Shown: in pieces, positions 1 to 64,000 of the stretch | Layout of the letters: each line of letters starts with the position of its first letter | How positions within the stretch are numbered: the first letter of the stretch is position 1 | Source of the DNA: Actinomycetota bacterium | Lineage (GTDB): Bacteria > Actinomycetota > Nitriliruptoria > Nitriliruptorales > JAHWKO01 | Length of the DNA stretch: 64,000 nt | NCBI GenBank assembly: GCA_019347675.1 | Contig: JAHWKW010000011.1 | Location: 5,198 to 69,197 of the forward strand | Reading direction: 5' to 3' | Program-made: the position numbers and the translations under genes | The notes under the pieces: generated by a model | What the model saw: the letters and a program-made list of their open reading frames with translations, nothing else | Databases searched by the model: none | What the model was told of the DNA's origin: nothing

Positions 1-11
1 AGGGCATAGCG

Positions 12-1238
12 GTGGGGCCACAGGAGGAGCCACGTCCTCCGCTGCGCGAGGTCGGCGCACGCGAGTGGGTCGGCCAGAACCTGTTCGCCAGCGCCGGGCA
101 GACCGTGCTGACCGTGGTGTTCGGGCTGCTGCTGGCGTGGGTGGCGTACAAGACGTTCCGCTTCGTGTTCATCACCGGGCGGTGGCGGGTCATCGAGGTC
201 AACCTCACCACGTTCATGCTGGGCCGGTTCCCGCGGGCCGAGCTGTGGCGTCCAGTGGCGACCGCCCTGGGCCTGGCGACGTTCGTTCCGCTGTGGCTCG
301 GTCGGACCGCGCGCACCGTCCAGGAACTGGCGGTGGGCGAGGCCCAACGCGACTGGCAGGTGACGTGGAGCCGGATGTGGCCGTTCCTGGTCCTGGTCGG
401 TGGCGTGCTCAGCTTCACGCGGACGATCACGCCGACGCTGCTGGTGGCGGCCGCGGTGGGTGTCGGCGTCGTGGCGTACTGGAGCGGTGACCGGCTGGCG
501 ATCCGCGCCGGTGGGGCGGTCGATCTCGCGGCGCTCGTGGGGATCGTCGCGTCCTTCTACGTCCCGCTGTTCACCGGCGGGTTCGGGTGGTCCAACTGGG
601 GCGGTGTGCTGATGACCCTGTTCGCCGCCGCCGTGGGGATCGGGGTGTCGTTCCCGATCGGGATCGCCTTGGCGCTGGGTCGCCGGTCCGACCTGCCGGG
701 GATCCGGGCGCTGTGCGTGGCCTACATTGAGTTGATACGCGGAGTGCCGCTCGTCACCCTGCTCCTGATGGCCTTCTTCGTGGTGGGCTTCCTGGTGCCG
801 CCAGATGCCGGGCGGCCCAGCCTGGTCGCCCGCGCACTGGTGGTGTTGGTGGCGTTCACGGCCGCGTACGTGGCCGAGATCGTCCGCGGAGGGCTGCAGT
901 CGGTCCCCAAGGGACAGGTCGAGGCGGCCCAGGCGATCGGCCTGTCACCGTGGAAGGTCACGCGCCGGGTGGTGCTCCCACAGGCGCTGCGCAACGTGAT
1001 CCCGGCGCTCGTCGGGCAGTTCATCAGCCTGTTCAAGGACACGTCACTGCTGGCGATCATCGGCATACTGGAGCTGCTACGCGTCGCTCAGGTCGTGACC
1101 GACCAACCGGCGTTCCGGGCGCAGGGCCTGCAGGCGGAGACGTTGGCCTTCGCCGCGTTCATCTACTGGGTGCTCGCGTACGCGATGTCCAAGGAGAGCC
1201 AACGGCTCGAGCGCCGGCTGGGACTCGGCGAACGGTGA
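12..1238 (+). CDS. Polar amino-acid ABC transporter permease (AapM/HisM-like)
   Basis: 408-aa multi-TM ORF. It has the C-terminal EAA loop EAAQAIGLSPWKVTRRVVLPQALRNVIPALVGQFISLFKDTSLL typical of His/Glu/Gln/Arg-family permeases. The cognate ATPase gene follows 45 nt downstream. The start (GTG at 12) is provisional because the frame is open to the window edge. Confidence 0.85.
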   Translation: MGPQEEPRPPLREVGAREWVGQNLFASAGQTVLTVVFGLLLAWVAYKTFRFVFITGRWRVIEVNLTTFMLGRFPRAELWRPVATALGLATFVPLWLGRTARTVQELAVGEAQRDWQVTWSRMWPFLVLVGGVLSFTRTITPTLLVAAAVGVGVVAYWSGDRLAIRAGGAVDLAALVGIVASFYVPLFTGGFGWSNWGGVLMTLFAAAVGIGVSFPIGIALALGRRSDLPGIRALCVAYIELIRGVPLVTLLLMAFFVVGFLVPPDAGRPSLVARALVVLVAFTAAYVAEIVRGGLQSVPKGQVEAAQAIGLSPWKVTRRVVLPQALRNVIPALVGQFISLFKDTSLLAIIGILELLRVAQVVTDQPAFRAQGLQAETLAFAAFIYWVLAYAMSKESQRLERRLGLGER

Positions 1239-1282
1239 CAGGGCGGCATGGGCCACCACGCGACGCGTGACGAGGAGCGGAT

Positions 1283-2062
1283 ATGAGCACCGACGCCTTG
1301 ACCAGCGCAGCCACCCAGCCGGGTGGCACCGGGGACCCGATGATCGTGATGGAGGACGTCGAGAAGTGGTTCGGCGATTTCCAGGCGCTCAAGGACATCG
1401 ACCTGGTGGTCGGCCGCCAGGAGGTCGTGGTGGTCGTCGGCCCCTCGGGCTCGGGCAAATCGACGCTGATCCGCTGCATCAACCGCCTCGAGAAACACGG
1501 CCGCGGTCGCATCGTGGTGGACGGGGTGGAGCTGTCCGACGACATCCGCAACATCCAGGAGGTCCGCCGCGACGTCGGGATGGTGTTCCAGTCCTTCAAC
1601 CTCTTCCCGCACCTGACCGTGCTGGAGAACGTGACGCTGGCTCCCAGGCACGTCCGCGGGAGGTCGAAGAAGGAAGCAGAGGAACGCGCCATGGAGATCC
1701 TCGAACGCGTCAAGATCCCGGAGCAGGCCAACAAGTACCCCGCGCAGCTGTCCGGTGGGCAGCAGCAGCGGGTGGCGATCGCTCGGGCGCTGGCCATGGA
1801 CCCCAAGGTCATGCTCTTCGACGAGCCCACGTCCGCGCTGGACCCGGAGATGATCAAGGAGGTCCTCGACGCGATGATCGACCTCGCCCGGCAGGGGATG
1901 ACCATGGTGGTGGTCACCCACGAGATGGGCTTCGCCCGGGAGGTCGCCGACCGCATCGTGTTCATGGCCGAGGGTCAGATCGTCGAGGTCGGCACGCCCC
2001 GCCACTTCTTCGAGGAACCGCAGGAGGAACGCACCAGGCTGTTCATGTCGCAGATCCTGTAG
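1283..2062 (+). CDS. Amino-acid ABC transporter ATP-binding protein (GlnQ-like)
   Basis: Walker [13 protein letters not shown] signature [15 protein letters not shown], Walker [12 protein letters not shown] and an H-loop THEMGFA. The true start may be the internal [11 protein letters not shown] (about 1340). Confidence 0.9.
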
Positions 2063-2216
2063 GCGCTCCTGTGTCCGCCATCGTGTGGTCCGTCCAGGAG
2101 TGGCGTGGCCGTGTGGTCGCGAACGAGCCCGGCCACGTCCGGAAGGTGTAGGTTGCGCGATCGGCGCACAGCGTGGATCTGCGAGGCGCGCTGAAGCCGT
2201 GACCAGGGGGACTTCC

Positions 2217-3758
2217 ATGGGTGTCAACGCAGCGCCGAGCGCGGCCATCAACAGGTGGGGACGCGGTTCGATGCTCGTGGTGCTGGTGCTGGCGACCGGC
2301 ATGGTGGGCCCAACCGCGAGCGGGGTGCTTGCTGCGGGCCCGTCGTCGCCACCGCGTGAGGTGCCCGGCCTCCGGCAGACCCCGGACATCCCCGTGCGCA
2401 CGGTCGGCCAGCGCCGAGCGGTCCCCGACCACCCACGCCAGACCGCTGGGAAGGGCGGCGGGTGCGACAAGGACGTGGACCTGACAACCACCCTGGACGG
2501 GGTGGTCACGGTCGCGGCTCAGAACAACGGCATCTGCACGACCGCCGACATCGACACCTACCAGACGACGTTAACCACGTACGTGGTACAGGCCGGCGGG
2601 GAGGAAGCCGCCTGGACGCACACCGACGTCGGCAGCCCCTCGGACCCGCAGATGGTCGGCCAGTTCACGTGGAGCGGAGGAGCCGGGAAGAACACCTACA
2701 CGCCCGACGTGAAGGCCTTCCATCAGGCAGGCCGTCGCTACCTGGCGCTGAGCCTCGAGCGGTTCTCGCTCAACGCCTACTGCGGCGTGGTCCTCGTCGA
2801 CGTCACCCAGCCCTCCAACCCTCAGGTGGAGAGCCAGATCTACAAGGACGACCGCGACGACTTCTGGTGTGACGTGCACAACAGCTTCGTCGAGGACGCC
2901 GACGGCGACGGGGACGCGGACCTGCTGTACCTCACCGCAGACGCCCGCAACGACCTGCGGGTGGTCGACATCTCCGACGTGGAACAGATGCCGAACGCCT
3001 GTGACGTCGCGGCCGGCTGCGACCGCGAGGTTGGGATCTACACCGCCCCGACTGCCGACAACAACAACTACGTCCACGACGTAACCGTCCTGGACCACGG
3101 CAGCACGGTCGGACGGCGCGTGTACCTCGCCTACTGGGATTCCGGGGTGGTGATCCTCGACGCCGATGAGGTGGCGACATCTGGCTGGCAGCCGCTCGTC
3201 GGCCCCGACGTGATCGACGAACGGGGCTTCCTGGCCCACCACGCCTGGGCCTCACGCGACGGCAGCCTCGTGTTCACCCAGGACGAGTTCCTCGAGCAGC
3301 CCGGCGACGAGCCCGTGCAGATGTGGGCAGTCGACGGCCTCAAGGGACCTGAGAAGATCGACAGCCTGGTCCTTGGGGCGGACGTCCCGGCCAACCCCGC
3401 CCACAACCTCGAGATCCGCTTCGACCTCGACTTCGACCGGCTGTACGTCGGTTGGTACAAGCTCGGGCTGCAGGGATGGGACTTCGACGCAGAAGGGTTC
3501 CAGCGGACCACCCGCTCGGTGCCGTTCACCGCGACCGTCTACCACCAGGCGCAGACGGAGGCGGCCGACGACGCCTACGACGGTGCCTGGGGGGTACGCC
3601 TGGCGCAGATCACCGTTGGCCAGGCCACCCACGTCTACGTGTTCCAGTCCGACCGGCGGTACGGGCTGATAATCGACTGCATCGGCTGCACGTCGAGCGA
3701 TGTGGGAGGTGACGAACAGCCGTGCCCGCCGGGCTGGAAGAAGCAGGGGCGCTGCTGA
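2217..3758 (+). CDS. Secreted beta-propeller protein (LVIVD-repeat-like)
   Basis: I moved the start to ATG 2217, which gives a signal peptide (MGVNAAPSAAINRWGRGSMLVVLVLATGMVGPTASGVLA). It has repeated hydrophobic-D strands (LRVVDISD, YLAYWDSGVVILD, YVFQSDRRYGLIID) like LVIVD-repeat propellers. Function is unknown. Confidence 0.6.
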   Translation: MGVNAAPSAAINRWGRGSMLVVLVLATGMVGPTASGVLAAGPSSPPREVPGLRQTPDIPVRTVGQRRAVPDHPRQTAGKGGGCDKDVDLTTTLDGVVTVAAQNNGICTTADIDTYQTTLTTYVVQAGGEEAAWTHTDVGSPSDPQMVGQFTWSGGAGKNTYTPDVKAFHQAGRRYLALSLERFSLNAYCGVVLVDVTQPSNPQVESQIYKDDRDDFWCDVHNSFVEDADGDGDADLLYLTADARNDLRVVDISDVEQMPNACDVAAGCDREVGIYTAPTADNNNYVHDVTVLDHGSTVGRRVYLAYWDSGVVILDADEVATSGWQPLVGPDVIDERGFLAHHAWASRDGSLVFTQDEFLEQPGDEPVQMWAVDGLKGPEKIDSLVLGADVPANPAHNLEIRFDLDFDRLYVGWYKLGLQGWDFDAEGFQRTTRSVPFTATVYHQAQTEAADDAYDGAWGVRLAQITVGQATHVYVFQSDRRYGLIIDCIGCTSSDVGGDEQPCPPGWKKQGRC

Positions 3759-4079
3759 GCGAGGCCGCATCGAACGGCTGCGGGTGACGAGCCCGAAGCA
3801 AGACGGACCACCGCCAAGACCACACGCTGGTGGCGCGTGCTCGGTGCGGCGCTCACGTGAAGATCCCCGTCGATGATCTCGCGGCGGAGGTGGTCGTCGG
3901 GGAAGCGCCGCAGGTCGTCGTCGGTGAGTCCGCTCGTGGGCGTGTCGATGGAGGAACCGTGCCCCTCCGTTCGCCGACATGCGCTCTGGCAGTCCGAATG
4001 CACGCTACGCCCCGCGCCCCACGGCCGACTCGGCCCTGTGGATGATCGGCCGGCGTGGTGCGCAGCCTGCCCGAGCGCC

Positions 4080-4511
4080 CTACCGATGGGTGTCGCGCTC
4101 GGCGGGGGGTCGCCAGCGGCGTCGCCAGGCCCGCTCGGCATCGGCGAAGGCATCGAGGGGTTCGATGACGTCATGCACCCCCCCGAGCAGGTCCTCGAGC
4201 TCACCGGTGCTGGCGGCGCGCTCGCGGGCGTCGGGGAGGGCCGCCTCCGCCTCGTCGAGGGCGGCGGCGCAACTGTCCCACTCGTCCCCGAGTCCGGGCA
4301 CGCCCCGCCACCGCTGCATCCGGGCACGAGCATCGGTGATCGCGGCCGCGGCCGCGTCGAGGCCCACGTCGACCGGCGCGGGATCGACCCTCCCCGCGGG
4401 GAGGGTGGCCAGCAGGCGCCGACGGCCGCCCTCGATCACCTCCGCGCAGTGCACGAACGCCCACCAAGCCGCGTGCAGATCCTCGGGGAGGGCAGGACGT
4501 CGCGACAACAT
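4080..4511 (-). CDS. Hypothetical protein (helical, acidic)
   Basis: 143-aa ORF with strongly GC-rich third codon positions, consistent with real coding. I recognised no motif. Confidence 0.45.
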   Translation of the reverse strand: MLSRRPALPEDLHAAWWAFVHCAEVIEGGRRRLLATLPAGRVDPAPVDVGLDAAAAAITDARARMQRWRGVPGLGDEWDSCAAALDEAEAALPDARERAASTGELEDLLGGVHDVIEPLDAFADAERAWRRRWRPPAERDTHR

Positions 4512-4571
4512 GCACCGACCCTACCGACGACGGCACCGGTGGGTCCGGGTTCGACTGCTCGGGTCGGGTCG

Positions 4572-6113
4572 TTACCGGCACGCGCGGGACAGCGGCTCGG
4601 TCGCCGGCGTTGGCGTCGTGGTCCGCGTCGCACGAGCGGTGGCGGACTCCACGACCGGCGCCGGGGTTGCCGGCGCGGGCTCGGCATCCAGCAGGCTCCT
4701 GACGGCAGTGCGGACCAGGGCCAGGTCGGGAATCGGGTAGCCGTCCCGATCGCGGCCGGCGACGAAGTCCGGTGGGGTGATGCTCAGCACGCGCACGTCG
4801 GCGGGATCGACCATCACGGCGAGGTCCACGACGCCGGATAGGAGGTCCCGCGGCACGTCGGTCGTGAGCGACGCGCGGGCGATCGCGGCGAGACGCCCGA
4901 ACCTGCGCAGGACCGTGGGAGCGTCGGCCTGTTCCAGGAGCGCACCGAGGAAGCAGCGCTGGCGCTGCATCCGGCCGTAGTCGTCGCTGCCACGGCGGGT
5001 GCGCACGTAGACCAGCGCCTGGCGGCCGTTGAGGTGGTGGCGACCGGGACGCAGGTCGATCGCGTCCCACTCGCCCTCGTGCGGCGAGTCGAGCTGATCG
5101 TAGATGCGTCGGTCGACGTGGATGGTGACGCCTCCCAGCGCGTCGACCACGTCGACGAACCCACGCAGGTCCACCATCGCGTAGTGGTCGATCGACAGCC
5201 GCAACAGCTCCTCGAGGGCGCCGATGAGCACGGCCATGCCCGGATCGTCGACGCCGTCGGGGACCAGATCGTCGCGGTCCTTGAAGTAGTCCAACAGACC
5301 GTTGATGGGCCCCGGGAAGCAACGGCACCGCCACGGGGCGCGCAGCCAGCCAGGCAACGGCACGCGGACGAGGTTCCGCGGGACGCTGATCAGCCCGGCG
5401 CGGCCGGACGACGGCTCGATCGTCGCGACCATGATCGTGTCGGTCCGCAGGCTGCGGCGTAGGGGGCCAGCGTCACTGCCCAGCAGGAGGATGGTGAAAC
5501 GGTCTGTCCCCATGAGCGGGGAGGGCTCGGCGCGCCCCGTCGACTCCCGACCGTCCGCGTCGACGGCTTCCGCGGCGTGGGCGGGTTCGGCCGCGACCGG
5601 GAAGACGTCGGTGAGCACGGCCCGCGCCTCGAGGCCGTAGTGGGCGACCGCTGCGTGCGGCAGCACGGTGACCATGGCCAGCGCGACACCGGTCGCGCGG
5701 ACCATGACGTGTTCACCGGCGGTGGCCGGCAAGAGGGGGACGGGCATGCGGAGCGGCCGGCGCGCGCACCGGAACGCGTCGACGACCGCGTACGCCCGGA
5801 ACGCCAACACCAGGGCGTTCCCGACGAGGACAGCGTCGAGGACCCCAGGGCGCGCCAGGAGCGAAGCGATACCGACCAGGTCGTGGATTGGCAGTGCCAG
5901 CACCGAGGCGATCAGAGCCGCCCAAACGGCGACCAGTACGACGCCGCGGTGCCACCGCCCCGCCCACAACTGGCCGGCCCCGGGCAACAGTGTCGACAGC
6001 GCCGCCGATTGAAGCCCCCGCCGCAGGGTGGGCCGCAGCAGCGGTCGGTGCCCGGTGCCCGTCCCCCCGCCTCCGGTTCGCCCGCGTACAGCATGGCACG
6101 TCGCGGGGGGCAC
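4572..6113 (-). CDS. LCP (LytR-CpsA-Psr) family cell-envelope polymer transferase
   Basis: N-terminal TM segments followed by LCP core motifs: FTILLLGSDAG, RTDTIMVATIEPSSGRAGLISVPRNL, YAMVDLRGF and NGRQALVYVRTRR. Confidence 0.8.
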   Translation of the reverse strand: MPPATCHAVRGRTGGGGTGTGHRPLLRPTLRRGLQSAALSTLLPGAGQLWAGRWHRGVVLVAVWAALIASVLALPIHDLVGIASLLARPGVLDAVLVGNALVLAFRAYAVVDAFRCARRPLRMPVPLLPATAGEHVMVRATGVALAMVTVLPHAAVAHYGLEARAVLTDVFPVAAEPAHAAEAVDADGRESTGRAEPSPLMGTDRFTILLLGSDAGPLRRSLRTDTIMVATIEPSSGRAGLISVPRNLVRVPLPGWLRAPWRCRCFPGPINGLLDYFKDRDDLVPDGVDDPGMAVLIGALEELLRLSIDHYAMVDLRGFVDVVDALGGVTIHVDRRIYDQLDSPHEGEWDAIDLRPGRHHLNGRQALVYVRTRRGSDDYGRMQRQRCFLGALLEQADAPTVLRRFGRLAAIARASLTTDVPRDLLSGVVDLAVMVDPADVRVLSITPPDFVAGRDRDGYPIPDLALVRTAVRSLLDAEPAPATPAPVVESATARATRTTTPTPATEPLSRACR

Positions 6114-6137
6114 GTCGCTGAAGCGCGGCTTGCGGCC

Positions 6138-6782
6138 TTACAGGCGCCCGACCAGCCCCAGCGGGTCGTCGACGACGGCGCTCGCACCCGCTCGCATCAG
6201 TTCAGAGTCCCCGAAGCCCCCGGTGCGCACCGCGATCGTGCGCACGCCCAAGCGGTACCCCGCTTCGGCGTCCCACGGGGAGTCGCCGACCAGGGTCGCC
6301 CGATCGGTGACGGCGTCCAGCTCCTCCAACGACGTCACGAGCAAGTCCGGAGCGGGTTTGGACGCGTGGACGTCGTCGGCGTCGGTGGTGGGCAGGTCCG
6401 GGCGGCCCAGCACCTCCATCAGCGCGGTTCGGACGGTCTCGCCCGCCGAGGTGGCGATCAGGAACGGGACCTCGCGGATCTGCAGGTCCTCCAACAGCTC
6501 CCGCGCCCCGCGGGTCGGACGCAGATCGTCAGCCATATCGAGGAAGCGGCTGCGGTGACCCTCCGAGATGGCCTCGGCCTCGTCGACGTGGCCTCCCAGG
6601 ACCCAGGTGACCAACCTGAGGCTGCCCATGCCGATCCCGGCGTGCAGTTGCCACAGCGGCACCCGGTGGCCGTGCTCGCGGAAGGCGGCGTCCCACGTCA
6701 CGACGTGCTGGTAGACCGAGTCGATCAGCGTCCCGTCGAGGTCGAGCAGCACAGCAGGTTCGGACACGACCACCTCCGCCAC
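6138..6782 (-). CDS. HAD-superfamily phosphatase (phosphoglycolate-phosphatase-like)
   Basis: HAD motif I is LLDLDGTLIDS and the C-terminal motif is VGDSPWDAEAG. The start is placed at GTG 6782 (VAEVVVSEPAVLLDLDG). The longer track ORF (to 6965) would overlap the metH start and adds an Arg-rich, non-coding-looking extension. Confidence 0.75.
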   Translation of the reverse strand: MAEVVVSEPAVLLDLDGTLIDSVYQHVVTWDAAFREHGHRVPLWQLHAGIGMGSLRLVTWVLGGHVDEAEAISEGHRSRFLDMADDLRPTRGARELLEDLQIREVPFLIATSAGETVRTALMEVLGRPDLPTTDADDVHASKPAPDLLVTSLEELDAVTDRATLVGDSPWDAEAGYRLGVRTIAVRTGGFGDSELMRAGASAVVDDPLGLVGRL

Positions 6783-6949
6783 ACGCAGGAAACCGACCGC
6801 CGGTCGGCGTGGCACGTCACTCAAGCAGGCCGACGTCAGCTGGGCACGTGACGCCCCCGACCATCGGGGTCGCAGCTGCCGGGTCGGGCAGGCGGTCAGC
6901 GGACACCGGCGACGTGTCCGCGCTGGAGCAGCGCGTACCCTTCCCGGCG

Positions 6950-9900
6950 ATGTCCTCTGGTCCACGTCGACTCGACGATCACCCGTTCCTCGCCGCGATG
7001 CGATCGCGGGTGGTCGTCCTGGACGGGGCGATGGGCACCTCGATCCAGGAGCTGGGGCTGACCGCTGACGACTTCGGCGGGCCCGCGCTCGAGGGCTGCA
7101 ACGAAGTGCTGGTCCGTACCCGCCCCGACGTGATCGAAGCCATCCACACGTCCTTCCTCGAGGTCGGCTGCGACGCGGTGGAGACCGACACGTTCGGCGG
7201 CGCCCCGTGGGTCCTGGGCGAGTACGGCCTCGCCGACGACTGCGAGGAGCTCAACCGGCTCGCCGCGGAGATCGCGCGCCGAGCGTGCGCCCGGTACGCC
7301 ACCGTCGACAAGCCGCGCTGGGTGATCGGGTCGATCGGCCCGGGCACGCGCTCCCCCACCCTGTCGCTGGGGAAGGACCCGGCCACCACCAAGGACTTCA
7401 TCGACCTGGCCGCCATGGAGGACGGCTACCGCCGGCAGGTCCGTGGCCTGCTCGACGGCGGCGTGGACGTCCTGCTGGTCGAGACCTGCTTCGACCCACT
7501 ACAGGCCAAAGCCGCGGTCGCTGCCTGTCACGACGTGTTCGACGAACGCGGCGTGCGTCTCCCGCTGATGGTGCAGTTCACGGTCGAGAAGGACATCAAC
7601 ACGATGCTGCTCGGGACCGAGCCGCTGGCGGCGATCGCCGCGCTGGATCCCCTCCCGATCGACGTGCTCGGCATGAACTGCGCCACCGGTCCCGACGACA
7701 TGCGCGAGCACGTGCGGACGTTGTCCCGCCAGTCGCGCCTGCCGATCAGCGTTGTCCCCAACGCCGGGATCCCGCACATGGAGGGTGGGCAGGCCGTGTA
7801 CTCGTTGACGCCCGAGGCGCTCGCCAGGGCGCTGGACGAGTTCACCGCCGAGTACGGCGTCACGGTGGTCGGCGGCTGCTGCGGGACCACCCCCGACCAC
7901 CTGCGACAGGTGATCGAGCGGCTCGCTGACCCGGACGCTGACAGCCCCGCTGCCAACGCGAGCGGACCTGTGGGGCGGGCCGCCGCTGCACGGGACGTGA
8001 CCTTCGAACCGTCGCTCGCGTCGCTGTACGCCGCCGTCCCGATCGAGCAGGAGACCTCCTTCCTGGTCGTCGGGGAGCGGCTCAACGCCAACGGCTCGAA
8101 GGCCTTCCGCGACCTGCTGCTGAGCGAGGACTGGGACGGCCTCGTCCAGATGGCGCGGTCACAGACCCGCGAGGGTGCTCACGTCCTGGACCTGTGCGTC
8201 GACTACGTCGGCCGCGACGGCGTCCCGGACGTCGTCGCGGCGGTCGACCGCCTCGCGACGCAGTCGACCCTGCCGCTGGTGATCGACTCGACCGAGCCGG
8301 AGGTGATCGAGGCGGCGCTGACCCGCATCGGCGGGCGAGCCGTGATCAACTCCGTCAACCTCGAGGACGGCCGGGTCAAGGCCGACCGGCTGCTGCCGTT
8401 GGCGCGCCGGTACGGCGCCGCGGTGATCGTCCTGGCCATCGACGAGGAGGGCCAAGCGCGCACAGCCGAGTGGAAGGTCGACGTCTGCAAGCGGGTCGCC
8501 GACATCGCGATCAGCGAGTACGGCCTGGAACCGTCCGACCTGATCTTCGACACGCTGACGTTCCCGTTGGGATCGGGGCAGGAGGACCTGCGCCGCGACG
8601 GCATCGCCACCCTGGACGCGATCGAGCGGATCAAGGCGGAACTGCCCGGCTGCCACACGGTCCTGGGCGTCTCGAACGTGTCGTTCGGCCTGTCCCCGGC
8701 AGCGCGACAGGTGCTGAACTCGGTCTTCCTGCACCTGGCGATCGAACGCGGCCTGGACGCTGCGATCGTGCACCCGGGCAAGATCCTGCCCCTGCACCGC
8801 ATCCCCGACGAGCAGGCGACGGTCGCCGAGGACCTGATCCTCGACCGTCGCCGGGCGGACGGCGAGAGCGGCGCCTACGACCCGCTGCACCGGCTGATGC
8901 AGCTGTTCGAAGGCGCCTCCGAGACGCGAACCAGCCGCGAGGATCTCGCCGCGCTCCCGGTCGAGGAACGGTTGAAGCGGCGCATCATCGACGGCGAACG
9001 CGACGGCCTGGACGACGACCTGCGCGAGGCCCTCGGACGGTGGGCACCGTTGGAGATCATCAACCGGTTCCTCCTGGACGGCATGAAGGTCGTCGGCGAC
9101 CTGTTCGGCTCGGGGCAGATGCAGCTGCCGTTCGTCCTGCAGAGCGCGGAGGTGATGAAGTCGGCCGTGGCCTGGCTCGAACCGCGCTTGGAGAAAGGCG
9201 AGGCGACCAACAAGGGCCGGGTGATCCTGGCGACCGTCAAGGGCGACGTGCACGACATCGGTAAGAACCTGGTCGACATCATCCTGCGCAACAACGGGTA
9301 CGACACGGTCAATCTCGGCATCAAGCAGTCGATCGACGCGATCCTGGCCGCGGCGGAGGGCGGACACGCCGACGCGATCGGGATGTCGGGGCTGCTGGTG
9401 AAGTCCACGGTGGTGATGCGCGACAACCTCGAAGAGATGAACAAGCGGCAGGTCGCGGACCGCTACCCGGTGCTGTTGGGCGGGGCGGCGCTGACCCGCA
9501 GCTACGTCGAGGACGAACTCCGCGAGCTGTACCGCGGGCAGGTGTTCTACTGCCGTGACGCGTTCGAGGGCTTGAAGACCCTCGACGTGCTGATGGAGTC
9601 AAAGCGCGCCGGTGCCGCGCTACCACCCCAGCTGGTGGCCCCGGTGAAGAAGGACCACCTGCGCCGCCGCCAGCCGAAGGCCCAGGCCCCGCCGAGGGTC
9701 GACGCCAAGGGCCGGCCCAGGTCCGAGGTCGCTTCAGACGTGGATATCCCGCAGCCGCCGTTCTGGGGGGAGCGGGTCGCGCGGGGCATCGCGATCGACG
9801 AGTTCTGGCCGCTGGTGAACGAGATCGCGCTGTTCCGCAACCAGTGGGGCTTCACCCCCGGCGAGCGCAGTCCCAAGGAGTACAAGCGGTTCCTGGAGGA

Positions 9901-10546
9901 GGAGGCGTGGCCGGTGCTGCGCGGATGGGTGGCCCGCGCCAAGGCCGAAAAGCTCCTGATCCCCGAGGTGGCGTACGGCTACTATCCCGCCAACGGTGAC
10001 GGCAACGACGTGGTCGTGTGGCACCCCGACGCCCCGCTGGAGCGTGAGCTGGAACGGTTCACGTTCCCACGCCAGTCCCGCGGCCGGTTTCTGTGCCTGG
10101 CGGATTTCTTCCGCGACGTGGCCACGTCAGAACCGGACGTGATCGGCATCCAGGTGGTGACGGTGGGGCGCCGTATCAGCCAGGTCGCCGCCGAACTGTT
10201 CGCCGAGGACCGCTACCAGGACTACCTGTTCGCGCACGGGTTCGGGGTGGAGATGGCCGAAGCCCTGGCCGAGTTCTGGCACGCGCGGGTCCGCAACGAG
10301 CTGGGCATCGCTGACGAGGATGCGGACACCAAACAGGGGCTGTTCCGCCAGGAGTACCGCGGGTCACGCTACTCGTTCGGTTACGCCGCGTGCCCGAACC
10401 TCGAGGACCAGGAGAAGCTGTTCCGGCTGGTGGATCCCACCCGCATCGGCGTCACGCTGACCGACGAGTACATGCTCGACCCGGAACAGTCGACGTCTGC
10501 GATCGTCGTCCACCATCCGCAGGCGAAGTACTTCTCGGCACGGTGA
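6950..10546 (+). CDS. metH: Cobalamin-dependent methionine synthase
   Basis: Full multi-domain architecture: homocysteine S-methyltransferase (VVLDGAMGT, GGCCGTTP), pterin-binding domain, B12-binding domain (ATVKGDVHDIGKNLV) and a C-terminal AdoMet activation domain. The start is set at ATG 6950 (MSSGPRRLDDHPFLAAMRSR). Confidence 0.95.
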   Translation: MSSGPRRLDDHPFLAAMRSRVVVLDGAMGTSIQELGLTADDFGGPALEGCNEVLVRTRPDVIEAIHTSFLEVGCDAVETDTFGGAPWVLGEYGLADDCEELNRLAAEIARRACARYATVDKPRWVIGSIGPGTRSPTLSLGKDPATTKDFIDLAAMEDGYRRQVRGLLDGGVDVLLVETCFDPLQAKAAVAACHDVFDERGVRLPLMVQFTVEKDINTMLLGTEPLAAIAALDPLPIDVLGMNCATGPDDMREHVRTLSRQSRLPISVVPNAGIPHMEGGQAVYSLTPEALARALDEFTAEYGVTVVGGCCGTTPDHLRQVIERLADPDADSPAANASGPVGRAAAARDVTFEPSLASLYAAVPIEQETSFLVVGERLNANGSKAFRDLLLSEDWDGLVQMARSQTREGAHVLDLCVDYVGRDGVPDVVAAVDRLATQSTLPLVIDSTEPEVIEAALTRIGGRAVINSVNLEDGRVKADRLLPLARRYGAAVIVLAIDEEGQARTAEWKVDVCKRVADIAISEYGLEPSDLIFDTLTFPLGSGQEDLRRDGIATLDAIERIKAELPGCHTVLGVSNVSFGLSPAARQVLNSVFLHLAIERGLDAAIVHPGKILPLHRIPDEQATVAEDLILDRRRADGESGAYDPLHRLMQLFEGASETRTSREDLAALPVEERLKRRIIDGERDGLDDDLREALGRWAPLEIINRFLLDGMKVVGDLFGSGQMQLPFVLQSAEVMKSAVAWLEPRLEKGEATNKGRVILATVKGDVHDIGKNLVDIILRNNGYDTVNLGIKQSIDAILAAAEGGHADAIGMSGLLVKSTVVMRDNLEEMNKRQVADRYPVLLGGAALTRSYVEDELRELYRGQVFYCRDAFEGLKTLDVLMESKRAGAALPPQLVAPVKKDHLRRRQPKAQAPPRVDAKGRPRSEVASDVDIPQPPFWGERVARGIAIDEFWPLVNEIALFRNQWGFTPGERSPKEYKRFLEEEAWPVLRGWVARAKAEKLLIPEVAYGYYPANGDGNDVVVWHPDAPLERELERFTFPRQSRGRFLCLADFFRDVATSEPDVIGIQVVTVGRRISQVAAELFAEDRYQDYLFAHGFGVEMAEALAEFWHARVRNELGIADEDADTKQGLFRQEYRGSRYSFGYAACPNLEDQEKLFRLVDPTRIGVTLTDEYMLDPEQSTSAIVVHHPQAKYFSAR

Positions 10547-10564
10547 TCTCCTGCGGCCTGGCAG

Positions 10565-11218
10565 CTACCCGTCGGCGCCCTCGTCCCACTCACGCCAGCG
10601 GGCGCCCTCGACCAGGTCGGGGTCGGGACTGTCGGTGTCGACAGCCTCCAACGACGCAGGGTCGTCGACCCCCTCGATCAGTCCCAGGGTGTCCTCGTCC
10701 CCGTCGCCGGCACGGTCGAAGCACAGCAGCGCCATCCGCGTCCAGATGTCGCTCGCGACGGCCGGCTCCGACCGCTCACCGATGTCCCACAGCACCGCGA
10801 CCGGCTCGTCGTCGAGGAGGCCGCGGGTCAGGATCGCGTGTGGCCGCTGGTCCCATAGCGTGCCGCAGGCGCGGATGAAGCCCGCGACGTCATCGCCCAG
10901 GCCCGGCAGTTCCGCGTCGTCGGAGAGGAGTTCGACGACCCGGTCGACGTCGTGGGCGTTGTACGCCTCGACGAAAGCGTCGATCAGATCCTCGAGACGG
11001 CCGTACCGGGCCAGGTGCTCCCGGTCCGAGTCGCTGTCGTCGATCCTGGTGGGGTCCGTCTCGAGGTGGAGGGCCTGGCGGTCGACAGGGTCGAGGTCGA
11101 TCCTGTTCGCGACGTCCGCGAGCGTGTCGAGGTCGTGCCCTGCGGCGGCCCTCCGGTCGGCCACATCCGCCTCCCCGCCTGTCATGCCCATGGTGGACGG
11201 TGCGGCGCCGGACCGCAA
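10565..11218 (-). CDS. Hypothetical acidic protein
   Basis: 217-aa ORF, very Asp/Glu-rich with good GC3 bias. I recognised no catalytic motif. The start is ambiguous, since several Met codons lie near the N-terminus. Confidence 0.5.
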   Translation of the reverse strand: MRSGAAPSTMGMTGGEADVADRRAAAGHDLDTLADVANRIDLDPVDRQALHLETDPTRIDDSDSDREHLARYGRLEDLIDAFVEAYNAHDVDRVVELLSDDAELPGLGDDVAGFIRACGTLWDQRPHAILTRGLLDDEPVAVLWDIGERSEPAVASDIWTRMALLCFDRAGDGDEDTLGLIEGVDDPASLEAVDTDSPDPDLVEGARWREWDEGADG

Positions 11219-11242
11219 GAGGCGGACCGGCCGGTCCCTGAG

Positions 11243-11542
11243 CTAGGACGAGTCAGCAGCTTCGGTCTCCGCGACCGGCGGGGGCACGGTTTCCGCCGGC
11301 AGGTCCTGCGACCGGTTGGTCACCACCCACGCGAGTTGGGCGGCGAAGACGATCAGCATCAGCAGCAGAAGGAGGATCCCGGTGTCCAGCCCGGCGACCG
11401 ACGGGCCGGTCGGCTCGTCGGCAGGCTCGGGTGGCAGGTCCTCGGTCGCACGATCCTGCACCGTCATGGGCGTCTCCTGGGGCGTCTCCCGGGGGCGTTC
11501 ACCCTGGTCATCGACACGGGCGGCCAACGCGAGTACGTCCAC
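11243..11542 (-). CDS. Small single-pass membrane protein
   Basis: One clear TM segment (GILLLLLMLIVFAAQLAWVV) flanked by acidic, Pro-rich tails. The more likely start is MTVQDRATE at 11467. Confidence 0.4.
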   Translation of the reverse strand: MDVLALAARVDDQGERPRETPQETPMTVQDRATEDLPPEPADEPTGPSVAGLDTGILLLLLMLIVFAAQLAWVVTNRSQDLPAETVPPPVAETEAADSS

Positions 11543-11611
11543 TCGGACAGGGCGGCGTCGGTCGTTCGAACCGCGATAGCCTCACCCCTTCCGTCGTCGT
11601 GAAGGAGTTCG

Positions 11612-12487
11612 GTGCCGCGGGTCGTGGACATGCTGGCGCGCGGGCGGACGTTCTCGTTCGAGTTCTTCCCGCCGAAGACGGATGAGGGTGAGCGCAACCT
11701 CCGAGCGACCCTCGACGAGCTCGAGCCGCTGCGCCCGTCGTTCGTGTCCGTGACCTACGGGGCGGGAGGCTCGACCCGCGACCGCACCCACCGCATCGTG
11801 GTCGACATCCTCGAGCGCACCTCGATGACGCCGATGGCGCACCTGACGACGGTGGCGCACACCCGCGCCGAACTCAGCGACATCCTGCGCAGCTACCACG
11901 ACGCGAACGTCGAGAACGTCCTCGCCCTGCGCGGCGACCAGCCCCGCAACGTCGACCCCGACGACGTTGCCCCCAGCGAACTGCGCCACGCCGTCGACCT
12001 CGTCCGACTGGCGCGCGACGTCGGGGACTTCTCGGTGGGGGTGGCCGCCCATCCCGAGGGCCACCCCGAGTCCGACGGCGACCTGGAAAGCGACCGCCGG
12101 CACCTCGCAGCGAAGCTGCAGGAGGCCGACTTCGGCATCACCCAGTTCTTCTTCCGCGCCGACGACTACCTGGGGATGATCGACGATCTGGACCGTCTGG
12201 GGGTGGACCGGCCGGTGATCCCCGGGATCATGCCGGTGACCAACGTCGGTCAGGTGCAGCGGTTCGCCGAGCTGTCCGGGGCCGAGTTCCCCGCCGACCT
12301 CGCCGCACGGCTGCACGCCGTCGCCGACGATCCCGAGGAGGTGCGTCGCATCGGGGTCGAGGTGGCGACGGAGGTGTGCGACGAGCTGCTGGCGGCCGGG
12401 GCGCCGGGCTTGCACTTCTACACGCTCAACCGTTCGACCGCGACGCGGGAGATCTACGCCAACCTGGGACTCCCCGCGGTGTCCTGA
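11612..12487 (+). CDS. metF: Methylenetetrahydrofolate reductase
   Basis: Diagnostic N-terminus FSFEFFPPKTDEGERNL and SVTYGAGGSTR. There is a GAAGGAG ribosome-binding site upstream of the GTG start. Confidence 0.9.
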   Translation: MPRVVDMLARGRTFSFEFFPPKTDEGERNLRATLDELEPLRPSFVSVTYGAGGSTRDRTHRIVVDILERTSMTPMAHLTTVAHTRAELSDILRSYHDANVENVLALRGDQPRNVDPDDVAPSELRHAVDLVRLARDVGDFSVGVAAHPEGHPESDGDLESDRRHLAAKLQEADFGITQFFFRADDYLGMIDDLDRLGVDRPVIPGIMPVTNVGQVQRFAELSGAEFPADLAARLHAVADDPEEVRRIGVEVATEVCDELLAAGAPGLHFYTLNRSTATREIYANLGLPAVS

Positions 12488-12586
12488 ACACCCGCTGGGC
12501 CCACCGCCCGACGGCGAGGCCGACACAACCCGCCTGTAACGCCGGCGAGACAACCCGGAACGGTCACGCCTACGATCTGGCTTCAC

Positions 12587-13336
12587 ATGCGGCATCCTGC
12601 GGGGAGGCAGGACGTGAACCGGCCTCGGCCACGCTTCACCGAGGAGTTCCTGGTCGCGGTCCTCGACGCCCTCGACGAGGGTGTCATCGCCTTCGACGCC
12701 CTCGGGCGGCTGATCGCGGCCAACCCCAGTGCGGTCCGCATGCTCGACATGGACCTCGAGGCGATGCGGGGACGGCCGGTCACCGACCTCGCTCACACCC
12801 CTCTACGTGGCGACGGGACCGCCATGCCCGCCCACGAGCACCCTGTGGTGCACACGCTCAGAAACGGCGTGGAGGTGACCGGGATGGTGATGGGGCTGCG
12901 TCCGCCGATCGGTGATCCCCGGTGGGTGTCGGCGAACACCCGCCTGATGCCGGCCACGGAGGAGAGCCCGCAACGCGGCCTGGTGCTGTCGTTCACCGAC
13001 GTCACCGACCGTCTCCGCGCTGAGGCGGCGCTGCGGTGGCGGGCCGAGTTCGACGAACTGGTCACACGGCTGTCCGGGCAGTTCCTGTCCACCCGGCCCG
13101 AGCAAACCGCGACCGAGATCGACCGTGCCCTGGCCGAGGTCGGCGAGTTCGCACAGGTCGATCGCTGCTACCTCTACCTCGTCGACGAGGACAACAAGGC
13201 AGTCAGCAACGTCCACGAGTGGACCGCCCCCGGGATCCGCAGCCGGAAGGATGTCCGGCAGCGGGTGCCGCGCGAGACGCTGCCGTGGTTGCTGCGGAAG
13301 CTGGAGCGGCACGAGGCGATCCACATCCGCACGTGA
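12587..13336 (+). CDS. PAS plus first half of a GAF domain (N-terminal fragment of a split sensor kinase)
   Basis: PAS-like region (FTEEFLVAVLDALDEGVIAFDALGRLIAANPSA ... FTDVTDRLRAEAALR), then the start of a GAF domain (FAQVDRCYLYLVDEDNKAVSNVHEWTAPG). It ends at TGA 13334-13336 in the middle of the GAF fold. Confidence 0.6.
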   Translation: MRHPAGRQDVNRPRPRFTEEFLVAVLDALDEGVIAFDALGRLIAANPSAVRMLDMDLEAMRGRPVTDLAHTPLRGDGTAMPAHEHPVVHTLRNGVEVTGMVMGLRPPIGDPRWVSANTRLMPATEESPQRGLVLSFTDVTDRLRAEAALRWRAEFDELVTRLSGQFLSTRPEQTATEIDRALAEVGEFAQVDRCYLYLVDEDNKAVSNVHEWTAPGIRSRKDVRQRVPRETLPWLLRKLERHEAIHIRT

Positions 13337-14433
13337 CCGACCTGCCATCCGAGGCGGTGGCAGAACGGGCGGACCTGGCCCGACACGCTGTGCGGTCGAT
13401 GGCAGTCGTGCCGATGGTGAGACGGGGACGTCTGATCGGGTTCGTGGGGTTCGACGCGGTCCGTGACGGGAGGGTGTGGAGCCCGGACGCGATCGCCTTG
13501 CTGCGGCTGGTCGCGGAGATCCTCACCAACGCCCTGGAGCGGCGCGTCGCACAGCGGGCGCTGTCGCGCGCTGCCGACCAGCTGCGCCGTCACGCCGCCG
13601 AGCTGCAGCGCGCCAACGAGCGGCTGCGTCGCGCCGACACCGTGAAGGCCGACTTCCTGTCGATGACCTCCCATGAGCTGCGGACGCCGATCGCGAGCAT
13701 CCTCGGCTACAGCGAGATGCTCGTGAGCGACTGGTGCACGCTCGACGAGCGGACGCGGCGCAACGCGATCGAGGCGATCGACCGCCACGGCCGGCGCCTG
13801 TACCGGCTGGTGGACGACCTACTGATCGAGTCGAGGATCGCCAGCCGCACGTTGCAGCCGACTTCCGAGACGGCGTCACTGGCCGAGGTGGTGCGCGACG
13901 CCCTCGATCAGGTCCCGACCCCCGCAGACGTCCGCGCCGACGTCCACGTCGAGATCCCGGCCCACATCACGGTCCGCGTCGACCGGGAGCACGCCTGCCG
14001 CATGGTGGCGCAGCTGGTCTCCAACGCCGTCACGTACGGCGCCCCGCCGATCACCGTGGACGCCCGCCGGGTGGACGGGATCGTCGAGCTGCGAGTCGGC
14101 GACGAGGGTGCGGGCGTCCCCGACGAGTTCGTCCCGCACCTGTTCGAGCGGTTCTCACAGGCCAGCACCGGCATCCAACGGGAGGCGTCAGGCGTCGGGC
14201 TGGGTCTGGCGATCGTCCGTGGCCTGGCGGAACTGAACAACGGAACGGCGCGGTACGAGCCACCGGGCAGTCGGCCACAGGTTGCCGGCCGGCACCCGAC
14301 CGGCGGTTGCTTCGTGGTCGTGCTGCCGGGCGGCTATCCAGCCGCCGTGTCCACGAACGCAACCCCCGGAGCGGACGGACCTGGGGCTACTGCGTTCCGC
14401 CACCGCCGTCACCGCCGCCACCGCCGTCGTTGA
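13333..14433 (+). CDS. Second half of the GAF domain plus HisKA/HATPase histidine kinase (C-terminal fragment)
   Basis: Begins at GTG 13333, which overlaps the upstream TGA. It continues the GAF domain (VTDLPSEAVAERADLARHAVRSMAVVPMVRRGRLIGFVGFD), then has the H-box FLSMTSHELRTPIASILGY and N/G boxes (SNAVTYG, VGDEGAGVP, GVGLGLAIV). The track ORF start at 13036 lies out of frame over the upstream fragment and I rejected it. Confidence 0.65.
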   Translation: MTDLPSEAVAERADLARHAVRSMAVVPMVRRGRLIGFVGFDAVRDGRVWSPDAIALLRLVAEILTNALERRVAQRALSRAADQLRRHAAELQRANERLRRADTVKADFLSMTSHELRTPIASILGYSEMLVSDWCTLDERTRRNAIEAIDRHGRRLYRLVDDLLIESRIASRTLQPTSETASLAEVVRDALDQVPTPADVRADVHVEIPAHITVRVDREHACRMVAQLVSNAVTYGAPPITVDARRVDGIVELRVGDEGAGVPDEFVPHLFERFSQASTGIQREASGVGLGLAIVRGLAELNNGTARYEPPGSRPQVAGRHPTGGCFVVVLPGGYPAAVSTNATPGADGPGATAFRHRRHRRHRRR

Positions 14434-14650
14434 CGTTGACGTCGACCTGCTCGGGGACGTCGATCTCGGTGTCGCCGGCGTCGCCGCCACCGCCGCCGAA
14501 CACGGTCCCGAACAGGAACCACGCGACCAGCAGCAAGACGATGATGCCGACGATCACCGCGATGATCGCGCCCGGGCCACCACCGCCGCCACCCTGGGTG
14601 ACGATGACCTCACGCTCGCGTTCTGGTGGGCGTTCTTGCTGATCTGACAT
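14387..14650 (-). CDS. Small Gly-rich single-pass membrane protein
   Basis: MSDQQERPPEREREV..GGGGGGPGAIIAVIVGIIVLLLVAWFLFG..GGGGGDGGGG: one TM helix flanked by poly-Gly tracts. Its 3' end overlaps the end of the convergent kinase gene. Confidence 0.4.
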   Translation of the reverse strand: MSDQQERPPEREREVIVTQGGGGGGPGAIIAVIVGIIVLLLVAWFLFGTVFGGGGGDAGDTEIDVPEQVDVNVNDGGGGGDGGGGTQ

Positions 14651-14858
14651 GTCTCCTCCTGAACAGGGCACCGCATCCATGGTCGCTCACGATCCGTGCG
14701 ATGCGATGGACGAACGGTCAGAGACCAGCGCATGAGACGGCATTCCCGCCGTCCCCCGTCCGTGTGGCGCTCAGCTCCCCCCGAAGGCTCCCCCGCCGGT
14801 CCTACCGGCTCGCCGGCACCGGAGTTACGCTGGACCAAGCACGGTAAGGGAGGGTCAG

Positions 14859-15248
14859 ATGAAGGTTGCCGACGCGATGACGCCCGTCGTGCTGATGGTC
14901 GGTCCGGAGCACACCCTGCGCCAGGCGTCGGAGATGATGATGGAGCGCAAGGTCGGCTCGGCGGTGATCCTCGACCCCGACGGAGCCGGCCCCGGCATCA
15001 TCACCGAGCGCGACATCTTGCGGTCGCTGGCGGCCGGTCAGGACCCCGATGAGGAGGTCGTGGACGACCACCTGACGGACAGCGCCACGGTCTGCGGGCC
15101 CGATACCGCGCTGGAGGACGCGGCCTCGATCATGATGCGGGGCGGGTTCCGCCACGTCATCGTCGCGAACGCGACCGGCGTGGTCGGCGTGCTGTCGATG
15201 CGCGACATCGTGCGTTCGTGGCTGACGGAGCACAGCCCGGCCATCTAG
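14859..15248 (+). CDS. CBS-domain pair protein
   Basis: Two CBS motifs (VADAMTPVVLMVGPEHTLRQASEMMMERKVGSAVILD and RHVIVANATGVVGVLSMRDIV). There is a GGGAGG ribosome-binding site upstream. Confidence 0.85.
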   Translation: MKVADAMTPVVLMVGPEHTLRQASEMMMERKVGSAVILDPDGAGPGIITERDILRSLAAGQDPDEEVVDDHLTDSATVCGPDTALEDAASIMMRGGFRHVIVANATGVVGVLSMRDIVRSWLTEHSPAI

Positions 15249-15364
15249 GAGTCCCGGTCACGACCGCTTCGCTACGTGAGTGACCTAGGAGTCCCGGTCA
15301 CGACCGCTTCGCTACGTGAGTGACCTAGGAGTCCCGGTCACGACCGCTTCGCTACGTGAGTGAC
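15245..15364. repeat. Perfect tandem repeat, 3 x 40 bp
   Basis: The unit ctaggagtcccggtcacgaccgcttcgctacgtgagtgac occurs three times head to tail with no mismatch (15245-15284, 15285-15324, 15325-15364). The first copy contains the TAG stop of the CBS gene. Each unit holds a short inverted repeat (GGTCACG...CGTGA/GTGACC). Confidence 0.95.
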
Positions 15365-15442
15365 CTCTAGGGCCGCCGGGCACGAGTCGCCCGGCGCGAC
15401 GTCGCGGTGGAGCCAGCGGTCGTGACCGGGCGCGCGCGGCTC

Positions 15443-16342
15443 CTACTCGCGCGCATGTGCGCGCAGGTCGCGCAGGCGGCGGCCCAGCGCAAGCGCGGCG
15501 TCCAGCTGGCTGGCCTGCCCGGCGGGGAGGTGCTTCTGCGCGAAGGTCCGCGCCCCTTCGACGTACCACGTCCAACGCTGTTCGTCTGCCACACCGGGGG
15601 TGGAGGTCGTCGGCGCGTGCACGAACGGTCGGCAGTCCACGATGCGGATCTCGGCACCGGCACGCCTGACCCGCTCGCAGATGTCGGCGTCCTCCCAGTA
15701 GAGGAAGTAGTCCTCGTCGAAGCCGCCGACGTCTTCGAAGCAGTCCGCGGTGATCACCATCACACCGCCCAGCACATGGCCCTCGATGCGTAGAGCGTCC
15801 TCCAGGTGGGTCGTGTGGCGCACCCCGCGACTGAGCAGGCGCTTGATCAGCATCCGGGTCCGACGCGACTGCCAGCCGCTCGTGAACCACAAGGCCCGCA
15901 TGGTGGCGTTGGGACCCAACGCCGAGTGAACGACGTGACCCTCGCTGTCTCGGACCGGACCCGATGCCACACCCACCTTCGGGAGGTTGGTGAGTTTGGC
16001 GGCGATCTCGCTCAGCGATCGGCCGTCGAGGCGGATGTCGGGGTTGAGGAAGGCCAGGTGGCGGGCCTCGAGTTCCAGGAGCCTGGCCGCCCCGACGTTG
16101 GCGGCGGCGCCGTACCCGCGGTTGTCACCGAGGCGGATCAGCTCGACGTCGTCGGGGACCGGCGGGGTACCTGACGGTGAGTCGTTGTCGACCACGACGA
16201 CGGGGACATCGGGTTCGTGGACGGCGAACGATGCGAGCAGGGGAGGCAGCACCGCATGGGACTCGTAGGCGACGACGACCGCACCGATCGTCGGTGCGCG
16301 CGACCCTGGGGGCATGGCCGCGACGGTAGCGCGACGACACAC
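15443..16342 (-). CDS. Family-2 glycosyltransferase
   Basis: GT2 N-terminal fold: IGAVVVAYESHAVLPPLL, VVVVDNDSPSG, GDNRGYGAAANVG and a later DED/acidic motif (FDEDYFLYWEDAD). Confidence 0.85.
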   Translation of the reverse strand: MCRRATVAAMPPGSRAPTIGAVVVAYESHAVLPPLLASFAVHEPDVPVVVVDNDSPSGTPPVPDDVELIRLGDNRGYGAAANVGAARLLELEARHLAFLNPDIRLDGRSLSEIAAKLTNLPKVGVASGPVRDSEGHVVHSALGPNATMRALWFTSGWQSRRTRMLIKRLLSRGVRHTTHLEDALRIEGHVLGGVMVITADCFEDVGGFDEDYFLYWEDADICERVRRAGAEIRIVDCRPFVHAPTTSTPGVADEQRWTWYVEGARTFAQKHLPAGQASQLDAALALGRRLRDLRAHARE

Positions 16343-16383
16343 GGCGCGGGGTCTCCGCGCCGTGTGTCGTGGTTCCGCAGACC

Positions 16384-16890
16384 TCAGCTGTGGGCGGCAG
16401 TGTCCTTCTGGCTGCGCCGCCGCGCCGCGGTCAGGGACAGGCCACCGAGGATCAGGACGGCCAGGGCGCCCAGCAGGCCGTTGGTCACGCCCGTGCCGGT
16501 GGTGGGCAGCCCCGCCGCCGCTGCGACGACCGTGAACTGTGCGGCTGCGACCCGGAGGAAGCGGCCGGAAACGTCCGTGCCGGTGAACGTGACGGTCGCG
16601 CCGCCCAGGGCCGCGTCAGCGGGGATGTCGATCGTGGCGGTGGCAACGCCTTGCTGGTCGGCCGTCACCGTCCTCGTGCGGGTGAAGTTGGTGCCGGCCA
16701 CCTCGGCCGTGACGGTCGAGGCAGGCGCGAAGCCGGCGGCCGAACACGTGATCGTCCCCCCAGCCACGACCGTGCCGGTCGGGCACGTGGCCGCCGCCCC
16801 GGGCGGGTACTGCGCCTGCGCCAAGGCTGCGCCCGGCAGCACCAGCAGCAGTGCGAAAGCGGTTACGAAGATGCCCCAGATACGTCGCAT
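16384..16890 (-). CDS. LPXTG-anchored surface protein
   Basis: Signal peptide MRRIWGIFVTAFALLLVLPGAALA, an Ig-like Thr/Ala-rich body, then the sorting signal LPTTG plus a hydrophobic stretch and an RRRS tail. Confidence 0.8.
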   Translation of the reverse strand: MRRIWGIFVTAFALLLVLPGAALAQAQYPPGAAATCPTGTVVAGGTITCSAAGFAPASTVTAEVAGTNFTRTRTVTADQQGVATATIDIPADAALGGATVTFTGTDVSGRFLRVAAAQFTVVAAAAGLPTTGTGVTNGLLGALAVLILGGLSLTAARRRSQKDTAAHS

Positions 16891-17001
16891 GTCTGTCCCC
16901 TACGGCCGACAAGTCGCGGTCGCGCCCCACGCGGTCGCGACCACTCTACACATCAGCAGTCACACGGGTCCAGCCCATCGTTCACCGCAACGACCCGGCC
17001 G

Positions 17002-19317
17002 TTAGTCGGTGTTGGCTCCCGGCGGGTGTCCGAGGTGGCTTTCGTCTCCGCCCGGACGGTCGAACAGCGTCGAGGTGTCGGTGGCACGGTCGCTCGTGGG
17101 CTCTCGCCGCCGAGGCTCGCGGCCGTGCCGTGCGGGCGGCGAAACCGGGCCGTTGGCATCGTTGGCGTGCCAGGCGGGACCTGGCGGCTGACCGTTCCCG
17201 GCGGGCGGCTTGACGCCAGCCGCACCAGGCCCGGCCGGCCGGTCGACGCCGTGGTGGGCATCCGCGGCGTCCGCCACCGCGGAGGACCGACCTGGGTCCG
17301 GCGGTCCGGGCAACCGGCTTGCCCAGTCGAGACGTCGAGCCGTCGCCGAGGTCTGGGCCTCGTCGTCGCCACGCCCCACCACGGCCGTCACCGCATGCTC
17401 CGCATCCGGCTGCGCATCGGGCACCGCAGCGGGTCGGCCTCCCGCCTCACGTCGTTCCCCGTCCGGCTGTGGCGGCGTCACCGCCGGCCCCGGCCGTGCG
17501 GGTGACGTCTCGTCGCGGTCGGGGTCGAGGGGGAAAGCAGGATCGTCCTGCGCTGGCGGTGCCGGCCGGGGATGCGGCGCGGACGGGGGGCTGGCCGGTT
17601 CGGAGGCACCGCCCGGCCGTGGCCGCGCCGGCGGACGGGCGGTGGTGAATTCGTCCTGGGCCGGACGGTAGTCCCCGTAGCCGTAGCCGTAGCCGTAGTA
17701 GTACCCGGGCTGGGTGGTGTCGATGTCGTTCAGGACGGTCCCGGCGACGGGCGTGCCGATGCTCTCGAGGCGCTCCACGGCGGCGCGGACGGCCCGTTGG
17801 TGCGAGCGGCGAGCGTTGACCACGAGCAGCGTCTGGGTCATCCCGGGGGTGAGTTCCAACGCGTCGGCGATGGCCAGCACCGGCGGCGTGTCGTAGATCA
17901 CCAGCTCGGCCAGCTCCGTCAGCTGGTGGCGCAGCGCGACCATCGCCGGGGACGCCAGCAGCTCGGCGGGGTTGGGTGGGATGTTCCCCGCCGGGATCAG
18001 CCGCAGGTTGGGCACCCCGACGTCGACGATCACGTCGCGCAGCTCCACCTCGCCGACCAGCAGGTCGGACAGTCCCGGGACACCGTCGACGCCGAGGGTC
18101 TTGTGCACGTTCGGCCGCCGCAGGTCGGCGTCGACGAGCAGGACGCGCGCGCCAGCCCGGGCGGCGGCGACCGCGAGGTTGGCCGCGGTGGTGGTCTTGC
18201 CTTCCTGAGCGGCTGGGCTGGTCACCGCGAGCGACCGCCCGACCGCCGCTCGGTCGGCGCCTGACGACGCCCCGCCCAGGACGAACCGGACGTTGGTGCG
18301 CAATGTGCGGTACGCCTCGGCTGCTGCCGACCACGGATCCAGGAGCGAGATCAACCGACCACGCTGCTCCGCCTCGGGCACGTGCGGGATACGCCCCAGT
18401 ACGGGCCGACCGGAAGCGCGGACGGCATCCTCCTCGGAGCGGATCGCGTCATCGAGGTGATCGCGGAGGAACGCCGCCCCCGTGCCCAGCATCAACCCGA
18501 GCACTACCGCCAGGATCCCGGTGCGGACCGGCTTCGGGGAGCTCGGCGACTGCGGGACGGCCGCCGGGACGATGACGCGACCACCGCCGCGGACGAACTC
18601 GTCGGTGGCTTCGAACGTCGTGGCCTGGGCGGTCACCTGTCCCAGCTGAGTGAGCAGGCTGTCGCGCTCCCGGCGCAGCACCTCGACGTCGCTGGCGTCG
18701 GTCGCAGCAGCGGTCGGCTCCGATCTCGCGTCGCCACGCGCCTCGCGGGTCGGGCTCGCCTCGGCAGCGGCGATCCGGTCGCCGAGCTCGTCGATGCGCT
18801 CGCGCAGACCCTCGGCCCGTTCCTCGAGGGCAGCGGTCGCGGCCAGGACCCGCTGCAGGCCGTTCTCACGGCGATCCTCGAGGTAGGCGTCGGCGAACGC
18901 CTGCGCGATCCCGGCGGCCGTCTCCGGATCGGTGTGGCTGGCGGTGATCTCCAGGATCTGCGTCTCGGTGAGCAGGTTGACCCGCAGGTGCTCCAGCAGC
19001 TCCTCTGGCGTGGCGTCCAGGCCGAGCTGTTCGACGACGCGCCCGGCCACCGGGGTGCTGCTGACGAGCTTGCGCTGGGTCTCCAGCTCCGTCTTACCGA
19101 ACAGGGCCTGCTCCAGGGCGGACTGCTCGGCCGAGCCCAGCGGCTCGACCACCAGCTCCACGGTGGACTCGTACACCGGGGTCTGCAGCAACGTCACGGC
19201 CATGGCGGCGACCACCACGATCCCCACGGTGGCGGCGATCAGCACCTTCTGGCGGCGCACGACAGCGAGGTAGTCGCGCAGATCCAGGGTGTCAGGTTCC
19301 AGCTCGTGGACAGGCAT
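17002..19317 (-). CDS. Polysaccharide co-polymerase / BY-tyrosine autokinase (Wzz-CpsD fusion)
   Basis: N-terminal Wzz chain-length domain with two TM segments and a coiled coil. The kinase P-loop is AAQEGKTTTAANLAVAAA, with Walker A' VLLVDADLRRP. The C-terminal Tyr cluster is YYYGYGYGYGDY, followed by a Pro-rich tail of about 220 aa. Confidence 0.9.
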   Translation of the reverse strand: MPVHELEPDTLDLRDYLAVVRRQKVLIAATVGIVVVAAMAVTLLQTPVYESTVELVVEPLGSAEQSALEQALFGKTELETQRKLVSSTPVAGRVVEQLGLDATPEELLEHLRVNLLTETQILEITASHTDPETAAGIAQAFADAYLEDRRENGLQRVLAATAALEERAEGLRERIDELGDRIAAAEASPTREARGDARSEPTAAATDASDVEVLRRERDSLLTQLGQVTAQATTFEATDEFVRGGGRVIVPAAVPQSPSSPKPVRTGILAVVLGLMLGTGAAFLRDHLDDAIRSEEDAVRASGRPVLGRIPHVPEAEQRGRLISLLDPWSAAAEAYRTLRTNVRFVLGGASSGADRAAVGRSLAVTSPAAQEGKTTTAANLAVAAARAGARVLLVDADLRRPNVHKTLGVDGVPGLSDLLVGEVELRDVIVDVGVPNLRLIPAGNIPPNPAELLASPAMVALRHQLTELAELVIYDTPPVLAIADALELTPGMTQTLLVVNARRSHQRAVRAAVERLESIGTPVAGTVLNDIDTTQPGYYYGYGYGYGDYRPAQDEFTTARPPARPRPGGASEPASPPSAPHPRPAPPAQDDPAFPLDPDRDETSPARPGPAVTPPQPDGERREAGGRPAAVPDAQPDAEHAVTAVVGRGDDEAQTSATARRLDWASRLPGPPDPGRSSAVADAADAHHGVDRPAGPGAAGVKPPAGNGQPPGPAWHANDANGPVSPPARHGREPRRREPTSDRATDTSTLFDRPGGDESHLGHPPGANTD

Positions 19318-19531
19318 CGATCCCCCGCGGTGCTTACGACGGCGGCCGATCGTACCCGCCAGTCGCCATGTGGGGCGAGACGTGCGCGCCGACGCGCCCC
19401 GGTCGGTCGCCGGTGGGCACGCCGGGCGAACGCGACGAACCGTGCGAGCTGCGGAGCCTTTACTTGTGTCGACGCCAGGTCTATGTTCCGCGCCTCACGC
19501 GTCGCGGAACGCATCGAACGAGGGGTGGGGC

Positions 19532-21175
19532 ATGATCGCAGTTCGGCACGGCTCGAGACGGGTCGCTGCGCTGGTCGCGGCGCTGGCACTGGCGGTCTCC
19601 GGGCTCGCCGCCGCGCCCGCCGGCGCGGCGGAGGCCGACCTTGTCGCTGATCGTCTCGCGCTCACCCGAGCGGCGCGGGCCGCCACCGGTAGCGGGATCG
19701 CGGCGATGCAGGCCCAGCAGCTTCAGCCCCCGCCGCAGCAGCCGGGGACCTCCGTCTGCTTGGGTGACGCCGCCGGTGACACCAAGCGGATGACGACCGG
19801 CGGGTCACCCACCGACCCGGCCGCGACGCCGGAGGACAAGCCGCAAGCCGACATCACGCGCTTCTGCGTCAACTTCGGCCAGTCGCTGGGCCTCACGGTC
19901 ACCACCAGGCAGCTGACCAACCCGCTGGCCGACCCCAACTGGGGGAACGCCACGTTCATCGGCTGGTTCCTCGACATCGACGATGACGGTGACGGCGACT
20001 TCTTCGTCGACTACAGCCTCGACGCCGACGCGCAGCTGACGGCGATCGTGTACGACGTGCGGGGTGGCCAGCCGGTCGAGAGCTGCGCCGCCACCGCGGC
20101 GTTCACCGACCGCCACTCGGTGAGCGACGTGCGCCGCAGCTGCATCGGCGACGCTGAGTCGGTCCGGGCCAGCGTCGCGGTGTTCTACGACGAGAACATC
20201 GACGACGACATCGCGCACAGCGACGTCGCGCCCGACGGCGGGGCGTTCAGCCAGTCCGTCGCCACGCAGCCCCGCGACAAGGGCCGTCACGGCGGGCTGG
20301 AGCGTATGGAGACGTCGGTCAGGATCTCGCAGGCGCGGTTCCCCAACCCGGCGGACGTCAGCCACGTCTACCTCGCCCGCCAGGACCTGTTCGCCGACGC
20401 GGTGGCCGGAGGAGTGCTCACCCGTGGCCCGATCCTGCTGGTGCCCAACTGCGGCGACGTGCTGCAGGTCACCCGCGACGAGATCAGCCGGGTGAACCCC
20501 ACCATCGTGTACGCGCTGGGCGGCAGGCAGGCGATCTGCGACGCGACGCTCCAGCAGGCCGCCGGCGGGCGGCCCACCGCCAGGATCGCCGGGACCGGCC
20601 GGGTCGAGACCGCCGTCGAGATCTCGAAGTTCCAGTTCCCCGACGCCGCCGACGTCACCGACGTGTACCTGGCCCGCGCTGACCTGTTCGTCGACGCGGT
20701 GGTGGGCGGCATCCTCACCCGCGGACCGATCCTGCTGGTCGGCTCGTGCGAAGCGGTCCCCACCGTGGTCCGCAACGAGATCGCCCGGACCCAACCGCAG
20801 CAGGTCGCGGCGCTCGGCGGGACGGCGGCGGTGTGCGAACAGGTGTTGCGGGAGGCCGCCGGTGAGCGGCCCACGCTGCGCCTGGGCGGCACCGGCCGGG
20901 CCCAGACCGCGATCCAGATCAGCCGGTACCAGTTCCCCGGCACCGCCGCCACCGCCTACCTCAGCCGAGCCGACCTCTTCGCTGACGCCGTGGTGGGCGG
21001 GATCCTGATCGACGGTCCGATCCTGCTGGTGCCCAACTGCGTCGCGCCGCCGGATCAGCCGTTCCCGGGTGACGTGCGGGCGGAGATCAGCCGACTGTCG
21101 CCGAGCAGGGTGGTCGCGCTCGGCGGCGTGCGAGCCGTGTGCGAAGCGGTCCTGGACGCGGCGAAGGCAGCGTGA
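19532..21175 (+). CDS. Secreted protein with three cell-wall-binding (CW_binding_2-type) repeats
   Basis: The start is moved to ATG 19532, giving a signal peptide (MIAVRHGSRRVAALVAALALAVSGLAAAPAGAAEA). The C-terminal half has three repeats of about 95 aa (..RMETSVRISQARFP..VYLARQDLFADAVAGGVLTRGPILLV.., ..GRVETAVEISKFQFP.., ..GRAQTAIQISRYQFP..). Confidence 0.8.
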   Translation: MIAVRHGSRRVAALVAALALAVSGLAAAPAGAAEADLVADRLALTRAARAATGSGIAAMQAQQLQPPPQQPGTSVCLGDAAGDTKRMTTGGSPTDPAATPEDKPQADITRFCVNFGQSLGLTVTTRQLTNPLADPNWGNATFIGWFLDIDDDGDGDFFVDYSLDADAQLTAIVYDVRGGQPVESCAATAAFTDRHSVSDVRRSCIGDAESVRASVAVFYDENIDDDIAHSDVAPDGGAFSQSVATQPRDKGRHGGLERMETSVRISQARFPNPADVSHVYLARQDLFADAVAGGVLTRGPILLVPNCGDVLQVTRDEISRVNPTIVYALGGRQAICDATLQQAAGGRPTARIAGTGRVETAVEISKFQFPDAADVTDVYLARADLFVDAVVGGILTRGPILLVGSCEAVPTVVRNEIARTQPQQVAALGGTAAVCEQVLREAAGERPTLRLGGTGRAQTAIQISRYQFPGTAATAYLSRADLFADAVVGGILIDGPILLVPNCVAPPDQPFPGDVRAEISRLSPSRVVALGGVRAVCEAVLDAAKAA

Positions 21176-21777
21176 TGACGCCGACGACGAACGGGGTAGG
21201 GATGAGGCGCACGTCGATCATCGCAGCACTGGCAGCGGCCCTGCTGCTGGTGATGCCCGGTCTTGCGGCGGCGCAGGCGGTGTACCCGCCGGGGCCGTCC
21301 CGGCCGGTGGCGATCATCGTCACCACACCGGGTGCCACGATCACGATCACGGGGTCGAACTGGGGGCCGGGCACGACGGTGACGTTCATCAAGCGCCCGC
21401 CTCCGGCGCGGACGCAGGCGAACGCGGCAGCAACCACGACGGGCGCGGGCGGGTCCCTGTCGGCGCCGACGGCGTCGTCTGACGCCCCGTCCGATCAGGA
21501 GGTCCTGGGCGCCACCACCGTGGAACCCGACGGGACCTACGAGGCGATCATCACCGTGCCTGACGACGCGGTAGGGGACGTGGAGGTCGTGGCAACCGGG
21601 ACCGACGCCGACGGTCAGCACCAGACCGAGACGACGGTCCTGGCGGTCGAGGAGGCGGTTGCCGTCACCCCCGCTCCCCGCGGGCCCGCGATCTGGCAGT
21701 TGCTGCTGGCCGGGCTGGTCGCGGTGGCGCTGGGCGGTGCCGGGGTGGCCGTGCGACGGCGCCGCCACGCCGGCTGA
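21175..21777 (+). CDS. Secreted Ig-like protein with C-terminal membrane anchor
   Basis: The ATG overlaps the upstream TGA (ATGA). It has a signal peptide (SIIAALAAALLLVMPGLAAAQA). After it comes the same AQAxYPPG motif seen in the LPXTG protein at 16384-16890. The C-terminus has a TM segment plus RRRRHAG. Confidence 0.6.
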   Translation: MTPTTNGVGMRRTSIIAALAAALLLVMPGLAAAQAVYPPGPSRPVAIIVTTPGATITITGSNWGPGTTVTFIKRPPPARTQANAAATTTGAGGSLSAPTASSDAPSDQEVLGATTVEPDGTYEAIITVPDDAVGDVEVVATGTDADGQHQTETTVLAVEEAVAVTPAPRGPAIWQLLLAGLVAVALGGAGVAVRRRRHAG

Positions 21778-21826
21778 ACCTCCACCGCGACGCACGACCG
21801 CCGGCTGGATCCGGCGGGGACGAGCA

Positions 21827-21855
21827 GCGGGGCGGGGATCAGATCCCCGCCCCGC
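21827..21855. terminator. GC-rich palindromic hairpin between convergent genes
   Basis: gcggggcggggatc-a-gatccccgccccgc is a near-perfect 14-bp inverted repeat. It lies in the 102-nt gap between the plus-strand gene ending at 21777 and grdA ending at 21880. There is no clear U-tract. Confidence 0.55.
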
Positions 21856-21879
21856 TCGCCGTCTGAACCGGTCAGCCGG

Positions 21880-22338
21880 TCAGCCGGCCTTCTCACGCAT
21901 CGCCGCCACCGCCTCGCTGAGCGCCTCCGGGTCGAGCGCCTCGGCCATCAGGCCGATGTGCTCCTCCCACGCGTCGTCGGGGATGGCGTCCTTCACCTCG
22001 TCCTCCAGGACGTGGTACACGGTGAGGCCCAACTGGGCCTCGGCCAGAGGACCGGCGTAGCTGGGATCGCCGAGAACGACCGTCTCGGCAGCGATCTCGG
22101 CGCTCTCGGGGTCAGGCGCCCCGAGGATGACGAGCAGGTTGTCGGTGCCGTGCTCGTCCGCCAAGTTCTTGATCGCTTCCTGGCTATCCAGGTCCATGGC
22201 CCCCGCCGCCGTTCAGACGAAGCACTCGGTGGCGGTGAACGCCACGTCGCCTCCGGCCTCCTTCACACAGGCTTCGATGGCGGGGCCGGCGACACCGTCG
22301 CGCTCACCGATCACGATCACTTGTTTCCCGTCGAACAT
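21880..22338 (-). CDS. grdA: Glycine/sarcosine/betaine reductase complex selenoprotein A (in-frame TGA = Sec at 22213-22215)
   Basis: Joining the tail of track ORF 22213-22644 (MFDGKQVIVIGERDGVAGPAIEACVKEAGGDVAFTATECFV) through TGA to TAAGAMDLDSQEAIKNLADEHG... (ORF 21880-22197) reproduces the GrdA redox motif CFVU-TAAGAMDL. There is a GGAGGGA ribosome-binding site before ATG 22338. Confidence 0.9.
22179..22192 (-). promoter_or_regulatory. Candidate SECIS hairpin for grdA
   Basis: On the mRNA, 20 nt after the UGA, lies CCUGG-AUAG-CCAGG. The stem is short, so this is tentative. Confidence 0.3.
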
Positions 22339-22388
22339 GTTCCCTCCTTGACGTCCGTTGCTCCCCGTCGGTCGTTCACCCTCCGGCC

Positions 22389-22721
22389 TCAGGTCAGTTG
22401 CTCCAACTCCTCGTTCAGCCACTCCTTGAAGCGTGGCGGCCCGAGGTCGGGGTCGGAGATCCGCGAGACCTCCTCGCCGTCCTGGAACAGGAGGAAGGTC
22501 GGCAGGCCCATCACCTGGTGGTCCATGCACCACCGCCGGTTGTCGTCTGCCTTGACCTTCGCGACCTTCAGGTCGTCCCGCTCCTCGGCGATCTCCTCGA
22601 CGTGGGGCTCGAGCTGCAAGCACGGCTGACAGTCCGGACCCCACACGTCCACCAGCACCAGGCCATCGGACACGATCTCGTCGAAGTTGTCGCTGTTGGC
22701 CTCGATCACTGCCTCAGCCAC
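22389..22721 (-). CDS. Thioredoxin-family protein (atypical CQPC active site)
   Basis: Thioredoxin fold signature LVDVWGPDCQPC ... GLPTFLLFQDGEEV. It is embedded between grdC and grdA, as thioredoxins are in known grd operons. Confidence 0.85.
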   Translation of the reverse strand: MAEAVIEANSDNFDEIVSDGLVLVDVWGPDCQPCLQLEPHVEEIAEERDDLKVAKVKADDNRRWCMDHQVMGLPTFLLFQDGEEVSRISDPDLGPPRFKEWLNEELEQLT

Positions 22722-22723
22722 GT

Positions 22724-24160
22724 CTAGCTCCTTTCTGCGTTGCGTTCCAGAAGCACGCTCATCCCGTCCGAGCTCTGGCTCATCCGCCCGAGGAACAAGC
22801 TGCCCTTGGCCATCAAAAGTACCCGCTCGGCGTCACCGTCGGTCAGCCGGGGTAACGCATGTGGCAGGTAGCACAGGGCCGAGGCGAGGTGACCCTGGCT
22901 CGGGGCGAAGCCTGGCATGCCGCGCTCAGCCACGAACTCGTCGATCTGGTCGCGGTCGATCTCGCCGCGGCGGGCGGCCAACGCCCCCAGGGTGCGGTAG
23001 TTGCGGGTGGCGACGTCTCCCGACCCTTGCGGCTCCATGATCTCGGGGTTGTGCAGCTCGGTGCCGTAGTCGTCGATGTCGAGCATCTTCAGGCCGGCCA
23101 CCTCGAGGGGGCCGATCGCGAGGTCCTGCAGGATCTGGGGGTTGGACCCCCCGGAGCTGACGCGGTGGCGACCGACGGCGTCGAGGCGGATCCGCGGGGA
23201 CGCGCCGTCGTCGGCCTCGACCAGGACGGCGGTGCCGCCGATGACGTCCTCCAGGACCGGAAGGTCGTTCTTCAACCCGCCCTGGAACTTCATCCCGAGC
23301 TTGGCCTGCGACCCGCCCGCGATGATCGCCACGCGGCGGAACACCCCCGCCACCACCAGGCTGGCAGCCACGACCAGCGCCGGGATCGGCGCCGCGCAGA
23401 AGTTCTTCACGTCGAACCCCGACGCATCGGTCAGTCCCGCGACACCGGCGATCGCCTTGGCCATGTTCCCGCCGCCGCGCTGGTAACGGTCCCCCACCGC
23501 CTCCTCAGAGCAGGTCAGCGTGTACTGGATCGAGGACGGGTCGATGTCGTGGTCGTCGAGCAGGTGCAGCAAGGCCAGGGTCCCGGTCGCCTTGACCGTG
23601 AGGTTCTCCAGGAGGACGGGCGCTGCCAGGGACTCGTCGACGTCATGCGCGCGGCGGATCGCGGCGACGACCCGGTCACCTTCGACGTGCACGGCGACGG
23701 CGCCGGACTGGTCGACGGCGGCATCCAGGTCCCCGGCGGCGTCGGTGATCTTGTCCAGATCGATGCCCTTGGCCAGCGGGTGCTCGCCCAGCTTCGCAGC
23801 GGTCTGCTCGGCGAAGTCCGGATCGAGGGTGATCAGGTCGAACTCGTCGACGGCAGCCATCAGCCCGATGAACTCGTCCTCGGGCATCAGCTCACCGCGG
23901 GGCGCGAAGCGTCCCGCGTCCTCATCGGGGTTGCTCACCCACGGGCGCTCGGGGAGCTCGCGGGGGTGAAGGGCACCCAGGTAGGCATGGTGCGGCCGGT
24001 AGGCAACGGCCTCCTCGAAGGTGCGCAGGCTGGCGAAGAACTTCTCGCGCAGCTGCTCGTCCTTGGGCAGCTCCCGCCGCGGTTTCGACCCGTGGCGGAC
24101 CAGCCCGGGGGTGTGCGCCAGCACGGTGGTAGCCGCAGAGATGACGGCTGAATCACTCAT
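22724..24160 (-). CDS. grdC: Glycine reductase complex component C, beta subunit
   Basis: Matches remembered GrdC blocks: VLAHTPGLVRHG, RRAHDVDESL, CSEEAVGDRYQRGGGNMAKA, AGGSQAKLGMK and KGSLFLGRMS. Confidence 0.85.
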   Translation of the reverse strand: MSDSAVISAATTVLAHTPGLVRHGSKPRRELPKDEQLREKFFASLRTFEEAVAYRPHHAYLGALHPRELPERPWVSNPDEDAGRFAPRGELMPEDEFIGLMAAVDEFDLITLDPDFAEQTAAKLGEHPLAKGIDLDKITDAAGDLDAAVDQSGAVAVHVEGDRVVAAIRRAHDVDESLAAPVLLENLTVKATGTLALLHLLDDHDIDPSSIQYTLTCSEEAVGDRYQRGGGNMAKAIAGVAGLTDASGFDVKNFCAAPIPALVVAASLVVAGVFRRVAIIAGGSQAKLGMKFQGGLKNDLPVLEDVIGGTAVLVEADDGASPRIRLDAVGRHRVSSGGSNPQILQDLAIGPLEVAGLKMLDIDDYGTELHNPEIMEPQGSGDVATRNYRTLGALAARRGEIDRDQIDEFVAERGMPGFAPSQGHLASALCYLPHALPRLTDGDAERVLLMAKGSLFLGRMSQSSDGMSVLLERNAERS

Positions 24161-25481
24161 CGTCGTCGCCTTCCTCGCCGTCCATGGAGAACACGGTCGG
24201 TCGTTTCACGGGCGTCGAGACGGCCTCCAGTGCGCGCTCCAACACCCGCCGCCGGTACGCCCGTTCCGCGTCGGGTTCCAGCTCCGGGTCGCCGACCGGG
24301 TGAGGGATCGCACGCCCCGGCACGATCCTGGGAGCACCCACTTTCTCAGCGATCGAGACCAGGTTGGTGATGACCGCGGTCGGGATCCCCGACCGCTCCA
24401 GCTCCTTCGCAAGCGTTGTCCCGCAACGCGTGCCCGTCCCTCAGGTTGCGGTGAGGATCGCGGCTTGCACGTTGGCCTGGTGCAGCTCGGAGGCCCACTC
24501 CACCCCGAAGCTACGCGCGGTCGCAACCGGCGTGCCGTTCCCGATCGTCACCAGGTACTGGTCGTGCAGCTTCCCGATCACCCCGTCGCGTTCGAGCTCG
24601 CGGGCCATGTCCACCGGCAGGATCCGGTTGGGGTCCTCATCGGCTGCGACCGTCGAGAAGCCCCCGTCGACCGACTCGTACTCGCCGGACTCCAGCGAAT
24701 CCGTCCCGTCGAGGGGGTAGCGCAGCCACTTGTTCGCCCGCGACGACGGCAGGCCGTCGGGGTTGCCTGCGGGGACGACCGCTCCTTCGGTGACCAGCGC
24801 CAGGATCACCTCGGACAGATCCTCGACGGGACCGGCGGGAGTCACCATGTCGAACTTAGGAGCGGGGATCTCGGTGGCGTCCTCCTCGCCGGACAGCCGG
24901 CGCAGCAGGAGGTCGAGCGCGCGTTCCGCGGCCCGCTCCTCGACGACCGTGTTCTCCCGCGCGACCCGACCGACCCGGCCATCGTCGGACGTGATCGTCT
25001 CGTCCGCGGCGAGCTTCTTCACCGCCGGAGCCAGCCGCTCGAGCGAGTCGCGCATGTCGCGCGACGTGCTGCCGCTGGCGATCACCGGTGCTGGTGCAGC
25101 TTCGTCCACACCCGGGTTGTCCTCGTGCATGGCGGCGATCGCCGGCAGGCCTGCCTCCGTCGCGGCGGCGGCCAGTCGGGCGCAGGCGAAGCCGTAGCGT
25201 CCGCTGCCGAACGCCGGACCGGCCACGAGCAGGCCGCCGTCGGTTCCCTGGGCCAGCTCCAGGATCTCGTCGATCGCGTCCTCTTCCTGAGTCGCGTAGT
25301 CGTCGCCGCAGACGACCGTCGCGACGATCTCGAAGTCATCGCCGAGCAGCTTGGCCAGAAGGTTGCCCGGGCCGACCGGCCCCTCACGCGCCTCCGGGGG
25401 CGTGTCGGCGACCTCTTCGCGCCCCACGCCCGCGTAGAACTGGTTGATGTAGTGGACGATGCGGGTCGGTTCGTCAGCCAT
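24153..25481 (-). CDS. grdB: Glycine/betaine reductase component B selenoprotein subunit (in-frame TGA = Sec at 24441-24443)
   Basis: N-terminus RIVHYINQFYAGVGREE..GPAFGSGRYG. ORF 24441-25535 ends ...AAILTAT-TGA. Reading through gives U-GTGTRCGTTLAKELERSGIPTAVITNLVSIAEKVGAPRIVPGRAIPHPVGDP, joining ORF 24153-24341. This is the GrdB/F/H UxxCxxC region. The start at ATG 25481 overlaps the grdE stop (TGATG). Confidence 0.9.
24413..24429 (-). promoter_or_regulatory. Candidate SECIS hairpin for grdB
   Basis: On the mRNA, 11 nt after the UGA, lies GCGUUG-CGGGA-CAACGC: a 6-bp perfect stem with a G-rich 5-nt loop. This is the position expected for a bacterial SECIS. Confidence 0.45.
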
Positions 25482-26713
25482 CACGCAGCCTCCCGGCAGG
25501 TCAGGTGCCCCCACCCCAGCGGGTTCAGGGCGCACAGGATCACGGCCACGGGGACCTCCACCTCGGCGGTGGCGTCTGCGTCGGCGTCGTGGAGCCGGTC
25601 ACCACCGAGCGCGCGCTCCACCGCCGGCAGCGACACCTGCTCGTCGTAGTTGCCCAGCGACACCATCGTGGCGTCGCTCCGCGGAGGGGAAACCACGGGC
25701 GTGCCCGTGCCCCCGGGCCCCGACATCTCCGCGAACAGGCCCGCGGTGGGGATGCCGTAGTCGGCCAGTGCGTCGATCTTCAGCGACAGGTCGTTATCGG
25801 CGTTCCCGCCACCCTCCTTGGTGATCACCACGGCGTCGAACCCCGCGACCCGGCACAGGTCAGCCGCGCGGGCCGAGATGTGCTCCTTGGCGCCTTGCTG
25901 GACGGGCTCGGGCGACAGCACCAGCCCCGCGAACGCCAGGTCGCCGCCGTGGCGGCGGCGCAGTGCCGCCACCACCGGGTTGTTGGCGTGCATGTAGCTC
26001 GGGTTGCGCAGCGCCGGATGGCCGTACTGGCCGCTGACCACGATGCCGTCGTCGAGCTCGTCGGGATCGACCAGCGTGGGCAGGCAGTTCGCGAGCGTCT
26101 TGCCGTAGACGAAGACGTCCTTGAAGGAGCCCTGGGTCTGCAGGTTGATGATCGCCCCGACCCGCGGCAGGTCACCGACCGGTCCCGGAGCGGGCGGCTC
26201 CTCGACCGTGTCGGGTTCCGCCTCCAGCGCCGCGTCTCCCAGATGGGCCGCCAGGCGGAGCAGCCCCCGGCGGATCGCGTCATCGACCGCCTCCCAGCTG
26301 GCGTCGTCGGCTTTCTCGAACTCGACGACGATGTTGTGCGTCGAACCGAACGGGGACAGGTCGGACGCCGGGCCCGACATGTCGATCAGGCCCTCCTCGA
26401 GCCGCGGGAGGAAGCCGGCAGCCAGGACGGCGGCGCCGCGAAGGACGTGGGTCTCCTCGCCGCGGGGCTGGTCGACATCCGCGAGCCACCCCGGGTAGAT
26501 CCCCCCACCGCCGGGTCCCTTGCTCCGCGGTTCGACGACGTCGAGGGGCTTGACGATCCGGACGCTGTCGCCCGGCGATGTCACCGACACGCGCACTTGA
26601 CCGAGCGCCGGGTGGGCCACGATGTCTTGGGCTTCGTCCCGGGACACGGTCAGGCGCCCGTCGCTGTAGCTGGTCGCGTCCCCGAGCTCCACCTCGCGGA
26701 CGTTGTGGATCAT
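25481..26713 (-). CDS. grdE: Component B alpha/beta proprotein-like subunit (GrdE/GrdI family)
   Basis: Start at ATG 26713 (MIHNVREVELGD...). Family blocks: SPGDSVRIVKPLDVVEPRSKGPGGGGIYPG, THVLRGAAV, INLQTQG, NPSYMHANNP and ITKEGGGNADNDL. See the findings for the missing canonical Asn-Cys processing site. Confidence 0.8.
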   Translation of the reverse strand: MIHNVREVELGDATSYSDGRLTVSRDEAQDIVAHPALGQVRVSVTSPGDSVRIVKPLDVVEPRSKGPGGGGIYPGWLADVDQPRGEETHVLRGAAVLAAGFLPRLEEGLIDMSGPASDLSPFGSTHNIVVEFEKADDASWEAVDDAIRRGLLRLAAHLGDAALEAEPDTVEEPPAPGPVGDLPRVGAIINLQTQGSFKDVFVYGKTLANCLPTLVDPDELDDGIVVSGQYGHPALRNPSYMHANNPVVAALRRRHGGDLAFAGLVLSPEPVQQGAKEHISARAADLCRVAGFDAVVITKEGGGNADNDLSLKIDALADYGIPTAGLFAEMSGPGGTGTPVVSPPRSDATMVSLGNYDEQVSLPAVERALGGDRLHDADADATAEVEVPVAVILCALNPLGWGHLTCREAA

Positions 26714-26999
26714 CCGCTGCAGTCCCGCCACTGGTCCCTCCGGTCGTCGCAGGCTCCGCTGGAGGTTCGGTCCCTCGAGCACACTCCACCGTAACGCTGC
26801 GACCCCATCACGCACCGGCCACCCGCTCCGGTCATCCGTCCGGAGCCGTACTGACCCCCGGCACGCGGTCGCACGTCAACGCCCAGTTACACTGATTTCC
26901 GACATTATCGGTAAAGGCGACGCCGGGAGCTGCCGAGGTGGTCCGCAAGTTCGAGGAGGATCCCGTGACGGGACGTTCACCGGGTACAGATACCACAGC

Positions 27000-28124
27000 A
27001 TGAACACCGTCTTGATCGTCGACGACAGCGCCAGGGACCGTGCGTCCCTGGCCACGCTGCTGGGCCGTCACGGCGACCATCTCGTCCTGGAGGCCTCCAA
27101 CGGGGCGGAAGGACTCGGCCTCGCTCGCGTGGAGCGGCCGCACCTGATCGTGACCGATGTCATCCTGCCCAAGGTCAACGGCTACGAGCTGATCCGGGAG
27201 TTGCGCGCAGACGAGGTCACCGCAGCGATCCCCATCGTCGTCTACGCGGCCGACTACGTCAGGGCAGAGACGCGCGACCTCGTGGCGGCGTACGGCGTCA
27301 CGAGCTTCATCAGCAAGCCAGCCGAGGAACGCACCGTCCTGGCCAGCGTCGAAGCAGCGTTGGCCGAGCCACGCCCGACGGCCTGCCGGTCCGACCCGTC
27401 GGTCGACCGCCAGCAGGTCAGGTTGCTGAGCGAGAGGCTGCTCGAGCGGGTGCGCGAACTCGAGCTCGCCAACCTGCACCAGGAGACGCTGCTGACCTCG
27501 ACCCTGCGTGTCCAGGACGAGGAGCGCGAGCGGATCGCGTGCGACATCCACGATGACTCGATCCAGGCGATGACAGCCGCCGCTATGCGTCTGGGAGTCC
27601 TCGAACGGCACCTGAACGGTCCCGAAGGCCGCGAGCGGTTGAAGGCTGTGGAAGGCACCGTCCGCGAAGCGATCGCACGGCTGCGCCACCTGCTGTTCCA
27701 GCTGCGACCGCCCGAGCTCGACGAGCATGGGCTCGCCACCGCGCTGGACAGCTACCTCTCCCACGTGGCCGATGACGTCGGCTACCGCTACGAACTCGAG
27801 AACCTCCTCGAGAGCGAACCGAGGATCGAGACCCGACTCGCCCTGTACCGGGTCGCTCAGGAGGCCCTGTTCAACGTCGCCAAGCACGCTGGCGCATCGC
27901 GGGTGCATGTCGTGCTGAGCGAACGCGACGATGGCTACGCGATCCGGATCCGGGACGACGGCGTGGGCTTCGATGTCGCAGCGCAGGGACGGTCGCGTCC
28001 CGGGCACCTCGGTCTCTCGTCGATCCGCCACCGGGCCGAACTGGCGGGCGGCACCTGCCGCATCGAGAGCCGTCCGGGGGCGGGGACCACCGTCGATGTC
28101 TGGATCCCGGGGACAGCTGGGTGA
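27000..28124 (+). CDS. Hybrid receiver / HisKA_3 histidine kinase
   Basis: Start at ATG 27000. REC domain (VLIVDDSARDR..LIVTDVILPKVNG), coiled coil, NarX-type H-box CDIHDDSIQ, and an ATPase domain (VAKHAGAS, IRIRDDGVGF, GLSSIRHRAELAGG). Confidence 0.85.
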   Translation: MNTVLIVDDSARDRASLATLLGRHGDHLVLEASNGAEGLGLARVERPHLIVTDVILPKVNGYELIRELRADEVTAAIPIVVYAADYVRAETRDLVAAYGVTSFISKPAEERTVLASVEAALAEPRPTACRSDPSVDRQQVRLLSERLLERVRELELANLHQETLLTSTLRVQDEERERIACDIHDDSIQAMTAAAMRLGVLERHLNGPEGRERLKAVEGTVREAIARLRHLLFQLRPPELDEHGLATALDSYLSHVADDVGYRYELENLLESEPRIETRLALYRVAQEALFNVAKHAGASRVHVVLSERDDGYAIRIRDDGVGFDVAAQGRSRPGHLGLSSIRHRAELAGGTCRIESRPGAGTTVDVWIPGTAG

Positions 28125-29326
28125 CGGCGTCACGCATCAGGATCCTCGTCGCGGATGACCAGGTCTCGGTCCGAGCGGCGCTGATCGAGGTGCTGTTCGA
28201 CGACGGCGGCTTCGAGGTGGTGGCCGCCGTCGGGGACGCCGACGCTGCGGTTGCGGCCGCGCGCGACGAGCAGCCCGACATTGCGGTCCTCGACGTCCGC
28301 ATGCCTGGCTCAGGCGTGGCAGCGGCCGGCGGGATCCGGGCCGTCTCGCCTGACACACGGATGGTCGCGTTCTCGGCGCACCAGGACCGCCTCTCGATCA
28401 TGGAGATGCTCCGTGCCGGCGTGGTGGGCTACCTCGTCAAGGGGACACCCAACGATGAGATCCTCGCTGGCCTGCGCCGCGCGGCCGAAGGACTGGTGAT
28501 CCTTCCGCAGGAGGTCGCTGCGCAGTTCATGGACGAGTTCACCGCCCACGTGCAACAGAACCACCGTGCCAACCGGCTACGGCGGGAGAGGGAGCAGCGG
28601 ATCCGGCAGGTCCTGCTCAGCCGGAGGGTGGAGCTGGCCCTCCAGCCGATCTTCGACTTCAGAGCGCGGACCGTGGCCGGATACGAGGCGTTCGCCCGGT
28701 TCCCTCAGGAACCGCGACGCGGACCAGCCGCCTGGTTCGCCGAGGCGCGCTCCGTCGGGCTCCAACTGGACTTGGAGCTCCTCGCCGCCCGGGTGGCTAT
28801 CGCTGCCCAACCGAGGCTGCCGGATGGGACGTTCCTTGCCCTCAACGCCTCACCGAGTACCGCCGCCAACGACGCCTTCCACGCGGCTGTCCTTGGCGCC
28901 ACGCCGCAGCGCACGGTGGTGGAGATCACCGAGCGGACCCGTGTGTTCGACCAGGATCGTCTCAACCGTAACCTCGAGCCGCTGCGATCCGCGGGCGTCC
29001 GGATCGCGCTCGACGACGCAGGAGCGGGGTTCGCGAGCCTCCGCCACCTGGTCCAGCTGGGACCCGACATGATCAAGCTCGACGTCGCGCTGACGCGGGA
29101 GGTTCACAGCGACCGGGCCCGTCGGGCGCTGGCTCGGGCGATCGTCTCGTTCGCGGCGGAGACGGACGCATCGATCGTTGCGGAGGGGATCGAGCTGGGC
29201 GCCCAGCTGCGGACCTTGCACGACCTGGGGGTGGGCTACGGCCAGGGCAACCTGCTGGCCGCTCCTGCCGTGCTCGATGAGCTTCTGGCCGCTCACCCGA
29301 GCATGCCTCAGGTGCCGGGGGGGTGA
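28121..29326 (+). CDS. Response-regulator receiver fused to an EAL c-di-GMP phosphodiesterase
   Basis: The GTG start overlaps the upstream stop. REC domain (ILVADDQVSVR..IAVLDVRMPG). EAL domain (GYEAFARF, VVEITE, ALDDAGAGFASLRHL, IKLD, AEGIE, GYGQGN). Confidence 0.85.
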   Translation: MTASRIRILVADDQVSVRAALIEVLFDDGGFEVVAAVGDADAAVAAARDEQPDIAVLDVRMPGSGVAAAGGIRAVSPDTRMVAFSAHQDRLSIMEMLRAGVVGYLVKGTPNDEILAGLRRAAEGLVILPQEVAAQFMDEFTAHVQQNHRANRLRREREQRIRQVLLSRRVELALQPIFDFRARTVAGYEAFARFPQEPRRGPAAWFAEARSVGLQLDLELLAARVAIAAQPRLPDGTFLALNASPSTAANDAFHAAVLGATPQRTVVEITERTRVFDQDRLNRNLEPLRSAGVRIALDDAGAGFASLRHLVQLGPDMIKLDVALTREVHSDRARRALARAIVSFAAETDASIVAEGIELGAQLRTLHDLGVGYGQGNLLAAPAVLDELLAAHPSMPQVPGG

Positions 29327-29952
29327 ATGATCCCCTCTCGGACGGCCCGGGTCACCGCCTCGAGCTTCGAGTGCGCCTCAAGCTTCCTGAGGATGCTCTG
29401 GATGTGGTTGCGGACGGTGTTCACGCTGACGAAGAGCTGTTCGGCGATGTCCCGTGTCGAACGCCCCGCCGCCACGAGCCGCAGGACCTCCAGTTCACGT
29501 GGGCTCAAGGCCGCCGGACCGCGGCGGGTGGTGTGCAACCGCGGAAGCAGTCTCGCCAGCAGTGACGGGGGGATCGTGGCCTGTCCGGCGTGGGCGGCCC
29601 GGACGGCGGCCACGACATCCTCGGCCGCCATGTCCTTGGTGACGTAGCCGGAGCAGCCGGCCTCGACCGCAGCGGCCAGCACGGCGTCGTGGGCCGAGGC
29701 GGTCACCATGACGACCGACGTATCCGGCAGGTCACGTCTGATGTGGGCGGCGGCCTCGGCCCCGTCCCCGTCGGGCAGGCGGTAGTCCATCAGCACGACG
29801 TCGGGTCGGTGACGGATCGCCGCGATGCGCGTCTCCGCCACCGTCCGGACGTGTCCGACGACCTCGATGTCGTCCTCGGCCCCCAGGACCTCGGTCATGC
29901 CCTGGGCGACCATCACGTGGTCCTCGACGATCATCACCCGGATTATCCCCAT
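29308..29952 (-). CDS. NarL/LuxR-family response regulator
   Basis: REC domain (VMIVEDHVMV..VVLMDYRLPDGDG) plus a LuxR helix-turn-helix (LSPRELEVLRLVAAGRSTRDIAEQLFVSVNTVRNHIQSILRKL). Confidence 0.9.
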   Translation of the reverse strand: MGIIRVMIVEDHVMVAQGMTEVLGAEDDIEVVGHVRTVAETRIAAIRHRPDVVLMDYRLPDGDGAEAAAHIRRDLPDTSVVMVTASAHDAVLAAAVEAGCSGYVTKDMAAEDVVAAVRAAHAGQATIPPSLLARLLPRLHTTRRGPAALSPRELEVLRLVAAGRSTRDIAEQLFVSVNTVRNHIQSILRKLEAHSKLEAVTRAVREGIIHPPGT

Positions 29953-30159
29953 CGGCCCGGATCGTACCGATCCACGGCATCCGCCGGGCCGATCACGTGC
30001 GAACCCCTGTGTCCCGACGGCCCTCCCGGGACAGCGCCCGCCGTCGGTCCACCCCGGGCTAGTCCAACTTGCCTAGTCCCGGGTTGAGCAACGTGCGTCT
30101 GCCAGGGCCCGCTGCCAACGACGACCTCTCCGGTCGTACGCCCACAACCGGAGAGATCG

Positions 30160-31791
30160 ATGCAGACCACCACCGCCCCCACAACCGTCTCCACCAACGT
30201 CACCCCTCGCACGAAACTGATCCGTCGCCTGGGCCGCAGCGCCATCGTGGCGGCCGCGACGTCCACCACCATCGCGGTCGCCGCTGTGCCCGCGCTGGCG
30301 GCACCGACGATCGACCGCTGGACACCGCCCGCGCGCACGCACAACGCCGACTTCGTCACCACCGACGTGCCCTGGTCCGACGGGGTCGTCACCTCAGCGG
30401 TGATCCCGGCCGAACAGCTGCCGCTGAGCATGGTGGTGGAGAGCGAGGTCGCCGATCGCCTCGGCCTCGACCGGATCCGTCAGGGCATCGAAGGCTGGAA
30501 CGGCATCCCCGGCTCGCGCTTCGGCGCACGTGTCGCCGGCGTGGTGAACACCGGCGCGCGCAGCGCCCAGAACGACGGCGTGCACCGGGTGTTCGTCGAC
30601 GGCCGCTGCCAGGGCGACGAGTTGGCCTGGGGCTACCTCAACGGGATCCGCGCCGAACGTCGGTACGGGACCAACGGCAGCTACACGATCGACGGCGACA
30701 TCGGGGTCTGCTCACGCCTGCTGAACAGCCCGGACAAGACCGCGTCGACGCTCCGCCACGAGCTGGGTCACCTGCTGGGACTCGGCCACATCGACGCGTC
30801 CTGCCGGATCATGTCCGCCCGCCACGACTCGTGCGAGTCGATGACCGCAGGCGACCACAACGCTGTCCGCTACCTGTACTCGACCCTGCCGCGTCTGGCC
30901 GGACCCACCCGCACCGAGACGGCAGCCCGCACCGTGTACGCCACCCGCCCGGGTGCCAACGCTGTCGCGACCGTCGTCTTGGCCGACGGCTTCGGTGGGT
31001 CGGCCCTGCCGGTCGCCGCAGCCGCGTACGCAGGCGCGATCGACGCCCCGCTGCTGCTGGGCGACGCCAGCTGCACGTCAGGTTCCGTCGGGACGGAACT
31101 GCGCCGCGTGGCGCGGCCTGGAGCGACTGTCGCGCTGGTCGGTGCGGCCGTGGCCGGCTGCTCGACAGACGTGCGATCCCAGGGGTACAAGCCGGTCGTG
31201 CTCGGGGATGTCGCGGCGGTCGCTGACCAGCTGGCCGCCGCCCGCCGGTCCGACACCCTCTTCGTCGTCCGCGGTCCGTTGGGTGACGGCAACCTGCCCG
31301 ACGGTCTGACGGCCGCGGCCGCCGCCGGACGGCTCGGCGCACCGGTGCTGTTCACCAACGGTGGGCAGCTGGCGTCCGAGACCACGTCCTTCCTCAACCG
31401 GCATCCGCTGGTTCGGCGCGCGGTCATCGTCGGTGGCGAGCAAGCCGTGCCCCAGTCGGTGGTCGACGAGCTCAACCGGCGTGGCATCACCAGCACCCGC
31501 CACGGCGGTCAGGACCGGATCACCACCGCCCTGGCGGTCGCCGACATCCCCGGCGCCTTCGCACCGCGATCAGCCGTGGCCGTGGCCGCTACGGACAAGT
31601 GGGCCGACGCCATCTCGGGTTCCGCGATCGGCGCAGCGCGTGGCTGGCCAGTGCTGCTCACCCCACCACACGAGCTCGACGGGCGGGTGGCTGGCTTCCT
31701 CGCCCACAGGGCGACCGGCGGCTACATCCTGGGAGGCCACGCCGCCGTGTCGGACGCCGTCCACATCGGGGCCTCAGCCCAGGTCCGTTAG
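30160..31791 (+). CDS. Secreted metzincin-type zinc protease fused to cell-wall-binding repeats
   Basis: Signal peptide (IVAAATSTTIAVAAVPALAAP). Zinc site LRHELGHLLGLGH (HExxHxxGxxH). The C-terminal half has three CW_binding_2-like repeats (RLAGPTRTETAAR.., ..VLFTNGGQL.., RHGGQDRITTALAVA..GWPVLLT). Confidence 0.75.
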   Translation: MQTTTAPTTVSTNVTPRTKLIRRLGRSAIVAAATSTTIAVAAVPALAAPTIDRWTPPARTHNADFVTTDVPWSDGVVTSAVIPAEQLPLSMVVESEVADRLGLDRIRQGIEGWNGIPGSRFGARVAGVVNTGARSAQNDGVHRVFVDGRCQGDELAWGYLNGIRAERRYGTNGSYTIDGDIGVCSRLLNSPDKTASTLRHELGHLLGLGHIDASCRIMSARHDSCESMTAGDHNAVRYLYSTLPRLAGPTRTETAARTVYATRPGANAVATVVLADGFGGSALPVAAAAYAGAIDAPLLLGDASCTSGSVGTELRRVARPGATVALVGAAVAGCSTDVRSQGYKPVVLGDVAAVADQLAAARRSDTLFVVRGPLGDGNLPDGLTAAAAAGRLGAPVLFTNGGQLASETTSFLNRHPLVRRAVIVGGEQAVPQSVVDELNRRGITSTRHGGQDRITTALAVADIPGAFAPRSAVAVAATDKWADAISGSAIGAARGWPVLLTPPHELDGRVAGFLAHRATGGYILGGHAAVSDAVHIGASAQVR

Positions 31792-31812
31792 CTGAGGGGC
31801 ACGGACCTGAAG

Positions 31813-31855
31813 GTCGCGGGTGGGCCGATCGGCCCACCCGCGACCGCTTTTCGTC
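31813..31855 (+). terminator. Rho-independent terminator
   Basis: Perfect 32-nt palindrome gtcgcgggtgggccgatcggcccacccgcgac followed by cgcttttcgtc, 22 nt after the stop codon at 31791. Confidence 0.75.
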
Positions 31856-32073
31856 TCGTGGCGGCTGATCACGATAGGCATTTCGAGGCCACGCGGATGC
31901 GACCCGGCACTAGTCCGGACATGAGCTTCAAATTGGGTCCTGTGGGCCATCAAGAGCTTCGTGCCAGGCGGTCGACAACGAAGCTGTCCGCGATACGGGA
32001 AACCCGCCAGAGGTGGGGACGCAAAGCCAGGGAGCCCACGGGTCAGCCCGGCCACGAACGAAGAGGCAACGAC

Positions 32074-32496
32074 ATGCGTAACAAGACACGTTTCAACGGC
32101 CGTGTGCTGCTGGGTGCAGTGGCGATCACGGCGCTCCTGGGCGGGAGCGCGTTCACGGCCAGCAACACCATGCCGGCGTCCACCAAGGCGGGTACTGGCA
32201 GCGTGACGGCTTCCGGCTACACCGCCACCAAGATCGACTACACGCTCGACTCGACCGACCCCAGCCTGGTGTCGCAGGTCGACGTCAACGTCAGCGGGAC
32301 CGTGCCCACCACCAGCAACGCCAAGGTCCAGCTGGCCTCGGCAGGCAGCTGGTACGGCTGCACCATCGGCGCGCTCGTCAACCCCGACGGACTGGCCAAC
32401 AGCGGCGACGAGTACTCGCCGCTGACCTGTACCACCGCGGGAACCAAGACGTCGGTGTCTTCGACCCAGGACGTCAGCCTGGTCATCGTCGACTGA
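32074..32496 (+). CDS. Small secreted protein with SipW-type (alternate) signal peptide; TasA/camelysin-like candidate
   Basis: Start at ATG 32074. MRNKTRFNGRVLLGAVAITALLGGSAFTASNT resembles the signal peptides of SipW-dependent proteins. The mature part is Thr/Ser-rich beta-type sequence. It lies directly upstream of a SipW-type peptidase gene. Confidence 0.6.
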   Translation: MRNKTRFNGRVLLGAVAITALLGGSAFTASNTMPASTKAGTGSVTASGYTATKIDYTLDSTDPSLVSQVDVNVSGTVPTTSNAKVQLASAGSWYGCTIGALVNPDGLANSGDEYSPLTCTTAGTKTSVSSTQDVSLVIVD

Positions 32497-32599
32497 CGCC
32501 AGGTGACCTCCAGCTAGCAGCTGACCAAGCCGTGGCCCGGCCCGATGCGGGTCGGGGCCACCGCCCAGTATCGGGCCACCGCCCGGTCAAGGAGCGAAC

Positions 32600-34285
32600 A
32601 TGATGGGCATGCGGATGGGCGCCGGCGCGGTGGGTGCCGTGATCGTGGCCGCTGTGGCGTGGCTGCTGGTGGGCCCCCAACAGCTGGGTGGACCGATCGC
32701 GGTCGTGTCCACCTACGGCCACAGCATGGCCCCCACCTACCAGGCACACGACCTGGTGATCATCCGCCGCGCCGGCAACTACCGCGTCGGCGACGTGATC
32801 GCCTACCGCAGCGGCGAGCTGGACACCGTCGTGCTGCACCGCGTCATCGACCGCGACGGCGGCCGGTTCGTCACCCAAGGAGACAACAACGACTGGGTCG
32901 ACCACGACCGCCCCACCCGCGACGACATCCTCGGGAGGGCGTGGCTGTCGGTGCCCCAGGCCGGGCGTGTGCTCAACCTGCCCATTCCCGCCCGTCTCGC
33001 CGTGCCGTTGGTCCTCGCAGTCGGCGCCGGCGGCGTCGCCGGCCGTCGAGCCGGTCGTCGCACCGGTCGCAGACCGCAGCGACACCACTCCACCACCGCG
33101 CCGCTTCACAAGACCAGCCGCACGGACGCTTCGCACCGCGCCTGGGACGGGCGTCCCCGTCAGCTTGTGGCGATCGCAGCTGCAGGGCTGGTGGTGGCCG
33201 CAGCACTCGGAGCGGTGGCCTTCACCCGCCCCACCCGACAGCCGGGGACGGTGGCCTTCACCCACCATGCGACATTGGACTACACCGCCGTGACCCATCC
33301 CGGGCCGGTGTACCCCGACGGCAAGCTCCACACCGGCGACCCGATCTTCCTCCGCCTGATCGACGACGTGGCCCTGGCGTTCACATGGCGGCTCGACGGC
33401 CCCGCTGCCGCCGACATCACCGGCTCGGGTCAGCTCCTGGTCGAGATCACCGACGCCAGCGGCTGGCGCCGCACGTTGCCCGCCGGCAAGCGCACATCGT
33501 TCACCGGCACCCACGCCACCCTCGAGGGCCGGCTCGACCTGGCTGCGCTGCGGGCCCTGGCCGGGGAGGTCCACGCCGCCACGGGCATGGCGGGCGGCGG
33601 GCAACTGCTGGATGTGACGGCCGACCTGCAGCTCGACGGCACGCTCGCCGGGGCACCGCTGTCAACCAGGTTCGCTCCGACCGTCACCTTCCAACTCGAC
33701 GACCTGCGGATGGTGGTCGCCACACCGTCAAAGGCGTCCGGCGACGACCCTCAAACATCCGGCGGCGACGACGACACCACGCTGACCTTGTCCGACACCG
33801 GTTCGGTCACCGTCCCCGACCAACGTGCAACTCGGCTCGAGATCGCCGGCCGCGGCATCGCGGTGGGGGCCGCCCGCGTCGTCGCGGTCGCCGTGGCAGG
33901 GGCCGCGCTCACAGCGGCGGCGGCGGCCGCCCGGGCGGCGAGACGCGACCGCCAGCACACAGAATCCGACCGCATCCATGACCGCTACCGCCACCAGCTG
34001 CTGGACGTGGCCGGGATCGCCCCAGCGCAGGGCCGAACCCAGGTTGAGGTCACCACCATGGACGCGCTGGCTGCGCTCGCGCAGCATCTCGACCAGCCCG
34101 TCCTACACCTAGCCACCCGGGACGGCACCCACCTGTACCTGGTGGAAACCAGCGCGACGCGCTACCGCTACCGACCCCGCCACCCATCCCCCACCGCGGT
34201 CCCGTCCCACAGCCCCGCACCGGTCGCCGAGGCGCAACGACGTGGTGACGCCGGGCCCGACCACACGGCCGCACCACGGCGTTGA
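32600..34285 (+). CDS. Signal peptidase I (SipW/archaeal type) fused to a large C-terminal domain
   Basis: TM segment then S26B motifs: STYGHSMAPTY (catalytic Ser), DLVIIRR, VLHRVI (catalytic His) and TQGDNNDWVD. After it come two further TM segments and about 400 aa of unrecognised sequence. Confidence 0.8.
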   Translation: MMGMRMGAGAVGAVIVAAVAWLLVGPQQLGGPIAVVSTYGHSMAPTYQAHDLVIIRRAGNYRVGDVIAYRSGELDTVVLHRVIDRDGGRFVTQGDNNDWVDHDRPTRDDILGRAWLSVPQAGRVLNLPIPARLAVPLVLAVGAGGVAGRRAGRRTGRRPQRHHSTTAPLHKTSRTDASHRAWDGRPRQLVAIAAAGLVVAAALGAVAFTRPTRQPGTVAFTHHATLDYTAVTHPGPVYPDGKLHTGDPIFLRLIDDVALAFTWRLDGPAAADITGSGQLLVEITDASGWRRTLPAGKRTSFTGTHATLEGRLDLAALRALAGEVHAATGMAGGGQLLDVTADLQLDGTLAGAPLSTRFAPTVTFQLDDLRMVVATPSKASGDDPQTSGGDDDTTLTLSDTGSVTVPDQRATRLEIAGRGIAVGAARVVAVAVAGAALTAAAAAARAARRDRQHTESDRIHDRYRHQLLDVAGIAPAQGRTQVEVTTMDALAALAQHLDQPVLHLATRDGTHLYLVETSATRYRYRPRHPSPTAVPSHSPAPVAEAQRRGDAGPDHTAAPRR

Positions 34286-34456
34286 AGGTGCGTGGGTCGT
34301 CGACGCGACACCGCGCTTATCGGTTCATGGCGGGCTAGTCACGGCAGGCCATCTTCGGGCCCCCCCGTAACTCCCGCGCCCCGTTCGACGCATACACGAC
34401 TGTGAGTCACGGGCAACCATGCACCGTGGCCGAAGCCCAACGGGAGACGCACAACA

Positions 34457-35179
34457 ATGCTCGAGACACTCTTCAGTGCGCTGAGCGCCAAGGTCGTTGC
34501 CGGTGCGGTCAGCGCCGTGACCGCAGCCGGCCTGGTCGCAGGCGCCACCGGACAGCTCCCCGACGCCGTGCAGGACGGACTGAACGAAGCCGCTGCGCGC
34601 ATCGGGATCTCGGTCCCCGCCGGCAGCCAGGACGAGCCGGTGACCACCACCACCGAAGAGCTCAAGCCTGACACGGTCGGCACCGAAGAGCTCGACAGCA
34701 AGGAACCCGTCCGCGATCAGCAGGTGAGCGGCGAGCGCGTCCGCGAGGAGGGCGAGCGCAGCAGCACCGCTGAGGCCGTGCGTTCGGTGATCGACGAGCA
34801 CCACGGCGAGCCGGGCGAGTTCGGCAAGTCGCAGTCGCAGTCCGATGACCCCAGCGAGTTCGGTCGTGCGGTGTCCGACACCGCGTCCGACGGTCGGGCG
34901 TCGGCAGGCCGCGACGCCGGTACCCGCGGCACCACGGTCGCCGACGACAAGGGCCGCCAGGAGCGGCCCGCCGCGGCCAACCAGGCCAGCGACGCGCGCC
35001 CGCAGGACCCGCCGGCGGACGTCCCCGCCAACGAGGCCAGCGACGCCCACCGCCCGCAGAACCCGCCGGCGGACGTCCCCGCCAACGAGGCCAGCGACGC
35101 CCACCGCCCGGACAACCCCCGCGCGGATGCCGGTCAGGGCAAGCGCCCCGACAGCGTGGAGCCCCCCGCCCGCCCGTAA
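34457..35179 (+). CDS. Hypothetical secreted/anchored, low-complexity acidic protein
   Basis: N-terminal hydrophobic segment (VVAGAVSAVTAAGLVAGA), then disordered D/E/P/S-rich sequence. It includes an exact-type 54-bp tandem duplication at 34997-35104 encoding RPQ(D/N)PPADVPANEASDAH twice. Confidence 0.5.
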   Translation: MLETLFSALSAKVVAGAVSAVTAAGLVAGATGQLPDAVQDGLNEAAARIGISVPAGSQDEPVTTTTEELKPDTVGTEELDSKEPVRDQQVSGERVREEGERSSTAEAVRSVIDEHHGEPGEFGKSQSQSDDPSEFGRAVSDTASDGRASAGRDAGTRGTTVADDKGRQERPAAANQASDARPQDPPADVPANEASDAHRPQNPPADVPANEASDAHRPDNPRADAGQGKRPDSVEPPARP

Positions 35180-35275
35180 CCGACGCGCGGCAGGATCCCA
35201 GCCGTCCCGTCGGCCGGACCCCGGACGACTCGTCCGGGGTCCGTCCTATACCGGTGGGGTGGCCGGACGGAAGCG

Positions 35276-36007
35276 CTAGGCGGTCACGATCCGCGCGGCG
35301 TCACGGACGAGGCCGACGAACGCGGCCACGGCGACCGCGACGATGACGGTTCGACCGCTGATCATCACGGCCTGGCCCCCGAGCCAGGCAGGGCGGCGCC
35401 CGGCCGCCAGCGTGCCGAAGATCGCGAGGAGGACGGCCACGGCCGCCACGACCGTGAGCCCAGGGCCGCCGAGACCGACCATCACGGTGACCATCGCCAG
35501 CCCCGACCAGCCCACCAGTGCCGCGCCGACCGCCAGGACCCTCGGCAAACGCAGTCGTGCGAGCCACTCCACCGCGCCAGGGAGGACCAGCGCGAACGGC
35601 ACCGGCAGCATCGCGAACATCGCGACGTTCAGCAGGCGAGGCTCCAGCTCGGTGAAGTCACGGTTGTTGGGGTCGATGAGCAGGCCGCCGACCAGCGCCA
35701 CCAGCAACCCCGCGAATGCCAGCCTTCGTCGCCAGCCGCTCCGCGGCAGCCAGTGGCCCACAAGCAGGTACACCAGCGCGCTGACGAGGCCGAAGGCACC
35801 TCCGGCCAACACCAGGAAGCCGGTTCCCTCCACCGTCAGCGCTCCGATCACGTAGCCGTTCTCGGTGAGGCGGCCACGGACGGTGGGGCCGGCCGCGAGC
35901 GTGGAGATGCGCATCGCCAGCCGCAGGCCCAAGCCGTCGGTCAGCATGCCGACGACGATGCCGGACATCCCCGTGGCGAAGATCCGCTCGCCACCGCGGA
36001 CGAGCAA
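35276..36007 (-). CDS. Hypothetical polytopic membrane protein
   Basis: 243 aa with about 6-7 predicted TM helices. I recognised no family motif. Confidence 0.55.
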   Translation of the reverse strand: MLVRGGERIFATGMSGIVVGMLTDGLGLRLAMRISTLAAGPTVRGRLTENGYVIGALTVEGTGFLVLAGGAFGLVSALVYLLVGHWLPRSGWRRRLAFAGLLVALVGGLLIDPNNRDFTELEPRLLNVAMFAMLPVPFALVLPGAVEWLARLRLPRVLAVGAALVGWSGLAMVTVMVGLGGPGLTVVAAVAVLLAIFGTLAAGRRPAWLGGQAVMISGRTVIVAVAVAAFVGLVRDAARIVTA

Positions 36008-36096
36008 GGTCCCGGCGGGTCCTGGGGTTGGGTGCTGCCGCGATCGACGTCACGGGCACTCCTTCTTCACGTCGTCACTGGTGGGATATGACACCT

Positions 36097-36590
36097 CTAC
36101 CGAGACCGTGAGTCGTTCACCCATGAACGCGGGTCACGCAGCAGCCAGACGTCGGCCACGTAGCCCGACAGCAGCAGGACGGCGCCGTCCGCGCGATGCG
36201 TCCCCGGATCCATGCGATCGCGCCGAGTCCCACGGTGCTGGCTGCAGCGAGGGTGACATCGTCGGCGGCGAGCGGTCGGGCGAGTGCCGCGACGCCGAGG
36301 GCTGCCGTGGCGTTGTCGATCACCGATCCCAGGATACCCGCGGCGGCGAGTTCGGGAATCCCGCGACGTAACGCTGCGGGGATGAGCGCGACGGACTCCG
36401 AGGCGGTGGCGAGCGCCACGACCGTCAGGCTGGCGACCGACCCGCCGACGCCGGCCGAGATCACGAGCCGCTCCGCTCCGAGGACGGCCAGCACCACCAA
36501 GGCTGCGGCGCTGGCGGCCAGGGCCGCAGCGGCGTAGCTGCTAGCAGCAGCCCGACCGCGATCGTCCACTCCGTCAGCCACGCCTTGCAT
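36097..36590 (-). pseudogene. Ca2+/cation antiporter (CaCA)-like half-gene with a C-terminal frameshift
   Basis: One CaCA alpha-repeat-like motif (ATASESVALIPAALRRGIPELAAAGILGSVIDNATAALG). The track ORF ends in a Cys-rich tail that does not look like a protein (SCCCRATWPTSGCC). Shifting frame near 36180 instead gives a typical CaCA C-terminus (RADGAVLLLSGYVADVWLLRD) ending at TAG 36097-36099. There is no N-terminal half. Confidence 0.5.
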
Positions 36591-36711
36591 CCCCTCGACT
36601 CGCCCGGATTCACCCCGGTTGGAATATGAGACCTCTGCCAGTCAAGGCCGGCGTACTGTTAGCCCGAACCGGGTGGGCGATAGACCGTGCCCAACGACGA
36701 CGAGGAGCAGC

Positions 36712-37368
36712 GTGACCGACGTGCGCGATGCCGCCTCGCTCGGCATCGATGACCAGCGCCGACTGCATCAGCGGGCCTCGCGTCTGCAGTGGTTCCTCGT
36801 CGTCTACAACGTGGTCGAGGGAGCGGTCGCGGTCACCGCCGGCATCCTCGCTGGCAGCGTCGCCCTGATCGGGTTCGGGGTCGACTCCGCCATCGAGGTC
36901 ATCGCCGACGGCGCGGTGGCGTTGCGCCTGCGCCGGGCGGGCGTCGAAGCCAGCGACGAGGCCCGCGAACGTGCCGAACGGCAGGCGCTGCGGGTCGTGG
37001 CCATCACGTTCTTCGCGCTGGCCGTCTACATCGCCGTGGAAGCCGGCAGCACCCTGCTCAACGGCGAGGAGCCCGAGACCTCGGTCGTCGGGCTCGTCCT
37101 GTCAGTGCTGTCGCTGCTGATCATGCCCGCCACCGCGCTCGCCCAGCACCGCACCGGCCGACGTCTGGGCAGCCGCGCGGTGCTCGCCGCCGCCGTCGAG
37201 ACCTGGGTGTGCGCCTACCTGTCCCTGGCACTGCTCGTCGGCATCGGGCTGCACTTCGCGTTCGGCTGGGCGTGGGCCGACCCCGTCGCGGCCCTGGCGA
37301 TGCTGCCGGTCGTGATCTGGCAGGGCTTCGAGACCCTGGAAGAGGCCCGCGACAACGACGACGGCTAA
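36712..37368 (+). CDS. Cation-efflux (CDF-like) membrane protein
   Basis: Start at GTG 36712, preceded by a GAGGAG ribosome-binding site. It has 5-6 TM helices and CDF-like motifs (FLVVYNVVEGAVAVTAGILAGSVALIGFGVDSAIE, AVETWVCAYLS). Confidence 0.7.
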   Translation: MTDVRDAASLGIDDQRRLHQRASRLQWFLVVYNVVEGAVAVTAGILAGSVALIGFGVDSAIEVIADGAVALRLRRAGVEASDEARERAERQALRVVAITFFALAVYIAVEAGSTLLNGEEPETSVVGLVLSVLSLLIMPATALAQHRTGRRLGSRAVLAAAVETWVCAYLSLALLVGIGLHFAFGWAWADPVAALAMLPVVIWQGFETLEEARDNDDG

Positions 37369-39485
37369 GACCGCTGCGGCTCGGACGGCACCGCTTCCAC
37401 GTCGGACCGTTGGCTGCGGGCCTCGGCCCTCGTTCGGCCGGGTGGCTCCGAGGGTCGGGAACCGCGACCGGGTTCCGCCCGCGGGTCGGCCGGGGGCGGG
37501 CCTGATGGCTGTGATGAGGGCGCCTCCGACCTGCCCGTAACCGGCGCGCCACCGCCCGGTTCCGGCTGGGAGGGCGGCGCGCCCTGGTCGCGGTCGGGAG
37601 CAACGGGCTGTGGCTGGTGCGTCCGCCGATCGGCGGATCCGGTGTTGCCGCCTGTGCTGGCACCACCTTGCTGGTCGTTGCCGTTCGCGGGCTGGCCACC
37701 GGAGGCGGGCTGGCCACCGGAGGCAGGCTGACCACCGGAGGCGGGCTGGCCACCGGAGGCAGGCTGACCACCGGAGGCAGGCTGGCCACCGGAGGCAGGC
37801 TGACCACCGGAGGCAGGCTGGCCACCGGAGGGTGTCGACGCACCGGGGTCCGTGCCCGGCGGAGGATCCGGCTCGGACGGTCCCGCCGGCGGAAGGCCCG
37901 CACCGTCCCCCGGTCCTGTCGGGTGAGGGGCCGGTTCGACCGCCGGGGCGCCGGGATGAAGCCCGCCGGGCTGCTGTCCGCCGACGCGTTCCAGGACCTG
38001 CTCCAGTGCAGCACACCGGCTGCCACGCACGTCGGGGTCGGTGCACTCGGCCGCCGCCAGCGCGCGGAGGACCTGCAGTTGGGACGCCATCGCGCCCCGC
38101 AGCCGGGCGGCGTCCGCATCGCCACCTTGCGGGTCGAGCCGCTGCAACTCGTCCGCGGCTGCGGCCAGGAGAGCCTCGAGGTTGGCCGCCACCGCCTCGA
38201 TCAGGGCAGGGTCCGCCCCGTCCGCTGACAGCGCGGCGAGCTCGCCCAACCGCCGGGCCGCGAACGCCACCTGCAACTCGGCCCGGCGCAGGGGGTCGTC
38301 CACCAGATCCAGCCGTCGTTCTTCGAGCCACAACCGCGCCGGCCACAACGCATCGCCCGGTTGTGCGGCCCAGGCGAACGCGCCCGTCGCCGGAGCGGTG
38401 AACAGCAGTAGGGCCACCATGGCCGGGACGAGTCGGCGAATGCGGAAACGAGGCCGGCGTCGCCGCGGGAACCCACGGTGCACGCGGGGCCCGCCGCGCC
38501 GCCGGTCGGCGCGACCCGAACGGCGATCAACCGCCACGGCGCTCCCGGGTTGGGATTTGGCGCGCCCCTTCATCTCGGTCGCGGTGGCCACGAGTACGCG
38601 GTGGTCTGCCGCGACCTCCCCTGCTGTGCGCGCGATCCCGATGGACAGGCTCAACAGCAGACCCCGTCGGCGCCCGCCGCGCCGGTCCTCGAGCGCCATC
38701 CATCCCCGGGCGGCGTCGTCCGGATCGTGGAAGCCGGCCGCCCGCGCGTCGAAGGCGGTCACCACCGCCTCGGCGACGGTGATCGCGTCGTCGGGATGGG
38801 TGATGACGACGAAGTCGTCGCCGCCGACGTGGCCGACGAACATGTCGTCCTGGTCCTCGGTGACCTCACGGAGGATGTCCGCCAGTCCCGCGATCACCGC
38901 GTCGCCGCGAAGGAAGCCGTAGTGGTCGTTGTAGACCTTGAAGTGATCCAGATCGCAGTACAGCAGCGCGGTCGGTTGCCCGGCAGCGGCCCTGCGCTGC
39001 AACTCGGCGTCGATCGCGCGGTTCCCCGGCAACCCCGTCAGCGGCGAGGCGCCGCGGATCGCGCGTGTGCGGCCCAGCAGGCCGGCCACACGGGCAGACA
39101 GTAACGCGGCGTCGAACGGCTCGACCGAGACGACCTCGTCGGCCTCGACCGTCAGGCGCCGGTCGCGTTCCGCGGACGAGCGAGCCACCAGGACGACGAT
39201 GCCGGGGTTGCTGCAGCGCCAGTCGCTGCGCAAGGCCCGGCACAACTCGACCGCAGCGTGGTCGTCTCCGAGCGAGCCCACCAACGCCAGACTGGGACGG
39301 AAGCGGACGGCGAGGTGGAGCGCGCCTCGAGGCTCGTCCGAGTCGAGGGCCTCGATCCCGTGAACGGCGAGCGCCTGCACGATCTGCTCACGGACGCCGG
39401 GCCGTGCGTCGACCACGAGGACCAGCTCGCGCTCCTCGGCGGGGGCGCCCACCGTCCCAACTTGGTCCGACAGGTGATCGGACAA
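37365..39485 (-). CDS. Pseudo-receiver / GGDEF-type cyclase, then a TM segment, an extracytoplasmic helical domain and a Gly-Gln-Pro repeat tail
   Basis: REC-like N-terminus, then a GGDEF fold (PLTGLPGNRAID, LLYCDLDHFKVYNDHYGFLRGD, FVGHVGGDDFVVI). After it come a TM segment (LVPAMVALLLFTAPATGAFAWA), a helical domain and the repeat (GGQPAS)x8. Confidence 0.8.
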   Translation of the reverse strand: MSDHLSDQVGTVGAPAEERELVLVVDARPGVREQIVQALAVHGIEALDSDEPRGALHLAVRFRPSLALVGSLGDDHAAVELCRALRSDWRCSNPGIVVLVARSSAERDRRLTVEADEVVSVEPFDAALLSARVAGLLGRTRAIRGASPLTGLPGNRAIDAELQRRAAAGQPTALLYCDLDHFKVYNDHYGFLRGDAVIAGLADILREVTEDQDDMFVGHVGGDDFVVITHPDDAITVAEAVVTAFDARAAGFHDPDDAARGWMALEDRRGGRRRGLLLSLSIGIARTAGEVAADHRVLVATATEMKGRAKSQPGSAVAVDRRSGRADRRRGGPRVHRGFPRRRRPRFRIRRLVPAMVALLLFTAPATGAFAWAAQPGDALWPARLWLEERRLDLVDDPLRRAELQVAFAARRLGELAALSADGADPALIEAVAANLEALLAAAADELQRLDPQGGDADAARLRGAMASQLQVLRALAAAECTDPDVRGSRCAALEQVLERVGGQQPGGLHPGAPAVEPAPHPTGPGDGAGLPPAGPSEPDPPPGTDPGASTPSGGQPASGGQPASGGQPASGGQPASGGQPASGGQPASGGQPASGGQPANGNDQQGGASTGGNTGSADRRTHQPQPVAPDRDQGAPPSQPEPGGGAPVTGRSEAPSSQPSGPPPADPRAEPGRGSRPSEPPGRTRAEARSQRSDVEAVPSEPQRS
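37691..37834. repeat. 8 x 18-bp in-frame tandem repeat (encodes GGQPAS)
   Basis: The plus-strand unit gctggccaccggaggc(g/a)g repeats eight times with only single-base variation. It lies inside the CDS 37365-39485. Confidence 0.9.
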
Positions 39486-39609
39486 ACCACACCGTCCTCT
39501 CGCCGCCCAGGAACGGTCGGTGCTGCAGTCGCCGATCGCCGAGGGCGGTTCCCTCTAGAGATCGGTCAAGACGGGCACGACCTTGAGCCGTTGATCGCCG
39601 CACTGACTG

Positions 39610-40224
39610 TCAGCCCCCGACCGCCGGACCGCCGGACCGTTGGCGCACAGGCTCGATGCCGAGATCGTGGTACGTCAGCACCGGGCGGTACGGCACGTCC
39701 TCCCGCTCGAAGAACGAGGACGCCGCGTCGCCACGGTCGAGCAACGCAGAGGCCACAACCACGTTGGCGCCGGTTGCGCGGACGCTGTGGTAGGCCTGCT
39801 GGATCGAACCGCCGAGGCTCACCACGTCCTCCACGAGGAAGACGCGGTGGTCTTGCGTCAGCACCGCCCCCTCGATCAGCTTGTTGGTGCCGCGACCCTT
39901 GCGTTCCTTGCGGACGACGAACCATTCTGTGTCGGACAGGATCGCCGCGCCGTAGGCCAACGGGTCGGCTCCGAGCGTGAGCCCACCGACGGCGTCGAAC
40001 CTGATCCCCTCGGCGACGGTGATGGCGATGAGTGCCCGGCACGCCAGCGCCAGGTCACGGCCCTTGGACAGGGCTTCCTTGACGTCGACGAAGTGGTGGC
40101 TGAGCTGGCCCGACGACAGTCGGATCGGCTCTGCAAGACGTCGGTAACCGCGCTCGCGGACCACCTCGAGCAACCGTTGACGCAGGTCAGGAGGTTCGGA
40201 GGCGGATCGCCTGACCTCGCTCAA
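39610..40224 (-). CDS. Orotate phosphoribosyltransferase-like (type I PRTase)
   Basis: PRPP-binding loop VFLVEDVVSLGGSI, and an N-terminal region RLSSGQLSHHFVDVK like PyrE. The track ORF (to 40911) has a long extension that is antisense-like and not credible. The real start is uncertain; TTG 40224 is the nearest candidate and there is no ATG or GTG in frame nearby. Confidence 0.7.
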   Translation of the reverse strand: MSEVRRSASEPPDLRQRLLEVVRERGYRRLAEPIRLSSGQLSHHFVDVKEALSKGRDLALACRALIAITVAEGIRFDAVGGLTLGADPLAYGAAILSDTEWFVVRKERKGRGTNKLIEGAVLTQDHRVFLVEDVVSLGGSIQQAYHSVRATGANVVVASALLDRGDAASSFFEREDVPYRPVLTYHDLGIEPVRQRSGGPAVGG

Positions 40225-40455
40225 CGCGGACGGGGCACCATGCCGGTGCGGGACCCGCCGCGTTCTGCCATCTTCGGCCTCTTCGATCGCTGATCGACAA
40301 GCAGCCAACCCCGCGAGCGTGCGATCCGCGGATCTCGGCGACGTCTTTGGCACCAGCGAGGCTAGCGGCAGCCGCCAGGCTGCTCGCCGAGTCGCCGTCG
40401 AAGAGGGACCACTCCGCGGGTACGGTGCCGCCGGGCTCGCCTCGGGGGGACAGCA

Positions 40456-42201
40456 GTGACCGACCATCTCATCGCACCGCACGGCGGGCAGCTCGTCGAC
40501 CTCGTGGTGGACGCCGACCGGGCCGCCGACCTCAAGAAGCAGTCGCGGGATTGGCCCAGCTGGGACCTGACGGAACGGCAGCTGTGCGACTTCGAGCTGC
40601 TGGCCACCGGAGGGTTCTCGCCGCTGACCGGTTTCCTCACCCGCGCCGATTACGAGTCGGTGTGTGCCTCGATGCGCCTCGCCGAGAGCGTCGACGGGCG
40701 CCCGGGTGTGCTGTGGCCGATCCCGGTCACCCTCGACGTCCCGCAAGACGTCGCACGCACGATCGAACCCGGCACGCCGCTGGCACTCCGCGACCCCGAA
40801 GGGGTGCTGCTCGGCGCGCTGAACGTGGTCGAGGTCTGGCAGCCCGACCGCGAGGCGGAGGCCCAGGCCGTGTTCGCCACCACCGACCCGAGCCACCCGG
40901 GGGTCGCCCACCTGCTTTCACGCAGTCATCGCTACGACGTCGGCGGGACCGTGGAGGCGGTGCAGCTGCCGGTGCACTTCGACTACCGCCACCTGCGCCA
41001 CGCACCCGCTGAGCTTCGCCGGCTGTTCACCGAGCAGGGCTGGCGGCGGGTGGTGGCGTTCCAGACCCGCAACCCCATGCACCGCGCCCACGTGGAGCTC
41101 ACCCGGCGCGCCGCAGCGGGGGTCGAAGCCAATCTGCTGATCCACCCTGTGGTCGGGATGACCAAGCCCGGCGACGTCGATCACTACACCCGGGTGCGGG
41201 TCTACCAAGCGGTCCTGGACAAGTACCCGCCGCACACGGTGGCGCTGTCGCTGCTCCCCCTGGCGATGCGGATGGGCGGGCCGCGAGAGGCGGTCTGGCA
41301 CGCGATCATCCGGAAGAACCATGGCTGCACACACTTGATCGTGGGACGCGACCACGCCGGGCCAGGCACCGATCAGGCAGGGCAGCCTTTCTACGGACCG
41401 TACGACGCACAGGAGCTTCTGCGCCGCCACCAGGACGAGCTCGGCGTCGAGATGGTCCCCTTCCGCATGCTCGTCTACGTCGAGGAGATCGGCCAGTACG
41501 TCCCGGTCGATGAGGTGCCCGACGGGACGCGGACGCTGTCGATCTCGGGCACGCAGCTACGCGAACGTCTGAACAAGGGCCTCGAGCTGCCCGAGTGGTT
41601 CACGTTCCCGGAAGTGGCCGCGGAACTGCGCCGGACCTACCCGCCGCGGAACGAGCAGGGCTTCACCGTGTTCCTCACCGGGCTGTCGGGGGCGGGCAAG
41701 TCCACCATCGCCAACGTGCTCCTGACCAAGTTGCTGGAGCTCGGTGGGCGGCCCGTCACGCTTCTGGATGGCGACATCGTCCGCACCCACCTGTCATCGG
41801 AGCTGGGGTTCTCCAAGGAGCACCGCGACATCAACATCCGCAGGATCGGGTTCGTCGCAGCGGAGATCACCAAGAACGGCGGGATCGCGATCTGCGCTCC
41901 GATCGCTCCTTACGATGCGACCCGCAAGCAGGTCCGCACCATGGTGGAATCCACCGGGGGCGGGTTCGTGCTGGTGCACGTGGCCACCCCCCTGCAGGTG
42001 GCCGAGAGCCGTGACCGCAAGGGCCTGTACGCCAAGGCCCGCGCCGGGGTGATCACCGGCTTCACCGGGATCGACGACCCCTACGAGGAACCCGACGACG
42101 CCGAAGTCGTCCTCGACACCACCGAGCTGTCACCGGAGGAAGCGGCCAACGCCATCCTGCTGCACCTGGAGCACGAGGGGTACTACGGGGCGCCGGCCTG
42201 A
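40456..42201 (+). CDS. Bifunctional sulfate adenylyltransferase (Sat-type) / adenylylsulfate kinase
   Basis: ATP-sulfurylase motifs (VAFQTRNPMHRAH, HLIVGRDHAGPG) followed by an APS-kinase P-loop (FLTGLSGAGKSTIAN) and the CysC C-terminal region. Confidence 0.9.
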   Translation: MTDHLIAPHGGQLVDLVVDADRAADLKKQSRDWPSWDLTERQLCDFELLATGGFSPLTGFLTRADYESVCASMRLAESVDGRPGVLWPIPVTLDVPQDVARTIEPGTPLALRDPEGVLLGALNVVEVWQPDREAEAQAVFATTDPSHPGVAHLLSRSHRYDVGGTVEAVQLPVHFDYRHLRHAPAELRRLFTEQGWRRVVAFQTRNPMHRAHVELTRRAAAGVEANLLIHPVVGMTKPGDVDHYTRVRVYQAVLDKYPPHTVALSLLPLAMRMGGPREAVWHAIIRKNHGCTHLIVGRDHAGPGTDQAGQPFYGPYDAQELLRRHQDELGVEMVPFRMLVYVEEIGQYVPVDEVPDGTRTLSISGTQLRERLNKGLELPEWFTFPEVAAELRRTYPPRNEQGFTVFLTGLSGAGKSTIANVLLTKLLELGGRPVTLLDGDIVRTHLSSELGFSKEHRDINIRRIGFVAAEITKNGGIAICAPIAPYDATRKQVRTMVESTGGGFVLVHVATPLQVAESRDRKGLYAKARAGVITGFTGIDDPYEEPDDAEVVLDTTELSPEEAANAILLHLEHEGYYGAPA

Positions 42202-42440
42202 GAGTGGCCCGTACCCGTCGTCTCGGCTGCGGGCGGCTCGTGATCGAAGCTCTGTGGCGGTTCGGGCTTCGATGTCGCGTACGGGGCGGGGTGACTCCGG
42301 GAGCGCCACGGCGATCACGCAACGAGCTTCAGCCACCGCCGGCGACCGCCGACACATGTCTAGTCACAGAACGGACGAACTGGCGGTTCGGGTCCCACGG
42401 CAACGGACCCGGACGCTGCTAGCCACGACCAGGAGCACAG

Positions 42441-42917
42441 ATGGGACGCGCCATCGTCGTGGACGATGACCCGAGCATCCGCAGCCTCGTCCGCCTCACC
42501 CTGGAGATGGAGGGCTACGCCGTCGACGACGCCTGCGATGGCCAGGCGGCGCTGGATCTTATCCGCACCACGGAGCCTGACCTGGTCATCCTCGACATCA
42601 TGATGCCCGCGATGGACGGAGCAACCGTCGCGCGCGCGATCAGGTCCGATCCCGCCTACGACCACGTCGCGATCGTGTTCCTGTCCGCCCTCGTCACCGA
42701 CGACCACGTCTGGGACGGATGGCGCACGGGAGCCGACTCTTACGTCACCAAACCGTTCGACATCGAGCACCTGATGCGCGAGGTCGATCGCGTACGCAAG
42801 GCCCGCGCGGCTCTGGGCCTCGGTGACGCAGGATCCAGGTTGGTCATCGACGAGGCCCAACACGCGACCAGCGCGCCCGACGAGTTGCGGGTCAAAGGGC
42901 CCAGATCAGGGGGGTGA
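42441..42917 (+). CDS. Stand-alone receiver (CheY-like) protein
   Basis: AIVVDDDPSIR..LVILDIMMPAMDG..KPF. There is no output domain. The 3' end overlaps the convergent permease gene by 26 nt. Confidence 0.85.
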   Translation: MGRAIVVDDDPSIRSLVRLTLEMEGYAVDDACDGQAALDLIRTTEPDLVILDIMMPAMDGATVARAIRSDPAYDHVAIVFLSALVTDDHVWDGWRTGADSYVTKPFDIEHLMREVDRVRKARAALGLGDAGSRLVIDEAQHATSAPDELRVKGPRSGG

Positions 42918-44661
42918 CCAGCACGGTGGTGATGATCACGACGGCGGTGAGCGGGAGTCCCAGCCGCCAGTAGTCACCGAAGCGGTACCCGCCGAGCCCG
43001 TGCACCATGGTGTTGGTCTGGTACCCGATCGGGGTCAGGAACGACGCCGAGGCACCGACGGCCACCACGACCGCGAACGCCTGCGGATCCGAACCGATGC
43101 GGGCGGCCACCCCCAGGGCCACCGGGACCATCAGCGCCGCGGCGGCCGCGTTGGTCACCAGCTCGGTCAACATCAGCGTTGCGATCAGCACGGCGACCAG
43201 CGCCCCGACCGGTCCCACGGCGGTGGCCACACCCGTCACCGCCTCCGCGGCGCCACCGGCCAGCCCTGAGGCCTGAACCGCCCCGCCGAGGCCGATCGCG
43301 CCGGCGATCAGAAGCAGGAGGTCGAGGTCGAGGGCCTGGCGGGCCTCGGGGACGCTCAAGACCCGCGTCACCAGGAGGGCCACCACCGCGGCGAGCGCCG
43401 CGTGCAGCAGAGGGAGCGCGCCGCTGGCCGCAGCGACCACCATGGCAGCGAGCACGATCAGCACGAACCATGCGCGCCGATCGACTTTCGGCGGCTCCGC
43501 GTCCACGGGGACGATCAGCAGGAAGTCCCGCCGGTCGCTCCAGCGGTCGGCGAAGTCGCGATCGGCCAGGAGCAGCAGCGCGTCGCCGGGTCGGATGCGG
43601 ACCTCGCCGAGCTTGCCGCGGACCGGTGCACCCGCCCGGTGGATGGCGACGATCGCCGCGCCGTACCGCCCGCGGAAACTGATCTCCTTGGGGGTGCGGC
43701 CAGCAGCGCGCGAGGCGGCACCCACCACCACTTCGAACAGCCGGTGGTCGTGTTCGTCGAGGAGGTCGACGTGGCCCTCCTCGGCAGACTTCAGACCCGG
43801 CAGCGCGCGCAGGTCACGGACATGGTCGACCTGGCCCACGAAGGTGAGCACGTCCCCGCCGTACAGCACCGCGTCGGGGGCCACAGGCGCGATCTCGTGG
43901 CCGTCACGCTCGATCCTCACGAGGTAGACCCCAGCGAGGCTCCGCAACCCTGCGGAGCGCACGTCCCGCCCGTCCAACACCCCGCCCGGCTCGACCTGCA
44001 TTGCGAAGGTGTAGTCACGTCCGTGTTCGGCGAGCTGCTCGTGGGGGCTGCGACGGTCGGGCAGGACACGCGGCGCGAGCAACGCCAGCACCGCACACCC
44101 GGCCACGGCGATCGGCAGGCCCAGCGGGGTGATCTCGAACAGCCCGAACGCGCCAACGCCGGCCTCGTCGCTCAAGCCGGACACCAGCAACGTGACCGAT
44201 GTGCCGATCGTGGTGATCAGCCCGCCGAGGATGGCCGCGAACGACAGCGGCATCAGGAAACGCGACGGAGGCCGGCGAGCACGTTCCGCCCAGGTTCGTA
44301 GCGTCGGGGCAAGCATCGCCACGATCGGGGTGTTGGCGATGACGGCGGATGACGTCGCCACCGCAGGGACGAGCCGTCTCAGCACTCGGCGGTCGGAACG
44401 GTCCGCTCCGAGCACGTGGCCGAGCAGTCGCTCCACGGTCCCGGTCGTCTGCGCCGCTCGGGAGACGACCAGCAGGGCGGCCACGGTCAAGGTCGCGGGG
44501 TTGGAGAACCCGGCGAAGGCCTGGGCGGCGTCCACGACCCCGACCAGCAGCAGCACCACCACCGCGCTGAGCACAGCCACGGCCGGTGGCATCAGCTCCC
44601 GGGTGAGGACGGCCACCGTTACCATCAGCGTGGCCAACGTGAACCCGGCCTCGAAGGTCAC
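42892..44661 (-). CDS. SLC13/DASS-family anion permease with two internal TrkA-C (RCK_C) domains
   Basis: Start placed at GTG 44661, with a GAGGGAG ribosome-binding site 8 nt upstream. N- and C-terminal transporter halves flank two cytoplasmic RCK_C-like segments (VEPGGVLDGRDVRSAGL.., IRPGDALLLLADRD..). Confidence 0.8.
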   Translation of the reverse strand: MTFEAGFTLATLMVTVAVLTRELMPPAVAVLSAVVVLLLVGVVDAAQAFAGFSNPATLTVAALLVVSRAAQTTGTVERLLGHVLGADRSDRRVLRRLVPAVATSSAVIANTPIVAMLAPTLRTWAERARRPPSRFLMPLSFAAILGGLITTIGTSVTLLVSGLSDEAGVGAFGLFEITPLGLPIAVAGCAVLALLAPRVLPDRRSPHEQLAEHGRDYTFAMQVEPGGVLDGRDVRSAGLRSLAGVYLVRIERDGHEIAPVAPDAVLYGGDVLTFVGQVDHVRDLRALPGLKSAEEGHVDLLDEHDHRLFEVVVGAASRAAGRTPKEISFRGRYGAAIVAIHRAGAPVRGKLGEVRIRPGDALLLLADRDFADRWSDRRDFLLIVPVDAEPPKVDRRAWFVLIVLAAMVVAAASGALPLLHAALAAVVALLVTRVLSVPEARQALDLDLLLLIAGAIGLGGAVQASGLAGGAAEAVTGVATAVGPVGALVAVLIATLMLTELVTNAAAAALMVPVALGVAARIGSDPQAFAVVVAVGASASFLTPIGYQTNTMVHGLGGYRFGDYWRLGLPLTAVVIITTVLVTPLIWAL

Positions 44662-44861
44662 CGGTTGGACTCCCTCACGATCCGCGCGGGAGTGTACGGC
44701 CGGGGCGTTCAACGAGGCGCGGAGCCGAGCCCCACCGAGACCGGCCGCGAGGCCGGCCTCCCGCCTCCAGACCCGCCGAACGGCGTGGTTCTCGGCATGC
44801 GCGGAGTCACTGCGCAGGCGATGATGCATGCTCCGGACGACGTTCGAGGAGGGCCCTGTCC

Positions 44862-45137
44862 GTGACCGACGACGCGCACCGGGTGACGTTCGCGGAGGTC
44901 GACACTGACAACCGGTGCTGGGGTTCGGGCACGACCGGGCTGGGCTGCGACCGTGAGGCGACGTTGGCGGTGGGCTTGTGCCGCGAATGTCACGCCGCGA
45001 TCTCGACGCGCGTGGAGCAGGGCCGGGCTCCGCGGCGGCCTGCGCTTCCCCCAGGCGGCGTCATCGAGGTGAGCGTCGTCTTCGGCGACGGAGGGGAACT
45101 CGTGGACAGGGTCGTCGAGGCCGGAACCGAATTGTAA
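44862..45137 (+). CDS. Hypothetical small Cys-containing protein
   Basis: 91-aa ORF with GC-rich third codon positions. It has a CWGSG..GC..CRECH pattern suggesting a zinc ribbon. There is no further support. Confidence 0.35.
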   Translation: MTDDAHRVTFAEVDTDNRCWGSGTTGLGCDREATLAVGLCRECHAAISTRVEQGRAPRRPALPPGGVIEVSVVFGDGGELVDRVVEAGTEL

Positions 45138-45173
45138 CGAGCGATCCAGGTTCCCTATTCCTGCAAAGACTGT

Positions 45174-45539
45174 CTATCCATCGGTGCTATCCCCGTCGCT
45201 ATCGACGGCTTCTTTTTCCCGGCGGTGTAGCTCGTCCTCCAGTTCGAGGATCCGCTCGATGCCAGCGGCGGGGATGCCCTCGTCAGCCAGGCGCATCGCG
45301 CGCGCGAGCCGCCCGATGTCATCCCGGGAGTAGCGGCGCTGGCCCGAGGCAGACCGTCCCGGCTCGACGAGACCGCGCTTGTCGTAGCCGCGCACCACCT
45401 GCGGATCCACGCCCATCAGATCGGCGACGACACCGACCGTGTACAACGGCTCGTCGGGGGCGTCCAGGGCCTTCTCCCATTCCTCCTCCTCGGAGTTCCC
45501 TGCCTCGGACATCGCGATCTTCTCCATTCCGACCCACAT
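45174..45539 (-). CDS. MerR-family regulator, HspR-like
   Basis: MerR helix-turn-helix YTVGVVADLMGVDPQVVRGYDKRGLVEPGRSASGQRRYSRDDI, then a short coiled coil. The start is ambiguous (Met at 45539, 45527 or 45512). No dnaK operon is adjacent. Confidence 0.8.
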   Translation of the reverse strand: MWVGMEKIAMSEAGNSEEEEWEKALDAPDEPLYTVGVVADLMGVDPQVVRGYDKRGLVEPGRSASGQRRYSRDDIGRLARAMRLADEGIPAAGIERILELEDELHRREKEAVDSDGDSTDG

Positions 45540-45796
45540 GGAGCGGACTCATGCTCCCCGAGCCGCTCCGGCTGGCTGTCTGACGCCTGAAGCGTCCGCT
45601 GGCGTCCACGCCCAGGACATCGGTCATCGATTATAGTCGAACTCTAGCTCTGATGAGGATACTTTCCTGATTGCATCGGAACAAACCTTACGACAGGACG
45701 TTCCGAGGATCGAGTGAAGCGACGAGTTCAGCGGGGCGGACCCCGCCACGGAACCTGATCGGAGGTGACAACGGATGATCGAACATCGGCCTGCTT

Positions 45797-46333
45797 GTGG
45801 TCCGGGTCGTGGTCGGCGCGCTCATCGCAGGTCACGGGCTGCAGAAGGTCGCCGGCTGGTTCGGCGGCCCGGGCGTGAACGGCCACGCGGAGGCGCTGCG
45901 GTCGCTGGGCTACCGACGTCCCCGCACCCTGTCGTGGGTGCACGGCGTGGCCGAGACCGCCGGTGGTGTGCTGCTGGCCGTCGGGTTGCTGACCCCCTTG
46001 GCCGCCGCGGCGATCCTCGCGGTGATGCTCAACGCCGCCGTCGTGGTGCACGCCCGCAACGGCCTGTGGGTCCAGCAAGGCGGCTACGAGTACCCGCTCG
46101 TGTTGGCTGCCTTGTCGGCCGGCATCGCTCTGACTGGTCCCGGCGCGTTCGCGCTCGACGCGATCACCGGCTGGGACCTGACGGGGGTGTGGGCAGCAGC
46201 CGGCATCATCGGCGGACTCGCCGTCGGTGCCGCGGTGCTCGCTGTTCGCCAGCAGCCGCAGCCCGCGGACCAGCACGGCTCGGAACGCCAGGACCCCTCG
46301 GAGCGACCGGGCACCCCTGCACACGCCGCCTGA
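45797..46333 (+). CDS. DoxX-family membrane protein
   Basis: VVVGALIAGHGLQKVAGWFGGPG ... AAILAVMLNAAVVVHARNGLW ... GGYEYPLVL is the typical DoxX signature. Confidence 0.85.
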   Translation: MVRVVVGALIAGHGLQKVAGWFGGPGVNGHAEALRSLGYRRPRTLSWVHGVAETAGGVLLAVGLLTPLAAAAILAVMLNAAVVVHARNGLWVQQGGYEYPLVLAALSAGIALTGPGAFALDAITGWDLTGVWAAAGIIGGLAVGAAVLAVRQQPQPADQHGSERQDPSERPGTPAHAA

Positions 46334-46541
46334 AAGACGTTTGACCACGACGACGCCGTCGAAGACATCACGACGTCAGCAGGAACGAGAGAGGAGTGAT
46401 GCAGCAGAACGCGAGGACGCCCCCCCTCCCCCGCGAGGATCCGTAGGCGTCACTGTCCCAGCAGCGGGCTGGCCTGGTCGAAGCGCAGCTCACCGACGGC
46501 GTGCTGACGGTGCGCCTTCTCGACGTTGGAGGTGGCGATCT

Positions 46542-46916
46542 CTAGGCGAACCTCGCCGCAGCGAACGCCAGGCTCGCGAGAGTCGCATTCGATCCGAGAA
46601 TGCTGAAGAACAGCAGCCGGGTGTCGGACTTCATCTCCTTCTGGATCCCTCGCAGTTCCTCGTGCAGCGTGGACTTCAACTCGTAACGCATGCTGTCGAA
46701 GCGTTCGTCCATCCGGCCCAGCGTTCGCTCGACCCCGTTGAGACGTGACTCGACCCCATCCAGACGTGACTCGACCCCAACCAGACGCGACTCGACACCA
46801 TCCAGACGCGACCGGATCCCGCCGAACTCGCCGAGCAGGACCTCTGCCACGTCCACGCCGAGTCTCTCCTCTAGGTGCGCCCACAACCGCGCGCGCCCGA
46901 AGTCATCCGCCGACAT
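46542..46916 (-). CDS. Tail-anchored coiled-coil protein with 7-aa tandem repeats
   Basis: The motif (S/E)RL(D/V/N)GVE repeats four times, encoded by 21-bp tandem units at 46726-46809. A C-terminal TM segment follows (LLFFSILGSNATLASLAFAAA). Confidence 0.55.
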   Translation of the reverse strand: MSADDFGRARLWAHLEERLGVDVAEVLLGEFGGIRSRLDGVESRLVGVESRLDGVESRLNGVERTLGRMDERFDSMRYELKSTLHEELRGIQKEMKSDTRLLFFSILGSNATLASLAFAAARFA

Positions 46917-47059
46917 CCTGCCTCCACGTCACCACAGCGACAAGCGCGATGCTCCTCGTCCGAGGTCGGCAGCGCGAGTAGGACCCGGACACGATTGTGG
47001 AAACGGGAGGAGGGCTGGGGACGGCCCCTGCCGCGTCCTCGCCCATGTGGTGATCGAGG

Positions 47060-47899
47060 TCAGGAAGCCGGCGCGACCGCCCTGCCGTCGGTGACCTGCC
47101 AGACGCGGTAGGCCCTGGCTGCGGCCTGCGCCTCGGGGACGACCCACGTCCCGCCGACGACGGCGACGGCATCACGCCCCGTCCGCGCGAGCAGGTCGGC
47201 CCGCCTCCGCGCCCGGTCGACGTCCTTCAGGCCCACGCCGACCGACGCCTCGACGACCACGAAGACCTCCGTCCTGTCTTCCCGACGTCGGCCCACGAGC
47301 ACGGCGTCGGCCCGGCGGAGCTCGTCGGTCTCGTCCTCGGTGAGGTGCCCGTCGGCCACAGCGGCCTCGAGCAGGTCGTCGAGCTCCCGCGGCGACAGGG
47401 TGTGCAGACCGCGAGCGATGGTGGACAGGTAGGTATGTGGGCGCTCCCGGTAACGGCGTTCGATCGCGTCACCACGCAGCCAGTCGACGTGTCCGGTCAG
47501 CGCCGAGACCTGCTCGGTCAGGCCCTCGACGATCCGCGCAAGCCGGTCCACATACCGACCAAGCTCCTCGAGGCGCTCCTCGGTCCGCACCTGCGCTGCC
47601 GCCAGCGCGTCCACGCGCCCCGCCAACGCCTCCAGCCGCTCCTCGGTCCGCACCTGCGCTGCCGCCAGCGCATCGAGAGAACGCGTCACCCGTCCCCAGT
47701 CGGTGACGCCGAGCAACTCGCGGAGCTCCGTCTGGCGCTCCGGATGTTCGCGCAGCAGGCGGAGGAGACGGTCGAGTTCGTCGCTGGTCACCTGTCGAGC
47801 GTAACCCCGGGCCCACGCCTGGACCGCGCCGTCGTCCTCGGATCCTGTGGAGACCAACGGACGCAGCCCGGGCCGTGGATACGGTCGGGGCGGAGACAT
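47060..47899 (-). CDS. Coiled-coil protein with a C-terminal nuclease-like (PD-(D/E)xK-type?) domain
   Basis: The central 21-aa duplication ALAAAQVRTEERLE is encoded by two identical 34-bp segments (47575-47608 and 47638-47671). The C-terminal block VFVVVEASVGVGLKDVDRARRRADLL resembles E-x-K restriction-endonuclease-fold cores. That assignment is inferential. Confidence 0.5.
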   Translation of the reverse strand: MSPPRPYPRPGLRPLVSTGSEDDGAVQAWARGYARQVTSDELDRLLRLLREHPERQTELRELLGVTDWGRVTRSLDALAAAQVRTEERLEALAGRVDALAAAQVRTEERLEELGRYVDRLARIVEGLTEQVSALTGHVDWLRGDAIERRYRERPHTYLSTIARGLHTLSPRELDDLLEAAVADGHLTEDETDELRRADAVLVGRRREDRTEVFVVVEASVGVGLKDVDRARRRADLLARTGRDAVAVVGGTWVVPEAQAAARAYRVWQVTDGRAVAPAS

Positions 47900-47943
47900 C
47901 GCGAACGGGACATCGAGTGCGTCCCAAAGACAGGAGAGGGTCG

Positions 47944-48849
47944 ATGCGGTTCAGCGTGTGGCCGGGGCCAACGCAGTCCTGGGAGTTGGTCCTCGCGCTC
48001 GCCCGGCGCGCGGATGAGACCGGCTGGGACGGGGTGTGGTTCGCCGACCACTTCATGCCCAACAGGGACGACCCGCGTGGGGACACGCTCGAGTGCTGGG
48101 CGACGATCGCGGCGCTGGCCGCCGCGGTTCCGCGTGTCCGGCTGGGCACGCTGGTGTGCGGCAACACCTACCGCCACCCTGCGGTGCTGGCGAACCAGGC
48201 CGCCGCGGTCGACGTCATCTGCGGTGGGCGCTTCACCCTCGGGATCGGTGCGGGGTGGCAGCGCAACGAGCACGACCGGTACGGCATCTCGTTCCCGTCG
48301 ACGCGTGAACGGCTCGAGCGGCTCGATGAAGCGTGCCAGGTGATCAAGTTGCTCACCACACGTGAGCGCGCGGACTTCTCCGGCCGCTACTACGGACTCG
48401 ACGGCGCCCCGCTGGAGCCCAAGCCCCTCCAGGACCCGCTGCCGCTCCTGGTCGGTGGCGGCGGGGAGAAGGTGACGTTGCGCATCGCCGCGGAACACGC
48501 CGACGCGTGGAACACCTGGGGCAACCCGGATGTGATGCGCCACAAGGTCGAGGTGCTCGAAGGGCACTGTGAGGACCTCGGGCGTGATCCGTCGACCATC
48601 CAGCGGAGCGCCAACGCGTTCGTCCACGTCCGCCACGACCAGGCCGAGAGCGATCGGTTGCGCGCGAGCGTCCCGGCGAGCCGCTCGATCGTCGGAACGG
48701 CCGGTGAGCTGACCGACATGATGGGCGCCTACCGCGCCGCCGGGATCGACGAGTTCATCGTCCCCGATTTCCACCTCGACGACGGCGGCGAGCGCGCCGA
48801 GTTCTACGACCGGTTCATCGAGGAGGTCGCAGCGCCGCTACGCGACTGA
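47944..48849 (+). CDS. LLM-class (luciferase-like) F420/flavin-dependent oxidoreductase
   Basis: Start at ATG 47944, after a GGAGAGGG ribosome-binding site. MRFSVWPGP..GWDGVWFADHF..RLGTLVCGNTYRHPAVLANQAAAVDVICGGRFTLGIGAGW is the classic LLM pattern. Confidence 0.85.
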   Translation: MRFSVWPGPTQSWELVLALARRADETGWDGVWFADHFMPNRDDPRGDTLECWATIAALAAAVPRVRLGTLVCGNTYRHPAVLANQAAAVDVICGGRFTLGIGAGWQRNEHDRYGISFPSTRERLERLDEACQVIKLLTTRERADFSGRYYGLDGAPLEPKPLQDPLPLLVGGGGEKVTLRIAAEHADAWNTWGNPDVMRHKVEVLEGHCEDLGRDPSTIQRSANAFVHVRHDQAESDRLRASVPASRSIVGTAGELTDMMGAYRAAGIDEFIVPDFHLDDGGERAEFYDRFIEEVAAPLRD

Positions 48850-49031
48850 ACTGAACGACCGCGACAGATCGTCTGCGCCACACTCCACGTTCCTGGGACG
48901 GAGGTACAACGACCGCCAGCCTCCACGACGACATCGCCGCCAAGGTGGTTTCGATCCGGGCGAGATTGTGCGACGATCGCTGCCGCGTTGCCCTCCTGAC
49001 TTGTTCTGGCGTTGGGAAGCGAGCACATCCC

Positions 49032-49793
49032 ATGGACCAACTGCGCCGCCCGTTCCTGCTCGTGGCGGTGGCGATGATCGTCCTCGTCGTGCTGGTCGAG
49101 GTGGGCAGCCGCTGGGCATCCGGCGGGGCTGCTCCGGTCGCGAGGGTCGCGCAGGTTCCCGGTCTGGAGGAACTTCGCGGCGCAGAAGCCGCATCACTAG
49201 CGCGGGTCGCGGAGCCACCCGGCCGGGGGATCTTCGCGATGGCGCTGCTGGACGGGGTACTCGCGTTTCGCATCGCACTGATGGGCATGGCGCTGGTGAT
49301 CCCTGCACGCGTCCTCGGTCGCGTGCAAGGGATCGCCACGGCGGTCCTGAGCCTCCTGTTCCTACTGGGCGGCATCGGCGGCCTGCTGTTCCTGTTGACC
49401 GAGTTGAGCCTCATGGTCGGGCTGTTCACCGCCGCCCCGTTCGGCACGCTGGTCTACCTTGGCCTGTGGGGGTTCTTCCCGCGGGGCGATGCCGCCGCCC
49501 TGCTCAGCCTGCTGCTGTTCCTGAAGCTCGCGTTCGTGGTGTTCCTGGTGCTGGCACAGCCGAAATTCCTCCAGGTCAAGGCGCTGGTCGCGCTGGTGGC
49601 GACGTCGCTCGTGGCCAACCTGATCTTGGCCTTCCTCCACGGGCTGATTCCCAACCCGGTGACCAGCATCGCCGACGAGATCGGCGCCATCATCGTGGTG
49701 ATACTGGGGCTGGTCTGGGCTGCGTTGATGTTGGTTGGGGCGATCCCGGGAATCGTCAAGGCAGTGCGGGTGGACCGGGCGCTGGCCCGCTGA
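49032..49793 (+). CDS. Hypothetical polytopic membrane protein
   Basis: Start at ATG 49032 (MDQLRRPFLLVAVAMIVLVVL). About 7 TM helices. I recognised no family motif. Confidence 0.55.
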   Translation: MDQLRRPFLLVAVAMIVLVVLVEVGSRWASGGAAPVARVAQVPGLEELRGAEAASLARVAEPPGRGIFAMALLDGVLAFRIALMGMALVIPARVLGRVQGIATAVLSLLFLLGGIGGLLFLLTELSLMVGLFTAAPFGTLVYLGLWGFFPRGDAAALLSLLLFLKLAFVVFLVLAQPKFLQVKALVALVATSLVANLILAFLHGLIPNPVTSIADEIGAIIVVILGLVWAALMLVGAIPGIVKAVRVDRALAR

Positions 49794-49797
49794 CGAC

Positions 49798-50265
49798 CTA
49801 GTCAGCGAGCGCAAGCGAGCAGTCAGATCCGACGGTGCGGCAGAAGATGGTCGCCGTTGCCCCGTCCTGCCCCACGGGGATCTTCAGCGGGAAGTCCCCG
49901 GACTCCGGTCGCCAGTCGTCGATCACGACGTCGTCGGGATTGTTCGGGGCGAGGTCGATCTCCACCGCGGGAACGCTCGGGCGCACCGCCGTCAGGGACA
50001 GCAGACGGGTCGGGGCGCCTGCCCGTGCGATCTCGACCTGGCAGCTCGTGAGCGCAGGGATCAGGAACCGTCGGGCCGTCCGGTCGAAGCAGCCGGAAGC
50101 GATGTGCTCAGCTTCGACGGCAGGTGCCTGCCGGAGTTGGAAACGTTCCACCCAACCGTGGTCATCGGGATCAACGCTGGCCTGCTCACGGTTCGCGCCC
50201 ACGATGACGAGCACGACGAACAAGAGGACGACGAGCACGATCAGGACGGTCACCTTCCCAGGCAT
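49798..50265 (-). CDS. Hypothetical N-terminally anchored protein
   Basis: Signal-anchor MPGKVTVLIVLVVLLFVVLVIVGA, then a domain of about 125 aa containing 4 Cys. Unknown function. Confidence 0.5.
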   Translation of the reverse strand: MPGKVTVLIVLVVLLFVVLVIVGANREQASVDPDDHGWVERFQLRQAPAVEAEHIASGCFDRTARRFLIPALTSCQVEIARAGAPTRLLSLTAVRPSVPAVEIDLAPNNPDDVVIDDWRPESGDFPLKIPVGQDGATATIFCRTVGSDCSLALAD

Positions 50266-50364
50266 CGCTTCTCCGGTCTGCTCATCCGCAGTGACCCCCG
50301 GTCTGCCGTGATCGGAGAGGACCTGGCGTCGTGGCGCGTGTACCCGGATCCACGGTGAGGAAGC

Positions 50365-51293
50365 TCACGAGGGCTGCTCCGCGGGAAGGCGGCGGACCTG
50401 TCCGGGATCGAGCGGCTGGACGGGTCGGATGGTGGCCTCGGTCGGGACCTCGATGCGGATGCATTCGGCGATGCTGTCCTTCGGGAAGCGGCGCAGCACC
50501 GTCACTGTTGTGCGTCCTCGGGGCACGTTGTCGTCACGGTCTATGACGATGACCTCGATATCGTGCCGGGCGAAGCGCGGACACCCTGCCGACAAGCGCA
50601 CCTCGGCGGATGGGCCGGTCCCGATCGGCTCGTTGCCGCGGAGGTCGATCCAGACGATGTCGAGGGCGTCTGTCGGGTCGTCGTCTTCGACGTCGACCTC
50701 AAGGGTGGTGCGCAGGAACTCCTGGTCGCCGTCCGACTCGTTCGCCGTGAACGGGCTGTCCTCCGCCGCCGGCCTGATCTCCGCGATCGTCGGCCCGGGG
50801 GTACCCGTGTCATCTGCGGGCAGCGGGCCGTCCCTGGCGACAATCGCGATCACCGTCCCACCACAACCACCGCGGCGACAACAGCGGCGATCCACCAGGG
50901 GAACGGACGCGGCGAGCGCCCTTCGGGGACCTCCACGCTGATGCGCTGACTCTCGTGATGGACGTCGTCGGGATCGTCCTCGGCATGGAGCCGTGACGGG
51001 AGGCTCTGGGCGTTGCTCAACCACCTTGAGCCGGACGTGTGACGTGCCGGCCGCCGCGTCCGCCGGCACGGCCACGTCCACCGTGAACATCACCGCCTCG
51101 TCGACCCCCGCCTCGCGCACCGGTTCGCGGACCGTGTACCAGTGCTCGTGAGCGGGATCATCGGTCAACGCCATCGCACGCATCGTGCGGGCCGCGCCGG
51201 TCTTGTTCTGCACGCTGAACACCACCGACCCGGCGCGTGACGCCCCGTCCAAGGGCACGTGGTCGGTCCCGGCTCGATCGTGAAGTAGCTCAT
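50365..51293 (-). pseudogene. Decayed paralog of the CIS-associated membrane protein at 61887-63203 (three frameshifts)
   Basis: ATG 51293 overlaps the stop of the upstream CIS gene (ATGA) and encodes MSYFTIEPG, matching MPYFTIDPG of the paralog. A 1-nt deletion follows (CCGGGACC here versus CCAGGGACC in the paralog), and the homology continues in another frame (TDHVPLDGASRAGSVVFSVQNKTGAAR...). A second shift comes before AEDDPDDVH..PFPWWIAAVVAAVVVVG. A third comes at the TGA within the TM segment. Confidence 0.6.
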
Positions 51294-51856
51294 GCGCGAC
51301 CGTCCTCGTCCTGCGGGGCTGGTTCCTCGTCTGGGCCGGCGGTGCGCGGGTAGACGATGTCGTATGTGGCATGCGCGGGGCGTTCGACACGGACGATCCG
51401 CTCGATCAGCGGCGCCAGGTGCGCGGCAGCCTCCGGGACGGACACCGTGACGTGGAAGCCCGGATCGGTCGCGTCGTCGACCTGGAAGCCGGAAACGCCG
51501 GTGGCGGTCTCCAGGAACAGCAGGAGCCCCTCGGCGGTGCCCCGGCGAGCCGATAGTTGGGGTGCCAGCGCGATCAGGTTGCGCAGACGGCCGAGTCCAG
51601 CGGCGAAGCGCTGTTGCGGACCGCCCTCGGCCGCGTCGGCGAGGACCCAGTCAAGGTCCACCCAGCGGCTGAGGAACGGGACCATGTTGGGAGGCGCCAG
51701 GTAGGGGTCGAGGTACTCGTCGAGCCGTTCCAGGACGGCTTCGGCAGGGGCGTGGAACTGATCCATCGCGTCGAGGAGAGCGATCAGCGGGCTCCCAGGT
51801 TTCAGGGCGGTCTGGTAGACGCCTGGCAGAAGGCGCTGGATGGCCTCGCGTCGCAT
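51290..51856 (-). CDS. CIS baseplate protein, phage P2 gpI-like tail protein (Afp12/Cis12-type)
   Basis: Start at ATG 51856, overlapping the upstream stop (TGATG). Blocks LLPGVYQ, LDEYLDPYLAPPNMVPFLSRWVDLDW and ARRGTAEGLLLFLE match the phage tail protein I domain family. Confidence 0.8.
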   Translation of the reverse strand: MRREAIQRLLPGVYQTALKPGSPLIALLDAMDQFHAPAEAVLERLDEYLDPYLAPPNMVPFLSRWVDLDWVLADAAEGGPQQRFAAGLGRLRNLIALAPQLSARRGTAEGLLLFLETATGVSGFQVDDATDPGFHVTVSVPEAAAHLAPLIERIVRVERPAHATYDIVYPRTAGPDEEPAPQDEDGRA

Positions 51857-54483
51857 CAGGTTCTCACCACCTCGACGTCGTGGTCGCCGGACACGAACAG
51901 CCACGTGGGAGGGAGCGTGACGGATTCATCGAACTCCGACCGGGATGCCCGCGTGAACTCCTCCCCGGGAGGCGTCTCGGGAGCGCCCACGCTGCGGTAG
52001 ACGCCAGCCGGGCCTCCGGCCAACAGCATCGACGTGTCCGGGTCGGTGGCGAGCGTCCGCACCGGGTGGAAGCGCCCGACCTCCCGCAACGGCAGGCCCG
52101 AATCGACGGCCGGCCGCCACCACCGGCGTTCCTCGCCGCGTAGCGGCAGCCGCTGCACCCCTGCCAGATGGGAGGCACCGAAGGCGTGGTGACCGAGGAA
52201 GGCGAGCGCCCAGCAGCTCCCACCTTCCCAGCCGTCACCCAGTTGCTGCCACGTCAACTCCTCGTCCTCGAGGCGGGTCCGGAAGCATCCCTGTCCGGGG
52301 CCACCTCCCTCGGCGGCTGTCCCGGCCCACAGGAACGTGGCGTTGCCCTCGTACTGGACCGCGAGGCTGCGGACGTCCTGCCCCTCGAGACCGGCGTGGA
52401 TGAACGTTCCGGCGCGGCCCTCGAGCCGGGACCGGTAGATGCCCGCCGTTCGCTGGCCAGCGAGCGCGACTGCGAGGTTCCCGCCCGGCTGGGTGTAGGA
52501 GACGACACGGTAGAACCCGAGGTCGGGTTGTCCGGGGTCGACCGAGCTGAAGGCGGCGGTGGCTTCCGGCGTGAGCGCCTGCTCGTACAGGCCCTGCTCG
52601 GTGGCGAGGAGCAACGCCGGGGTCTCGTCACGCTGGATCCATGCCAGGTCCTCGATCGGGAAGGCGAACTGCGCCACCGGCCCATCCCCCCACGTCTCTC
52701 CCAGATCGGTCGAGACGTAGACGCGACCCGCCTCTTCGCCAGCCGGCTGGGTCGTCACCGCGAGGAACCCCGGGCGGCGTCCCAAGCCGATCCGACCGGG
52801 CTCGCGCGGGTACGGCTCGATCCTGCGGACGGTCTCCCCTTCGAACCGCCAGAGCGGCTCCCACCCGATGCCGTCGTTGAGGGAACGGAACACGTCGCTG
52901 CCGCAGGCCGCATACCAAGCGGACGGCTGGTAGGGATCGGCCGCGACGGCGGTGACGTCCGCATCGGGGACCTCGTCGACGTGCAGCCGGACGCGGTCGG
53001 CCCATATCACCCCGGGCTCGGCCAGCAAGATGTCGTAGACGTCCGACACCCGCAGCGCCTGGCCGAACGGCCAGCCGGGCCACGTCTCCCCCTGCGAGGC
53101 CCGGACACGCTGACCGGTCGGGAGCGGGTTGATCGTGCGGTGCAGCCGCTCGAGGACGCGCTGGGTGAGCGCGTTCTCGTCCTCGTCCGACCGGATGCCC
53201 ACCCTGGCACGGACGGTAACCGCCTTGACCTTGGCCCATTTGACGACGCATTCGATGCCGAGCGGCCGTCTGGCCTCGAGCTGGGAGGTGACCTCGGCGA
53301 GCCCATGCGGAGTGGTGCGCGCCTCCAGGTCCGCGCTGGTTACCCGTCCGCGGGATCGGACGCCAGGCTCCACATGCGGGACGATCACCACCTCCACCGA
53401 CCCGCGCGGGGCGTACGACCAGTACTCGCTGCGAGCGAACGCCCGCGCCCGGCTAACCGCCCCGGACCGGCGCGCGATCAACTCGTAGTCGCGCTCAGTG
53501 ACGGCGCGGTCGCGGGCGTGGAACTCGTGCGGGCCGCGGAGCGCGGCGTTCTCCGCAGACTCGGCGTCCCGTCCCCCGATGGCCCGGATCGGGTTGGTGA
53601 CCTCGACGCCAGCCACCTCGTCCAGGAAGGTGGTCAGGGTCCCCGGCGCGACGTTTCCCTCCGGACCACCGCCGGTCCGGTACCAGACCAGCACGTTCAG
53701 GCCCGGTCCGGGCACCCGGGCGAGCCCCCGGACCCGCTCCGCTGCGCCGCCCGCTCCTGGGGCCGCCAGGTCGACCGCCGGGGCGAACATGATCGTGCCC
53801 TCGATCCGGTCGACGCTGTAGACCGCCGCGTCGGGCTCCAGGTCGGCGAAGTGCTCGACCTCCTGCCAGATCCGGTAGGTCCTGCCCTGATGTTCGAGTG
53901 CCGCGCCGCGGACCGTTCCCTCGGTGTCTGCGACCTCCACCGCCACGATCAGGTCGTCGTCCGCGGTCATGACCATGGGCGGTCGCGACACCCGGAGGAC
54001 CTGGCCCGGTTGCCCCGACGTCACGCCGACGTGCTCGCCTTCGACCAGCTCGCAGTGGTACGCGAGCGCTTCGACGTGCTGCTGGCCGGCTGGGATCGCG
54101 GTGGCTGCGGTGAGGACGAATACGGGCTGGTCCCCTTCACCGTCGGAGGCGCCGACGCGCGTGCCGCGCGGGATCTCGAGCGACGCCGTCGTCTCCGCGG
54201 GATCGGCACGGCTGAACCGGAGCGTCGCCCGAGCGGCTCGCGGCGGGAGCAGCTTCACACCGATCAGGTTGAGGTAGGAGCGGTACGCCTTCTCGGGCAC
54301 GCGGTTGAGGCGGTAGATCATCACCTCGGTGAGGTGGGCAAACGCCTCGAGGAGGGTCATCCCCGGATCGCCAGGACCCGCCTGGGCGGTCCATCGCGAG
54401 CCGGACGACCGGATGCGCTCGAGGGCTTCCTCCAGAAGTTGGAGGAAGTCCCGGTCGTCAAGATCGGGAGTCGGGATCGGCAT
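51856..54483 (-). CDS. CIS baseplate J-like wedge protein (Afp11/Cis11-type) with a C-terminal BNR/Asp-box propeller-like extension
   Basis: Start at ATG 54483. MPIPTPDLDDRDFLQLLEEALERIR..WTAQAGPGDPGMTLLEAFAHLTEVMIYRLNRVPEKAYRSYLNLIGVKLLPPRAA is the putative-baseplate-assembly-protein N-terminus. The last ~355 aa contain Asp-box-like motifs (YVSTDLGETWG, FRSLNDGIGWEP). Confidence 0.85.
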   Translation of the reverse strand: MPIPTPDLDDRDFLQLLEEALERIRSSGSRWTAQAGPGDPGMTLLEAFAHLTEVMIYRLNRVPEKAYRSYLNLIGVKLLPPRAARATLRFSRADPAETTASLEIPRGTRVGASDGEGDQPVFVLTAATAIPAGQQHVEALAYHCELVEGEHVGVTSGQPGQVLRVSRPPMVMTADDDLIVAVEVADTEGTVRGAALEHQGRTYRIWQEVEHFADLEPDAAVYSVDRIEGTIMFAPAVDLAAPGAGGAAERVRGLARVPGPGLNVLVWYRTGGGPEGNVAPGTLTTFLDEVAGVEVTNPIRAIGGRDAESAENAALRGPHEFHARDRAVTERDYELIARRSGAVSRARAFARSEYWSYAPRGSVEVVIVPHVEPGVRSRGRVTSADLEARTTPHGLAEVTSQLEARRPLGIECVVKWAKVKAVTVRARVGIRSDEDENALTQRVLERLHRTINPLPTGQRVRASQGETWPGWPFGQALRVSDVYDILLAEPGVIWADRVRLHVDEVPDADVTAVAADPYQPSAWYAACGSDVFRSLNDGIGWEPLWRFEGETVRRIEPYPREPGRIGLGRRPGFLAVTTQPAGEEAGRVYVSTDLGETWGDGPVAQFAFPIEDLAWIQRDETPALLLATEQGLYEQALTPEATAAFSSVDPGQPDLGFYRVVSYTQPGGNLAVALAGQRTAGIYRSRLEGRAGTFIHAGLEGQDVRSLAVQYEGNATFLWAGTAAEGGGPGQGCFRTRLEDEELTWQQLGDGWEGGSCWALAFLGHHAFGASHLAGVQRLPLRGEERRWWRPAVDSGLPLREVGRFHPVRTLATDPDTSMLLAGGPAGVYRSVGAPETPPGEEFTRASRSEFDESVTLPPTWLFVSGDHDVEVVRT

Positions 54484-54917
54484 CAGACCTCCTCCCCGTG
54501 CAGGCGCAGCGGGTACACGAACTCGCTCAGCTCCTGCGTCGCGCGCAGCCGGTACCGGATGGTGATGACGAGCGTCTCGGCGTCGGCGCCATCCCGGTTG
54601 GCGTCGACGTCCAAGACGTCGATCCGGGGTTCCCATCGGCGCAGGGCTTGGCGCACGTAATGGATGGCCAGACCCGCGGTCGTATCGTTGTTGAGCGCGA
54701 ACACCAGCCAGTGGATCCGGCACCCGTACTGAGGCCGCATCACGCGCTCGCCGGGGGCCGTCGACAGGAGGAGCAGGATCGACTGCCGGACCGCCGCGGG
54801 TCCGTCGACCAGCTCGAGCGCCCCGGTCGGGGCGACCTGCAGGCCAGGGCGGGCCACCCCCGGTTCCCATTCGGGATGGGCGAACCGGAACGAGCTGACG
54901 GGACCGCCGTCAGGCAT
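54483..54917 (-). CDS. CIS baseplate wedge protein, GPW/gp25 family (Afp9-type)
   Basis: VRQSILLLLSTAPGERVMRPQYGCRIHWLVF..AIHYVRQALRRWEPRI is the gp25 lysozyme-like fold signature. The start is at ATG 54917. Confidence 0.85.
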   Translation of the reverse strand: MPDGGPVSSFRFAHPEWEPGVARPGLQVAPTGALELVDGPAAVRQSILLLLSTAPGERVMRPQYGCRIHWLVFALNNDTTAGLAIHYVRQALRRWEPRIDVLDVDANRDGADAETLVITIRYRLRATQELSEFVYPLRLHGEEV

Positions 54918-55260
54918 CAGCGTTGAGCAGGGTCTGCCCGGGGGTGCGGACCGAGTAGTGGAAGGTGCCCGGAGGCGCACCGTCAGTCAGTCCCTTCACC
55001 GTATCCAGGCACACCGGGTGCCCATCGATCCTGACCAGCGCCGAGTAGCCGGTCTGCACCCGAAGCGTCGTCATGCACGGCTTCTGGCCGGTCAGGGGGT
55101 TGAGGTTCGGGCACCCCACAATGGTGCGGTCCTCCGGATCGGTGGCGACCAGCAGCGGGCGTCCCTCCACCGTGACCCACCGCTGGGACGGACGGTTGCG
55201 GACCACGCCCAACTGGTGGTCGCACACCACGACGGCCGCGTCGGTCATCGCGCGCATCAA
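54910..55260 (-). CDS. PAAR-like spike-tip protein (Afp10-type)
   Basis: 116 aa, immediately after the VgrG-like gene with an ATGA overlap. It has a Cys/His/Gly pattern (VVCDHQLGVV..VGCPN..KPCMTT..IDGHPVC) compatible with a PAAR/DUF4280-like cone. The call rests mainly on position and size. Confidence 0.6.
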   Translation of the reverse strand: MMRAMTDAAVVVCDHQLGVVRNRPSQRWVTVEGRPLLVATDPEDRTIVGCPNLNPLTGQKPCMTTLRVQTGYSALVRIDGHPVCLDTVKGLTDGAPPGTFHYSVRTPGQTLLNADA

Positions 55261-56774
55261 CCGCGCTCCAGGTCGATGGCGTCCGCAACGACCGTGATGC
55301 GCTTGCCCGGGGCCTCGATCAGCAGGTCACATGCTGCGTGCAACCGGACCTGGTCAGGTGTCAACTCGACGAAGCTCCCGGCAGCGTTCTGCACGCGCAC
55401 CCGATCGGCGGTCTCGTCGAGGACGATGCGCTGCCCCGCCCGCGTGGTGAACGTGTACCGGCGAACCCGACCGTCCTGCACGCCGGCGTCGGGCGCCGGC
55501 TCCGAACCGTACAGGCCGCCCACCACCACGCCCCGCGCCGGGTCGCCGTGCGGCAAGGCGACGAGCACGCGATCGTCGACGTCGGGCAGTGCAACCAGGC
55601 CCTTACCGGCTCCGGCTCCGGACAGCACGACCTGCAGCCATTCGGTCGGGGCGTCGTCGAAGGTGGGGAGGTGGACCTTCACCCGGCCGAGCTGTTCCGG
55701 GTCATCGACGTCCACGACACGACCGGGCGCCAGCGCCGCCGGGCGGTCCGTCCGGCGGTCGCGGGTCGGTTCGGTGCTGAACTCGGTGAGGAAGCCCGGC
55801 TCCCCCACGGTGTGGGTCGCGCTGGTCACGACGTAGCGCCCCGCGAGCCCCGGGGCGGTGTCGTCGACGCGGACGGGCGTTCCGGGGCGGATCCGGTGGT
55901 CGCCCTCGGCGACCCCCCACAGCGTCACCTCGCCAGCCGAGCGCACGTCCAGCTCGGCCTGCGCCTCGCCCCGGGTGAGATCGGCCGTGGGCGCCCCGAC
56001 GTGGGCGAGAACCCGCTCGTCGCTGCCCCCCACCTGGGTCGCAGTGACGCTGGCGCCGACGTCTCTGGACGTGCGCGCGTCGCCAGCCTCCTCCCGGTGG
56101 ACATCGATCCGCCGCGGGTCCCACCCGAGCGCGACGACCCGGCGAGCAGCCCGCTCCGCGTTGACCTCCGTGCGGGCCTGCCACAGGTTCCTTCCCAGCT
56201 CCAGACGAATCTCGTCCCCGGCACCCTCGAGTGTGATCAAGTGCAGCGCCCCGTCGTGGACCGTGAAGAACAGGCCCGCCCGGGCGGTGACCTCCTGGAG
56301 GAGTTCGAGGTCGCTCTGCGCGTGCTGGGTGATCTGCGGCCAACGGGGGCCGCTCTCCGCCACGTCGACGTCCAAGCCGACCGCCCCTGCGAGCTGCTCC
56401 GCCAGCTCCGCCGGGGTCAGCTGCGCGAAGGTGCGGACCTGCTGCCGCTTGCGTAGGCGGTGCAGCAGGTCATAGGCGCGTACCCGCACCACCACGCCGC
56501 GGTCACCCTCGTAGACATGCTCGACGACGGTGGTCTCGCCCTCGAACAGGGCTGTGCCGTCCGCGGCCAGCCCGACCTGGAGTTGCGTGCCCGGTTGGAG
56601 GCGGCGCCCCACGTCGAACGTCGACGGCGGGTCGACGAACGTCAGCTCCGCTTGGGTCGGGACCGACAGTCGCTGGCGGATCCGCAACGCGCTCAGCGGC
56701 CGCCGTTCCCCCTCGTTGAGGGCGGCTCCGTCGACCCGGACGAGCAGTTCGGGCAGGCTGGCGATCGCGGTCAC
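55257..56774 (-). CDS. CIS spike/hub protein, VgrG-like (phage gpD + gp5 OB fold; Afp8-type)
   Basis: Start at GTG 56774 (GTGA overlap). gpD-like region (FEGETTVVEHVYEGDRGVVVRVRAYDLLHRLRKRQQVRTF..SDLELLQEVTARAGLFF). gp5/VgrG OB region (GRVVDVDDPEQLGRVKVHLPTFDD..WLQVV..GLVALPDVDDRVLVALPHGDPARGVVVGGLY). Confidence 0.85.
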   Translation of the reverse strand: MTAIASLPELLVRVDGAALNEGERRPLSALRIRQRLSVPTQAELTFVDPPSTFDVGRRLQPGTQLQVGLAADGTALFEGETTVVEHVYEGDRGVVVRVRAYDLLHRLRKRQQVRTFAQLTPAELAEQLAGAVGLDVDVAESGPRWPQITQHAQSDLELLQEVTARAGLFFTVHDGALHLITLEGAGDEIRLELGRNLWQARTEVNAERAARRVVALGWDPRRIDVHREEAGDARTSRDVGASVTATQVGGSDERVLAHVGAPTADLTRGEAQAELDVRSAGEVTLWGVAEGDHRIRPGTPVRVDDTAPGLAGRYVVTSATHTVGEPGFLTEFSTEPTRDRRTDRPAALAPGRVVDVDDPEQLGRVKVHLPTFDDAPTEWLQVVLSGAGAGKGLVALPDVDDRVLVALPHGDPARGVVVGGLYGSEPAPDAGVQDGRVRRYTFTTRAGQRIVLDETADRVRVQNAAGSFVELTPDQVRLHAACDLLIEAPGKRITVVADAIDLERG

Positions 56775-57511
56775 CGCGTGGACCGCCGTGGCCGGGTCGG
56801 CGGGATCCTCAGCGCGGTGCCGGCCTCGATCCCGAACGGGTCGTCCAAGTCGTTGTAGACGGCCAGCAGTCGCCAACTGAGCGGGTTGTCCAGCGCCTGG
56901 GCCGCAACCAGGTCGGGGCGCGTGCCGGCGTACCCGCCCGCGTCGTCGCCGTCGCCGATGGCTCTGACCACCCCGACCGGCTCCGCGTCGAGATCGATGG
57001 CACTGGGTGGCTGCGGTGGTTCCGGGAACTCGCGGAACATCTCCTCGGACTCCTCGGCGACCCGGAGCAGCTTCAGCTTCAGCCAGGACCGGCGGGGGAC
57101 TCCCTCGGCGGTGAAGTCGTCGAACCGCTCGGCCGCCGCGGCGACCACCCCCGGCACGTTCCACGACTTGCCCCACACGAACCGCACCAACGGGGGGCGG
57201 CGGACGCCCTGCTGCCGGGCGGTGTTCTCGGCCAGCATCATCAGCGGCCGGGTGAGTTCACGCACGTCCTGGTACAGCTCGGCAGTGCGCTCGCTGATGG
57301 TGATGTCGAACAGCAGGTCGAGGTCGAGCTCGGTCCGGCCACCACCGGTGAACAGCAACGGGTCGTCCATCAAGGTACTGCCGGTGAGCTGGCCAGCGGC
57401 GGTGCTGCGCGGTCGTACCCCGGCCGCCCGGCTGACGACCACCGTGCTGGGGTTGAGCAGGCAACCGATCCGCTGCCCGGTCTCCTCGATGAGGAAGGCG
57501 ACCCGTTCCAC
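56771..57511 (-). CDS. CIS tube-initiator / baseplate hub protein with a LysM-like C-terminus (Afp7-type)
   Basis: Start at GTG 57511, overlapping the upstream TAG (TAGTG). Tube-like N-terminal half (VAFLIEETGQRIGCLLNPSTVVVSR..LLFTGGGRTELDLDLLFD). The C-terminus DLVAAQALDNPLSWRLLAVYNDLDDPFGIEAGTALRIP resembles LysM. The upstream 355 aa of track ORF 56771-58576 are rejected as Arg/Pro-rich and out of frame. Confidence 0.7.
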   Translation of the reverse strand: MERVAFLIEETGQRIGCLLNPSTVVVSRAAGVRPRSTAAGQLTGSTLMDDPLLFTGGGRTELDLDLLFDITISERTAELYQDVRELTRPLMMLAENTARQQGVRRPPLVRFVWGKSWNVPGVVAAAAERFDDFTAEGVPRRSWLKLKLLRVAEESEEMFREFPEPPQPPSAIDLDAEPVGVVRAIGDGDDAGGYAGTRPDLVAAQALDNPLSWRLLAVYNDLDDPFGIEAGTALRIPPTRPRRSTR

Positions 57512-58662
57512 TAGAAGCCTTCCTGCTCGCGATCGAGCCTGGCGAGGTGCTCGGTGCCGTCGCCCAGTGGCTGCGTGTCCGTTCCCGGCGACAGCGCCGG
57601 CAGGGCAGGCAGGTCGGGCAGGGCGGGCCACAGCTCCTCGGCTCGGCGCGGGGCCTGGAAGGCCGCGCTGCCGGGTGCGCCTGCGGGGCTGTCGGCCGAC
57701 CGTGGCAACGGGGTGGGGGCGCTGGCCGGGTCGGCCGGGAACCGGACCGATGGGCTCTGCGGCGCGGGCTCCGGCGGGAAGCGGGGCGTGACGTGGCGCT
57801 CGCGGCCCCCGCCGGGGTCGTCGTGCGGCGGCCAGGCGGCCGGCCCGGACGCGGCCGGGGAGACGGGCTGTGGTGCGCTGGTCGCGGCCATCCCGGTGCC
57901 GTGATCGGCGAGCCGGCCGGCGTCGGACGGCGCAGCGTGCGTGTCGGCGGCGGAGGCCGGACCGGCGCCTGGCTCGGAGGCCGGCTGTGGGGGCGGCTGT
58001 GGGGGCGGGTCTGCTTCGCGCGGGGGCTGCGGTTCGAGCCTCCCCCTCGCGCCTGCGCTCGGGCCGGATACCTCGGGGTATCTGGGGCGGGGGCGGGCGT
58101 CGGCGTGGTCCATGGGCCCCGCGGTCGACGGCGTCCGAGCTGGCGCGTCCGGCTGCGCGAAGGAGGTCTGCATCTGTCGCGGCGGCGGCGGGGGGACGGC
58201 ACCCGCGGTGCCAGGAGATCCCTGTTCGGCCGGGTCGTGCGCGCCAGCGCTCGGACCGGGGTTCCCGGTCTCGCCTGATCGTTGCGGCCAGGCGGTGCCG
58301 TCCGCGACCACCGCGAACGGGAGCCATCCTCCTTCCCAGGGCGGTGGCCCGTCCGGTTGGGTAGCCCCGCCTTGCACTGGACGGGCAGACGCGCGCGGCA
58401 GGTCCGCGCGCGGCGGTCCGACCGGGCTCTGGTGGGTGCGCAGTCCTGCATCGAGGAGATGCGGGGCGCGTTCCCGAAGCAGCGCGACCCAGTGGTCGGG
58501 CGCGGATCCCAGCGCGGATCCCGGCGCGTTCGGCGAGGCCCCCGGCGGGGGCTGCGTCGTCGGCGTCGCGACCCATCCGTCAAGGGTCGTCGCGACCCGC
58601 CGGAGCCTACTGGCCAGGCGCGCCAGGAGGCGGTCCCTCAGCCGGCCGACCTGTCGTGTCAC
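57511..58662 (-). CDS. Pro-rich low-complexity protein in the CIS operon (possible tape-measure analogue)
   Basis: 383-aa ORF between the tube and tube-initiator genes, on the same strand. It has an ordered N-terminus (APDHWVALLRERAPHLLDAG) and C-terminus (EELWPALPDLP..LARLDREQEGF), with about 250 aa of P/A/G/S-rich sequence between them. The start is uncertain: ATG 58662 would overlap the tube gene by 56 nt. Confidence 0.5.
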   Translation of the reverse strand: MTRQVGRLRDRLLARLASRLRRVATTLDGWVATPTTQPPPGASPNAPGSALGSAPDHWVALLRERAPHLLDAGLRTHQSPVGPPRADLPRASARPVQGGATQPDGPPPWEGGWLPFAVVADGTAWPQRSGETGNPGPSAGAHDPAEQGSPGTAGAVPPPPPRQMQTSFAQPDAPARTPSTAGPMDHADARPRPRYPEVSGPSAGARGRLEPQPPREADPPPQPPPQPASEPGAGPASAADTHAAPSDAGRLADHGTGMAATSAPQPVSPAASGPAAWPPHDDPGGGRERHVTPRFPPEPAPQSPSVRFPADPASAPTPLPRSADSPAGAPGSAAFQAPRRAEELWPALPDLPALPALSPGTDTQPLGDGTEHLARLDREQEGF

Positions 58663-59113
58663 GTTCGATGCCTTCGTAGACGAGCGTCAGACACTCGATG
58701 GCGAGCGCCTTGCTCATGGCGTCGAGCGGCGCCCCGACCCAGCGCGTGGGCCAGGCCCGGGTGAGGTTCCAGCGCAGCACCTCCCCGACGGCGTCCTGGT
58801 CGCGCATCACGATCGAGACCTCCCGCCGGTCGATCTCGCCGGCCGCCGCCGACATCAGCCAGTCCCACATCTGGTCGGACTGGGTCAGCCCGTAGCACAG
58901 CGTGATCTCCGCGTAGTCGACCTGCCCGGGGATGTACCGGGGCGTGACGTTCGCGCCGCCCTCCCGGTACTTGATCGCCTCGACCTGGACGCCCATGCCG
59001 GACACGCTTGTGAAGTGGCCGTTGCCGATGCCCTGCACCTCGACGTGGAAACGGAACGACCGGAGTGGATCGGTGACGCTCCCCGGTGCGGCCGTTGCAC
59101 CTATCTCAGCCAT
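58607..59113 (-). CDS. CIS inner tube protein (T4 gp19-like; Afp1/Cis1-type)
   Basis: DPLRSFRFHVEVQGIGNGHFTSVSGMGVQVEAIKYREGG..YIPGQVDYAEITLCYGLT..MWDW..WNLTRAWPTRWVGAPLDA is the conserved phage-tail-region tube family pattern. Confidence 0.85.
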   Translation of the reverse strand: MAEIGATAAPGSVTDPLRSFRFHVEVQGIGNGHFTSVSGMGVQVEAIKYREGGANVTPRYIPGQVDYAEITLCYGLTQSDQMWDWLMSAAAGEIDRREVSIVMRDQDAVGEVLRWNLTRAWPTRWVGAPLDAMSKALAIECLTLVYEGIERDTTGRPAEGPPPGAPGQ

Positions 59114-59123
59114 GCTGCACTCC

Positions 59124-60368
59124 TCAGCTCTCGCCTTCGCCGGCCTCGACGCCGCGCTCCGTGTGGGTGATCTCGAAGATGACGAACTCGGCCGGCTTGA
59201 CCGGGGCGATGCCGATCACGCATCGGACCTCGCCCGCGTCGACGCTCTCTGGGGGGTTGGTCTGCTCGTCGCAGCGGACGAAGAAGGCCTCGTCGGGTGT
59301 CCGGCCCATCAGCGCCCCGTCGCGCCAGACGCGCGTCAGGAAGGCGCGCACGTCACGGCGGATCCGGTTCCACAGCTGGTAGTCGTTGGGCTCGAAGACG
59401 ACCCACCGTGTCCCCTCGGCGATCGACTCCTTGAGCATGTTCACGAGCCGGCGCACCGGCACGTAGAGGTACTCGCTGGCCGCGTCGGCCAGCGTTCGCG
59501 CCCCCCACACCATGATCCCCTCGGCCGGGAAGTAGCGCAGGCAGTTGACGCCGCGCGGGTTGAGGACCCCCTGCTCCTCGCGGGTGACGCGGTAGGTGAG
59601 GTTCAGCGCGCCACGGACCGGTTCGTTCGCCGGCGCCTTGTGGACGCCCCGCGTCGCGTCGGTGCGGGCGTAGATCCCAGCCAGACTGCCGGAGGCCGGT
59701 GCGGTCACCTGCCCGGGACCGAACGGGTTGCCGACGACGACCTGAGGGAAGTAGACCGCGGCATGCGTGCTGTTGGGCGGCCGGTACCCGCCCGCGCCAG
59801 ACAGGCCACCGCCGCCACCCCCGCCTTCGCTTGTGGTGTCCTCGTCCTCGTCGCCACGCTCGCTGCGGCGGGACGTCGTGGGTTCGGCGGTGGCCACCTC
59901 GGTCAAGCGCTCGACGCGATCCACATCCGCCGGGGCGTCCAGGATCGCGAAGCGGTCCTCCATCTTCTCGCAGTGGGTGATCAGCGCCTGGTACGACTCG
60001 ATGTCGGTACGGCCGGGCGCTGCCACGATCGCGAGCTCGTCGACCGCCTCGAACAGGCTGAGCCCCTGCCTGGGACCTGTGATCTCGGCGTCCTCGGATC
60101 CGAGGTTGACGATGTGAAGTCGCCGGCCACCGTTGTCGAAGAACCCCTGGACGGCCAGCGCCAGCGCGGTCGGCTGGGGATCGTCGACGTCGGCGAAAGT
60201 GTCGACGAACCGGGGCCACCCTTCGACGGCCACGATCTCGTTGACCCGCGCGTTGCTGTCAGGCGCCACGCCGACGAACCCTGCGGTGCTGGTGCCGACC
60301 CTTTGGATCGGACGGGCCCCTGAGGGGACCTCTCGGACGTAGACGCCGGGCGTCAGGTAGGTGGTCAC
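59124..60368 (-). CDS. CIS contractile sheath protein (Afp2/Cis2-type)
   Basis: GTG start. The N-terminus TTYLTPGVYVREVPSG..VGTSTAGFVGVAP and the C-terminal block RGVNCLRYFPAEGIMVWGARTL..YVPVRRL are classic phage tail sheath signatures. Confidence 0.9.
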   Translation of the reverse strand: MTTYLTPGVYVREVPSGARPIQRVGTSTAGFVGVAPDSNARVNEIVAVEGWPRFVDTFADVDDPQPTALALAVQGFFDNGGRRLHIVNLGSEDAEITGPRQGLSLFEAVDELAIVAAPGRTDIESYQALITHCEKMEDRFAILDAPADVDRVERLTEVATAEPTTSRRSERGDEDEDTTSEGGGGGGGLSGAGGYRPPNSTHAAVYFPQVVVGNPFGPGQVTAPASGSLAGIYARTDATRGVHKAPANEPVRGALNLTYRVTREEQGVLNPRGVNCLRYFPAEGIMVWGARTLADAASEYLYVPVRRLVNMLKESIAEGTRWVVFEPNDYQLWNRIRRDVRAFLTRVWRDGALMGRTPDEAFFVRCDEQTNPPESVDAGEVRCVIGIAPVKPAEFVIFEITHTERGVEAGEGES

Positions 60369-60369
60369 G

Positions 60370-61047
60370 TCATTCCTCCTGCATCTCGCAGCGGATCACC
60401 AGCGGTTCGCCGTCGGTCGCGACGTCCGCGGTCGCGACGAACTGCCGGCCTTTGGCGCTGATGCGGAACCGCTGCTGGCCTTCCCCGCGGGGGACCGACG
60501 GGAAACCGAAATGCCCGCGCTCGTCGCTGTAGGCACGACGGTCGAGGCCGACCAGCTCGATCCGAGCATGAGGGATCGGCACCGACCCGGGACCGACGAT
60601 CCGCCCCTCCAGCGTCCCGACCGCCGACAGGTCGACCGCCAGCGGCCGCACCACCAGGGAGACCTGCGGCTTGGGCCGCGGCACGGTGACCTCCACGTCC
60701 ACGACGAACGACGGGCGAGGTGGCACCCCAAGGGCCAACCAGACCTCGGGCGGCAGCGCGCCGAGGTCGACGTCCCAGTCGGGCACCTGGAGGGCCGTCA
60801 CCAACAGCTCCTGCAGGCGGCCGGCGGCGTCCTCGCCCTGCGTGAGCACCAGGCACCGCAGCCCGAACCTCAGCGGCTCCCGGTGGCCGGCGTCGCGCAG
60901 CTCCTGACGAGGACTCAAGGCCAACGGGTACAGGACGACGTCGGCGTCCGCAGCCGAACCGGGCTCCTCCCTGCTGATCGTGACCGGCCCCAGAACCGAC
61001 TGCGCCCACTCCCGCAGAGCCTCCTCTACGTGGCGAACGGATTCCAC
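60370..61047 (-). CDS. CIS tail terminator/cap protein (DUF4255, Afp16-type) with a carboxypeptidase-regulatory-like C-domain
   Basis: DUF4255-like N-domain (VVLYPLALSPRQELRD..FGLRCLVLTQGED..LQELLVTALQ). The C-domain GTLEGRIVGPGSVPIPHARIELVG..RAYSDERGHFGFPSVP is CarboxypepD_reg-like. The stop lies 1 nt before the sheath start. Confidence 0.75.
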   Translation of the reverse strand: MESVRHVEEALREWAQSVLGPVTISREEPGSAADADVVLYPLALSPRQELRDAGHREPLRFGLRCLVLTQGEDAAGRLQELLVTALQVPDWDVDLGALPPEVWLALGVPPRPSFVVDVEVTVPRPKPQVSLVVRPLAVDLSAVGTLEGRIVGPGSVPIPHARIELVGLDRRAYSDERGHFGFPSVPRGEGQQRFRISAKGRQFVATADVATDGEPLVIRCEMQEE

Positions 61048-61263
61048 CCTCGAGTCTCGTTCTACACGGGAACACGCGCCGCGTACCGACGCCCCAGGTC
61101 AACCCCGCGCACATCTGCGCCCGTCGGGATCCTAGCGCAATCCGTGCGGATAAGGCAGACCTGATGCAGTTCGGATTCACGGCCGTCGACGGTCGAATCC
61201 GGTGCGCCCCAGGCGAGGGCCAGCGCCGTCGGGGTTCGATCGACCTCAGCACGGAGCTGACCC

Positions 61264-61869
61264 TTACACCGCGTACGCCCATTCCTCGTGCCACGTGTGG
61301 GGATAGACGCCACACATGAAGTAGTCCTTGAAGGAACGGATCGGCTTGCTCTGGTGGTCGTGGTAGAGGAGCCAGTAGGGCAGGACCGTGGCCAGGACGT
61401 AGTTGACCATCACCAGGGGCACGTAGGTGGGACCGAAGATGCGGGCCTGGACGACATGCATGTACTCGTGGTTGGCGGTGTGCTTGGAGGTTCCTGCTTC
61501 GACGTTGCCGATGGTCGTGGCGAAGCCGGGAAAGAGACCATCCCGGAGCACGACCGTGCTGCGGGACTCGCTCTGCGTCTTGTCTGGACGATTGCCGAGG
61601 ACCAGGTTGAGCGTCAAGAAGAGGGAGCCCAGGATCGTGTTCGGCAGGCTCCAGGTGTGGTCGACGATCAAGAGCCAGACCCCGCGCGCATCGTTGCCGT
61701 AGCTCTTCGTGACGACGACGGCGACGGCATGCACGACGCCCAGCGCCAGCCCGACGGCACCGAACGCGACACCGCTCGCGGGGTTCATGGCCGCGCCGCC
61801 CAGACCGAGCGCGGCCGTGTTCGTGATCACACGAACGATCGCGACCGTGGCGGCGTAACTTGTCGGCAT
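61264..61869 (-). CDS. Membrane protein with an HExxH motif (putative metallopeptidase-like)
   Basis: 201 aa with about 4-5 TM helices and the motif NHEYMHVVQARIFGP between helices. A 100-nt sample I counted by hand within this gene is 58% GC, against roughly 70% estimated elsewhere in the window. It lies directly upstream of the CIS operon on the same strand. Confidence 0.55.
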   Translation of the reverse strand: MPTSYAATVAIVRVITNTAALGLGGAAMNPASGVAFGAVGLALGVVHAVAVVVTKSYGNDARGVWLLIVDHTWSLPNTILGSLFLTLNLVLGNRPDKTQSESRSTVVLRDGLFPGFATTIGNVEAGTSKHTANHEYMHVVQARIFGPTYVPLVMVNYVLATVLPYWLLYHDHQSKPIRSFKDYFMCGVYPHTWHEEWAYAV

Positions 61870-61886
61870 CGGAGTTGTCTTCCCGG

Positions 61887-63203
61887 TCAGTCGACCGGCG
61901 CATCCGATGGAACTCGCTGCGGGTCCGAGGCCTCAGAGCCTGCGCCGGCACCCAGGTGGCCGTCGTTCCCCGCCCCGCTGGAGTCCTCCGCAAGTTGCCC
62001 GGTTTGTTCGTCGAACCGCCAGTAACCGACAAGGCCGGGAAGGTCACCGCTCAGCGTCTCGTTCATCGTTGCCGTGACGTCGTTCTGCGAACGTGCCACG
62101 TTCCAGACCCGGACCTCATCGATCAAGCCGTGGAAGGAGTCTTCCCAGATGCCGATGAGCAGCACGTTCGCATTCGAGACCTGACCAGTGTGAGGGGCGA
62201 CGTCGAGCAGTTGGCCATCCCGATAGATGCGGATCTGGGCGCCATCGTAGGTGGCTGCCAGATGCTGCCACTGGCCGACCTGGAGGTTGCCAACTCCTGA
62301 GCTCGCAGAGTCGCATCCGGGAACGCAGACGCTCAGCCCCCATCGACTGTGGTCGTTGCGGTCAAGGAACAGGGTCCACGCGGAGCCGGAGAAGGGCGGG
62401 AGGGTTTTGGCGTGTTGAACGACCGCAGCGAAGCTTCCGTTAGATGCCACCGATTGTGGTCTGACCCACGCCTCCACCGTGAACTGGGTCTGGAAGTTGA
62501 AGTCGCCTGTTGTGTTGGGGACGCTGACGAAGTCGTTTTCCCCGTCGAACTGCAGGGCGCCGTTCGGCACACCCGACGACACGACGAGGTCGACGGCGGT
62601 GCCCGGCTCGACGTCCGTGCCAGCCGCAGGGTCCTGCGCGACGACCCGACCTTCCGGCTCCTCGTCGGAGGGCTGCTCGGTGACGTCCCCGAGCGCCAGA
62701 CCAGCGGAAACCAACCGCTCCTGCGCCGCCTCGACGGTGAGCCCGCCCACGTCAGGAACACCGACCCCGCCGTCGTTGCCGACGACGATCCACATCACCA
62801 CCGCCACCGCGACCACCGCGACGACCACCGCGACGATCCACCACGGGAACTTCCCCCCACCGTCCGGCGGGACCTGGACCGGGACCTGCTGGCTGACGTC
62901 GTGGACGTCGTCCGGGTCGTCCTCCGCGACCGCCGTCAAGCGGAAGTGGTACCTCCCGGCCTCGACCTCGGGGGGCACCGCGACGTCCACGGAGAACTGC
63001 AGCGTTTCGTCCACACGAGCCTGCTGCACGGGCTCCTTGACGGTGTACCAGTCCTCCTGGGCTGGGTCCTCGACCGAGACGCGCGAACGGATCTGTCGAG
63101 CGACGCCACTCTTGTTCTGCACGCTGAACACCACCGATCCGCGACGCGTGGACGTGTCAACAGCGACGTGGTCGGTCCCTGGATCGATGGTGAAGTACGG
63201 CAC
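61887..63203 (-). CDS. Bitopic membrane protein: conserved cytoplasmic N-domain, TM, PASTA and LamG (concanavalin-like) ectodomains
   Basis: GTG start (MPYFTIDPGTDHV..GSVVFSVQNKSG). TM segment WWIVAVVVAVVAVAVVMWIVV. PASTA module (VPDVGGLTVEAAQERLVSAGLALGDVTEQPSD..VVAQDPAAGTDVEPGTAVDLVVS). LamG-type domain (LQFDGENDFVSV..FTVEAWVRP..WQHLAATYDGAQIRIYRDGQL..IDEVRVWNVARS). Confidence 0.75.
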   Translation of the reverse strand: MPYFTIDPGTDHVAVDTSTRRGSVVFSVQNKSGVARQIRSRVSVEDPAQEDWYTVKEPVQQARVDETLQFSVDVAVPPEVEAGRYHFRLTAVAEDDPDDVHDVSQQVPVQVPPDGGGKFPWWIVAVVVAVVAVAVVMWIVVGNDGGVGVPDVGGLTVEAAQERLVSAGLALGDVTEQPSDEEPEGRVVAQDPAAGTDVEPGTAVDLVVSSGVPNGALQFDGENDFVSVPNTTGDFNFQTQFTVEAWVRPQSVASNGSFAAVVQHAKTLPPFSGSAWTLFLDRNDHSRWGLSVCVPGCDSASSGVGNLQVGQWQHLAATYDGAQIRIYRDGQLLDVAPHTGQVSNANVLLIGIWEDSFHGLIDEVRVWNVARSQNDVTATMNETLSGDLPGLVGYWRFDEQTGQLAEDSSGAGNDGHLGAGAGSEASDPQRVPSDAPVD

Positions 63204-63266
63204 CCCGGTTCCTTCCTCATGTTCGCGAGACCACCACGTGTCAGGGATGGCTGATCCCGGTGGCGA

Positions 63267-64000: not shown

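Follow-up and report, generated by a model that had tools for sequence, protein, structure and literature searches.

A tight cluster of five minus-strand genes (26731→21880), located in a 64,000-nt stretch of DNA (the window) from a high-GC (70% GC) metagenome-assembled genome (MAG) of Actinomycetota closest to Nitriliruptorales, is interpreted here, with a probability of about 0.8, as an intact, translationally coupled, selenocysteine (Sec)-dependent and thioredoxin-driven reductase operon of the Grd family, belonging to a distinct clade so far found only in uncultured Actinomycetota. The gene order is grdE-like, grdB-like, grdC, trxA and grdA, and the features are as follows.

25481 to 26731, minus strand: grdE-like gene for the substrate-binding alpha subunit of the B component (PF09338, 310.8 bits)
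24153 to 25481, minus strand: grdB-like gene for selenoprotein B (442 codons, the 347th encoding Sec; TIGR01918, 433.8 bits)
24441 to 24443, minus strand: in-frame UGA (Sec347) of grdB, motif TAT-U-GTGTRC (UxxGxxC)
24413 to 24429, minus strand: probable core of the grdB SECIS, a CGGGA loop on a 6-bp GCGUUG/CAACGC stem, 11 nt past the UGA
22724 to 24160, minus strand: grdC, protein C beta subunit, KAS III-like (NF040746, 556.3 bits, cut-off 450), with Cys255 and Cys430
22389 to 22721, minus strand: trxA, operon-specific thioredoxin (PF00085, 68 bits), active site WGPD-CQPC
21880 to 22338, minus strand: grdA gene for selenoprotein A, 152 codons, the 42nd encoding Sec within a C-F-V-U redox motif (NF040748, PF04723)
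22213 to 22215, minus strand: in-frame UGA (Sec42) of grdA, ECFV-U (CxxU)
22179 to 22192, minus strand: weak candidate SECIS hairpin of grdA, CCUGG-AUAG-CCAGG, 20 nt past the UGA, from the centroid structure
21819 to 21863, no strand assigned: inverted repeat, probable transcription stop hairpin without a U tract, 22-nt arms, 86% complementary, 1-nt spacer

The stop codon of the grdE-like gene overlaps the ATG of grdB (TGATG), the start of grdC overlaps the stop of grdB by 8 nt, and AAGGAGGG lies upstream of the grdA ATG. The 5′ end of the operon was first placed at 26713; the GTG at 26731 (416 aa, preceded by GGAGGG) is a more likely start of the grdE-like gene than the ATG at 26713, and the same 416-aa gene was called from GTG 26731 in an independent assembly (L081). 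In the translation of 24150-25535 on the minus strand, ...AAILTAT*GTGTRCGTTLAKELE..., the stop falls at 24441-24443, and in that of 21877-22338 on the same strand, ...TECFV*TAAGAMDL..., it falls at 22213-22215. The read-through products matched TIGR01918 (433.8 bits, cut-off 65) and PF07355 (384 bits) for GrdB, and the equivalog model NF040748 (209.6 bits, cut-off 130) and PF04723 (204 bits) for GrdA, respectively. GrdC matched PF19364 together with a weak match to ACP_syn_III, and GrdA and GrdC of this operon are bona fide family members. The best NCBIfam model for the thioredoxin was clostridial-type TrxA (82.9 bits, under the cut-off of 140); almost every actinobacterial copy has C-[QRKH]-P-C as its active site, and the outgroups mostly have CGPC or CVPC.

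An operon with the same gene order was found in at least 55 GTDB species representatives, which fall into four actinobacterial classes (Nitriliruptoria, Actinomycetes, Thermoleophilia, and Acidimicrobiia), all of them MAGs without exception; 54 of these 55 loci were readable for the TGA and gene-order counts, and GrdE-like proteins were readable in 45. The preliminary description was right in assigning the DNA to an actinobacterium-like host of about 70% GC, but the rarity that it attributed to such an operon in this phylum does not hold. No paper describing the actinobacterial operon was found in the literature. The operon represents an undescribed form of the Grd system, which is common among uncultured Actinomycetota of soil and is devoid of three parts of the textbook enzyme. 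Grd enzymes are textbook markers of strictly anaerobic amino-acid fermenters, and the cultured relatives of the carrier lineages are mostly aerobic.

The reading as a glycine/betaine reductase operon stands at the level of the family (glycine/sarcosine/betaine reductase) and fails for the canonical glycine reductase, as judged from both subunits of the B component. The GrdE-like protein passed Pfam only, and its best NCBIfam matches, GrdG (NF040793, 218 bits, cut-off 780) and FarE (NF053623, 121.5 bits, cut-off 675), were both below threshold. At the position of canonical GrdE SGN-C-VSA-C-DKN it carries SGQYGHPALRNP, and the autoprocessing Cys pair is missing in 45/45 readable actinobacterial GrdE-like proteins (SGQ[YF]GHP[ASG]L[KR]NPT vs SGNCVSACDKN). 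These cysteines function in cleavage, and GrdI and FarE are devoid of them and are not proproteins (PMC10838667); the alpha partner of a GrdH-type protein from Synergistota (L064) likewise has no such pair. To judge from these residues, the GrdE-like subunit is apparently not a proprotein; another residue might in principle serve as the source of a pyruvoyl group.

The GrdB-like product scored under the curated cut-offs for GrdB (TIGR01917, 406 vs 602 bits), GrdF (NF040794, 433 vs 800 bits) and GrdH (NF040795, 381 vs 775 bits, the lowest score among the three), and the selenoprotein B of the operon falls in none of these three curated substrate classes. Among the blocks of the published GrdB motif, namely GPxF[NF]AGRYG, AHGGxD[QTAP], and TxGNxTxV (PMC9751293), only the last is kept, and the first two are replaced by GPAF[GT]SGRYG and V[HD]GGFST. 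The blocks of the GrdF motif IHGGYDR...TTGTGT were not found in the window protein. Sec347 aligns with the outgroup Sec site, where the context is TST-U-GTCTRC; the motif after Sec is U-GT-G-TR-C in 54/54 actinobacterial loci vs U-GT-C-TR-C in 14/14 outgroup copies, so that UxxGxxC takes the place of UxxCxxC, which is absent from the window protein.

The third difference lies in protein C. A tblastn search for grdD (acetyl-phosphate-forming protein C alpha, PF02504) gave no match either in the 64-kb window, where the best E was 0.2, or in the 55 actinobacterial loci, whereas grdD adjoins grdC in 24 of the 25 other, non-actinobacterial loci. A GrdD profile search of 1.84 billion representatives returned a small family (133 at E<1e-30), from which the six most GC-rich-looking members were looked up for their neighbourhood: three lay directly after a Pro-type GrdC, one in a classical grdX-trxB-trxA-grdE-grdA-grdB...grdD cluster, and two at contig edges beside a ferredoxin gene, where no GrdC could be read. 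The actinobacterial arrangement was seen in none of the six, and no actinobacterial-type GrdD lineage was found among the family representatives. Residue 430 of GrdC is Cys in all 54 actinobacterial sequences and Pro in all 25 outgroup sequences, and this Cys is invariant only in the clade devoid of GrdD. As trxB is also missing from the operon and from the whole 64-kb window, the reductase is not as complete as it had seemed; grdD, trxB (perhaps as a housekeeping gene), and a transporter might sit elsewhere in the genome.

The operon might nevertheless encode an ordinary clostridial-type glycine reductase for Stickland conversion of glycine to acetyl phosphate, with grdD, trxB, and the Sec genes located elsewhere in the genome. 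Full-length GrdA and GrdC over their equivalog cut-offs, the TxGNGTxV block, and the annotation of many close homologues in IMG as 'glycine reductase' fit this explanation, and the search for grdD and the other genes covered the window and the loci rather than whole genomes. Against it stand the two pyruvoyl-forming Cys missing in every readable GrdE-like protein, the failure of GrdB at the TIGR01917 cut-off and at two motif blocks, and the grdD gene unlinked in 55/55 loci vs adjacent in 24/25 classical ones with no actinobacterial-type GrdD lineage, and we consider this explanation improbable. The Stickland-type metabolism first proposed is accordingly without specific support, since the GrdE-like protein has no Cys pair and GrdB fails both the curated cut-offs and the published motif.

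That the two TGAs encode Sec is indicated by their conservation. At the grdB Sec site TGA was found in 58/58 sequences overall, and at the grdA Sec site in 72/72, in each case including 54/54 actinobacterial loci, and never TAA, TAG, or a sense codon; tblastn alignments of the relatives pass through both in-frame stops. Such a pattern greatly exceeds what chance would produce. Both assignments in the preliminary description are thereby sustained, as is its remark that recoded UGAs are hidden by ORF calling: GenBank entry MBW3577822.1 (346 aa) is identical to the N-terminal 346 aa of the window GrdB. The proposed search for Cys codons in relatives was carried out, and Cys occurs at neither site in any of them.

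A stem-loop had been reported after each UGA, with that of grdB as the stronger. The grdB hairpin is present as reported and has comparative support: codons +4 to +9, rare CGT and NCA codons among them, never differ in their third positions (54/54 loci), and the four-fold sites flanking these codons are variable. The hairpin also occurs in Clostridia, Symbiobacteriaceae, and Synergistota, with two compensatory U-A changes at the basal pair, and its sequence has a single exact match within the window. From this sequence conservation, the hairpin at 24413-24429 is a probable SECIS. The SECIS of grdA is putative; its candidate hairpin was paired in 76% of cells across 28 sequences, which is not above shuffles, and an alternative fold across the UGA (22192-22218, RNAalifold) was likewise not above controls. 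In the loop region of the candidate hairpin A/T-ending codons persist (third-position T at +9 in 37/54, third-position A at +12 in 36/54). By folding energy neither hairpin stands out in 70% GC sequence (z-scores -0.6 to +0.5).

No selA, selB, selC, or selD was detected within the 64-kb window. In Thermoleophilia relatives selA, selB, selC, and selD (393 bits) lie beside the operon, and a canonical tRNA-SeC(UCA) was predicted beside it in 16 relatives (ARAGORN), from which we infer by analogy that the source MAG would decode Sec.

The TGAs could instead be true stops, in split or decaying pseudogenes or in functional selenium-free truncated proteins. This would agree with the 346-aa GrdB fragment annotated by gene callers and in GenBank, the window free of Sec machinery, and the non-significant hairpin energies. 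It is made very unlikely by the frame and amino acids conserved past both TGAs in 54 loci of four classes, the stop codon that is always TGA and exactly at the catalytic Sec position, the frozen synonymous sites across the hairpin, the selD, selC, selA, and selB genes adjoining the operon in relatives, and the C-terminal fragments devoid of their own start codon context. Recoding of the UGAs to Cys or another amino acid by a variant tRNA, of a kind that occurs in other bacteria, would agree with a window free of Sec genes and is hardly credible given the canonical tRNA-SeC(UCA) with selA, selB, and selD beside the same operon in 16 relatives, the SECIS-like hairpin shared with proven Sec-using lineages, and GrdA, which has no known Cys homologues (PMC1794560). 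Of the 39 window genes, 24 end in TGA as their normal stop, more than in any other stop codon, and UGA is therefore not globally reassigned.

As a Sec-dependent Grd variant, the operon was compared with known systems. The glycine reductase of Peptoclostridium (Eubacterium) acidaminophilum and Clostridium sticklandii (GrdA/GrdB-GrdE/GrdC-GrdD) has the same CxxU in GrdA, the same Sec position in selenoprotein B, a similar SECIS hairpin after the grdB UGA, GrdC, an operon-encoded thioredoxin, and presumably the same carboxymethyl-selenoether relay. It differs in having grdD, trxB, and grdX, a GrdE with the NC...C autoprocessing site and hence a pyruvoyl group, and UxxCxxC, GPxF[NF]AGRYG, and AHGGxD in GrdB; the window operon has the order E-B-C-trx-A, a GrdC of only 38-45% identity, and a high-GC Actinomycetota MAG as host. 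Betaine reductase (GrdH/GrdI) resembles the window system in an alpha subunit that is no proprotein and has no Cys pair, and in the use of GrdA and protein C, and for Actinomycetota of soil or saline habitats betaine would be plausible as an osmolyte substrate. The Cys pair is however replaced by QYGHPALRNP in the window and by SFMPTSSKIS in betaine reductase, no opuD or BCCT transporter is linked to the window operon, and GrdB-like is no closer to betaine GrdH than to GrdF or GrdB; the genuine GrdH-type protein of L064 scored 498 bits on its N-terminal part alone, vs 284 for the window protein.

Fluoroacetate reductase FarB/FarE of Cloacibacillus porcorum (PMC10838667) shares with the window system a variant B component, an alpha subunit without autoprocessing cysteines, and a degraded CxxC after Sec, and is a precedent for diversification of the family to non-amine substrates. 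Both Cys of the CxxC are gone in FarB and only the first in the window GrdB; the FarE model gave 121 bits vs a cut-off of 675, the window operon has no farA or farC neighbours, and the Far system depends on host GrdC and GrdD. D-proline reductase PrdA/PrdB is distantly homologous in both B-type subunits, with Sec in PrdB, but scores were very low (PrdB 72 bits, cut-off 300; PrdA 31 bits, cut-off 700), and GrdA and GrdC are not used.

Following established Grd chemistry, from which each step is deduced, the B component would bind a carboxymethyl compound X-CH2-COO-, and Sec347 of GrdB-like would displace X to become Se-carboxymethylated and hand the carboxymethyl group on to Sec42 of GrdA. GrdC would then cleave this group reductively, giving a Cys39-Sec42 selenosulfide in GrdA and an acetyl thioester, and the operon thioredoxin would re-reduce GrdA. 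Without GrdD, the acetyl group would probably be held by GrdC itself, the clade-specific Cys430 being the candidate residue, and might, speculatively, be freed as acetyl phosphate, acetyl-CoA, or acetate. As no pyruvoyl carbonyl is possible in this scheme, a substrate with no need of a Schiff base is more likely; glycine betaine (yielding trimethylamine) would be the best candidate and free glycine is less likely. Neither a betaine transporter nor a trimethylamine gene is linked to the operon. A more specific and tentative proposal, which we hold to be possible but somewhat short of even odds, is a streamlined GrdD-independent selenoenzyme for a non-glycine substrate, in which GrdC alone would take the acetyl group from selenoprotein A via Cys430 and release it by a non-clostridial route (e.g. 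as acetyl-CoA), and in which selD, selC, selA, and selB would accompany the operon of Thermoleophilia to make up a self-contained selenium island, suggesting that this one enzyme may be the reason why the entire Sec trait is retained there.

A conserved Sec-dependent Grd-type operon in at least 55 species-level lineages would extend selenium-dependent reductive chemistry to soil and saline habitats, and motif-based surveys of glycine reductase, together with gene callers that truncate at UGA, would systematically overlook the actinobacterial clade. Having lost the pyruvoyl site, half of the CxxC, and GrdD, this clade provides a natural experiment on which elements of the classical mechanism are indispensable, and, if the substrate is glycine betaine, the carriers would form trimethylamine from a major osmolyte and so be a source of it that has gone unrecognised.

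A consensus terminator scan found nothing, and the inverted repeat at 21819-21863 sits between the convergent grdA and upstream-strand genes.

Positions 21880-26815 of the window contain five genes, all encoded on the minus strand, which were annotated as follows.

Minus strand, grdE-like gene, assigned by PF09338 "Gly_reductase"
Minus strand, grdB-like selenoprotein B gene, assigned by PF07355
Minus strand, grdC, thioredoxin gene (trxA) and grdA, the remaining three genes of the operon

The close packing of these genes suits translational coupling: the stop codon of the grdE-like gene shares one base with the start of grdB (TGATG), the grdC start overlaps the grdB stop by 8 nt, and 2 nt lie between grdC and trxA. 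The ribosome-binding site of grdA is AAGGAGGG. The operon had been described as ending at 26713; the grdE-like start is most likely 18 nt further, at GTG 26731 (416 aa), because it was so called in an independent assembly and is preceded by GGAGGG. The same locus was found on an 8.4-kb contig of the Logan assembly of SRR15827330. GC content was 67-73% across the window, with no compositional break at the operon. A scan for promoter and terminator consensus sequences gave no match, and after grdA just a long inverted repeat with 22-nt arms (21819-21863) was present 3′ of the stop codon.

Translation through the in-frame TGA codons reproduced exactly the two sites of the preliminary description, at 22213-22215 in grdA (...TECFV-stop-TAAGAMDL...) and at 24441-24443 in grdB (...AAILTAT-stop-GTGTRCGTTLAKELE...). 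The read-through GrdA matched NF040748 with 209.6 bits (cut-off 130) and the read-through GrdB-like protein matched TIGR01918, a model of the generic selenoprotein B subfamily, with 433.8 bits; GrdC matched NF040746 with 556.3 bits (cut-off 450). TGA was the ordinary stop codon in 24 of the 39 window genes, and the code is therefore not reassigned. Relatives were collected by a GrdC scan of one genome per GTDB species, which gave 80 loci, 55 of them from Actinomycetota: Nitriliruptorales (83% identity), Pseudonocardiaceae and Mycobacteriales (about 70%), Acidimicrobiales (68%), and Thermoleophilia including Solirubrobacteraceae, Thermoleophilaceae and Gaiellales (62-67%). The gene order E-B-C-trx-A was kept in 55/55 actinobacterial loci, and the tblastn alignments crossed both stop codons. 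Both Sec sites carried TGA in 54/54 actinobacterial sequences, and the overall counts were 72/72 for grdA and 58/58 for grdB; cysteine codons in relatives, which would have marked the genes as decayed, were found in none, nor was any other stop or sense codon. Chance and decay are thus excluded as the origin of both TGAs, because gene order, alignment across the stops and the TGA codon itself are all kept in relatives. There is good support for a functional reductase of the Grd family that depends on Sec. By sequence evidence the operon is real, occurs widely among uncultured Actinomycetota and is informative about mechanism.

Among database proteins, those closest to GrdB were nearly all annotated with 341-346 aa, i.e. 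ending at the UGA. GenBank MBW3577822.1, encoded on a 136,940-bp contig of a MAG labelled Actinobacteria/Actinomycetota bacterium, is identical to the N-terminal 346 residues of the window GrdB; an exact-sequence look-up of GrdC gave no record. GenBank and IMG labels for such fragments were generic or inconsistent ("glycine reductase" or "betaine reductase"). Zhang et al. 2006 named Symbiobacterium as the only member of "Actinobacteria" with GrdA and GrdB (PMC1794560); Symbiobacteriaceae in our GrdC scan were of the classical type with a GrdC-GrdD fusion, unlike the actinobacterial clade. Nobu et al. 2022 (PMC9751293) filtered by a GrdB motif, which the clade fails. Actinobacterial or grdD-less Grd clusters were not described in the literature retrieved by full-text searches.

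A stem-loop had been proposed after each UGA; the grdB element stood, with a strong comparative signal, and the evidence for the grdA element was weak. The grdB hairpin (GCGUUG-CGGGA-CAACGC, 24413-24429) begins 11 nt past the UGA as described. At 70% GC its free energy was ordinary (core, z = -0.7; 60 nt, z = +0.5), and since the MFE z-scores of the post-UGA regions were not significant in this GC-rich sequence, SECIS elements were judged by comparative evidence. Third positions of grdB codons +4 to +9 past the UGA (ACG CGT TGC GGG NCA ACG) were invariant in 54/54 loci, including CGT and NCA, which are normally avoided in a high-GC genome, and four-fold sites flanking these codons on both sides showed 3 or 4 different bases each. 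Clostridia, Symbiobacteriaceae and Synergistota also have the hairpin, and its basal pair shows two compensatory changes from G-C to U-A; this conservation argues strongly for a SECIS. For grdA, the fold favoured by RNAalifold contains the UGA itself and has an upper stem of 3 bp, in which there is some U-A/C-G covariation. The alternative hairpin CCUGG-AUAG-CCAGG (22179-22192), in the loop of which A/T-ending codons persist, had 76% of cells paired, no better than shuffled controls, and may be regarded as a weak SECIS candidate. Rfam at the gathering threshold gave no match within the window, and the only second copy of the grdB SECIS sequence there was a chance-level 3-mismatch match (42880-42898).

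Within the window, selA and selB were not found by tblastn, selD was not among the Pfam-annotated genes, and the sole tRNA call was a tRNA-Ala. This ARAGORN call (58-140, 83 nt, anticodon AGC), inside an ABC-transporter permease ORF (3-1238), may be false because its length and anticodon are odd. In 16 Thermoleophilia loci, genes for tRNA-SeC(UCA), selA, selB and selD (TIGR00476, 393 bits) lie directly upstream of grdE in divergent orientation, and selB was also found at one Pseudonocardiaceae locus. The actinobacterial grd clade thus demonstrably co-occurs with Sec decoding, because sel genes adjoin the operon in relatives; for the window's own genome we infer Sec decoding indirectly. The Thermoleophilia sel cluster beside the grd operon resembles a self-contained selenium island. 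The compact selD, tRNA-Sec, selA and selB cluster was seen at L013:3720-3810 and 3837-4910, divergent from the grd operon, and in the Thermoleophilia MAG loci L022, L025, L027, L030, L032, L035-L037, L040, L042-L044, L046, L049 and L059; L036 had two tRNA-SeC calls (2618-2706 and 3315-3405). A fused PUA/ATP sulfurylase/APS kinase gene for sulfate activation was present at 40366-42201 of the window; sulfate-activating enzymes also handle selenate.

Canonical GrdE of the outgroups, the non-actinobacterial loci of the scan, carries SGN-C-VSA-C-DKN, and the actinobacterial GrdE-like protein has SGQ[YF]GHP[ASG]L[KR]NPT at this site, with no Cys in 45/45 readable proteins. An Asn-Cys in the window protein ("LANC") was rejected as a cleavage site, being neither conserved in relatives nor aligned with the canonical site. 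The two conserved cysteines are required for autocatalytic processing to the pyruvoyl group, and betaine GrdI and fluoroacetate FarE, which are without them, are not proproteins (PMC10838667). The Cys pair is likewise missing from the partner of a GrdH-type selenoprotein in Synergistota (L064; NF040795, 498 bits over the N-terminal part). In the selenoprotein, the motif after Sec was UxxGxxC in 54/54 actinobacterial loci, as against UxxCxxC in 14/14 outgroup copies; CxxC has been described as protecting Sec (PMC10838667). Relative to the published GrdB signature (Nobu et al. 2022, PMC9751293), the actinobacterial clade has GPAF[GT]SGRYG for GPxF[NF]AGRYG and V[HD]GGFST for AHGGxD, and keeps TxGNGTxV. 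Scores of the GrdB-like protein were far below the curated cut-offs and near-equal across the three substrate classes (GrdF 433, cut-off 800; GrdB 406, cut-off 602; GrdH 381, cut-off 775). A PDB sequence search gave no solved homologue of GrdC or GrdE.

GrdD is the acetyl-phosphate-forming subunit of protein C and has an active-site cysteine, as established in E. acidaminophilum. Its gene lies 3′ of grdC in 24/25 non-actinobacterial loci, the exception being a contig whose end lies 91 bp past grdC, and in a Symbiobacteriaceae MAG (L056:7962-10550) the two are fused in one 862-aa ORF. Similar fusions were seen among the database cluster representatives P0245, P0268, P0270 and P0272. grdD was found neither in the window, where the best tblastn match had E = 0.2, nor at any of the 55 actinobacterial loci. 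To look for an unlinked GrdD, 1.84 billion cluster representatives were searched with a GrdD profile. With 133 representatives at E<1e-30 the family is small, and the 150 listed matches therefore cover it. Representatives were ranked by GC-rich amino-acid composition and six of the highest-ranked were looked up: three were on 64% GC contigs directly 3′ of a classical GrdC, one was in a classical grdX-trxB-trxA-grdE-grdA-grdB...grdD cluster, and two were at contig edges, adjoining a ferredoxin gene. All of these searches (tblastn on the window and loci, protein and profile searches, and look-ups of the highest-ranked) returned classical systems.

Actinobacterial GrdC carries QGH[LI]AS[AS][LV]-C-Y, in which Cys430 is invariant (54/54); the residue is Pro in 25/25 outgroups, and the classical motif TQGHIPSG[VI]P was present in every GrdC-GrdD fusion or run-on call. 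The split between Pro-type GrdC with GrdD and Cys430-type GrdC without it is perfect in the loci seen. Both groups share an invariant Cys255 (KNFCAAP). Nearly all actinobacterial copies of the operon thioredoxin carry C-[QRKH]-P-C, which is CQPC in the window, unlike most outgroup thioredoxins (CGPC or CVPC); neither trxB nor grdX is present with the operon.

By analogy with the established glycine reductase relay, Sec of the B component would be Se-carboxymethylated, the carboxymethyl group would then pass to Sec of GrdA, GrdC-dependent reductive cleavage would yield an acetyl thioester, and GrdA would be re-reduced by thioredoxin. A candidate thiol to stand in for GrdD is Cys430 of GrdC, and the KAS III-like GrdC might release the acetyl group as acetyl-CoA. 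Since the pyruvoyl site is missing, a substrate that reacts without a Schiff base is more likely, and glycine betaine is the obvious candidate; this assignment is weakened because the selenoprotein sequence does not resemble GrdH and neither a transporter nor a trimethylamine gene is linked to the operon.

A search for conserved neighbours that could point to the substrate or stand in for GrdD gave only the sel genes, in Thermoleophilia, and an MFS transporter, in Pseudonocardiaceae. The latter, a gene of about 570 aa lying convergent and immediately 3′ of grdA in the Pseudonocardiaceae-type loci L005, L007-L010 and L051, was the only recurrent transporter neighbour seen. Four Solirubrobacteraceae-type loci (L018, L019, L034 and L035) have 0.5-0.7 kb of additional sequence between grdB and grdC (e.g. 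L019:7300-8000), which is missing from other loci. Divergent from grdE in the window are genes for a hybrid response-regulator/histidine kinase (26703-28124), a receiver-EAL protein (28121-29326) and a LuxR-type response regulator (29308-29952), possibly local regulators; their homologues occur in a few relatives, away from the operon. Genes for the B12-dependent methionine synthase MetH (6620-10546) and methylenetetrahydrofolate reductase (11603-12487), 10-15 kb from the operon, belong to one-carbon metabolism and have no demonstrated link to grd. A phage-tail-like or extracellular contractile injection system cluster occupies 50000-61100 on the minus strand, with the following components.

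51856-54909, minus strand, baseplate J
55257-57257, minus strand, VgrG/gpD-like hub
59124-60395, minus strand, tail sheath

The operon region is flanked by genes for two large secreted proteins (19289-21175 and 30088-31791), both of which have cell-wall-binding repeats of the CWB2 type (PF04122), a domain best known from clostridial S-layer proteins.

What the first reader, a model, noticed from the sequence alone, without database searches (positions are those of the whole stretch)
51290..61047. Compact ten-gene contractile injection system (phage-tail-like) operon with no phage context
Ten co-directional minus-strand genes encode a full contractile core:
- DUF4255 cap (60370-61047)
- sheath (59124-60368)
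- tube (58607-59113)
- Pro-rich protein (57511-58662)
- LysM-type tube initiator (56771-57511)
- VgrG/gpD-gp5 spike (55257-56774)
- PAAR-like tip (54910-55260)
- gp25 (54483-54917)
- baseplate J (51856-54483)
- gpI-like protein (51290-51856)

Nearly every junction is an overlapping stop/start (TAGTG, GTGA, ATGA, an 8-nt overlap, TGATG, TGATG), which argues for one tightly coupled unit. The window has no capsid, terminase, portal, integrase or lysis genes, and no T6SS membrane-complex or ClpV genes. So this is neither a prophage nor a T6SS.

Compared with the Afp/PVC reference set as I remember it, three components are missing inside this window: the AAA+ ATPase (Afp15), a tail fibre (Afp13) and a second tube paralog (Afp5). 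The architecture most resembles the cytoplasmic CIS described in Streptomyces. Its function in this organism, and the minimal gene set, would be new information.
Basis: partly seen in the sequence, partly recalled or inferred. Interest (0 to 1): 0.8.

Follow-up and report, generated by a model that had tools for sequence, protein, structure and literature searches.

The report
Compact ATPase-less contractile injection system

Summary
The ten genes are real, at the stated coordinates, and tightly coupled. Profile searches confirm the sheath, tube, Cis7-like hub, VgrG, gp25, baseplate J and gpI. The cap label is only weakly supported. The PAAR label is not shown.

It is not a prophage. The other ~50 kb is housekeeping, and only the tube matches a phage family.

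The unit is larger than ten genes:
- g11 (50365-51293), a frameshifted bitopic membrane protein
- g12 (49798-50265), a small membrane protein
- a polytopic membrane protein (49032-49793, + strand)
- upstream paralogs of g11 (61887-63203 and 63267 to the window end)

The window belongs to a monophyletic sheath clade (97/100 bootstraps) found in Actinomycetota, Myxococcota, Proteobacteria, Chloroflexota, Acidobacteriota and Planctomycetota. Its hallmarks are:
- no Afp15-type ATPase in 0/24 related loci, against 16 loci of other lineages
- a single tube gene
- a BNR beta-propeller fused to baseplate J
- a cytoplasmic PapD/MSP-like domain + TM + variable ectodomain protein after gpI in 23/25 loci

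The closest solved relative is the cytoplasmic Streptomyces CIS. The membrane protein resembles Sco4256-58 in architecture and CisA in position.

Best reading: a CISSc-like machine that fires at the membrane. Mechanism confidence is about 0.5. It is a new variant of a known kind.

The parts
63267..64000 (-). gm3: 3' part of a gene that runs off the window. It has two PASTA domains plus a C-terminal Ig-like region and is a probable third paralog of the bitopic membrane protein. Its N-terminus is not visible.
   Evidence: PASTA 5.5e-31. Its first PASTA is 74-82% identical to that of gm2.
61887..63203 (-). gm2: intact bitopic membrane protein. It has an N-terminal cytoplasmic PapD/MSP-like beta-sandwich (aa 1-115), an FPWW motif, a TM helix (aa 121-145), and extracellular PASTA and LamG domains.
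   Evidence: Pfam PASTA 5.8e-17 and Laminin_G_3 3.6e-26. AF2 pLDDT 92.9. Foldseek matches PapD-like chaperones and MSP domains. The family is present in 23/25 lineage loci.
61264..61869 (-). gm1: small membrane protein with an invariant HExxH..Q.R..GP motif. It may be an accessory gene specific to the actinobacterial members.
   Evidence: It is conserved directly upstream of the cap gene in Micromonospora loci L016, L018, L020, L021, L023 and L024 and in Kineosporiaceae L025. No Pfam, PDB or PHROG match.
61048..61263 (-). 216-nt intergenic region upstream of the cap gene. It is the presumed promoter/leader of the operon.
   Evidence: It is the only sizeable non-coding gap upstream. There is no sigma-70 consensus and no Rfam hit, so the promoter role is inferred.
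60370..61047 (-). g1: probable tail terminator/cap. It has a divergent Pvc16_N-like N-domain and a C-terminal CarboxypepD_reg Ig-like domain.
   Evidence: CarboxypepD_reg 6e-8. A family profile hits Cis16 chain 9gts_0A at 9e-4. A relative's cap in L085 carries a weak Pvc16_N hit. It is conserved in 24/25 loci.
59124..60368 (-). g2: contractile sheath (414 aa, short form).
   Evidence: Phage_sheath_1 and 1C. Best PDB match is the CISSc sheath 8BKY at 1e-99.
58607..59113 (-). g3: the single inner-tube protein (gp19/Hcp-like).
   Evidence: Phage_T4_gp19 5e-34 and TIGR02241 2e-36. It matches CIS5_fam (101.6 bits) better than CIS1_fam (50.1 bits), both below their cut-offs. No paralog in the window.
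57511..58662 (-). g4: Pro/Ala-rich protein of variable length in the tape-measure position. It is a candidate length determinant or lumen cargo.
   Evidence: It is present in every lineage locus (327-679 aa), with a conserved 'PPxHWLxL' N-motif and a 'WPxLP...RLDREQxG' C-terminus. No family match.
56771..57511 (-). g5: Afp7/Cis7-like tube initiator/hub.
   Evidence: CIS_tube 1.5e-12. Best PDB match is the CISSc LysM protein 9gtp_P at 1.9e-4.
55257..56774 (-). g6: VgrG-like spike (gpD and gp5 OB domains in one ORF).
   Evidence: Phage_GPD, Phage_base_V and VgrG_rel 2e-57.
54910..55260 (-). g7: small Cys/His protein between the spike and gp25. It is a candidate spike tip (PAAR-like), which is unproven. 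The ATG at 55257 is the likelier start.
   Evidence: C13, H15, C50 and C62 are invariant. It is found only in the compact-lineage loci among those compared. 373 representative clusters match it. PAAR_motif hits are weak only, and fusions to OmpA or a long C-terminal extension occur elsewhere.
54483..54917 (-). g8: gp25/TssE-like baseplate wedge protein.
   Evidence: GPW_gp25 1.3e-27.
51856..54483 (-). g9: baseplate J (Cis11-like) fused to a C-terminal BNR/Asp-box beta-propeller of about 375 aa.
   Evidence: Baseplate_J and TIGR02243. Best PDB match is CISSc 9gtp_1K at 3e-53. The C-terminal profile hits BNR propellers (3b7f 5.6e-13, GH74, sortilin). Asp-boxes are conserved across loci.
51290..51856 (-). 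g10: gpI/Cis12-like baseplate wedge protein.
   Evidence: TIGR02242 1.6e-11. Best PDB match is CISSc chain 9gtp_E at 1.6e-4.
50365..51293 (-). g11: disrupted copy of the bitopic membrane protein, in the canonical position directly after gpI with an ATGA start overlap. Relative to gm2 it carries -1, +34, +3 and -1 nt indels. It is either a pseudogene or the product of assembly errors.
   Evidence: tblastn HSPs to gm2 fall in two different frames. Frame and GC3 analysis. DNA alignment.
49798..50265 (-). g12: small protein with an N-terminal TM helix and a 4-Cys ectodomain. It is the last gene of the operon.
   Evidence: It has the same architecture and Cys pattern as the 150-165-aa genes next to the bitopic protein in L001, L003, L004, L007, L009, L012, L022, L070, L083 and L084. 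The similarity is by architecture; BLAST found no significant match.
49032..49793 (+). g13: polytopic membrane protein (about 253 aa), convergent with the operon here.
   Evidence: It is 41-45% identical to genes at the 3' end of the clusters in Cryobacterium L084, Catellatospora L004, Tessaracoccus L083 and Solwaraspora L001. The cluster has members in 12 loci. No Pfam or PHROG match.

Best explanation
The locus encodes a chromosomal contractile injection system of a distinct, compact, multi-phylum lineage related to the Streptomyces cytoplasmic CIS.

Shown:
- One sheath, one tube, a Cis7-like hub, a VgrG spike, gp25, baseplate J and gpI are present, with a probable cap.
- They are translationally coupled in one operon.
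- The operon continues into a bitopic membrane protein, a small membrane protein and an adjacent polytopic membrane protein.
- The lineage has no linked Afp15/Cis15 ATPase, no second tube gene and no fibre gene.
- It has a BNR beta-propeller fused to baseplate J.

Inferred mechanism:
- The particle assembles in the cytoplasm.
- The Pro-rich g4 protein occupies the tube as a length determinant or cargo.
- The cytoplasmic PapD/MSP-like domain of the bitopic protein binds the baseplate periphery, either the J propeller or gpI. Its ectodomain (PASTA and LamG here) holds onto the cell wall.
- This recruits the particle to the inner face of the membrane, in the way CisA does in Streptomyces. Alternatively the protein is itself loaded and inserted into the membrane, as proposed for Sco4256-58.
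- Contraction then drives the spike into or through the producer's own envelope. The result is either regulated envelope damage and death, or T6SS-like export.
- Without a ClpV/Afp15-type ATPase the machine is single-shot, unless an unlinked ATPase serves it.
For: Core families.

CISSc is the best or only solved relative for five components (8BKY identified).

The lineage is defined by synteny in 24 loci plus the window and by sheath monophyly at 97/100 bootstraps.

ATPase: found by tblastn in 16 loci of other lineages, including Streptomyces. Found in 0/24 compact loci within +-10 kb and not in the 64-kb window.

Bitopic protein:
- Present in 23/25 loci, almost always directly after gpI.
- A profile search recovered 39 proteins with PASTA, TIG, META, CARDB or NPCBM_assoc ectodomains.
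- All three whose genomic context was checked lie inside compact CIS clusters.
- AF2 pLDDT is 92.9, showing a beta-sandwich followed by a TM helix, with a PapD/MSP fold.

Precedents:
- CisA is bitopic, N-in/C-out, encoded after Cis12 and required for firing (PMC12237407).
- Sco4256-58 have a PapD-like N-domain, one TM and a variable C-domain. Their triple mutant has empty tubes and phenocopies CIS loss (PMC10020575, PMC10066040).
- A membrane anchor gene correlates with T6SS-like action in haloarchaea (PMC11566945).
- The anchor HMM hits similar proteins in two other-lineage (ATPase-encoding, CISSc-like) loci (E 1.2e-8 and 4.6e-5).

Non-phage status.
Against: - No experiment or structure shows where the particles sit, or that the PapD-like domain touches the baseplate. 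The mechanism rests on gene linkage and analogy.
- The copy of the bitopic gene in the canonical position is frameshifted in this genome.
- BNR/Asp-box propellers usually bind or cleave extracellular carbohydrates. That fits a released particle using the propeller as a receptor-binding domain.
- ATPase-less contractile particles that are known (R-type tailocins) are extracellular.
- The lineage occurs in diderms as well as monoderms, so one envelope-crossing model may not fit all members.
- An unlinked ATPase elsewhere in the genome cannot be excluded.
- DNA beyond position 64000 could not be retrieved.
Confidence: 0.55

Rival explanations
1. It is an extracellular tailocin-like particle. Particles are released by lysis of the producer and bind other cells through the BNR beta-propeller on baseplate J, which replaces tail fibres. 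The membrane proteins (bitopic, g12, g13) serve release (holin-like), self-protection or immunity rather than anchoring.
For: - The BNR/Asp-box propeller relatives are carbohydrate-active or carbohydrate-binding.
- The absence of an ATPase matches R-type tailocins.
- Small membrane proteins at the 3' end could act as holins.
- g7-like domains are fused to OmpA or to long extensions elsewhere, as in evolved spike tips.
Against: - No endolysin, spanin or recognisable holin family is in the window, and none is conserved across the 24 loci.
- No fibre gene is present.
- The bitopic protein's conserved part is its cytoplasmic domain, while the ectodomain is hypervariable. That is the pattern expected of an adaptor that contacts a conserved cytoplasmic partner.
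- The nearest characterised relatives are cytoplasmic (PMC10066040, PMC12998442).
Confidence: 0.28
2. The bitopic PapD-TM-ectodomain proteins are the loaded effectors, equivalent to Sco4256-58, rather than anchors. The free-floating cytoplasmic particle fires under stress and delivers them into the producer's membrane, causing regulated cell death. This is a sub-variant of the best explanation that differs in the role of one component.
For: - The architecture and fold match the published description of Sco4256-58 (PMC10020575, PMC10066040).
- There are several paralogs with similar N-termini, as in Streptomyces.
- The anchor HMM hits proteins in two other-lineage (ATPase-encoding) loci.
Against: - A folded beta-sandwich plus PASTA and LamG domains would have to be unfolded to fit in a tube lumen.
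- The gene sits in the fibre/CisA position directly after gpI.
- Homology to Sco4256 itself could not be tested, because no Sco4256 sequence was available in the tools.
Confidence: 0.3
3. It is a decaying or domesticated prophage tail module with no current function.
For: One gene (g11) is frameshifted. DNA beyond 64000 is unseen.
Against: - The other eleven operon genes are intact and coupled.
- The same gene set and order persist across at least six phyla with 40-80% protein identity.
- There are no head, terminase, integrase or lysis genes in 64 kb.
- The best phage sheath match is 40% identity over 68% of the protein.
- Only one IMG/VR fragment belongs to the lineage, and it holds CIS genes only.
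- The accessory proteins have no PHROG family.
Confidence: 0.04

Closest known systems
Streptomyces cytoplasmic CIS (CISSc / SLP; eCIS subtype IId; PDB 8BKY, 8BL4, 9GTP, 9GTS)
   Same: - It is the best or only solved relative of the sheath (1e-99), baseplate J (3e-53), the Cis7-like hub, the Cis12-like wedge and the cap.
- Both have a single contiguous VgrG and a single Cis11.
- Neither has a fibre or a recognisable tape measure.
- Both have bitopic membrane proteins linked to the cluster: CisA after Cis12, and Sco4256-58 with a PapD-like N-domain, one TM and a variable C-domain.
   Different: - No Cis15 AAA+ ATPase.
- No second tube protein (Cis1b).
- The sheath is about 120 aa shorter.
- Cis11 carries a C-terminal BNR beta-propeller.
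- The cap carries a CarboxypepD_reg domain.
- About 13 genes instead of 19.
- No DUF4157/Sle-type genes were found.
- The sheath clade is separate from the other sheath lineages sampled, including the Streptomyces loci (97/100 bootstraps).
- It occurs in unicellular and Gram-negative hosts.
Afp / PVC / AlgoCIS extracellular CIS
   Same: It shares gp19-type tube, sheath, Afp7, Afp8, Afp9, Afp11 and Afp12 homologs. The sheath E-values against these systems are 1e-40 to 1e-47.
   Different: It lacks Afp15, Afp13 fibres, a recognisable Afp14, the multiple sheath and tube paralogs, and toxin genes. The gene order starts with the cap.
R-type tailocins (pyocin R2)
   Same: No ATPase, a single sheath and a single tube. 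The minimal cap and the Cis11/Cis12 wedge of CISSc were already likened to pyocin R2 in PMC12237407.
   Different: The sheath is only distantly related (2e-9). There is no lysis cassette, no fibres with chaperone and no helical tape measure. The tube is gp19-type, and a Pvc16_N-like cap is probably present.
Membrane-anchored CIS (T6SS, T6SSiv, Anabaena tCIS, haloarchaeal T6SS)
   Same: A conserved membrane protein gene is linked to the cluster. This is the criterion used to infer anchoring in haloarchaea (PMC11566945).
   Different: There is no TssJLM, TssK, TssA or ClpV. The membrane proteins here are unrelated in architecture to Hbor_38620 (six TM helices) or to tCIS Cis13.
VAP / MSP-domain tail-anchored tethers and PapD-like chaperones (fold analogy only)
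   Same: The fold is a beta-sandwich of the PapD/MSP type (Foldseek E about 1e-5). As in VAP, a cytosolic MSP-like domain is followed by a single TM helix.
   Different: Sequence identity is about 10-17%, with no evidence of common descent. Unlike VAP, this protein has a large ectodomain.

Membership tests
Contractile injection system superfamily (phage-tail-like) | Contractile sheath (Phage_sheath_1 / 1C) | tested here: met
   3.9e-15 and 8.4e-17, above the cut-offs..
Contractile injection system superfamily (phage-tail-like) | gp19/Hcp-type inner tube | tested here: met
Contractile injection system superfamily (phage-tail-like) | Baseplate core: VgrG-like spike, gp25, Baseplate J, Afp7-type hub | tested here: met
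eCIS as defined by Chen 2019 / Vladimirov 2023 | Linked Afp15-type AAA+ ATPase ('invariably' encoded; one of the eight core subunit types present in more than 85% of loci) | tested here: not met
   tblastn with four CIS ATPases found no hit in the window (best E 0.09) and none in 24 related loci within +-10 kb. 16 loci of other lineages gave positive-control hits. Unlinked copies elsewhere in the genome could not be searched.
eCIS as defined by Chen 2019 / Vladimirov 2023 | Pvc16_N (PF14065) tail terminator | tested here: inconclusive
   No Pfam hit for g1. The family profile hits Cis16 9gts_0A at E 9e-4 over 39 residues. A relative in L085 carries a weak Pvc16_N hit.
eCIS as defined by Chen 2019 / Vladimirov 2023 | Tail fibre (Afp13) and tape measure (Afp14) | tested here: not met
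   No family hit in the cluster. g4 is only a positional candidate for a tape measure.
Streptomyces-type CIS (subtype IId) | Closest sequence relationship of the structural proteins to CISSc | tested here: met
Streptomyces-type CIS (subtype IId) | Groups with Streptomyces sheaths in a tree | tested here: not met
   The compact clade is a separate bipartition in 97/100 NJ bootstraps. The Streptomyces loci are 46-48% identical, against 50% or more within the clade. No reference eCIS subtype tree was available, so placement relative to Chen's IIa-IId is not settled.
Streptomyces-type CIS (subtype IId) | Cis15 ATPase and second tube protein Cis1b | tested here: not met
Streptomyces-type CIS (subtype IId) | Sco4256-58-type proteins (PapD-like N-domain, one TM, variable C-domain) | tested here: inconclusive
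   The architecture and fold match. The HMM hits proteins in other-lineage (ATPase-encoding) loci L073 and L080. No Sco4256 sequence was available for a direct test.
Type VI secretion system | TssJ/L/M membrane complex, TssK, TssA, ClpV | tested here: not met
   No such Pfam families appear among all the ORFs scanned in the window.
Prophage / phage tail module | Adjacent capsid, portal, terminase, integrase and lysis genes; close phage relatives | tested here: not met
   window; no conserved flanking genes in 24 loci. DNA beyond 64000 was not available.
PAAR spike-tip proteins (for g7) | PAAR_motif (PF05488) or DUF4280 match, or a PAAR fold | tested here: inconclusive
   No hit for the window protein. 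Sub-threshold PAAR_motif hits occur in 3 family members (E 0.005-0.022). No PDB hit. Single-sequence AF2 was unusable (pLDDT 35.8).
DUF4157 CIS effector core domain (for gm1) | PF13699 match | tested here: not met
   No hit at E<=10 for six family members. Only an HExxH..Q motif resemblance was recalled from memory.

The most novel reading that the evidence does not exclude
The compact lineage may be an envelope-anchored, single-shot injection system, in effect a minimal T6SS analogue that also works in Gram-positive bacteria. In this reading the PapD/MSP-like cytoplasmic domain of a bitopic protein clamps the beta-propeller-bearing baseplate to the membrane. Its PASTA, TIG or CBM ectodomain fixes the complex in the cell wall. 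The Pro-rich g4 protein is expelled as cargo. No ATPase is needed for assembly, loading or recycling.
Probability: 0.2. Interest if true: 0.85.

Novelty: new variant of a known kind. Interest (0 to 1): 0.6.

Why it matters
CIS biology currently recognises three modes of action: extracellular, membrane-anchored and free cytoplasmic. It treats the AAA+ ATPase and the Pvc16_N cap as the marks that separate eCIS from phage tails.

This lineage has about 370 representative clusters of its marker protein g7 in a 1.8-billion-protein library, spread over at least six phyla. It dispenses with the ATPase and the second tube protein, yet keeps three membrane proteins.

- It defines a natural near-minimal gene set for a contractile injector. 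That is useful both for mechanism studies and for engineering.
- It offers cultured, non-filamentous hosts (Arthrobacter, Cryobacterium, Micromonospora, Myxococcus, Caulobacter) in which to test how CISSc-like machines meet the membrane.
- It links peptidoglycan-binding PASTA domains to a CIS. I found no paper that does so.

Tried and rejected
- Exact-protein look-ups to extend the contig beyond 64000 failed for 61887-63203 and for the sheath. The upstream context past the window therefore stays unseen.
- A single-sequence homolog search with the anchor N-domain found only one protein. An alignment query was needed.
- Single-sequence AF2 of g7 gave pLDDT 35.8 and was discarded.
- gm1 was suspected to be a DUF4157 'CIS effector core' protein because of its HExxHVVQ motif. 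Pfam gives no such hit, so the idea was dropped.
- A Walker-A regex alone missed the Streptomyces ATPases. It was replaced by tblastn with ATPases recovered from other loci.
- Looking for Sco4256-58 homologs in the Streptomyces loci L074, L076 and L082 by architecture found none. Only L073 and L080 carry similar proteins.
- Rfam found no RNA family anywhere in the window. The sigma-70 and terminator scans were uninformative for this 70% GC DNA.
- The prophage reading was considered and rejected.
- The reading of g11 as a normal 341-aa gene was rejected. Its long ORF is an artefact of reading through frame changes.


Full report

The window is about 70% GC, so raw ORF lists are noisy. All ten proposed minus-strand ORFs nevertheless exist with the stated ends and mostly show coding-type GC3.

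Seven are confirmed above curated thresholds by Pfam and NCBIfam:
- sheath: Phage_sheath_1 and 1C
- tube: Phage_T4_gp19 5e-34, TIGR02241 2e-36
- Afp7-type hub: CIS_tube 1.5e-12
- VgrG: Phage_GPD, Phage_base_V, VgrG_rel 2e-57
- gp25: 1.3e-27
- baseplate J: Baseplate_J 2e-16, TIGR02243 4e-69
- gpI: TIGR02242 1.6e-11, just below its cut-off

Three labels were not confirmed directly.
- The 'DUF4255 cap' only shows a C-terminal CarboxypepD_reg domain. A profile of 16 family members weakly hits the Streptomyces Cis16 'Pvc16 N-terminal domain' chain (9gts_0A, E 9e-4). A relative's cap gene carries a weak precomputed Pvc16_N hit. The cap assignment is therefore plausible.
- The 'PAAR-like' g7 has no Pfam, PDB or PHROG match. 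It has four invariant Cys/His residues. It shows weak PAAR_motif hits in 3 family members only, and elsewhere it is occasionally fused to an OmpA domain or a long C-terminal extension. It is a reasonable spike-tip candidate, but this is not shown.
- The Pro-rich g4 has no family. It is present in every relative, with conserved terminal motifs ('PPxHWLxL' and 'WPxLP...RLDREQxG') and a length that varies from 327 to 679 aa.

**2. Not a prophage, not a T6SS**

About 45 further ORFs across the window were scanned. They encode methionine synthase, MTHFR, ABC transport, LytR-CpsA-Psr, Wzz-type kinase, glycosyltransferases, glycine reductase, two-component regulators, ATP sulfurylase, a CitMHS transporter and luciferase-like monooxygenase, among others. 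No capsid, portal, terminase, integrase, lysis, TssJLM or ClpV families appear.
- The best phage sheath is Bacillus phage BCD7, at 40% identity over 68% of the protein. The others are about 23% identical.
- Of 79 IMG/VR loci with a related sheath, only one 7.5-kb fragment belongs to this lineage, and it holds CIS genes only.
- Only the tube matches a PHROG family.
- In 24 related genomic loci, no flanking gene family typical of phage heads is conserved.
- The sheath is 100% identical to an NCBI protein from an 'Actinobacteria bacterium' MAG on a 136,940-bp contig.
- DNA beyond 64000 could not be fetched.

**3. The unit is bigger than ten genes**

Directly after gpI, with an ATGA overlap at 51290-51293, lies g11. 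Its product is a paralog of the protein encoded at 61887-63203 (gm2).

g11 is broken. tblastn matches to gm2 fall in two different frames. GC3 switches frame. A DNA alignment shows -1, +34, +3 and -1 nt indels relative to gm2. It is either a pseudogene or carries assembly errors.

gm2 is intact. It has an N-terminal domain, an FPWW motif, a TM helix, then PASTA and LamG domains. The truncated gene at the window edge (63267 onwards) has PASTA domains up to 82% identical to gm2's.

After g11 comes g12 (49798-50265), a small protein with an N-terminal TM helix and four Cys residues. Convergent to it is a polytopic membrane protein (49032-49793, + strand). That protein is 41-45% identical to genes at the 3' end of the clusters in Cryobacterium, Catellatospora, Tessaracoccus and Solwaraspora.

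A membrane protein with an invariant HExxH motif (61264-61869) sits just upstream of the cap, here and in Micromonospora and Kineosporiaceae loci. It matches no known family, including DUF4157.

**4. A distinct lineage**

A genome scan with a sheath alignment returned 80 loci. Twenty-four of them, plus the window, share the full order: cap, sheath, tube, variable Pro-rich gene, Cis7-like, VgrG, g7, gp25, J with C-terminal extension, gpI.

They come from:
- Actinomycetota: Micromonospora, Catellatospora, Solwaraspora, Arthrobacter, Kineosporiaceae
- Myxococcota
- Proteobacteria: Chromatiaceae and other Gammaproteobacteria, Caulobacter
- Chloroflexota
- Pyrinomonadaceae (Acidobacteriota)
- Planctomycetota
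- 'Candidatus Tumulicola'

Their sheaths form one bipartition in 97/100 NJ bootstraps.

Lineage hallmarks:
- **No linked ATPase.** tblastn with four CIS AAA+ ATPases taken from other loci finds homologs in 16 loci of other lineages, including Streptomyces. It finds none in 24 compact loci within +-10 kb and none in the 64-kb window.
- **One tube gene** and no sheath paralog.
- **g7**, which is found only in compact-lineage loci among the loci compared. It has 373 representative clusters in 1.84 billion proteins.
- **A C-terminal domain of about 375 aa on baseplate J.** Its profile hits BNR/Asp-box beta-propellers (3b7f 5.6e-13, GH74 xyloglucanases, sortilin), and its Asp-boxes are conserved.
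- **The bitopic membrane protein**, present in 23/25 loci and nearly always directly after gpI.

Chen et al. count Afp15 among the eight core subunit types encoded by more than 85% of eCIS loci (PMC6899500). Vladimirov et al. say eCIS regions 'invariably' encode the ATPase (PMC10020575). Geller et al. required at least ten core genes (PMC8213781). The lineage is therefore atypical and may have been under-sampled.

**5. The bitopic protein**

A profile of the N-domains recovered 39 proteins whose C-terminal parts carry PASTA, IPT/TIG, META, CARDB or NPCBM_assoc domains. In Myxococcus loci the ectodomain is Cys-rich repeats, and in Micromonospora it is a CBM-like domain.

All three whose genomic context was checked lie inside compact CIS clusters. 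These were Tessaracoccus, Cryobacterium and an ENA contig.

AF2 with a 38-sequence alignment gives pLDDT 92.9. The model is a beta-sandwich (aa 4-111) followed by a TM helix (aa 121-145). Foldseek places the sandwich with PapD-like pilus chaperones and MSP/VAP domains (E about 1e-5, TM 0.4-0.55, 8-21% identity).

The N-domain is inferred to be cytoplasmic and the C-terminus outside, for three reasons:
- there is no signal peptide
- basic residues precede the TM helix
- the C-terminal domains are of obligately extracytoplasmic types (PASTA, disulfide-rich repeats)

This matches published descriptions of two Streptomyces CIS accessory families.
- Sco4256-58 have a PapD-like first domain, one TM helix and a variable C-domain. 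They are found in purified particles and are toxic in E. coli. Their triple mutant has empty tube lumens and phenocopies CIS loss (PMC10020575 section 11; PMC10066040).
- CisA/Sco4242 is encoded right after Cis12. It is bitopic, N-in/C-out, and required for contraction and function (PMC12237407).

The anchor HMM also hits bitopic proteins in two loci of other, ATPase-encoding lineages, L073 (E 1.2e-8) and L080 (4.6e-5). Direct homology to Sco4256 could not be tested.

**6. Relation to known systems**

Streptomyces CIS chains are the best PDB matches for:
- the sheath (8BKY 1e-99, 8BL4 7e-97)
- baseplate J (9gtp_1K 3e-53, the only hit)
- the Cis7-like hub (9gtp_P)
- the gpI-like wedge (9gtp_E)
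- the cap, weakly

Afp, PVC, AlgoCIS and tCIS sheaths score 1e-40 to 1e-50. Pyocin and T4 sheaths score about 1e-9.

The locus still fails several membership features of that subtype: the ATPase, Cis1b, and clade membership.

Related IId systems in Chloroflexota and Deinococcota are also cytoplasmic (PMC12998442). In haloarchaea, a conserved membrane-protein gene in the cluster correlates with T6SS-like anchoring (PMC11566945).

**7. Most likely mechanism**

Shown: the gene content, the coupling, the lineage traits, and the fold and topology class of the bitopic protein.

Inferred:
- The particle assembles in the cytoplasm.
- It is brought to the membrane by the PapD/MSP-like domain binding the baseplate periphery, with the J propeller or gpI as the natural candidates. 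The ectodomain holds onto peptidoglycan.
- g4 fills the tube as length determinant or cargo.
- Contraction drives the spike into the producer's envelope, causing regulated damage or death, or T6SS-like export.

A close variant is that the bitopic proteins are themselves the cargo, as proposed for Sco4256-58.

The main rival is a released tailocin-like particle that uses the propeller as a receptor-binding domain, with the membrane proteins serving release.

I put about 0.9 on 'a CIS of a distinct ATPase-less compact lineage, not a prophage'. I put about 0.5-0.55 on the membrane-directed, cell-internal mode, about 0.28 on the extracellular mode, and about 0.04 on a dead prophage remnant.

**8. 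Novelty and score**

The kind (CIS) is known, and the nearest subtype is characterised. The combination of traits is not described in the papers I could search. No paper pairs 'contractile injection' with 'PASTA domain', and nothing specific came up for these genera.

That combination is:
- no ATPase as a lineage trait
- a single tube gene
- a propeller-bearing Cis11
- three conserved membrane proteins, including a PapD-TM-PASTA protein in the fibre position

I rate it a new variant of a known kind, with interest 0.6.

Noticed in passing
window 24153-25598 (-) and about 21880-22335 (-): Glycine reductase selenoproteins GrdB and GrdA each have an in-frame TGA at the canonical selenocysteine motif ('AILTAT*GTGTRCG' and 'ECFV*TAAGAMD'). 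They are flanked by Gly_reductase and DUF5940 genes. Finding them in an actinobacterial MAG suggests an anaerobic, Stickland-type metabolism. Rfam reported no match anywhere in the window, so no SECIS-type RNA family was detected there.
   Followed up: partly
window 61264-61869 (-): A 201-aa membrane protein has an invariant HExxH..Q.R..GP motif. It is conserved immediately upstream of the CIS cap gene in Micromonospora and Kineosporiaceae loci. It has no Pfam, PDB or PHROG family and is not DUF4157. It may be a membrane-embedded metalloprotease tied to the system.
   Followed up: partly
window 50840-51296 (-) versus 62760-63206 (-): The CIS-linked bitopic gene has been duplicated within the window. 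The copy in the canonical position carries -1, +34, +3 and -1 nt indels. The upstream copy is intact and has gained PASTA and LamG domains. A third, truncated copy at the window edge shares a PASTA domain up to 82% identical.
   Followed up: yes
proteins P0167 and P0304, not in the window: Elsewhere the g7-type small Cys/His domain is fused to an OmpA peptidoglycan-binding domain (250 aa), or to a 738-aa protein with no known domains. This is reminiscent of 'evolved' PAAR/VgrG effectors.
   Followed up: partly
window 19274-21175 (+) and 30088-31791 (+): Two secreted proteins carry CW_binding_2 (CWB2) repeats. One also has weak metalloprotease (M10/M12) matches. As I recall, this cell-wall-binding module is best known from clostridial S-layer proteins.
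   Followed up: no
L073:730-3080 (-) and L080:2231-3487 (-): Other-lineage (ATPase-encoding, CISSc-like) CIS loci in Stackebrandtia and a Limnocylindrales MAG encode bitopic proteins with two N-terminal beta-sandwich domains, a TM helix and a C-terminal domain. They are distantly related to the compact-lineage anchor N-domain and may be Sco4256-family members.
   Followed up: partly
window 47060-47899 (-): A 279-aa protein contains near-perfect coiled-coil repeats ('LEALAGRVDALAAAQVRTEERLE...') and has no family match. It lies about 1.1 kb beyond the last conserved CIS-linked gene.
   Followed up: no
L085 (ENA contig_3560): This is a rearranged member of the lineage. The cap and the bitopic PASTA protein are transcribed divergently from the sheath-to-gp25 block, which shows that the cap and anchor pair can move as a unit.
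   Followed up: no

What the first reader, a model, noticed from the sequence alone, without database searches (positions are those of the whole stretch)
61887..63203. CIS-adjacent membrane protein combining a novel cytoplasmic N-domain with PASTA and LamG ectodomains: candidate membrane adaptor or trigger
This gene lies just upstream of the CIS operon on the same strand. It encodes about 120 aa of beta-rich cytoplasmic domain (MPYFTIDPGTDHV..GSVVFSVQNKSGVAR..WYTVKEP..FSVDVAVPPEVEAGRYHFRL), one TM helix, a PASTA module and a LamG lectin-like domain. PASTA modules are known to bind peptidoglycan precursors or muropeptides.

The same N-domain recurs in the gene that is translationally coupled to the last CIS gene (50365-51293). 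That ties this domain family to the CIS on both flanks.

My inference is that the cytoplasmic N-domain docks the CIS particle while the wall-sensing ectodomain reports envelope state. This would be analogous to the membrane protein reported to recruit cytoplasmic CIS in Streptomyces, but with a different domain set. I do not recognise the N-domain as a named family.
Basis: inference. Interest (0 to 1): 0.75.

Follow-up and report, generated by a model that had tools for sequence, protein, structure and literature searches.

The report
Membrane anchor family beside contractile injection systems
This gene belongs to an undescribed family of single-pass membrane proteins, with a conserved Ig-like domain inside the cell and swappable cell-wall-binding domains outside, that is encoded where tail fibres normally sit in phage-tail-like injection machines, so it probably couples the machine to the cell envelope.

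Summary
ORF 61887-63203 (-) encodes 438 aa: a confidently modelled eight-strand beta-sandwich (aa 4-111), one TM helix (121-142), a PASTA domain (149-210) and a Laminin_G_3 domain (220-376).

The N-domain plus its 'FPWW' TM helix defines a large family with no Pfam or NCBIfam model. It always sits at the extreme N-terminus. The ectodomains after it vary widely (PASTA, Cys-rich repeats, CARDB, PKD, LamG, or none).

Charge bias and Cys distribution place the N-domain in the cytoplasm.

Seven of seven members chosen only for contig length lie just downstream of the Cis12-like baseplate gene of a compact CIS operon. In a motif-based metagenome scan, 13 of 17 loci with at least 3 kb upstream do the same. 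They occur as 1-5 tandem copies. No relative was found in 2.9 million viral contigs. About a quarter of informative loci are solo genes.

The window's sheath, Cis11 and Cis12 are closest to the Streptomyces cytoplasmic CIS, where the unrelated-looking CisA occupies this slot.

The window's canonical copy (50365-51293) carries three frameshifts. Two intact copies, the target and its 92%-identical upstream neighbour, sit upstream of the operon.

Docking to the baseplate is inferred, not shown. Verdict: probable CisA-like membrane adaptor or trigger from a new family.

The parts
61887..63203 (-). Target gene, 438 aa (MBW3577859.1): N-domain, TM helix, PASTA and Laminin_G_3.
62868..63203 (-). Cytoplasmic Ig-like beta-sandwich N-domain (aa 1-112). 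Includes the conserved acidic loop AEDDPDDV, which is PDEDFTEGP in the wider family.
   Evidence: AF2 mean pLDDT 92 with eight strands. Family alignments A4 and A5. Foldseek finds only PapD/MSP/FixG_C-type Ig folds.
62778..62849 (-). Single TM helix (aa 119-142) that begins with the family-wide FPWW motif.
   Evidence: AF2 helix 121-142. P120, W121 and W122 are nearly invariant. Charge statistics.
62574..62759 (-). PASTA domain (aa 149-210), extracytoplasmic.
   Evidence: Pfam PF03793, E 6e-17. NCBIfam PknB_PASTA_kin matches only the TM+PASTA region.
62076..62546 (-). Laminin_G_3 (ConA-like lectin/glucanase) domain (aa 220-376), extracytoplasmic.
   Evidence: Pfam PF13385, E 4e-26.
63267..64000 (-). 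3' part of the upstream tandem paralog (P0005 / MBW3577860.1, 441 aa): the same N-domain, TM helix and first PASTA, then two more PASTA domains and an Ig-like C-terminus. It runs off the window.
61264..61869 (-). 201-aa polytopic membrane protein with an HExxH motif, 17 nt downstream of the target. A recurring neighbour of target-type genes (L091, L004).
60370..61047 (-). First gene of the CIS operon: weak Pvc16_N (cap-like) match plus a CarboxypepD_reg domain.
59124..60368 (-). CIS sheath.
   Evidence: Pfam Phage_sheath_1 and 1C. Closest solved structures are the Streptomyces cytoplasmic CIS sheaths 8bky/9gtp, E 1e-99.
58607..59113 (-). CIS inner tube (gp19-like).
56771..57700 (-). CIS_tube-family tube initiator. 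The start codon is approximate.
55257..56750 (-). VgrG-like spike (Phage_GPD plus Phage_base_V). The start codon is approximate.
54910..55260 (-). 116-aa conserved gene between the spike and gp25 genes, no Pfam match. Conserved in all related loci.
54483..54980 (-). gp25-like baseplate wedge protein.
51856..54483 (-). Baseplate_J / Cis11-like protein with a C-terminal extension of about 370 aa that is rich in Asp-box-like repeats.
51290..51904 (-). Tail_P2_I / Cis12-like baseplate protein.
   Evidence: NCBIfam tail_TIGR02242 and CIS12_fam, both sub-threshold. PDB 9gtp_E, E 1.6e-4.
50365..51293 (-). N-domain paralog in the canonical (CisA / tail-fibre) slot. Its ATGA overlaps the Cis12-like stop. 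It is disrupted by three frameshifting indels and is probably a pseudogene.
49798..50265 (-). 155-aa protein with an N-terminal TM helix ('post162'), a conserved accessory gene found after the N-domain genes in many loci.
48945..49793 (+). 282-aa polytopic membrane protein ('post235'), a conserved accessory gene of these loci.

Best explanation
The target is one of three paralogs in this genome of a bitopic membrane-protein family that acts as the membrane adaptor, and possibly the trigger, of a compact, Streptomyces-type cytoplasmic contractile injection system (CIS).

**Proposed mechanism**
1. The conserved N-terminal Ig-like sandwich, with its invariant acidic loop, faces the cytoplasm. It binds a peripheral baseplate component, as the conserved N-terminus of a tail fibre does. 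The family's genes sit in the tail-fibre / CisA slot directly after the Cis12-like gene.
2. The FPWW helix fixes the protein in the cytoplasmic membrane.
3. The variable ectodomain, here PASTA plus a LamG lectin-like domain, sits in the cell wall. It determines where, or under which envelope state, the particle is recruited and fired.

**Shown here:** domain architecture, family-wide topology signals, and genomic linkage to the CIS.

**Inferred:** baseplate binding, peptidoglycan or glycan sensing, and any triggering role.
For: **Architecture**
- Pfam PASTA and Laminin_G_3.
- AF2 model of aa 1-145, pLDDT 92: sandwich plus TM helix.

**Family**
- An exhaustive HMMER search found many proteins with the N-domain at residue ~3, followed by one TM helix and then variable ectodomains. 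Of the best 150 hits plus P0001 (151 proteins), 80 carry the N-domain.
- A second search gave 143 more members, many consisting of the N-domain and TM helix only.

**Topology, over 112 members**
- K+R in the 12 residues flanking the TM helix: 2.09 on the N side against 1.27 on the C side.
- D+E in the same flanks: 0.55 against 1.48.
- Cys content: 0.13% in the N-domain against 2.42% in the ectodomains.
- No signal peptide and no second TM helix.

**Linkage to the CIS**
That operon runs sheath, tube, CIS_tube, VgrG, gp25, Baseplate_J, Tail_P2_I.
- Metagenome scan: 13/17 loci with at least 3 kb upstream, and 16/23 with at least 1.5 kb upstream, have CIS core genes directly upstream.
- The median gap to the Cis12-like gene is about 32 nt, and the gap is 150 nt or less in 29 of 36 loci. 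Loci carry 1-5 tandem copies.
- L091 holds the closest full-architecture relative, P0027 (N-domain, TM helix, 2 PASTA, LamG; 59% identity over aa 1-214). There it lies downstream of the operon, next to the same HExxH and polytopic accessory genes.
- There are no relatives in 2.9 million viral contigs.

**CIS lineage**
- The sheath, Cis11 and Cis12 are closest to CIS-Sc.
- In Streptomyces the gene in this slot, cisA, encodes a bitopic protein that is required for firing and is predicted to bind Cis11 (PMC12237407).
Against: - No interaction test was possible.
- The fold is a generic Ig-like sandwich with no diagnostic similarity to any CIS or phage protein.
- Four of 17 loci with at least 3 kb upstream are solo genes in unrelated neighbourhoods, for example L039, L041, L072 and L082.
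- The target itself is not in the canonical slot. A 216-nt gap and another gene separate it from the operon.
- The canonical-slot copy in this genome is frameshifted.
- Ligand binding by PASTA domains is not universal and was not examined here.
- No complete genomes with the family were recovered, so genome-level co-occurrence is untested.
Confidence: 0.55

Rival explanations
1. The family is linked to the CIS but does not recruit it. It could be a membrane-located safety catch or immunity factor that sequesters or inhibits particles. It could be an assembly nucleation site. It could be a marker of the membrane patch to be punctured.
For: The same linkage and topology evidence applies. Firing of a cytoplasmic CIS kills the producer, so the CisA authors argue that checkpoints are plausible (PMC12237407). 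Tandem arrays with different ectodomains would also suit a set of sensors.
Against: Nothing here distinguishes activation from inhibition. By analogy, CisA is required for firing rather than preventing it.
Confidence: 0.2
2. The family is a general envelope protein, for example a wall-binding or wall-sensing anchor with a cytoplasmic Ig-like protein-interaction module. Its frequent position next to CIS operons would then reflect co-transfer or co-regulation rather than direct function.
For: Solo members occur in unrelated contexts: L027, L038, L039/L041, L072, L082 and L086. The fold is generic. The target lies outside the operon proper.
Against: Immediate adjacency to the Cis12-like gene, often with overlapping stop and start codons, is seen in 29 of 36 loci from diverse lineages. 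The accessory gene set is conserved. The N-domain is much more conserved than the ectodomains.
Confidence: 0.12
3. These proteins are true tail fibres of a released extracellular CIS. The conserved N-terminus would bind the baseplate, the variable C-terminal domains would bind target cells, and the hydrophobic segment would not be a membrane anchor.
For: The genes sit in the tail-fibre slot after the P2 gpI-like gene. The conserved N-terminus and variable C-terminus follow the modular logic of tail fibres.
Against: The hydrophobic helix of about 22 residues, with K/R on its N side and the FPWW interface motif, is a canonical TM segment. Many members are just the N-domain plus TM helix, with no binding domain. 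The ectodomains are Cys-rich. The family is absent from viral contigs. The nearest characterised CIS is cytoplasmic and lacks fibres (PMC12237407).
Confidence: 0.05

Closest known systems
CisA (SCO4242) of the Streptomyces coelicolor cytoplasmic CIS (Casu et al., eLife 2025, PMC12237407)
   Same: Both are bitopic proteins with the N-terminus in the cytoplasm and the C-terminus outside. Both are encoded directly after the baseplate genes of a type IId-like CIS, in the slot where tail fibres usually lie. The extracytoplasmic domain is proposed to act as a sensor. The window's sheath, Cis11 and Cis12 are closest to CIS-Sc.
   Different: [quoted passage not shown] This family has a compact, folded Ig-like N-domain of about 110 aa. 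Its ectodomains are interchangeable (PASTA, LamG, CARDB, PKD, Cys-rich repeats, or none), and its genes come as 1-5 tandem paralogs. No sequence relationship was detected, but CisA itself could not be compared directly.
Phage P2 gpH-type tail fibres and eCIS Afp13-like fibres
   Same: Same gene position after the gpJ/gpI-like baseplate genes. Same modular logic of a conserved N-terminus with variable C-terminal binding domains. Sometimes several copies.
   Different: This family has a bona fide TM helix between the two parts, so the two ends lie in different compartments. It has no fibrous shaft and no relatives in viral contigs.
PASTA-domain Ser/Thr kinases (PknB / Stk1 / PrkC)
   Same: A single TM helix followed by extracellular PASTA repeats. 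NCBIfam PknB_PASTA_kin matches aa 109-213.
   Different: There is no kinase domain. The cytoplasmic part is an Ig-like sandwich. The score is 62 bits against a cut-off of 450.
VAP / MSP-domain membrane tethers and PapD-like Ig domains (fold level only)
   Same: The N-domain model superposes on MSP, PapD and ASH Ig-like sandwiches. VAPs are also membrane-anchored cytoplasmic Ig-like tethers for partner proteins.
   Different: Sequence identity is 8-18% and TM-score about 0.5. The membrane orientation is opposite (VAP is tail-anchored). The resemblance is an analogy, not homology.
T6SS membrane complex (TssJLM) and anchors of the thylakoid-anchored CIS
   Same: The proposed function is the same: coupling a contractile baseplate to a membrane.
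   Different: No sequence or architectural similarity was seen. Those are multi-protein envelope-spanning complexes or extensions of baseplate proteins.

Membership tests
CisA family (Streptomyces CIS membrane adaptor) | Encoded directly downstream of the cis11/cis12 baseplate genes of a type IId-like CIS cluster. | tested here: inconclusive
   Met for the N-domain family (29 of 36 loci within 150 nt of the Cis12-like gene) and for the frameshifted window copy at 50365-51293. Not met for the target itself, which lies upstream of the operon. Its closest relative, P0027, lies downstream.
CisA family (Streptomyces CIS membrane adaptor) | [quoted passage not shown] | tested here: met
   By prediction only: one TM helix, positive-inside and Cys statistics, and PASTA on the C-terminal side. 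There is no experimental topology.
CisA family (Streptomyces CIS membrane adaptor) | Long (about 285 aa), largely unstructured cytoplasmic region. | tested here: not met
   The cytoplasmic part is a folded beta-sandwich of about 110 aa, pLDDT 90-98.
CisA family (Streptomyces CIS membrane adaptor) | Conserved C-terminal domain resembling solute-binding proteins. | tested here: not met
   The ectodomain is PASTA plus Laminin_G_3. Ectodomains vary across the family.
CisA family (Streptomyces CIS membrane adaptor) | Sequence homology to SCO4242. | not tested
No NCBIfam or Pfam model matched beyond PASTA and LamG.
CisA family (Streptomyces CIS membrane adaptor) | Required for CIS contraction and function; interacts with Cis11. 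| not testable with these tools
   Needs genetics, cryo-ET, or AF-Multimer with paired alignments.
PASTA Ser/Thr kinases (PknB/Stk1) | N-terminal Hanks-type kinase domain. | tested here: not met
   The NCBIfam match covers only profile positions 323-431 (TM helix plus first PASTA), 61.9 bits against a cut-off of 450. There is no Pkinase hit.
NPCBM_assoc (NEW3) / CARDB-type Ig-like domains | Score above the Pfam gathering threshold. | tested here: not met
   The target scores 16.9 bits against a cut-off of 24.4. 33 of 53 family members match only at E up to 0.1; the best E-value is 1.6e-5. The fold class is the same.
Phage / eCIS tail fibres | Soluble fibrous protein present in phage or eCIS particles, with relatives in phage genomes. 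| tested here: not met
   Canonical TM helix. Zero relatives in IMG/VR viral contigs. No match to any solved phage or CIS chain.

The most novel reading that the evidence does not exclude
The N-domain/FPWW family is a general, phylum-spanning way of coupling cytoplasmic contractile injection systems that lack CisA to the cell envelope. Members are seen in Actinomycetota, Acidobacteriota and Verrucomicrobiota MAGs. On this reading they are 'inside-out tail fibres': the conserved cytoplasmic head plugs into the baseplate, and tandem arrays of interchangeable ectodomain sensors decide where and when the machine fires. Firing might even be outward through the envelope, as in a T6SS, rather than only as a suicide device.
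Probability: 0.3. Interest if true: 0.85.

Novelty: new variant of a known kind. Interest (0 to 1): 0.7.

Why it matters
**The open question.** Cytoplasmic CIS are a recently recognised mode of action. The only known factor linking them to the membrane is CisA, which is restricted to Streptomyces and its relatives. A 2026 paper notes that other cytoplasmic-CIS lineages lack close cisA homologues, so their firing mechanism is open (PMC12998442).

**What this adds.**
- It gives a concrete, widespread candidate family for that role.
- The cytoplasmic domain is small and folded, which suits interaction tests.
- The natural library of ectodomains points to the signals being sensed: PASTA suggests peptidoglycan precursors, and LamG, CARDB and PKD suggest glycans.

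**Annotation.** It supplies a marker for finding and annotating this compact CIS lineage in soil metagenomes. These genes are currently labelled 'hypothetical' or 'PASTA domain-containing protein'.

Tried and rejected
**Searches that gave little or nothing**
- A single-sequence word-indexed search with aa 1-142 found only one hit, P0001. The family emerged only with the exhaustive profile search.
- That profile accidentally included P0001's C-terminal Cys-rich repeat. The total of 4040 hits therefore mixes two domains and is not a family size. I re-scored the 151 proteins in hand with an N-domain-only HMM.
- The single genome-contig scan, run with the close subfamily, returned only L012. That hit lies antisense to a UbiB-like kinase gene and is a false positive.
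- The target and P0005 are not in the contig index.

**Structure and literature**
- Foldseek against PDB and BFVD gave only generic Ig-like matches.
- A profile search against PDB sequences found nothing significant and no CIS chain.
- The promoter and terminator scan of 60900-64000 was uninformative.
- Literature searches found no paper linking PASTA domains, or a bitopic adaptor other than CisA, to a CIS.

**Ideas considered and rejected**
- PknB-like kinase: there is no kinase domain.
- CIS cargo or effector: the Cys-rich, PASTA-bearing ectodomains need Sec/YidC insertion, so loading into the tube is implausible.
- Programmed frameshifting in the 50365-51293 copy: it has three separate indels, including a 34-nt insertion and none clearly in a slippery run, so decay or misassembly is more likely.
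- Chimeric N-domain-linker-Cis12 structure prediction: not attempted.
Full report
**1. The observation**

The window is about 70% G+C. Exact protein look-ups trace it to a 136,940-nt contig of an NCBI Actinomycetota MAG.

ORF 61887..63203 on the minus strand is 438 aa. It has a GTG start preceded by GGAAGGAA and is identical to MBW3577859.1, annotated only as 'PASTA domain-containing protein'.

- Pfam gives PASTA at aa 149-210 (E 6e-17) and Laminin_G_3 at aa 220-376 (E 4e-26).
- For the N-terminus, Pfam gives only a sub-threshold NPCBM_assoc match.
- NCBIfam adds only a partial PknB_PASTA_kin match to the TM-PASTA region, far below its cut-off.
- An AlphaFold2 model of aa 1-145, built with a 102-sequence alignment, has mean pLDDT 92. 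It shows eight strands between aa 4 and 111 and a helix at aa 121-142.

**2. The paralogs**

The N-domain recurs after the last baseplate gene, with 57% identity over 86 aa and E 8e-23.

The coordinates 50365-51293 are not one reading frame. Three-frame translation and a DNA alignment with the target show three changes:
- a 1-nt deletion at codon 8;
- a 34-nt insertion after the beta domain;
- a 1-nt deletion inside the TM segment.

The copy in the canonical slot is therefore probably a pseudogene, or a misassembly.

There is also a third copy. The gene immediately upstream of the target runs off the window at 64000 and equals P0005 / MBW3577860.1. It is 92% identical to the target over aa 1-212 and identical over the first 108 aa. 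It then carries two more PASTA domains and an Ig-like end in place of LamG.

**3. The CIS**

Genes on the minus strand from 61047 down to 51290 encode, in order:
1. a Pvc16_N-like / CarboxypepD_reg protein;
2. the sheath;
3. the gp19-like tube;
4. a P-rich unknown protein;
5. a CIS_tube protein;
6. a VgrG-like spike;
7. a 116-aa protein;
8. gp25;
9. a Baseplate_J protein;
10. a Tail_P2_I-like protein.

The closest solved structures all belong to the Streptomyces cytoplasmic CIS:
- sheath: 8bky/9gtp, E 1e-99;
- Baseplate_J protein: its only PDB relative is Cis11 of 9gtp;
- Cis12-like protein: it matches 9gtp chain E.

**4. The N-domain is a large, unnamed family**

A word-indexed search found one relative, P0001. 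An exhaustive profile search then found many proteins with the same arrangement:
- the domain starts at about residue 3;
- a conserved acidic loop follows (consensus PDEDFTEGP; AEDDPDDV in the target's subfamily);
- K/R residues precede an FPWW-initiated TM helix;
- highly variable C-terminal parts come last.

The C-terminal parts include one to four PASTA domains, Cys-rich 'GPDTC.GFVWREA..DHVCV' repeats, CARDB, PKD, a beta-propeller, LamG and EGF-like Cys-rich modules. A second search added 143 members, many of only 145-153 aa, that is the N-domain plus TM helix alone.

Pfam scans of 53 members gave only sub-threshold Ig-like matches: NPCBM_assoc in 33 of 53, FixG_C and GEVED.

Foldseek against the PDB returned generic Ig-like sandwiches (PapD-like chaperones, MSP/VAP, ASH, FixG-related) at TM-score about 0.5 and 8-18% identity. 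BFVD gave nothing specific. A profile search against PDB sequences gave nothing significant and no CIS chain.

**5. Topology**

Measured over 112 family members:

| Measure | N side or N-domain | C side or ectodomain |
|---|---|---|
| K+R in the 12 residues flanking the TM helix | 2.09 | 1.27 |
| D+E in the same flanks | 0.55 | 1.48 |
| Cys content | 0.13% | 2.42% |

The domain starts at about residue 3, so there is no signal peptide, and no second hydrophobic segment exists.

PASTA domains are extracytoplasmic in all characterised proteins (established knowledge). Together these results place the N-domain in the cytoplasm. This is a prediction, not an experiment.

**6. Linkage to CIS loci**

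*Sampled contexts.* I looked up the genomic context of seven members chosen only because they lay on long contigs: P0001, P0187, P0194, P0254, P0226, P0197 and P0233. All seven lie 0-3 kb after the Tail_P2_I-like gene of the same compact operon. An HMM scan shows 2-5 tandem N-domain genes in each locus.

*Metagenome scan.* A scan keyed only on the N-domain motifs returned 177 relatives, of which 78 loci were kept. The share with CIS core genes directly upstream:

| Upstream sequence available | Loci with CIS core genes upstream |
|---|---|
| at least 3 kb | 13 of 17 |
| at least 1.5 kb | 16 of 23 |
| at least 0.7 kb | 24 of 37 |

The first N-domain gene begins a median of about 32 nt after the Cis12-like match. 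The gap is 150 nt or less in 29 of 36 loci, and copy number ranges from 1 to 5.

*Accessory genes.* Two further genes recur after the arrays:
- a protein of about 160 aa with an N-terminal TM helix (window 49798-50265);
- a polytopic membrane protein (window 48945-49793, plus strand).

*The closest full-architecture relative.* P0027 has the N-domain, TM helix, two PASTA domains and LamG, and is 59% identical to the target over aa 1-214. In L091 it lies after a P0021-like N-domain gene and the ~160-aa accessory gene, which places it downstream of where the operon (not captured on this contig) would lie. It sits next to homologues of the window's HExxH membrane protein and polytopic protein. The window's upstream placement of the target therefore looks like a local rearrangement of the same module.

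*Controls and exceptions.*
- Neither alignment found a relative in 2.9 million viral contigs. The family is therefore not part of ordinary phage tails.
- Several loci are solo genes in unrelated neighbourhoods: L027, L038, L039/L041, L072, L082 and L086.
Genome-level co-occurrence remains untested.

**7. Interpretation**

The family sits in the slot that holds tail fibres in phage P2 and in extracellular CIS. In Streptomyces this slot holds cisA. CisA is a bitopic protein that is required for contraction and function, is not part of the purified particle, and is predicted to contact Cis11 through its cytoplasmic part (PMC12237407).

The family shares the modular logic of fibres: a conserved N-terminus, variable C-termini and multiple copies. 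It differs in having a membrane-spanning helix between the two parts.

The most economical reading has three steps:
1. The cytoplasmic Ig-like head binds a peripheral baseplate component.
2. The helix anchors the protein in the membrane.
3. The ectodomain selects the site or envelope state for firing.

The invariance of the acidic loop and of several core and surface positions in a non-enzymatic fold points to a conserved protein partner. That is an inference. Docking, PASTA or LamG ligand binding, and a trigger role are all untested. An inhibitory 'safety catch' role fits the same data.

**8. Comparison with known families**

Functionally the family resembles CisA, but it fails two tested CisA features. 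The cytoplasmic part is folded rather than disordered, and there is no solute-binding-protein-like C-terminal domain. Direct sequence comparison with CisA was not possible.

It is not a PknB-type kinase, because it has no kinase domain. It is not a tail fibre, because it has a TM helix and no viral relatives.

[quoted passage not shown] Literature searches found no description of this family.

I therefore rate it a new variant of a known kind: a second, architecturally different family of candidate CIS membrane adaptors.

**9. Verdict**

- Observation: confirmed, with a correction for the frameshifted copy and the addition of a third copy.
- Interpretation: partly supported. Topology and CIS linkage were tested and met; docking and sensing were not tested.
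- Interest: 0.7.
- Confidence in the adaptor/trigger explanation: 0.55.

Noticed in passing
window 50365-51293 (-); L001 2641-3517; L006 8141-8519 and 10863-11257: In the window, the N-domain gene in the canonical slot is broken by three indels: -1, +34 and -1 nt. Single frame switches also interrupt N-domain genes in some metagenome loci. Whether these reflect gene decay, assembly error or something regulated is unresolved.
   Followed up: partly
window 61264-61869 (-): A 201-aa polytopic membrane protein with an HExxH motif (NHEYMHVVQ) and no Pfam or NCBIfam family lies 17 nt downstream of the target. Homologues lie beside target-type genes in L091 (2175-2840) and twice in L004 (about 14075-15473). 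It may be a membrane metalloprotease-like accessory factor.
   Followed up: partly
window 51856-52980 (-): The Cis11-like Baseplate_J protein has a C-terminal extension of about 370 aa with Asp-box-like 'S.D.G.TW' repeats (BNR E 0.085). The PDB match to S. coelicolor Cis11 (9gtp) ends at query residue 502, so this extension has no counterpart there. It could be a peripheral propeller and a docking platform for the N-domain.
   Followed up: partly
window 49798-50265 (-) and 48945-49793 (+): Two membrane proteins without any family assignment are conserved after the N-domain gene arrays in dozens of related loci. One is about 155 aa with an N-terminal TM helix, and the other is a 282-aa polytopic protein. 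They appear to belong to the same accessory module.
   Followed up: partly
L002 13213-19102; L007 13857-19396; L009 13196-18823: Downstream of the N-domain arrays, several soil-metagenome loci encode Endonuclease_NS, one or two Peptidase_C14 (caspase-like) proteins, Y4kD_C, VanY and a phage lysozyme. These are plausible effectors or a lysis and cell-death module for this CIS lineage.
   Followed up: no
window 60370-61047 (-): The first operon gene combines a weak Pvc16_N (cap-like) match with a CarboxypepD_reg beta-sandwich. The same fusion precedes the sheath gene in L030 and L060.
   Followed up: partly
P0001 and many hits (e.g. P0002, P0003, P0006): A Cys-containing repeat of about 45 aa ('GPDTC.GFVWREA..DHVCV....R.Q...DN..A..R') is very abundant. 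It occurs both as an ectodomain of N-domain proteins and in proteins without the N-domain. No family name was found for it.
   Followed up: no
window 61887-62020 (-), target aa 395-438: After the Laminin_G_3 domain, the target ends with 'GYWRFDEQTGQLAEDSSGAGNDGHLG'. From memory, this resembles the usual N-terminal strand of a Laminin_G_3 domain. It could be a truncated second domain or a circularly permuted strand.
   Followed up: no
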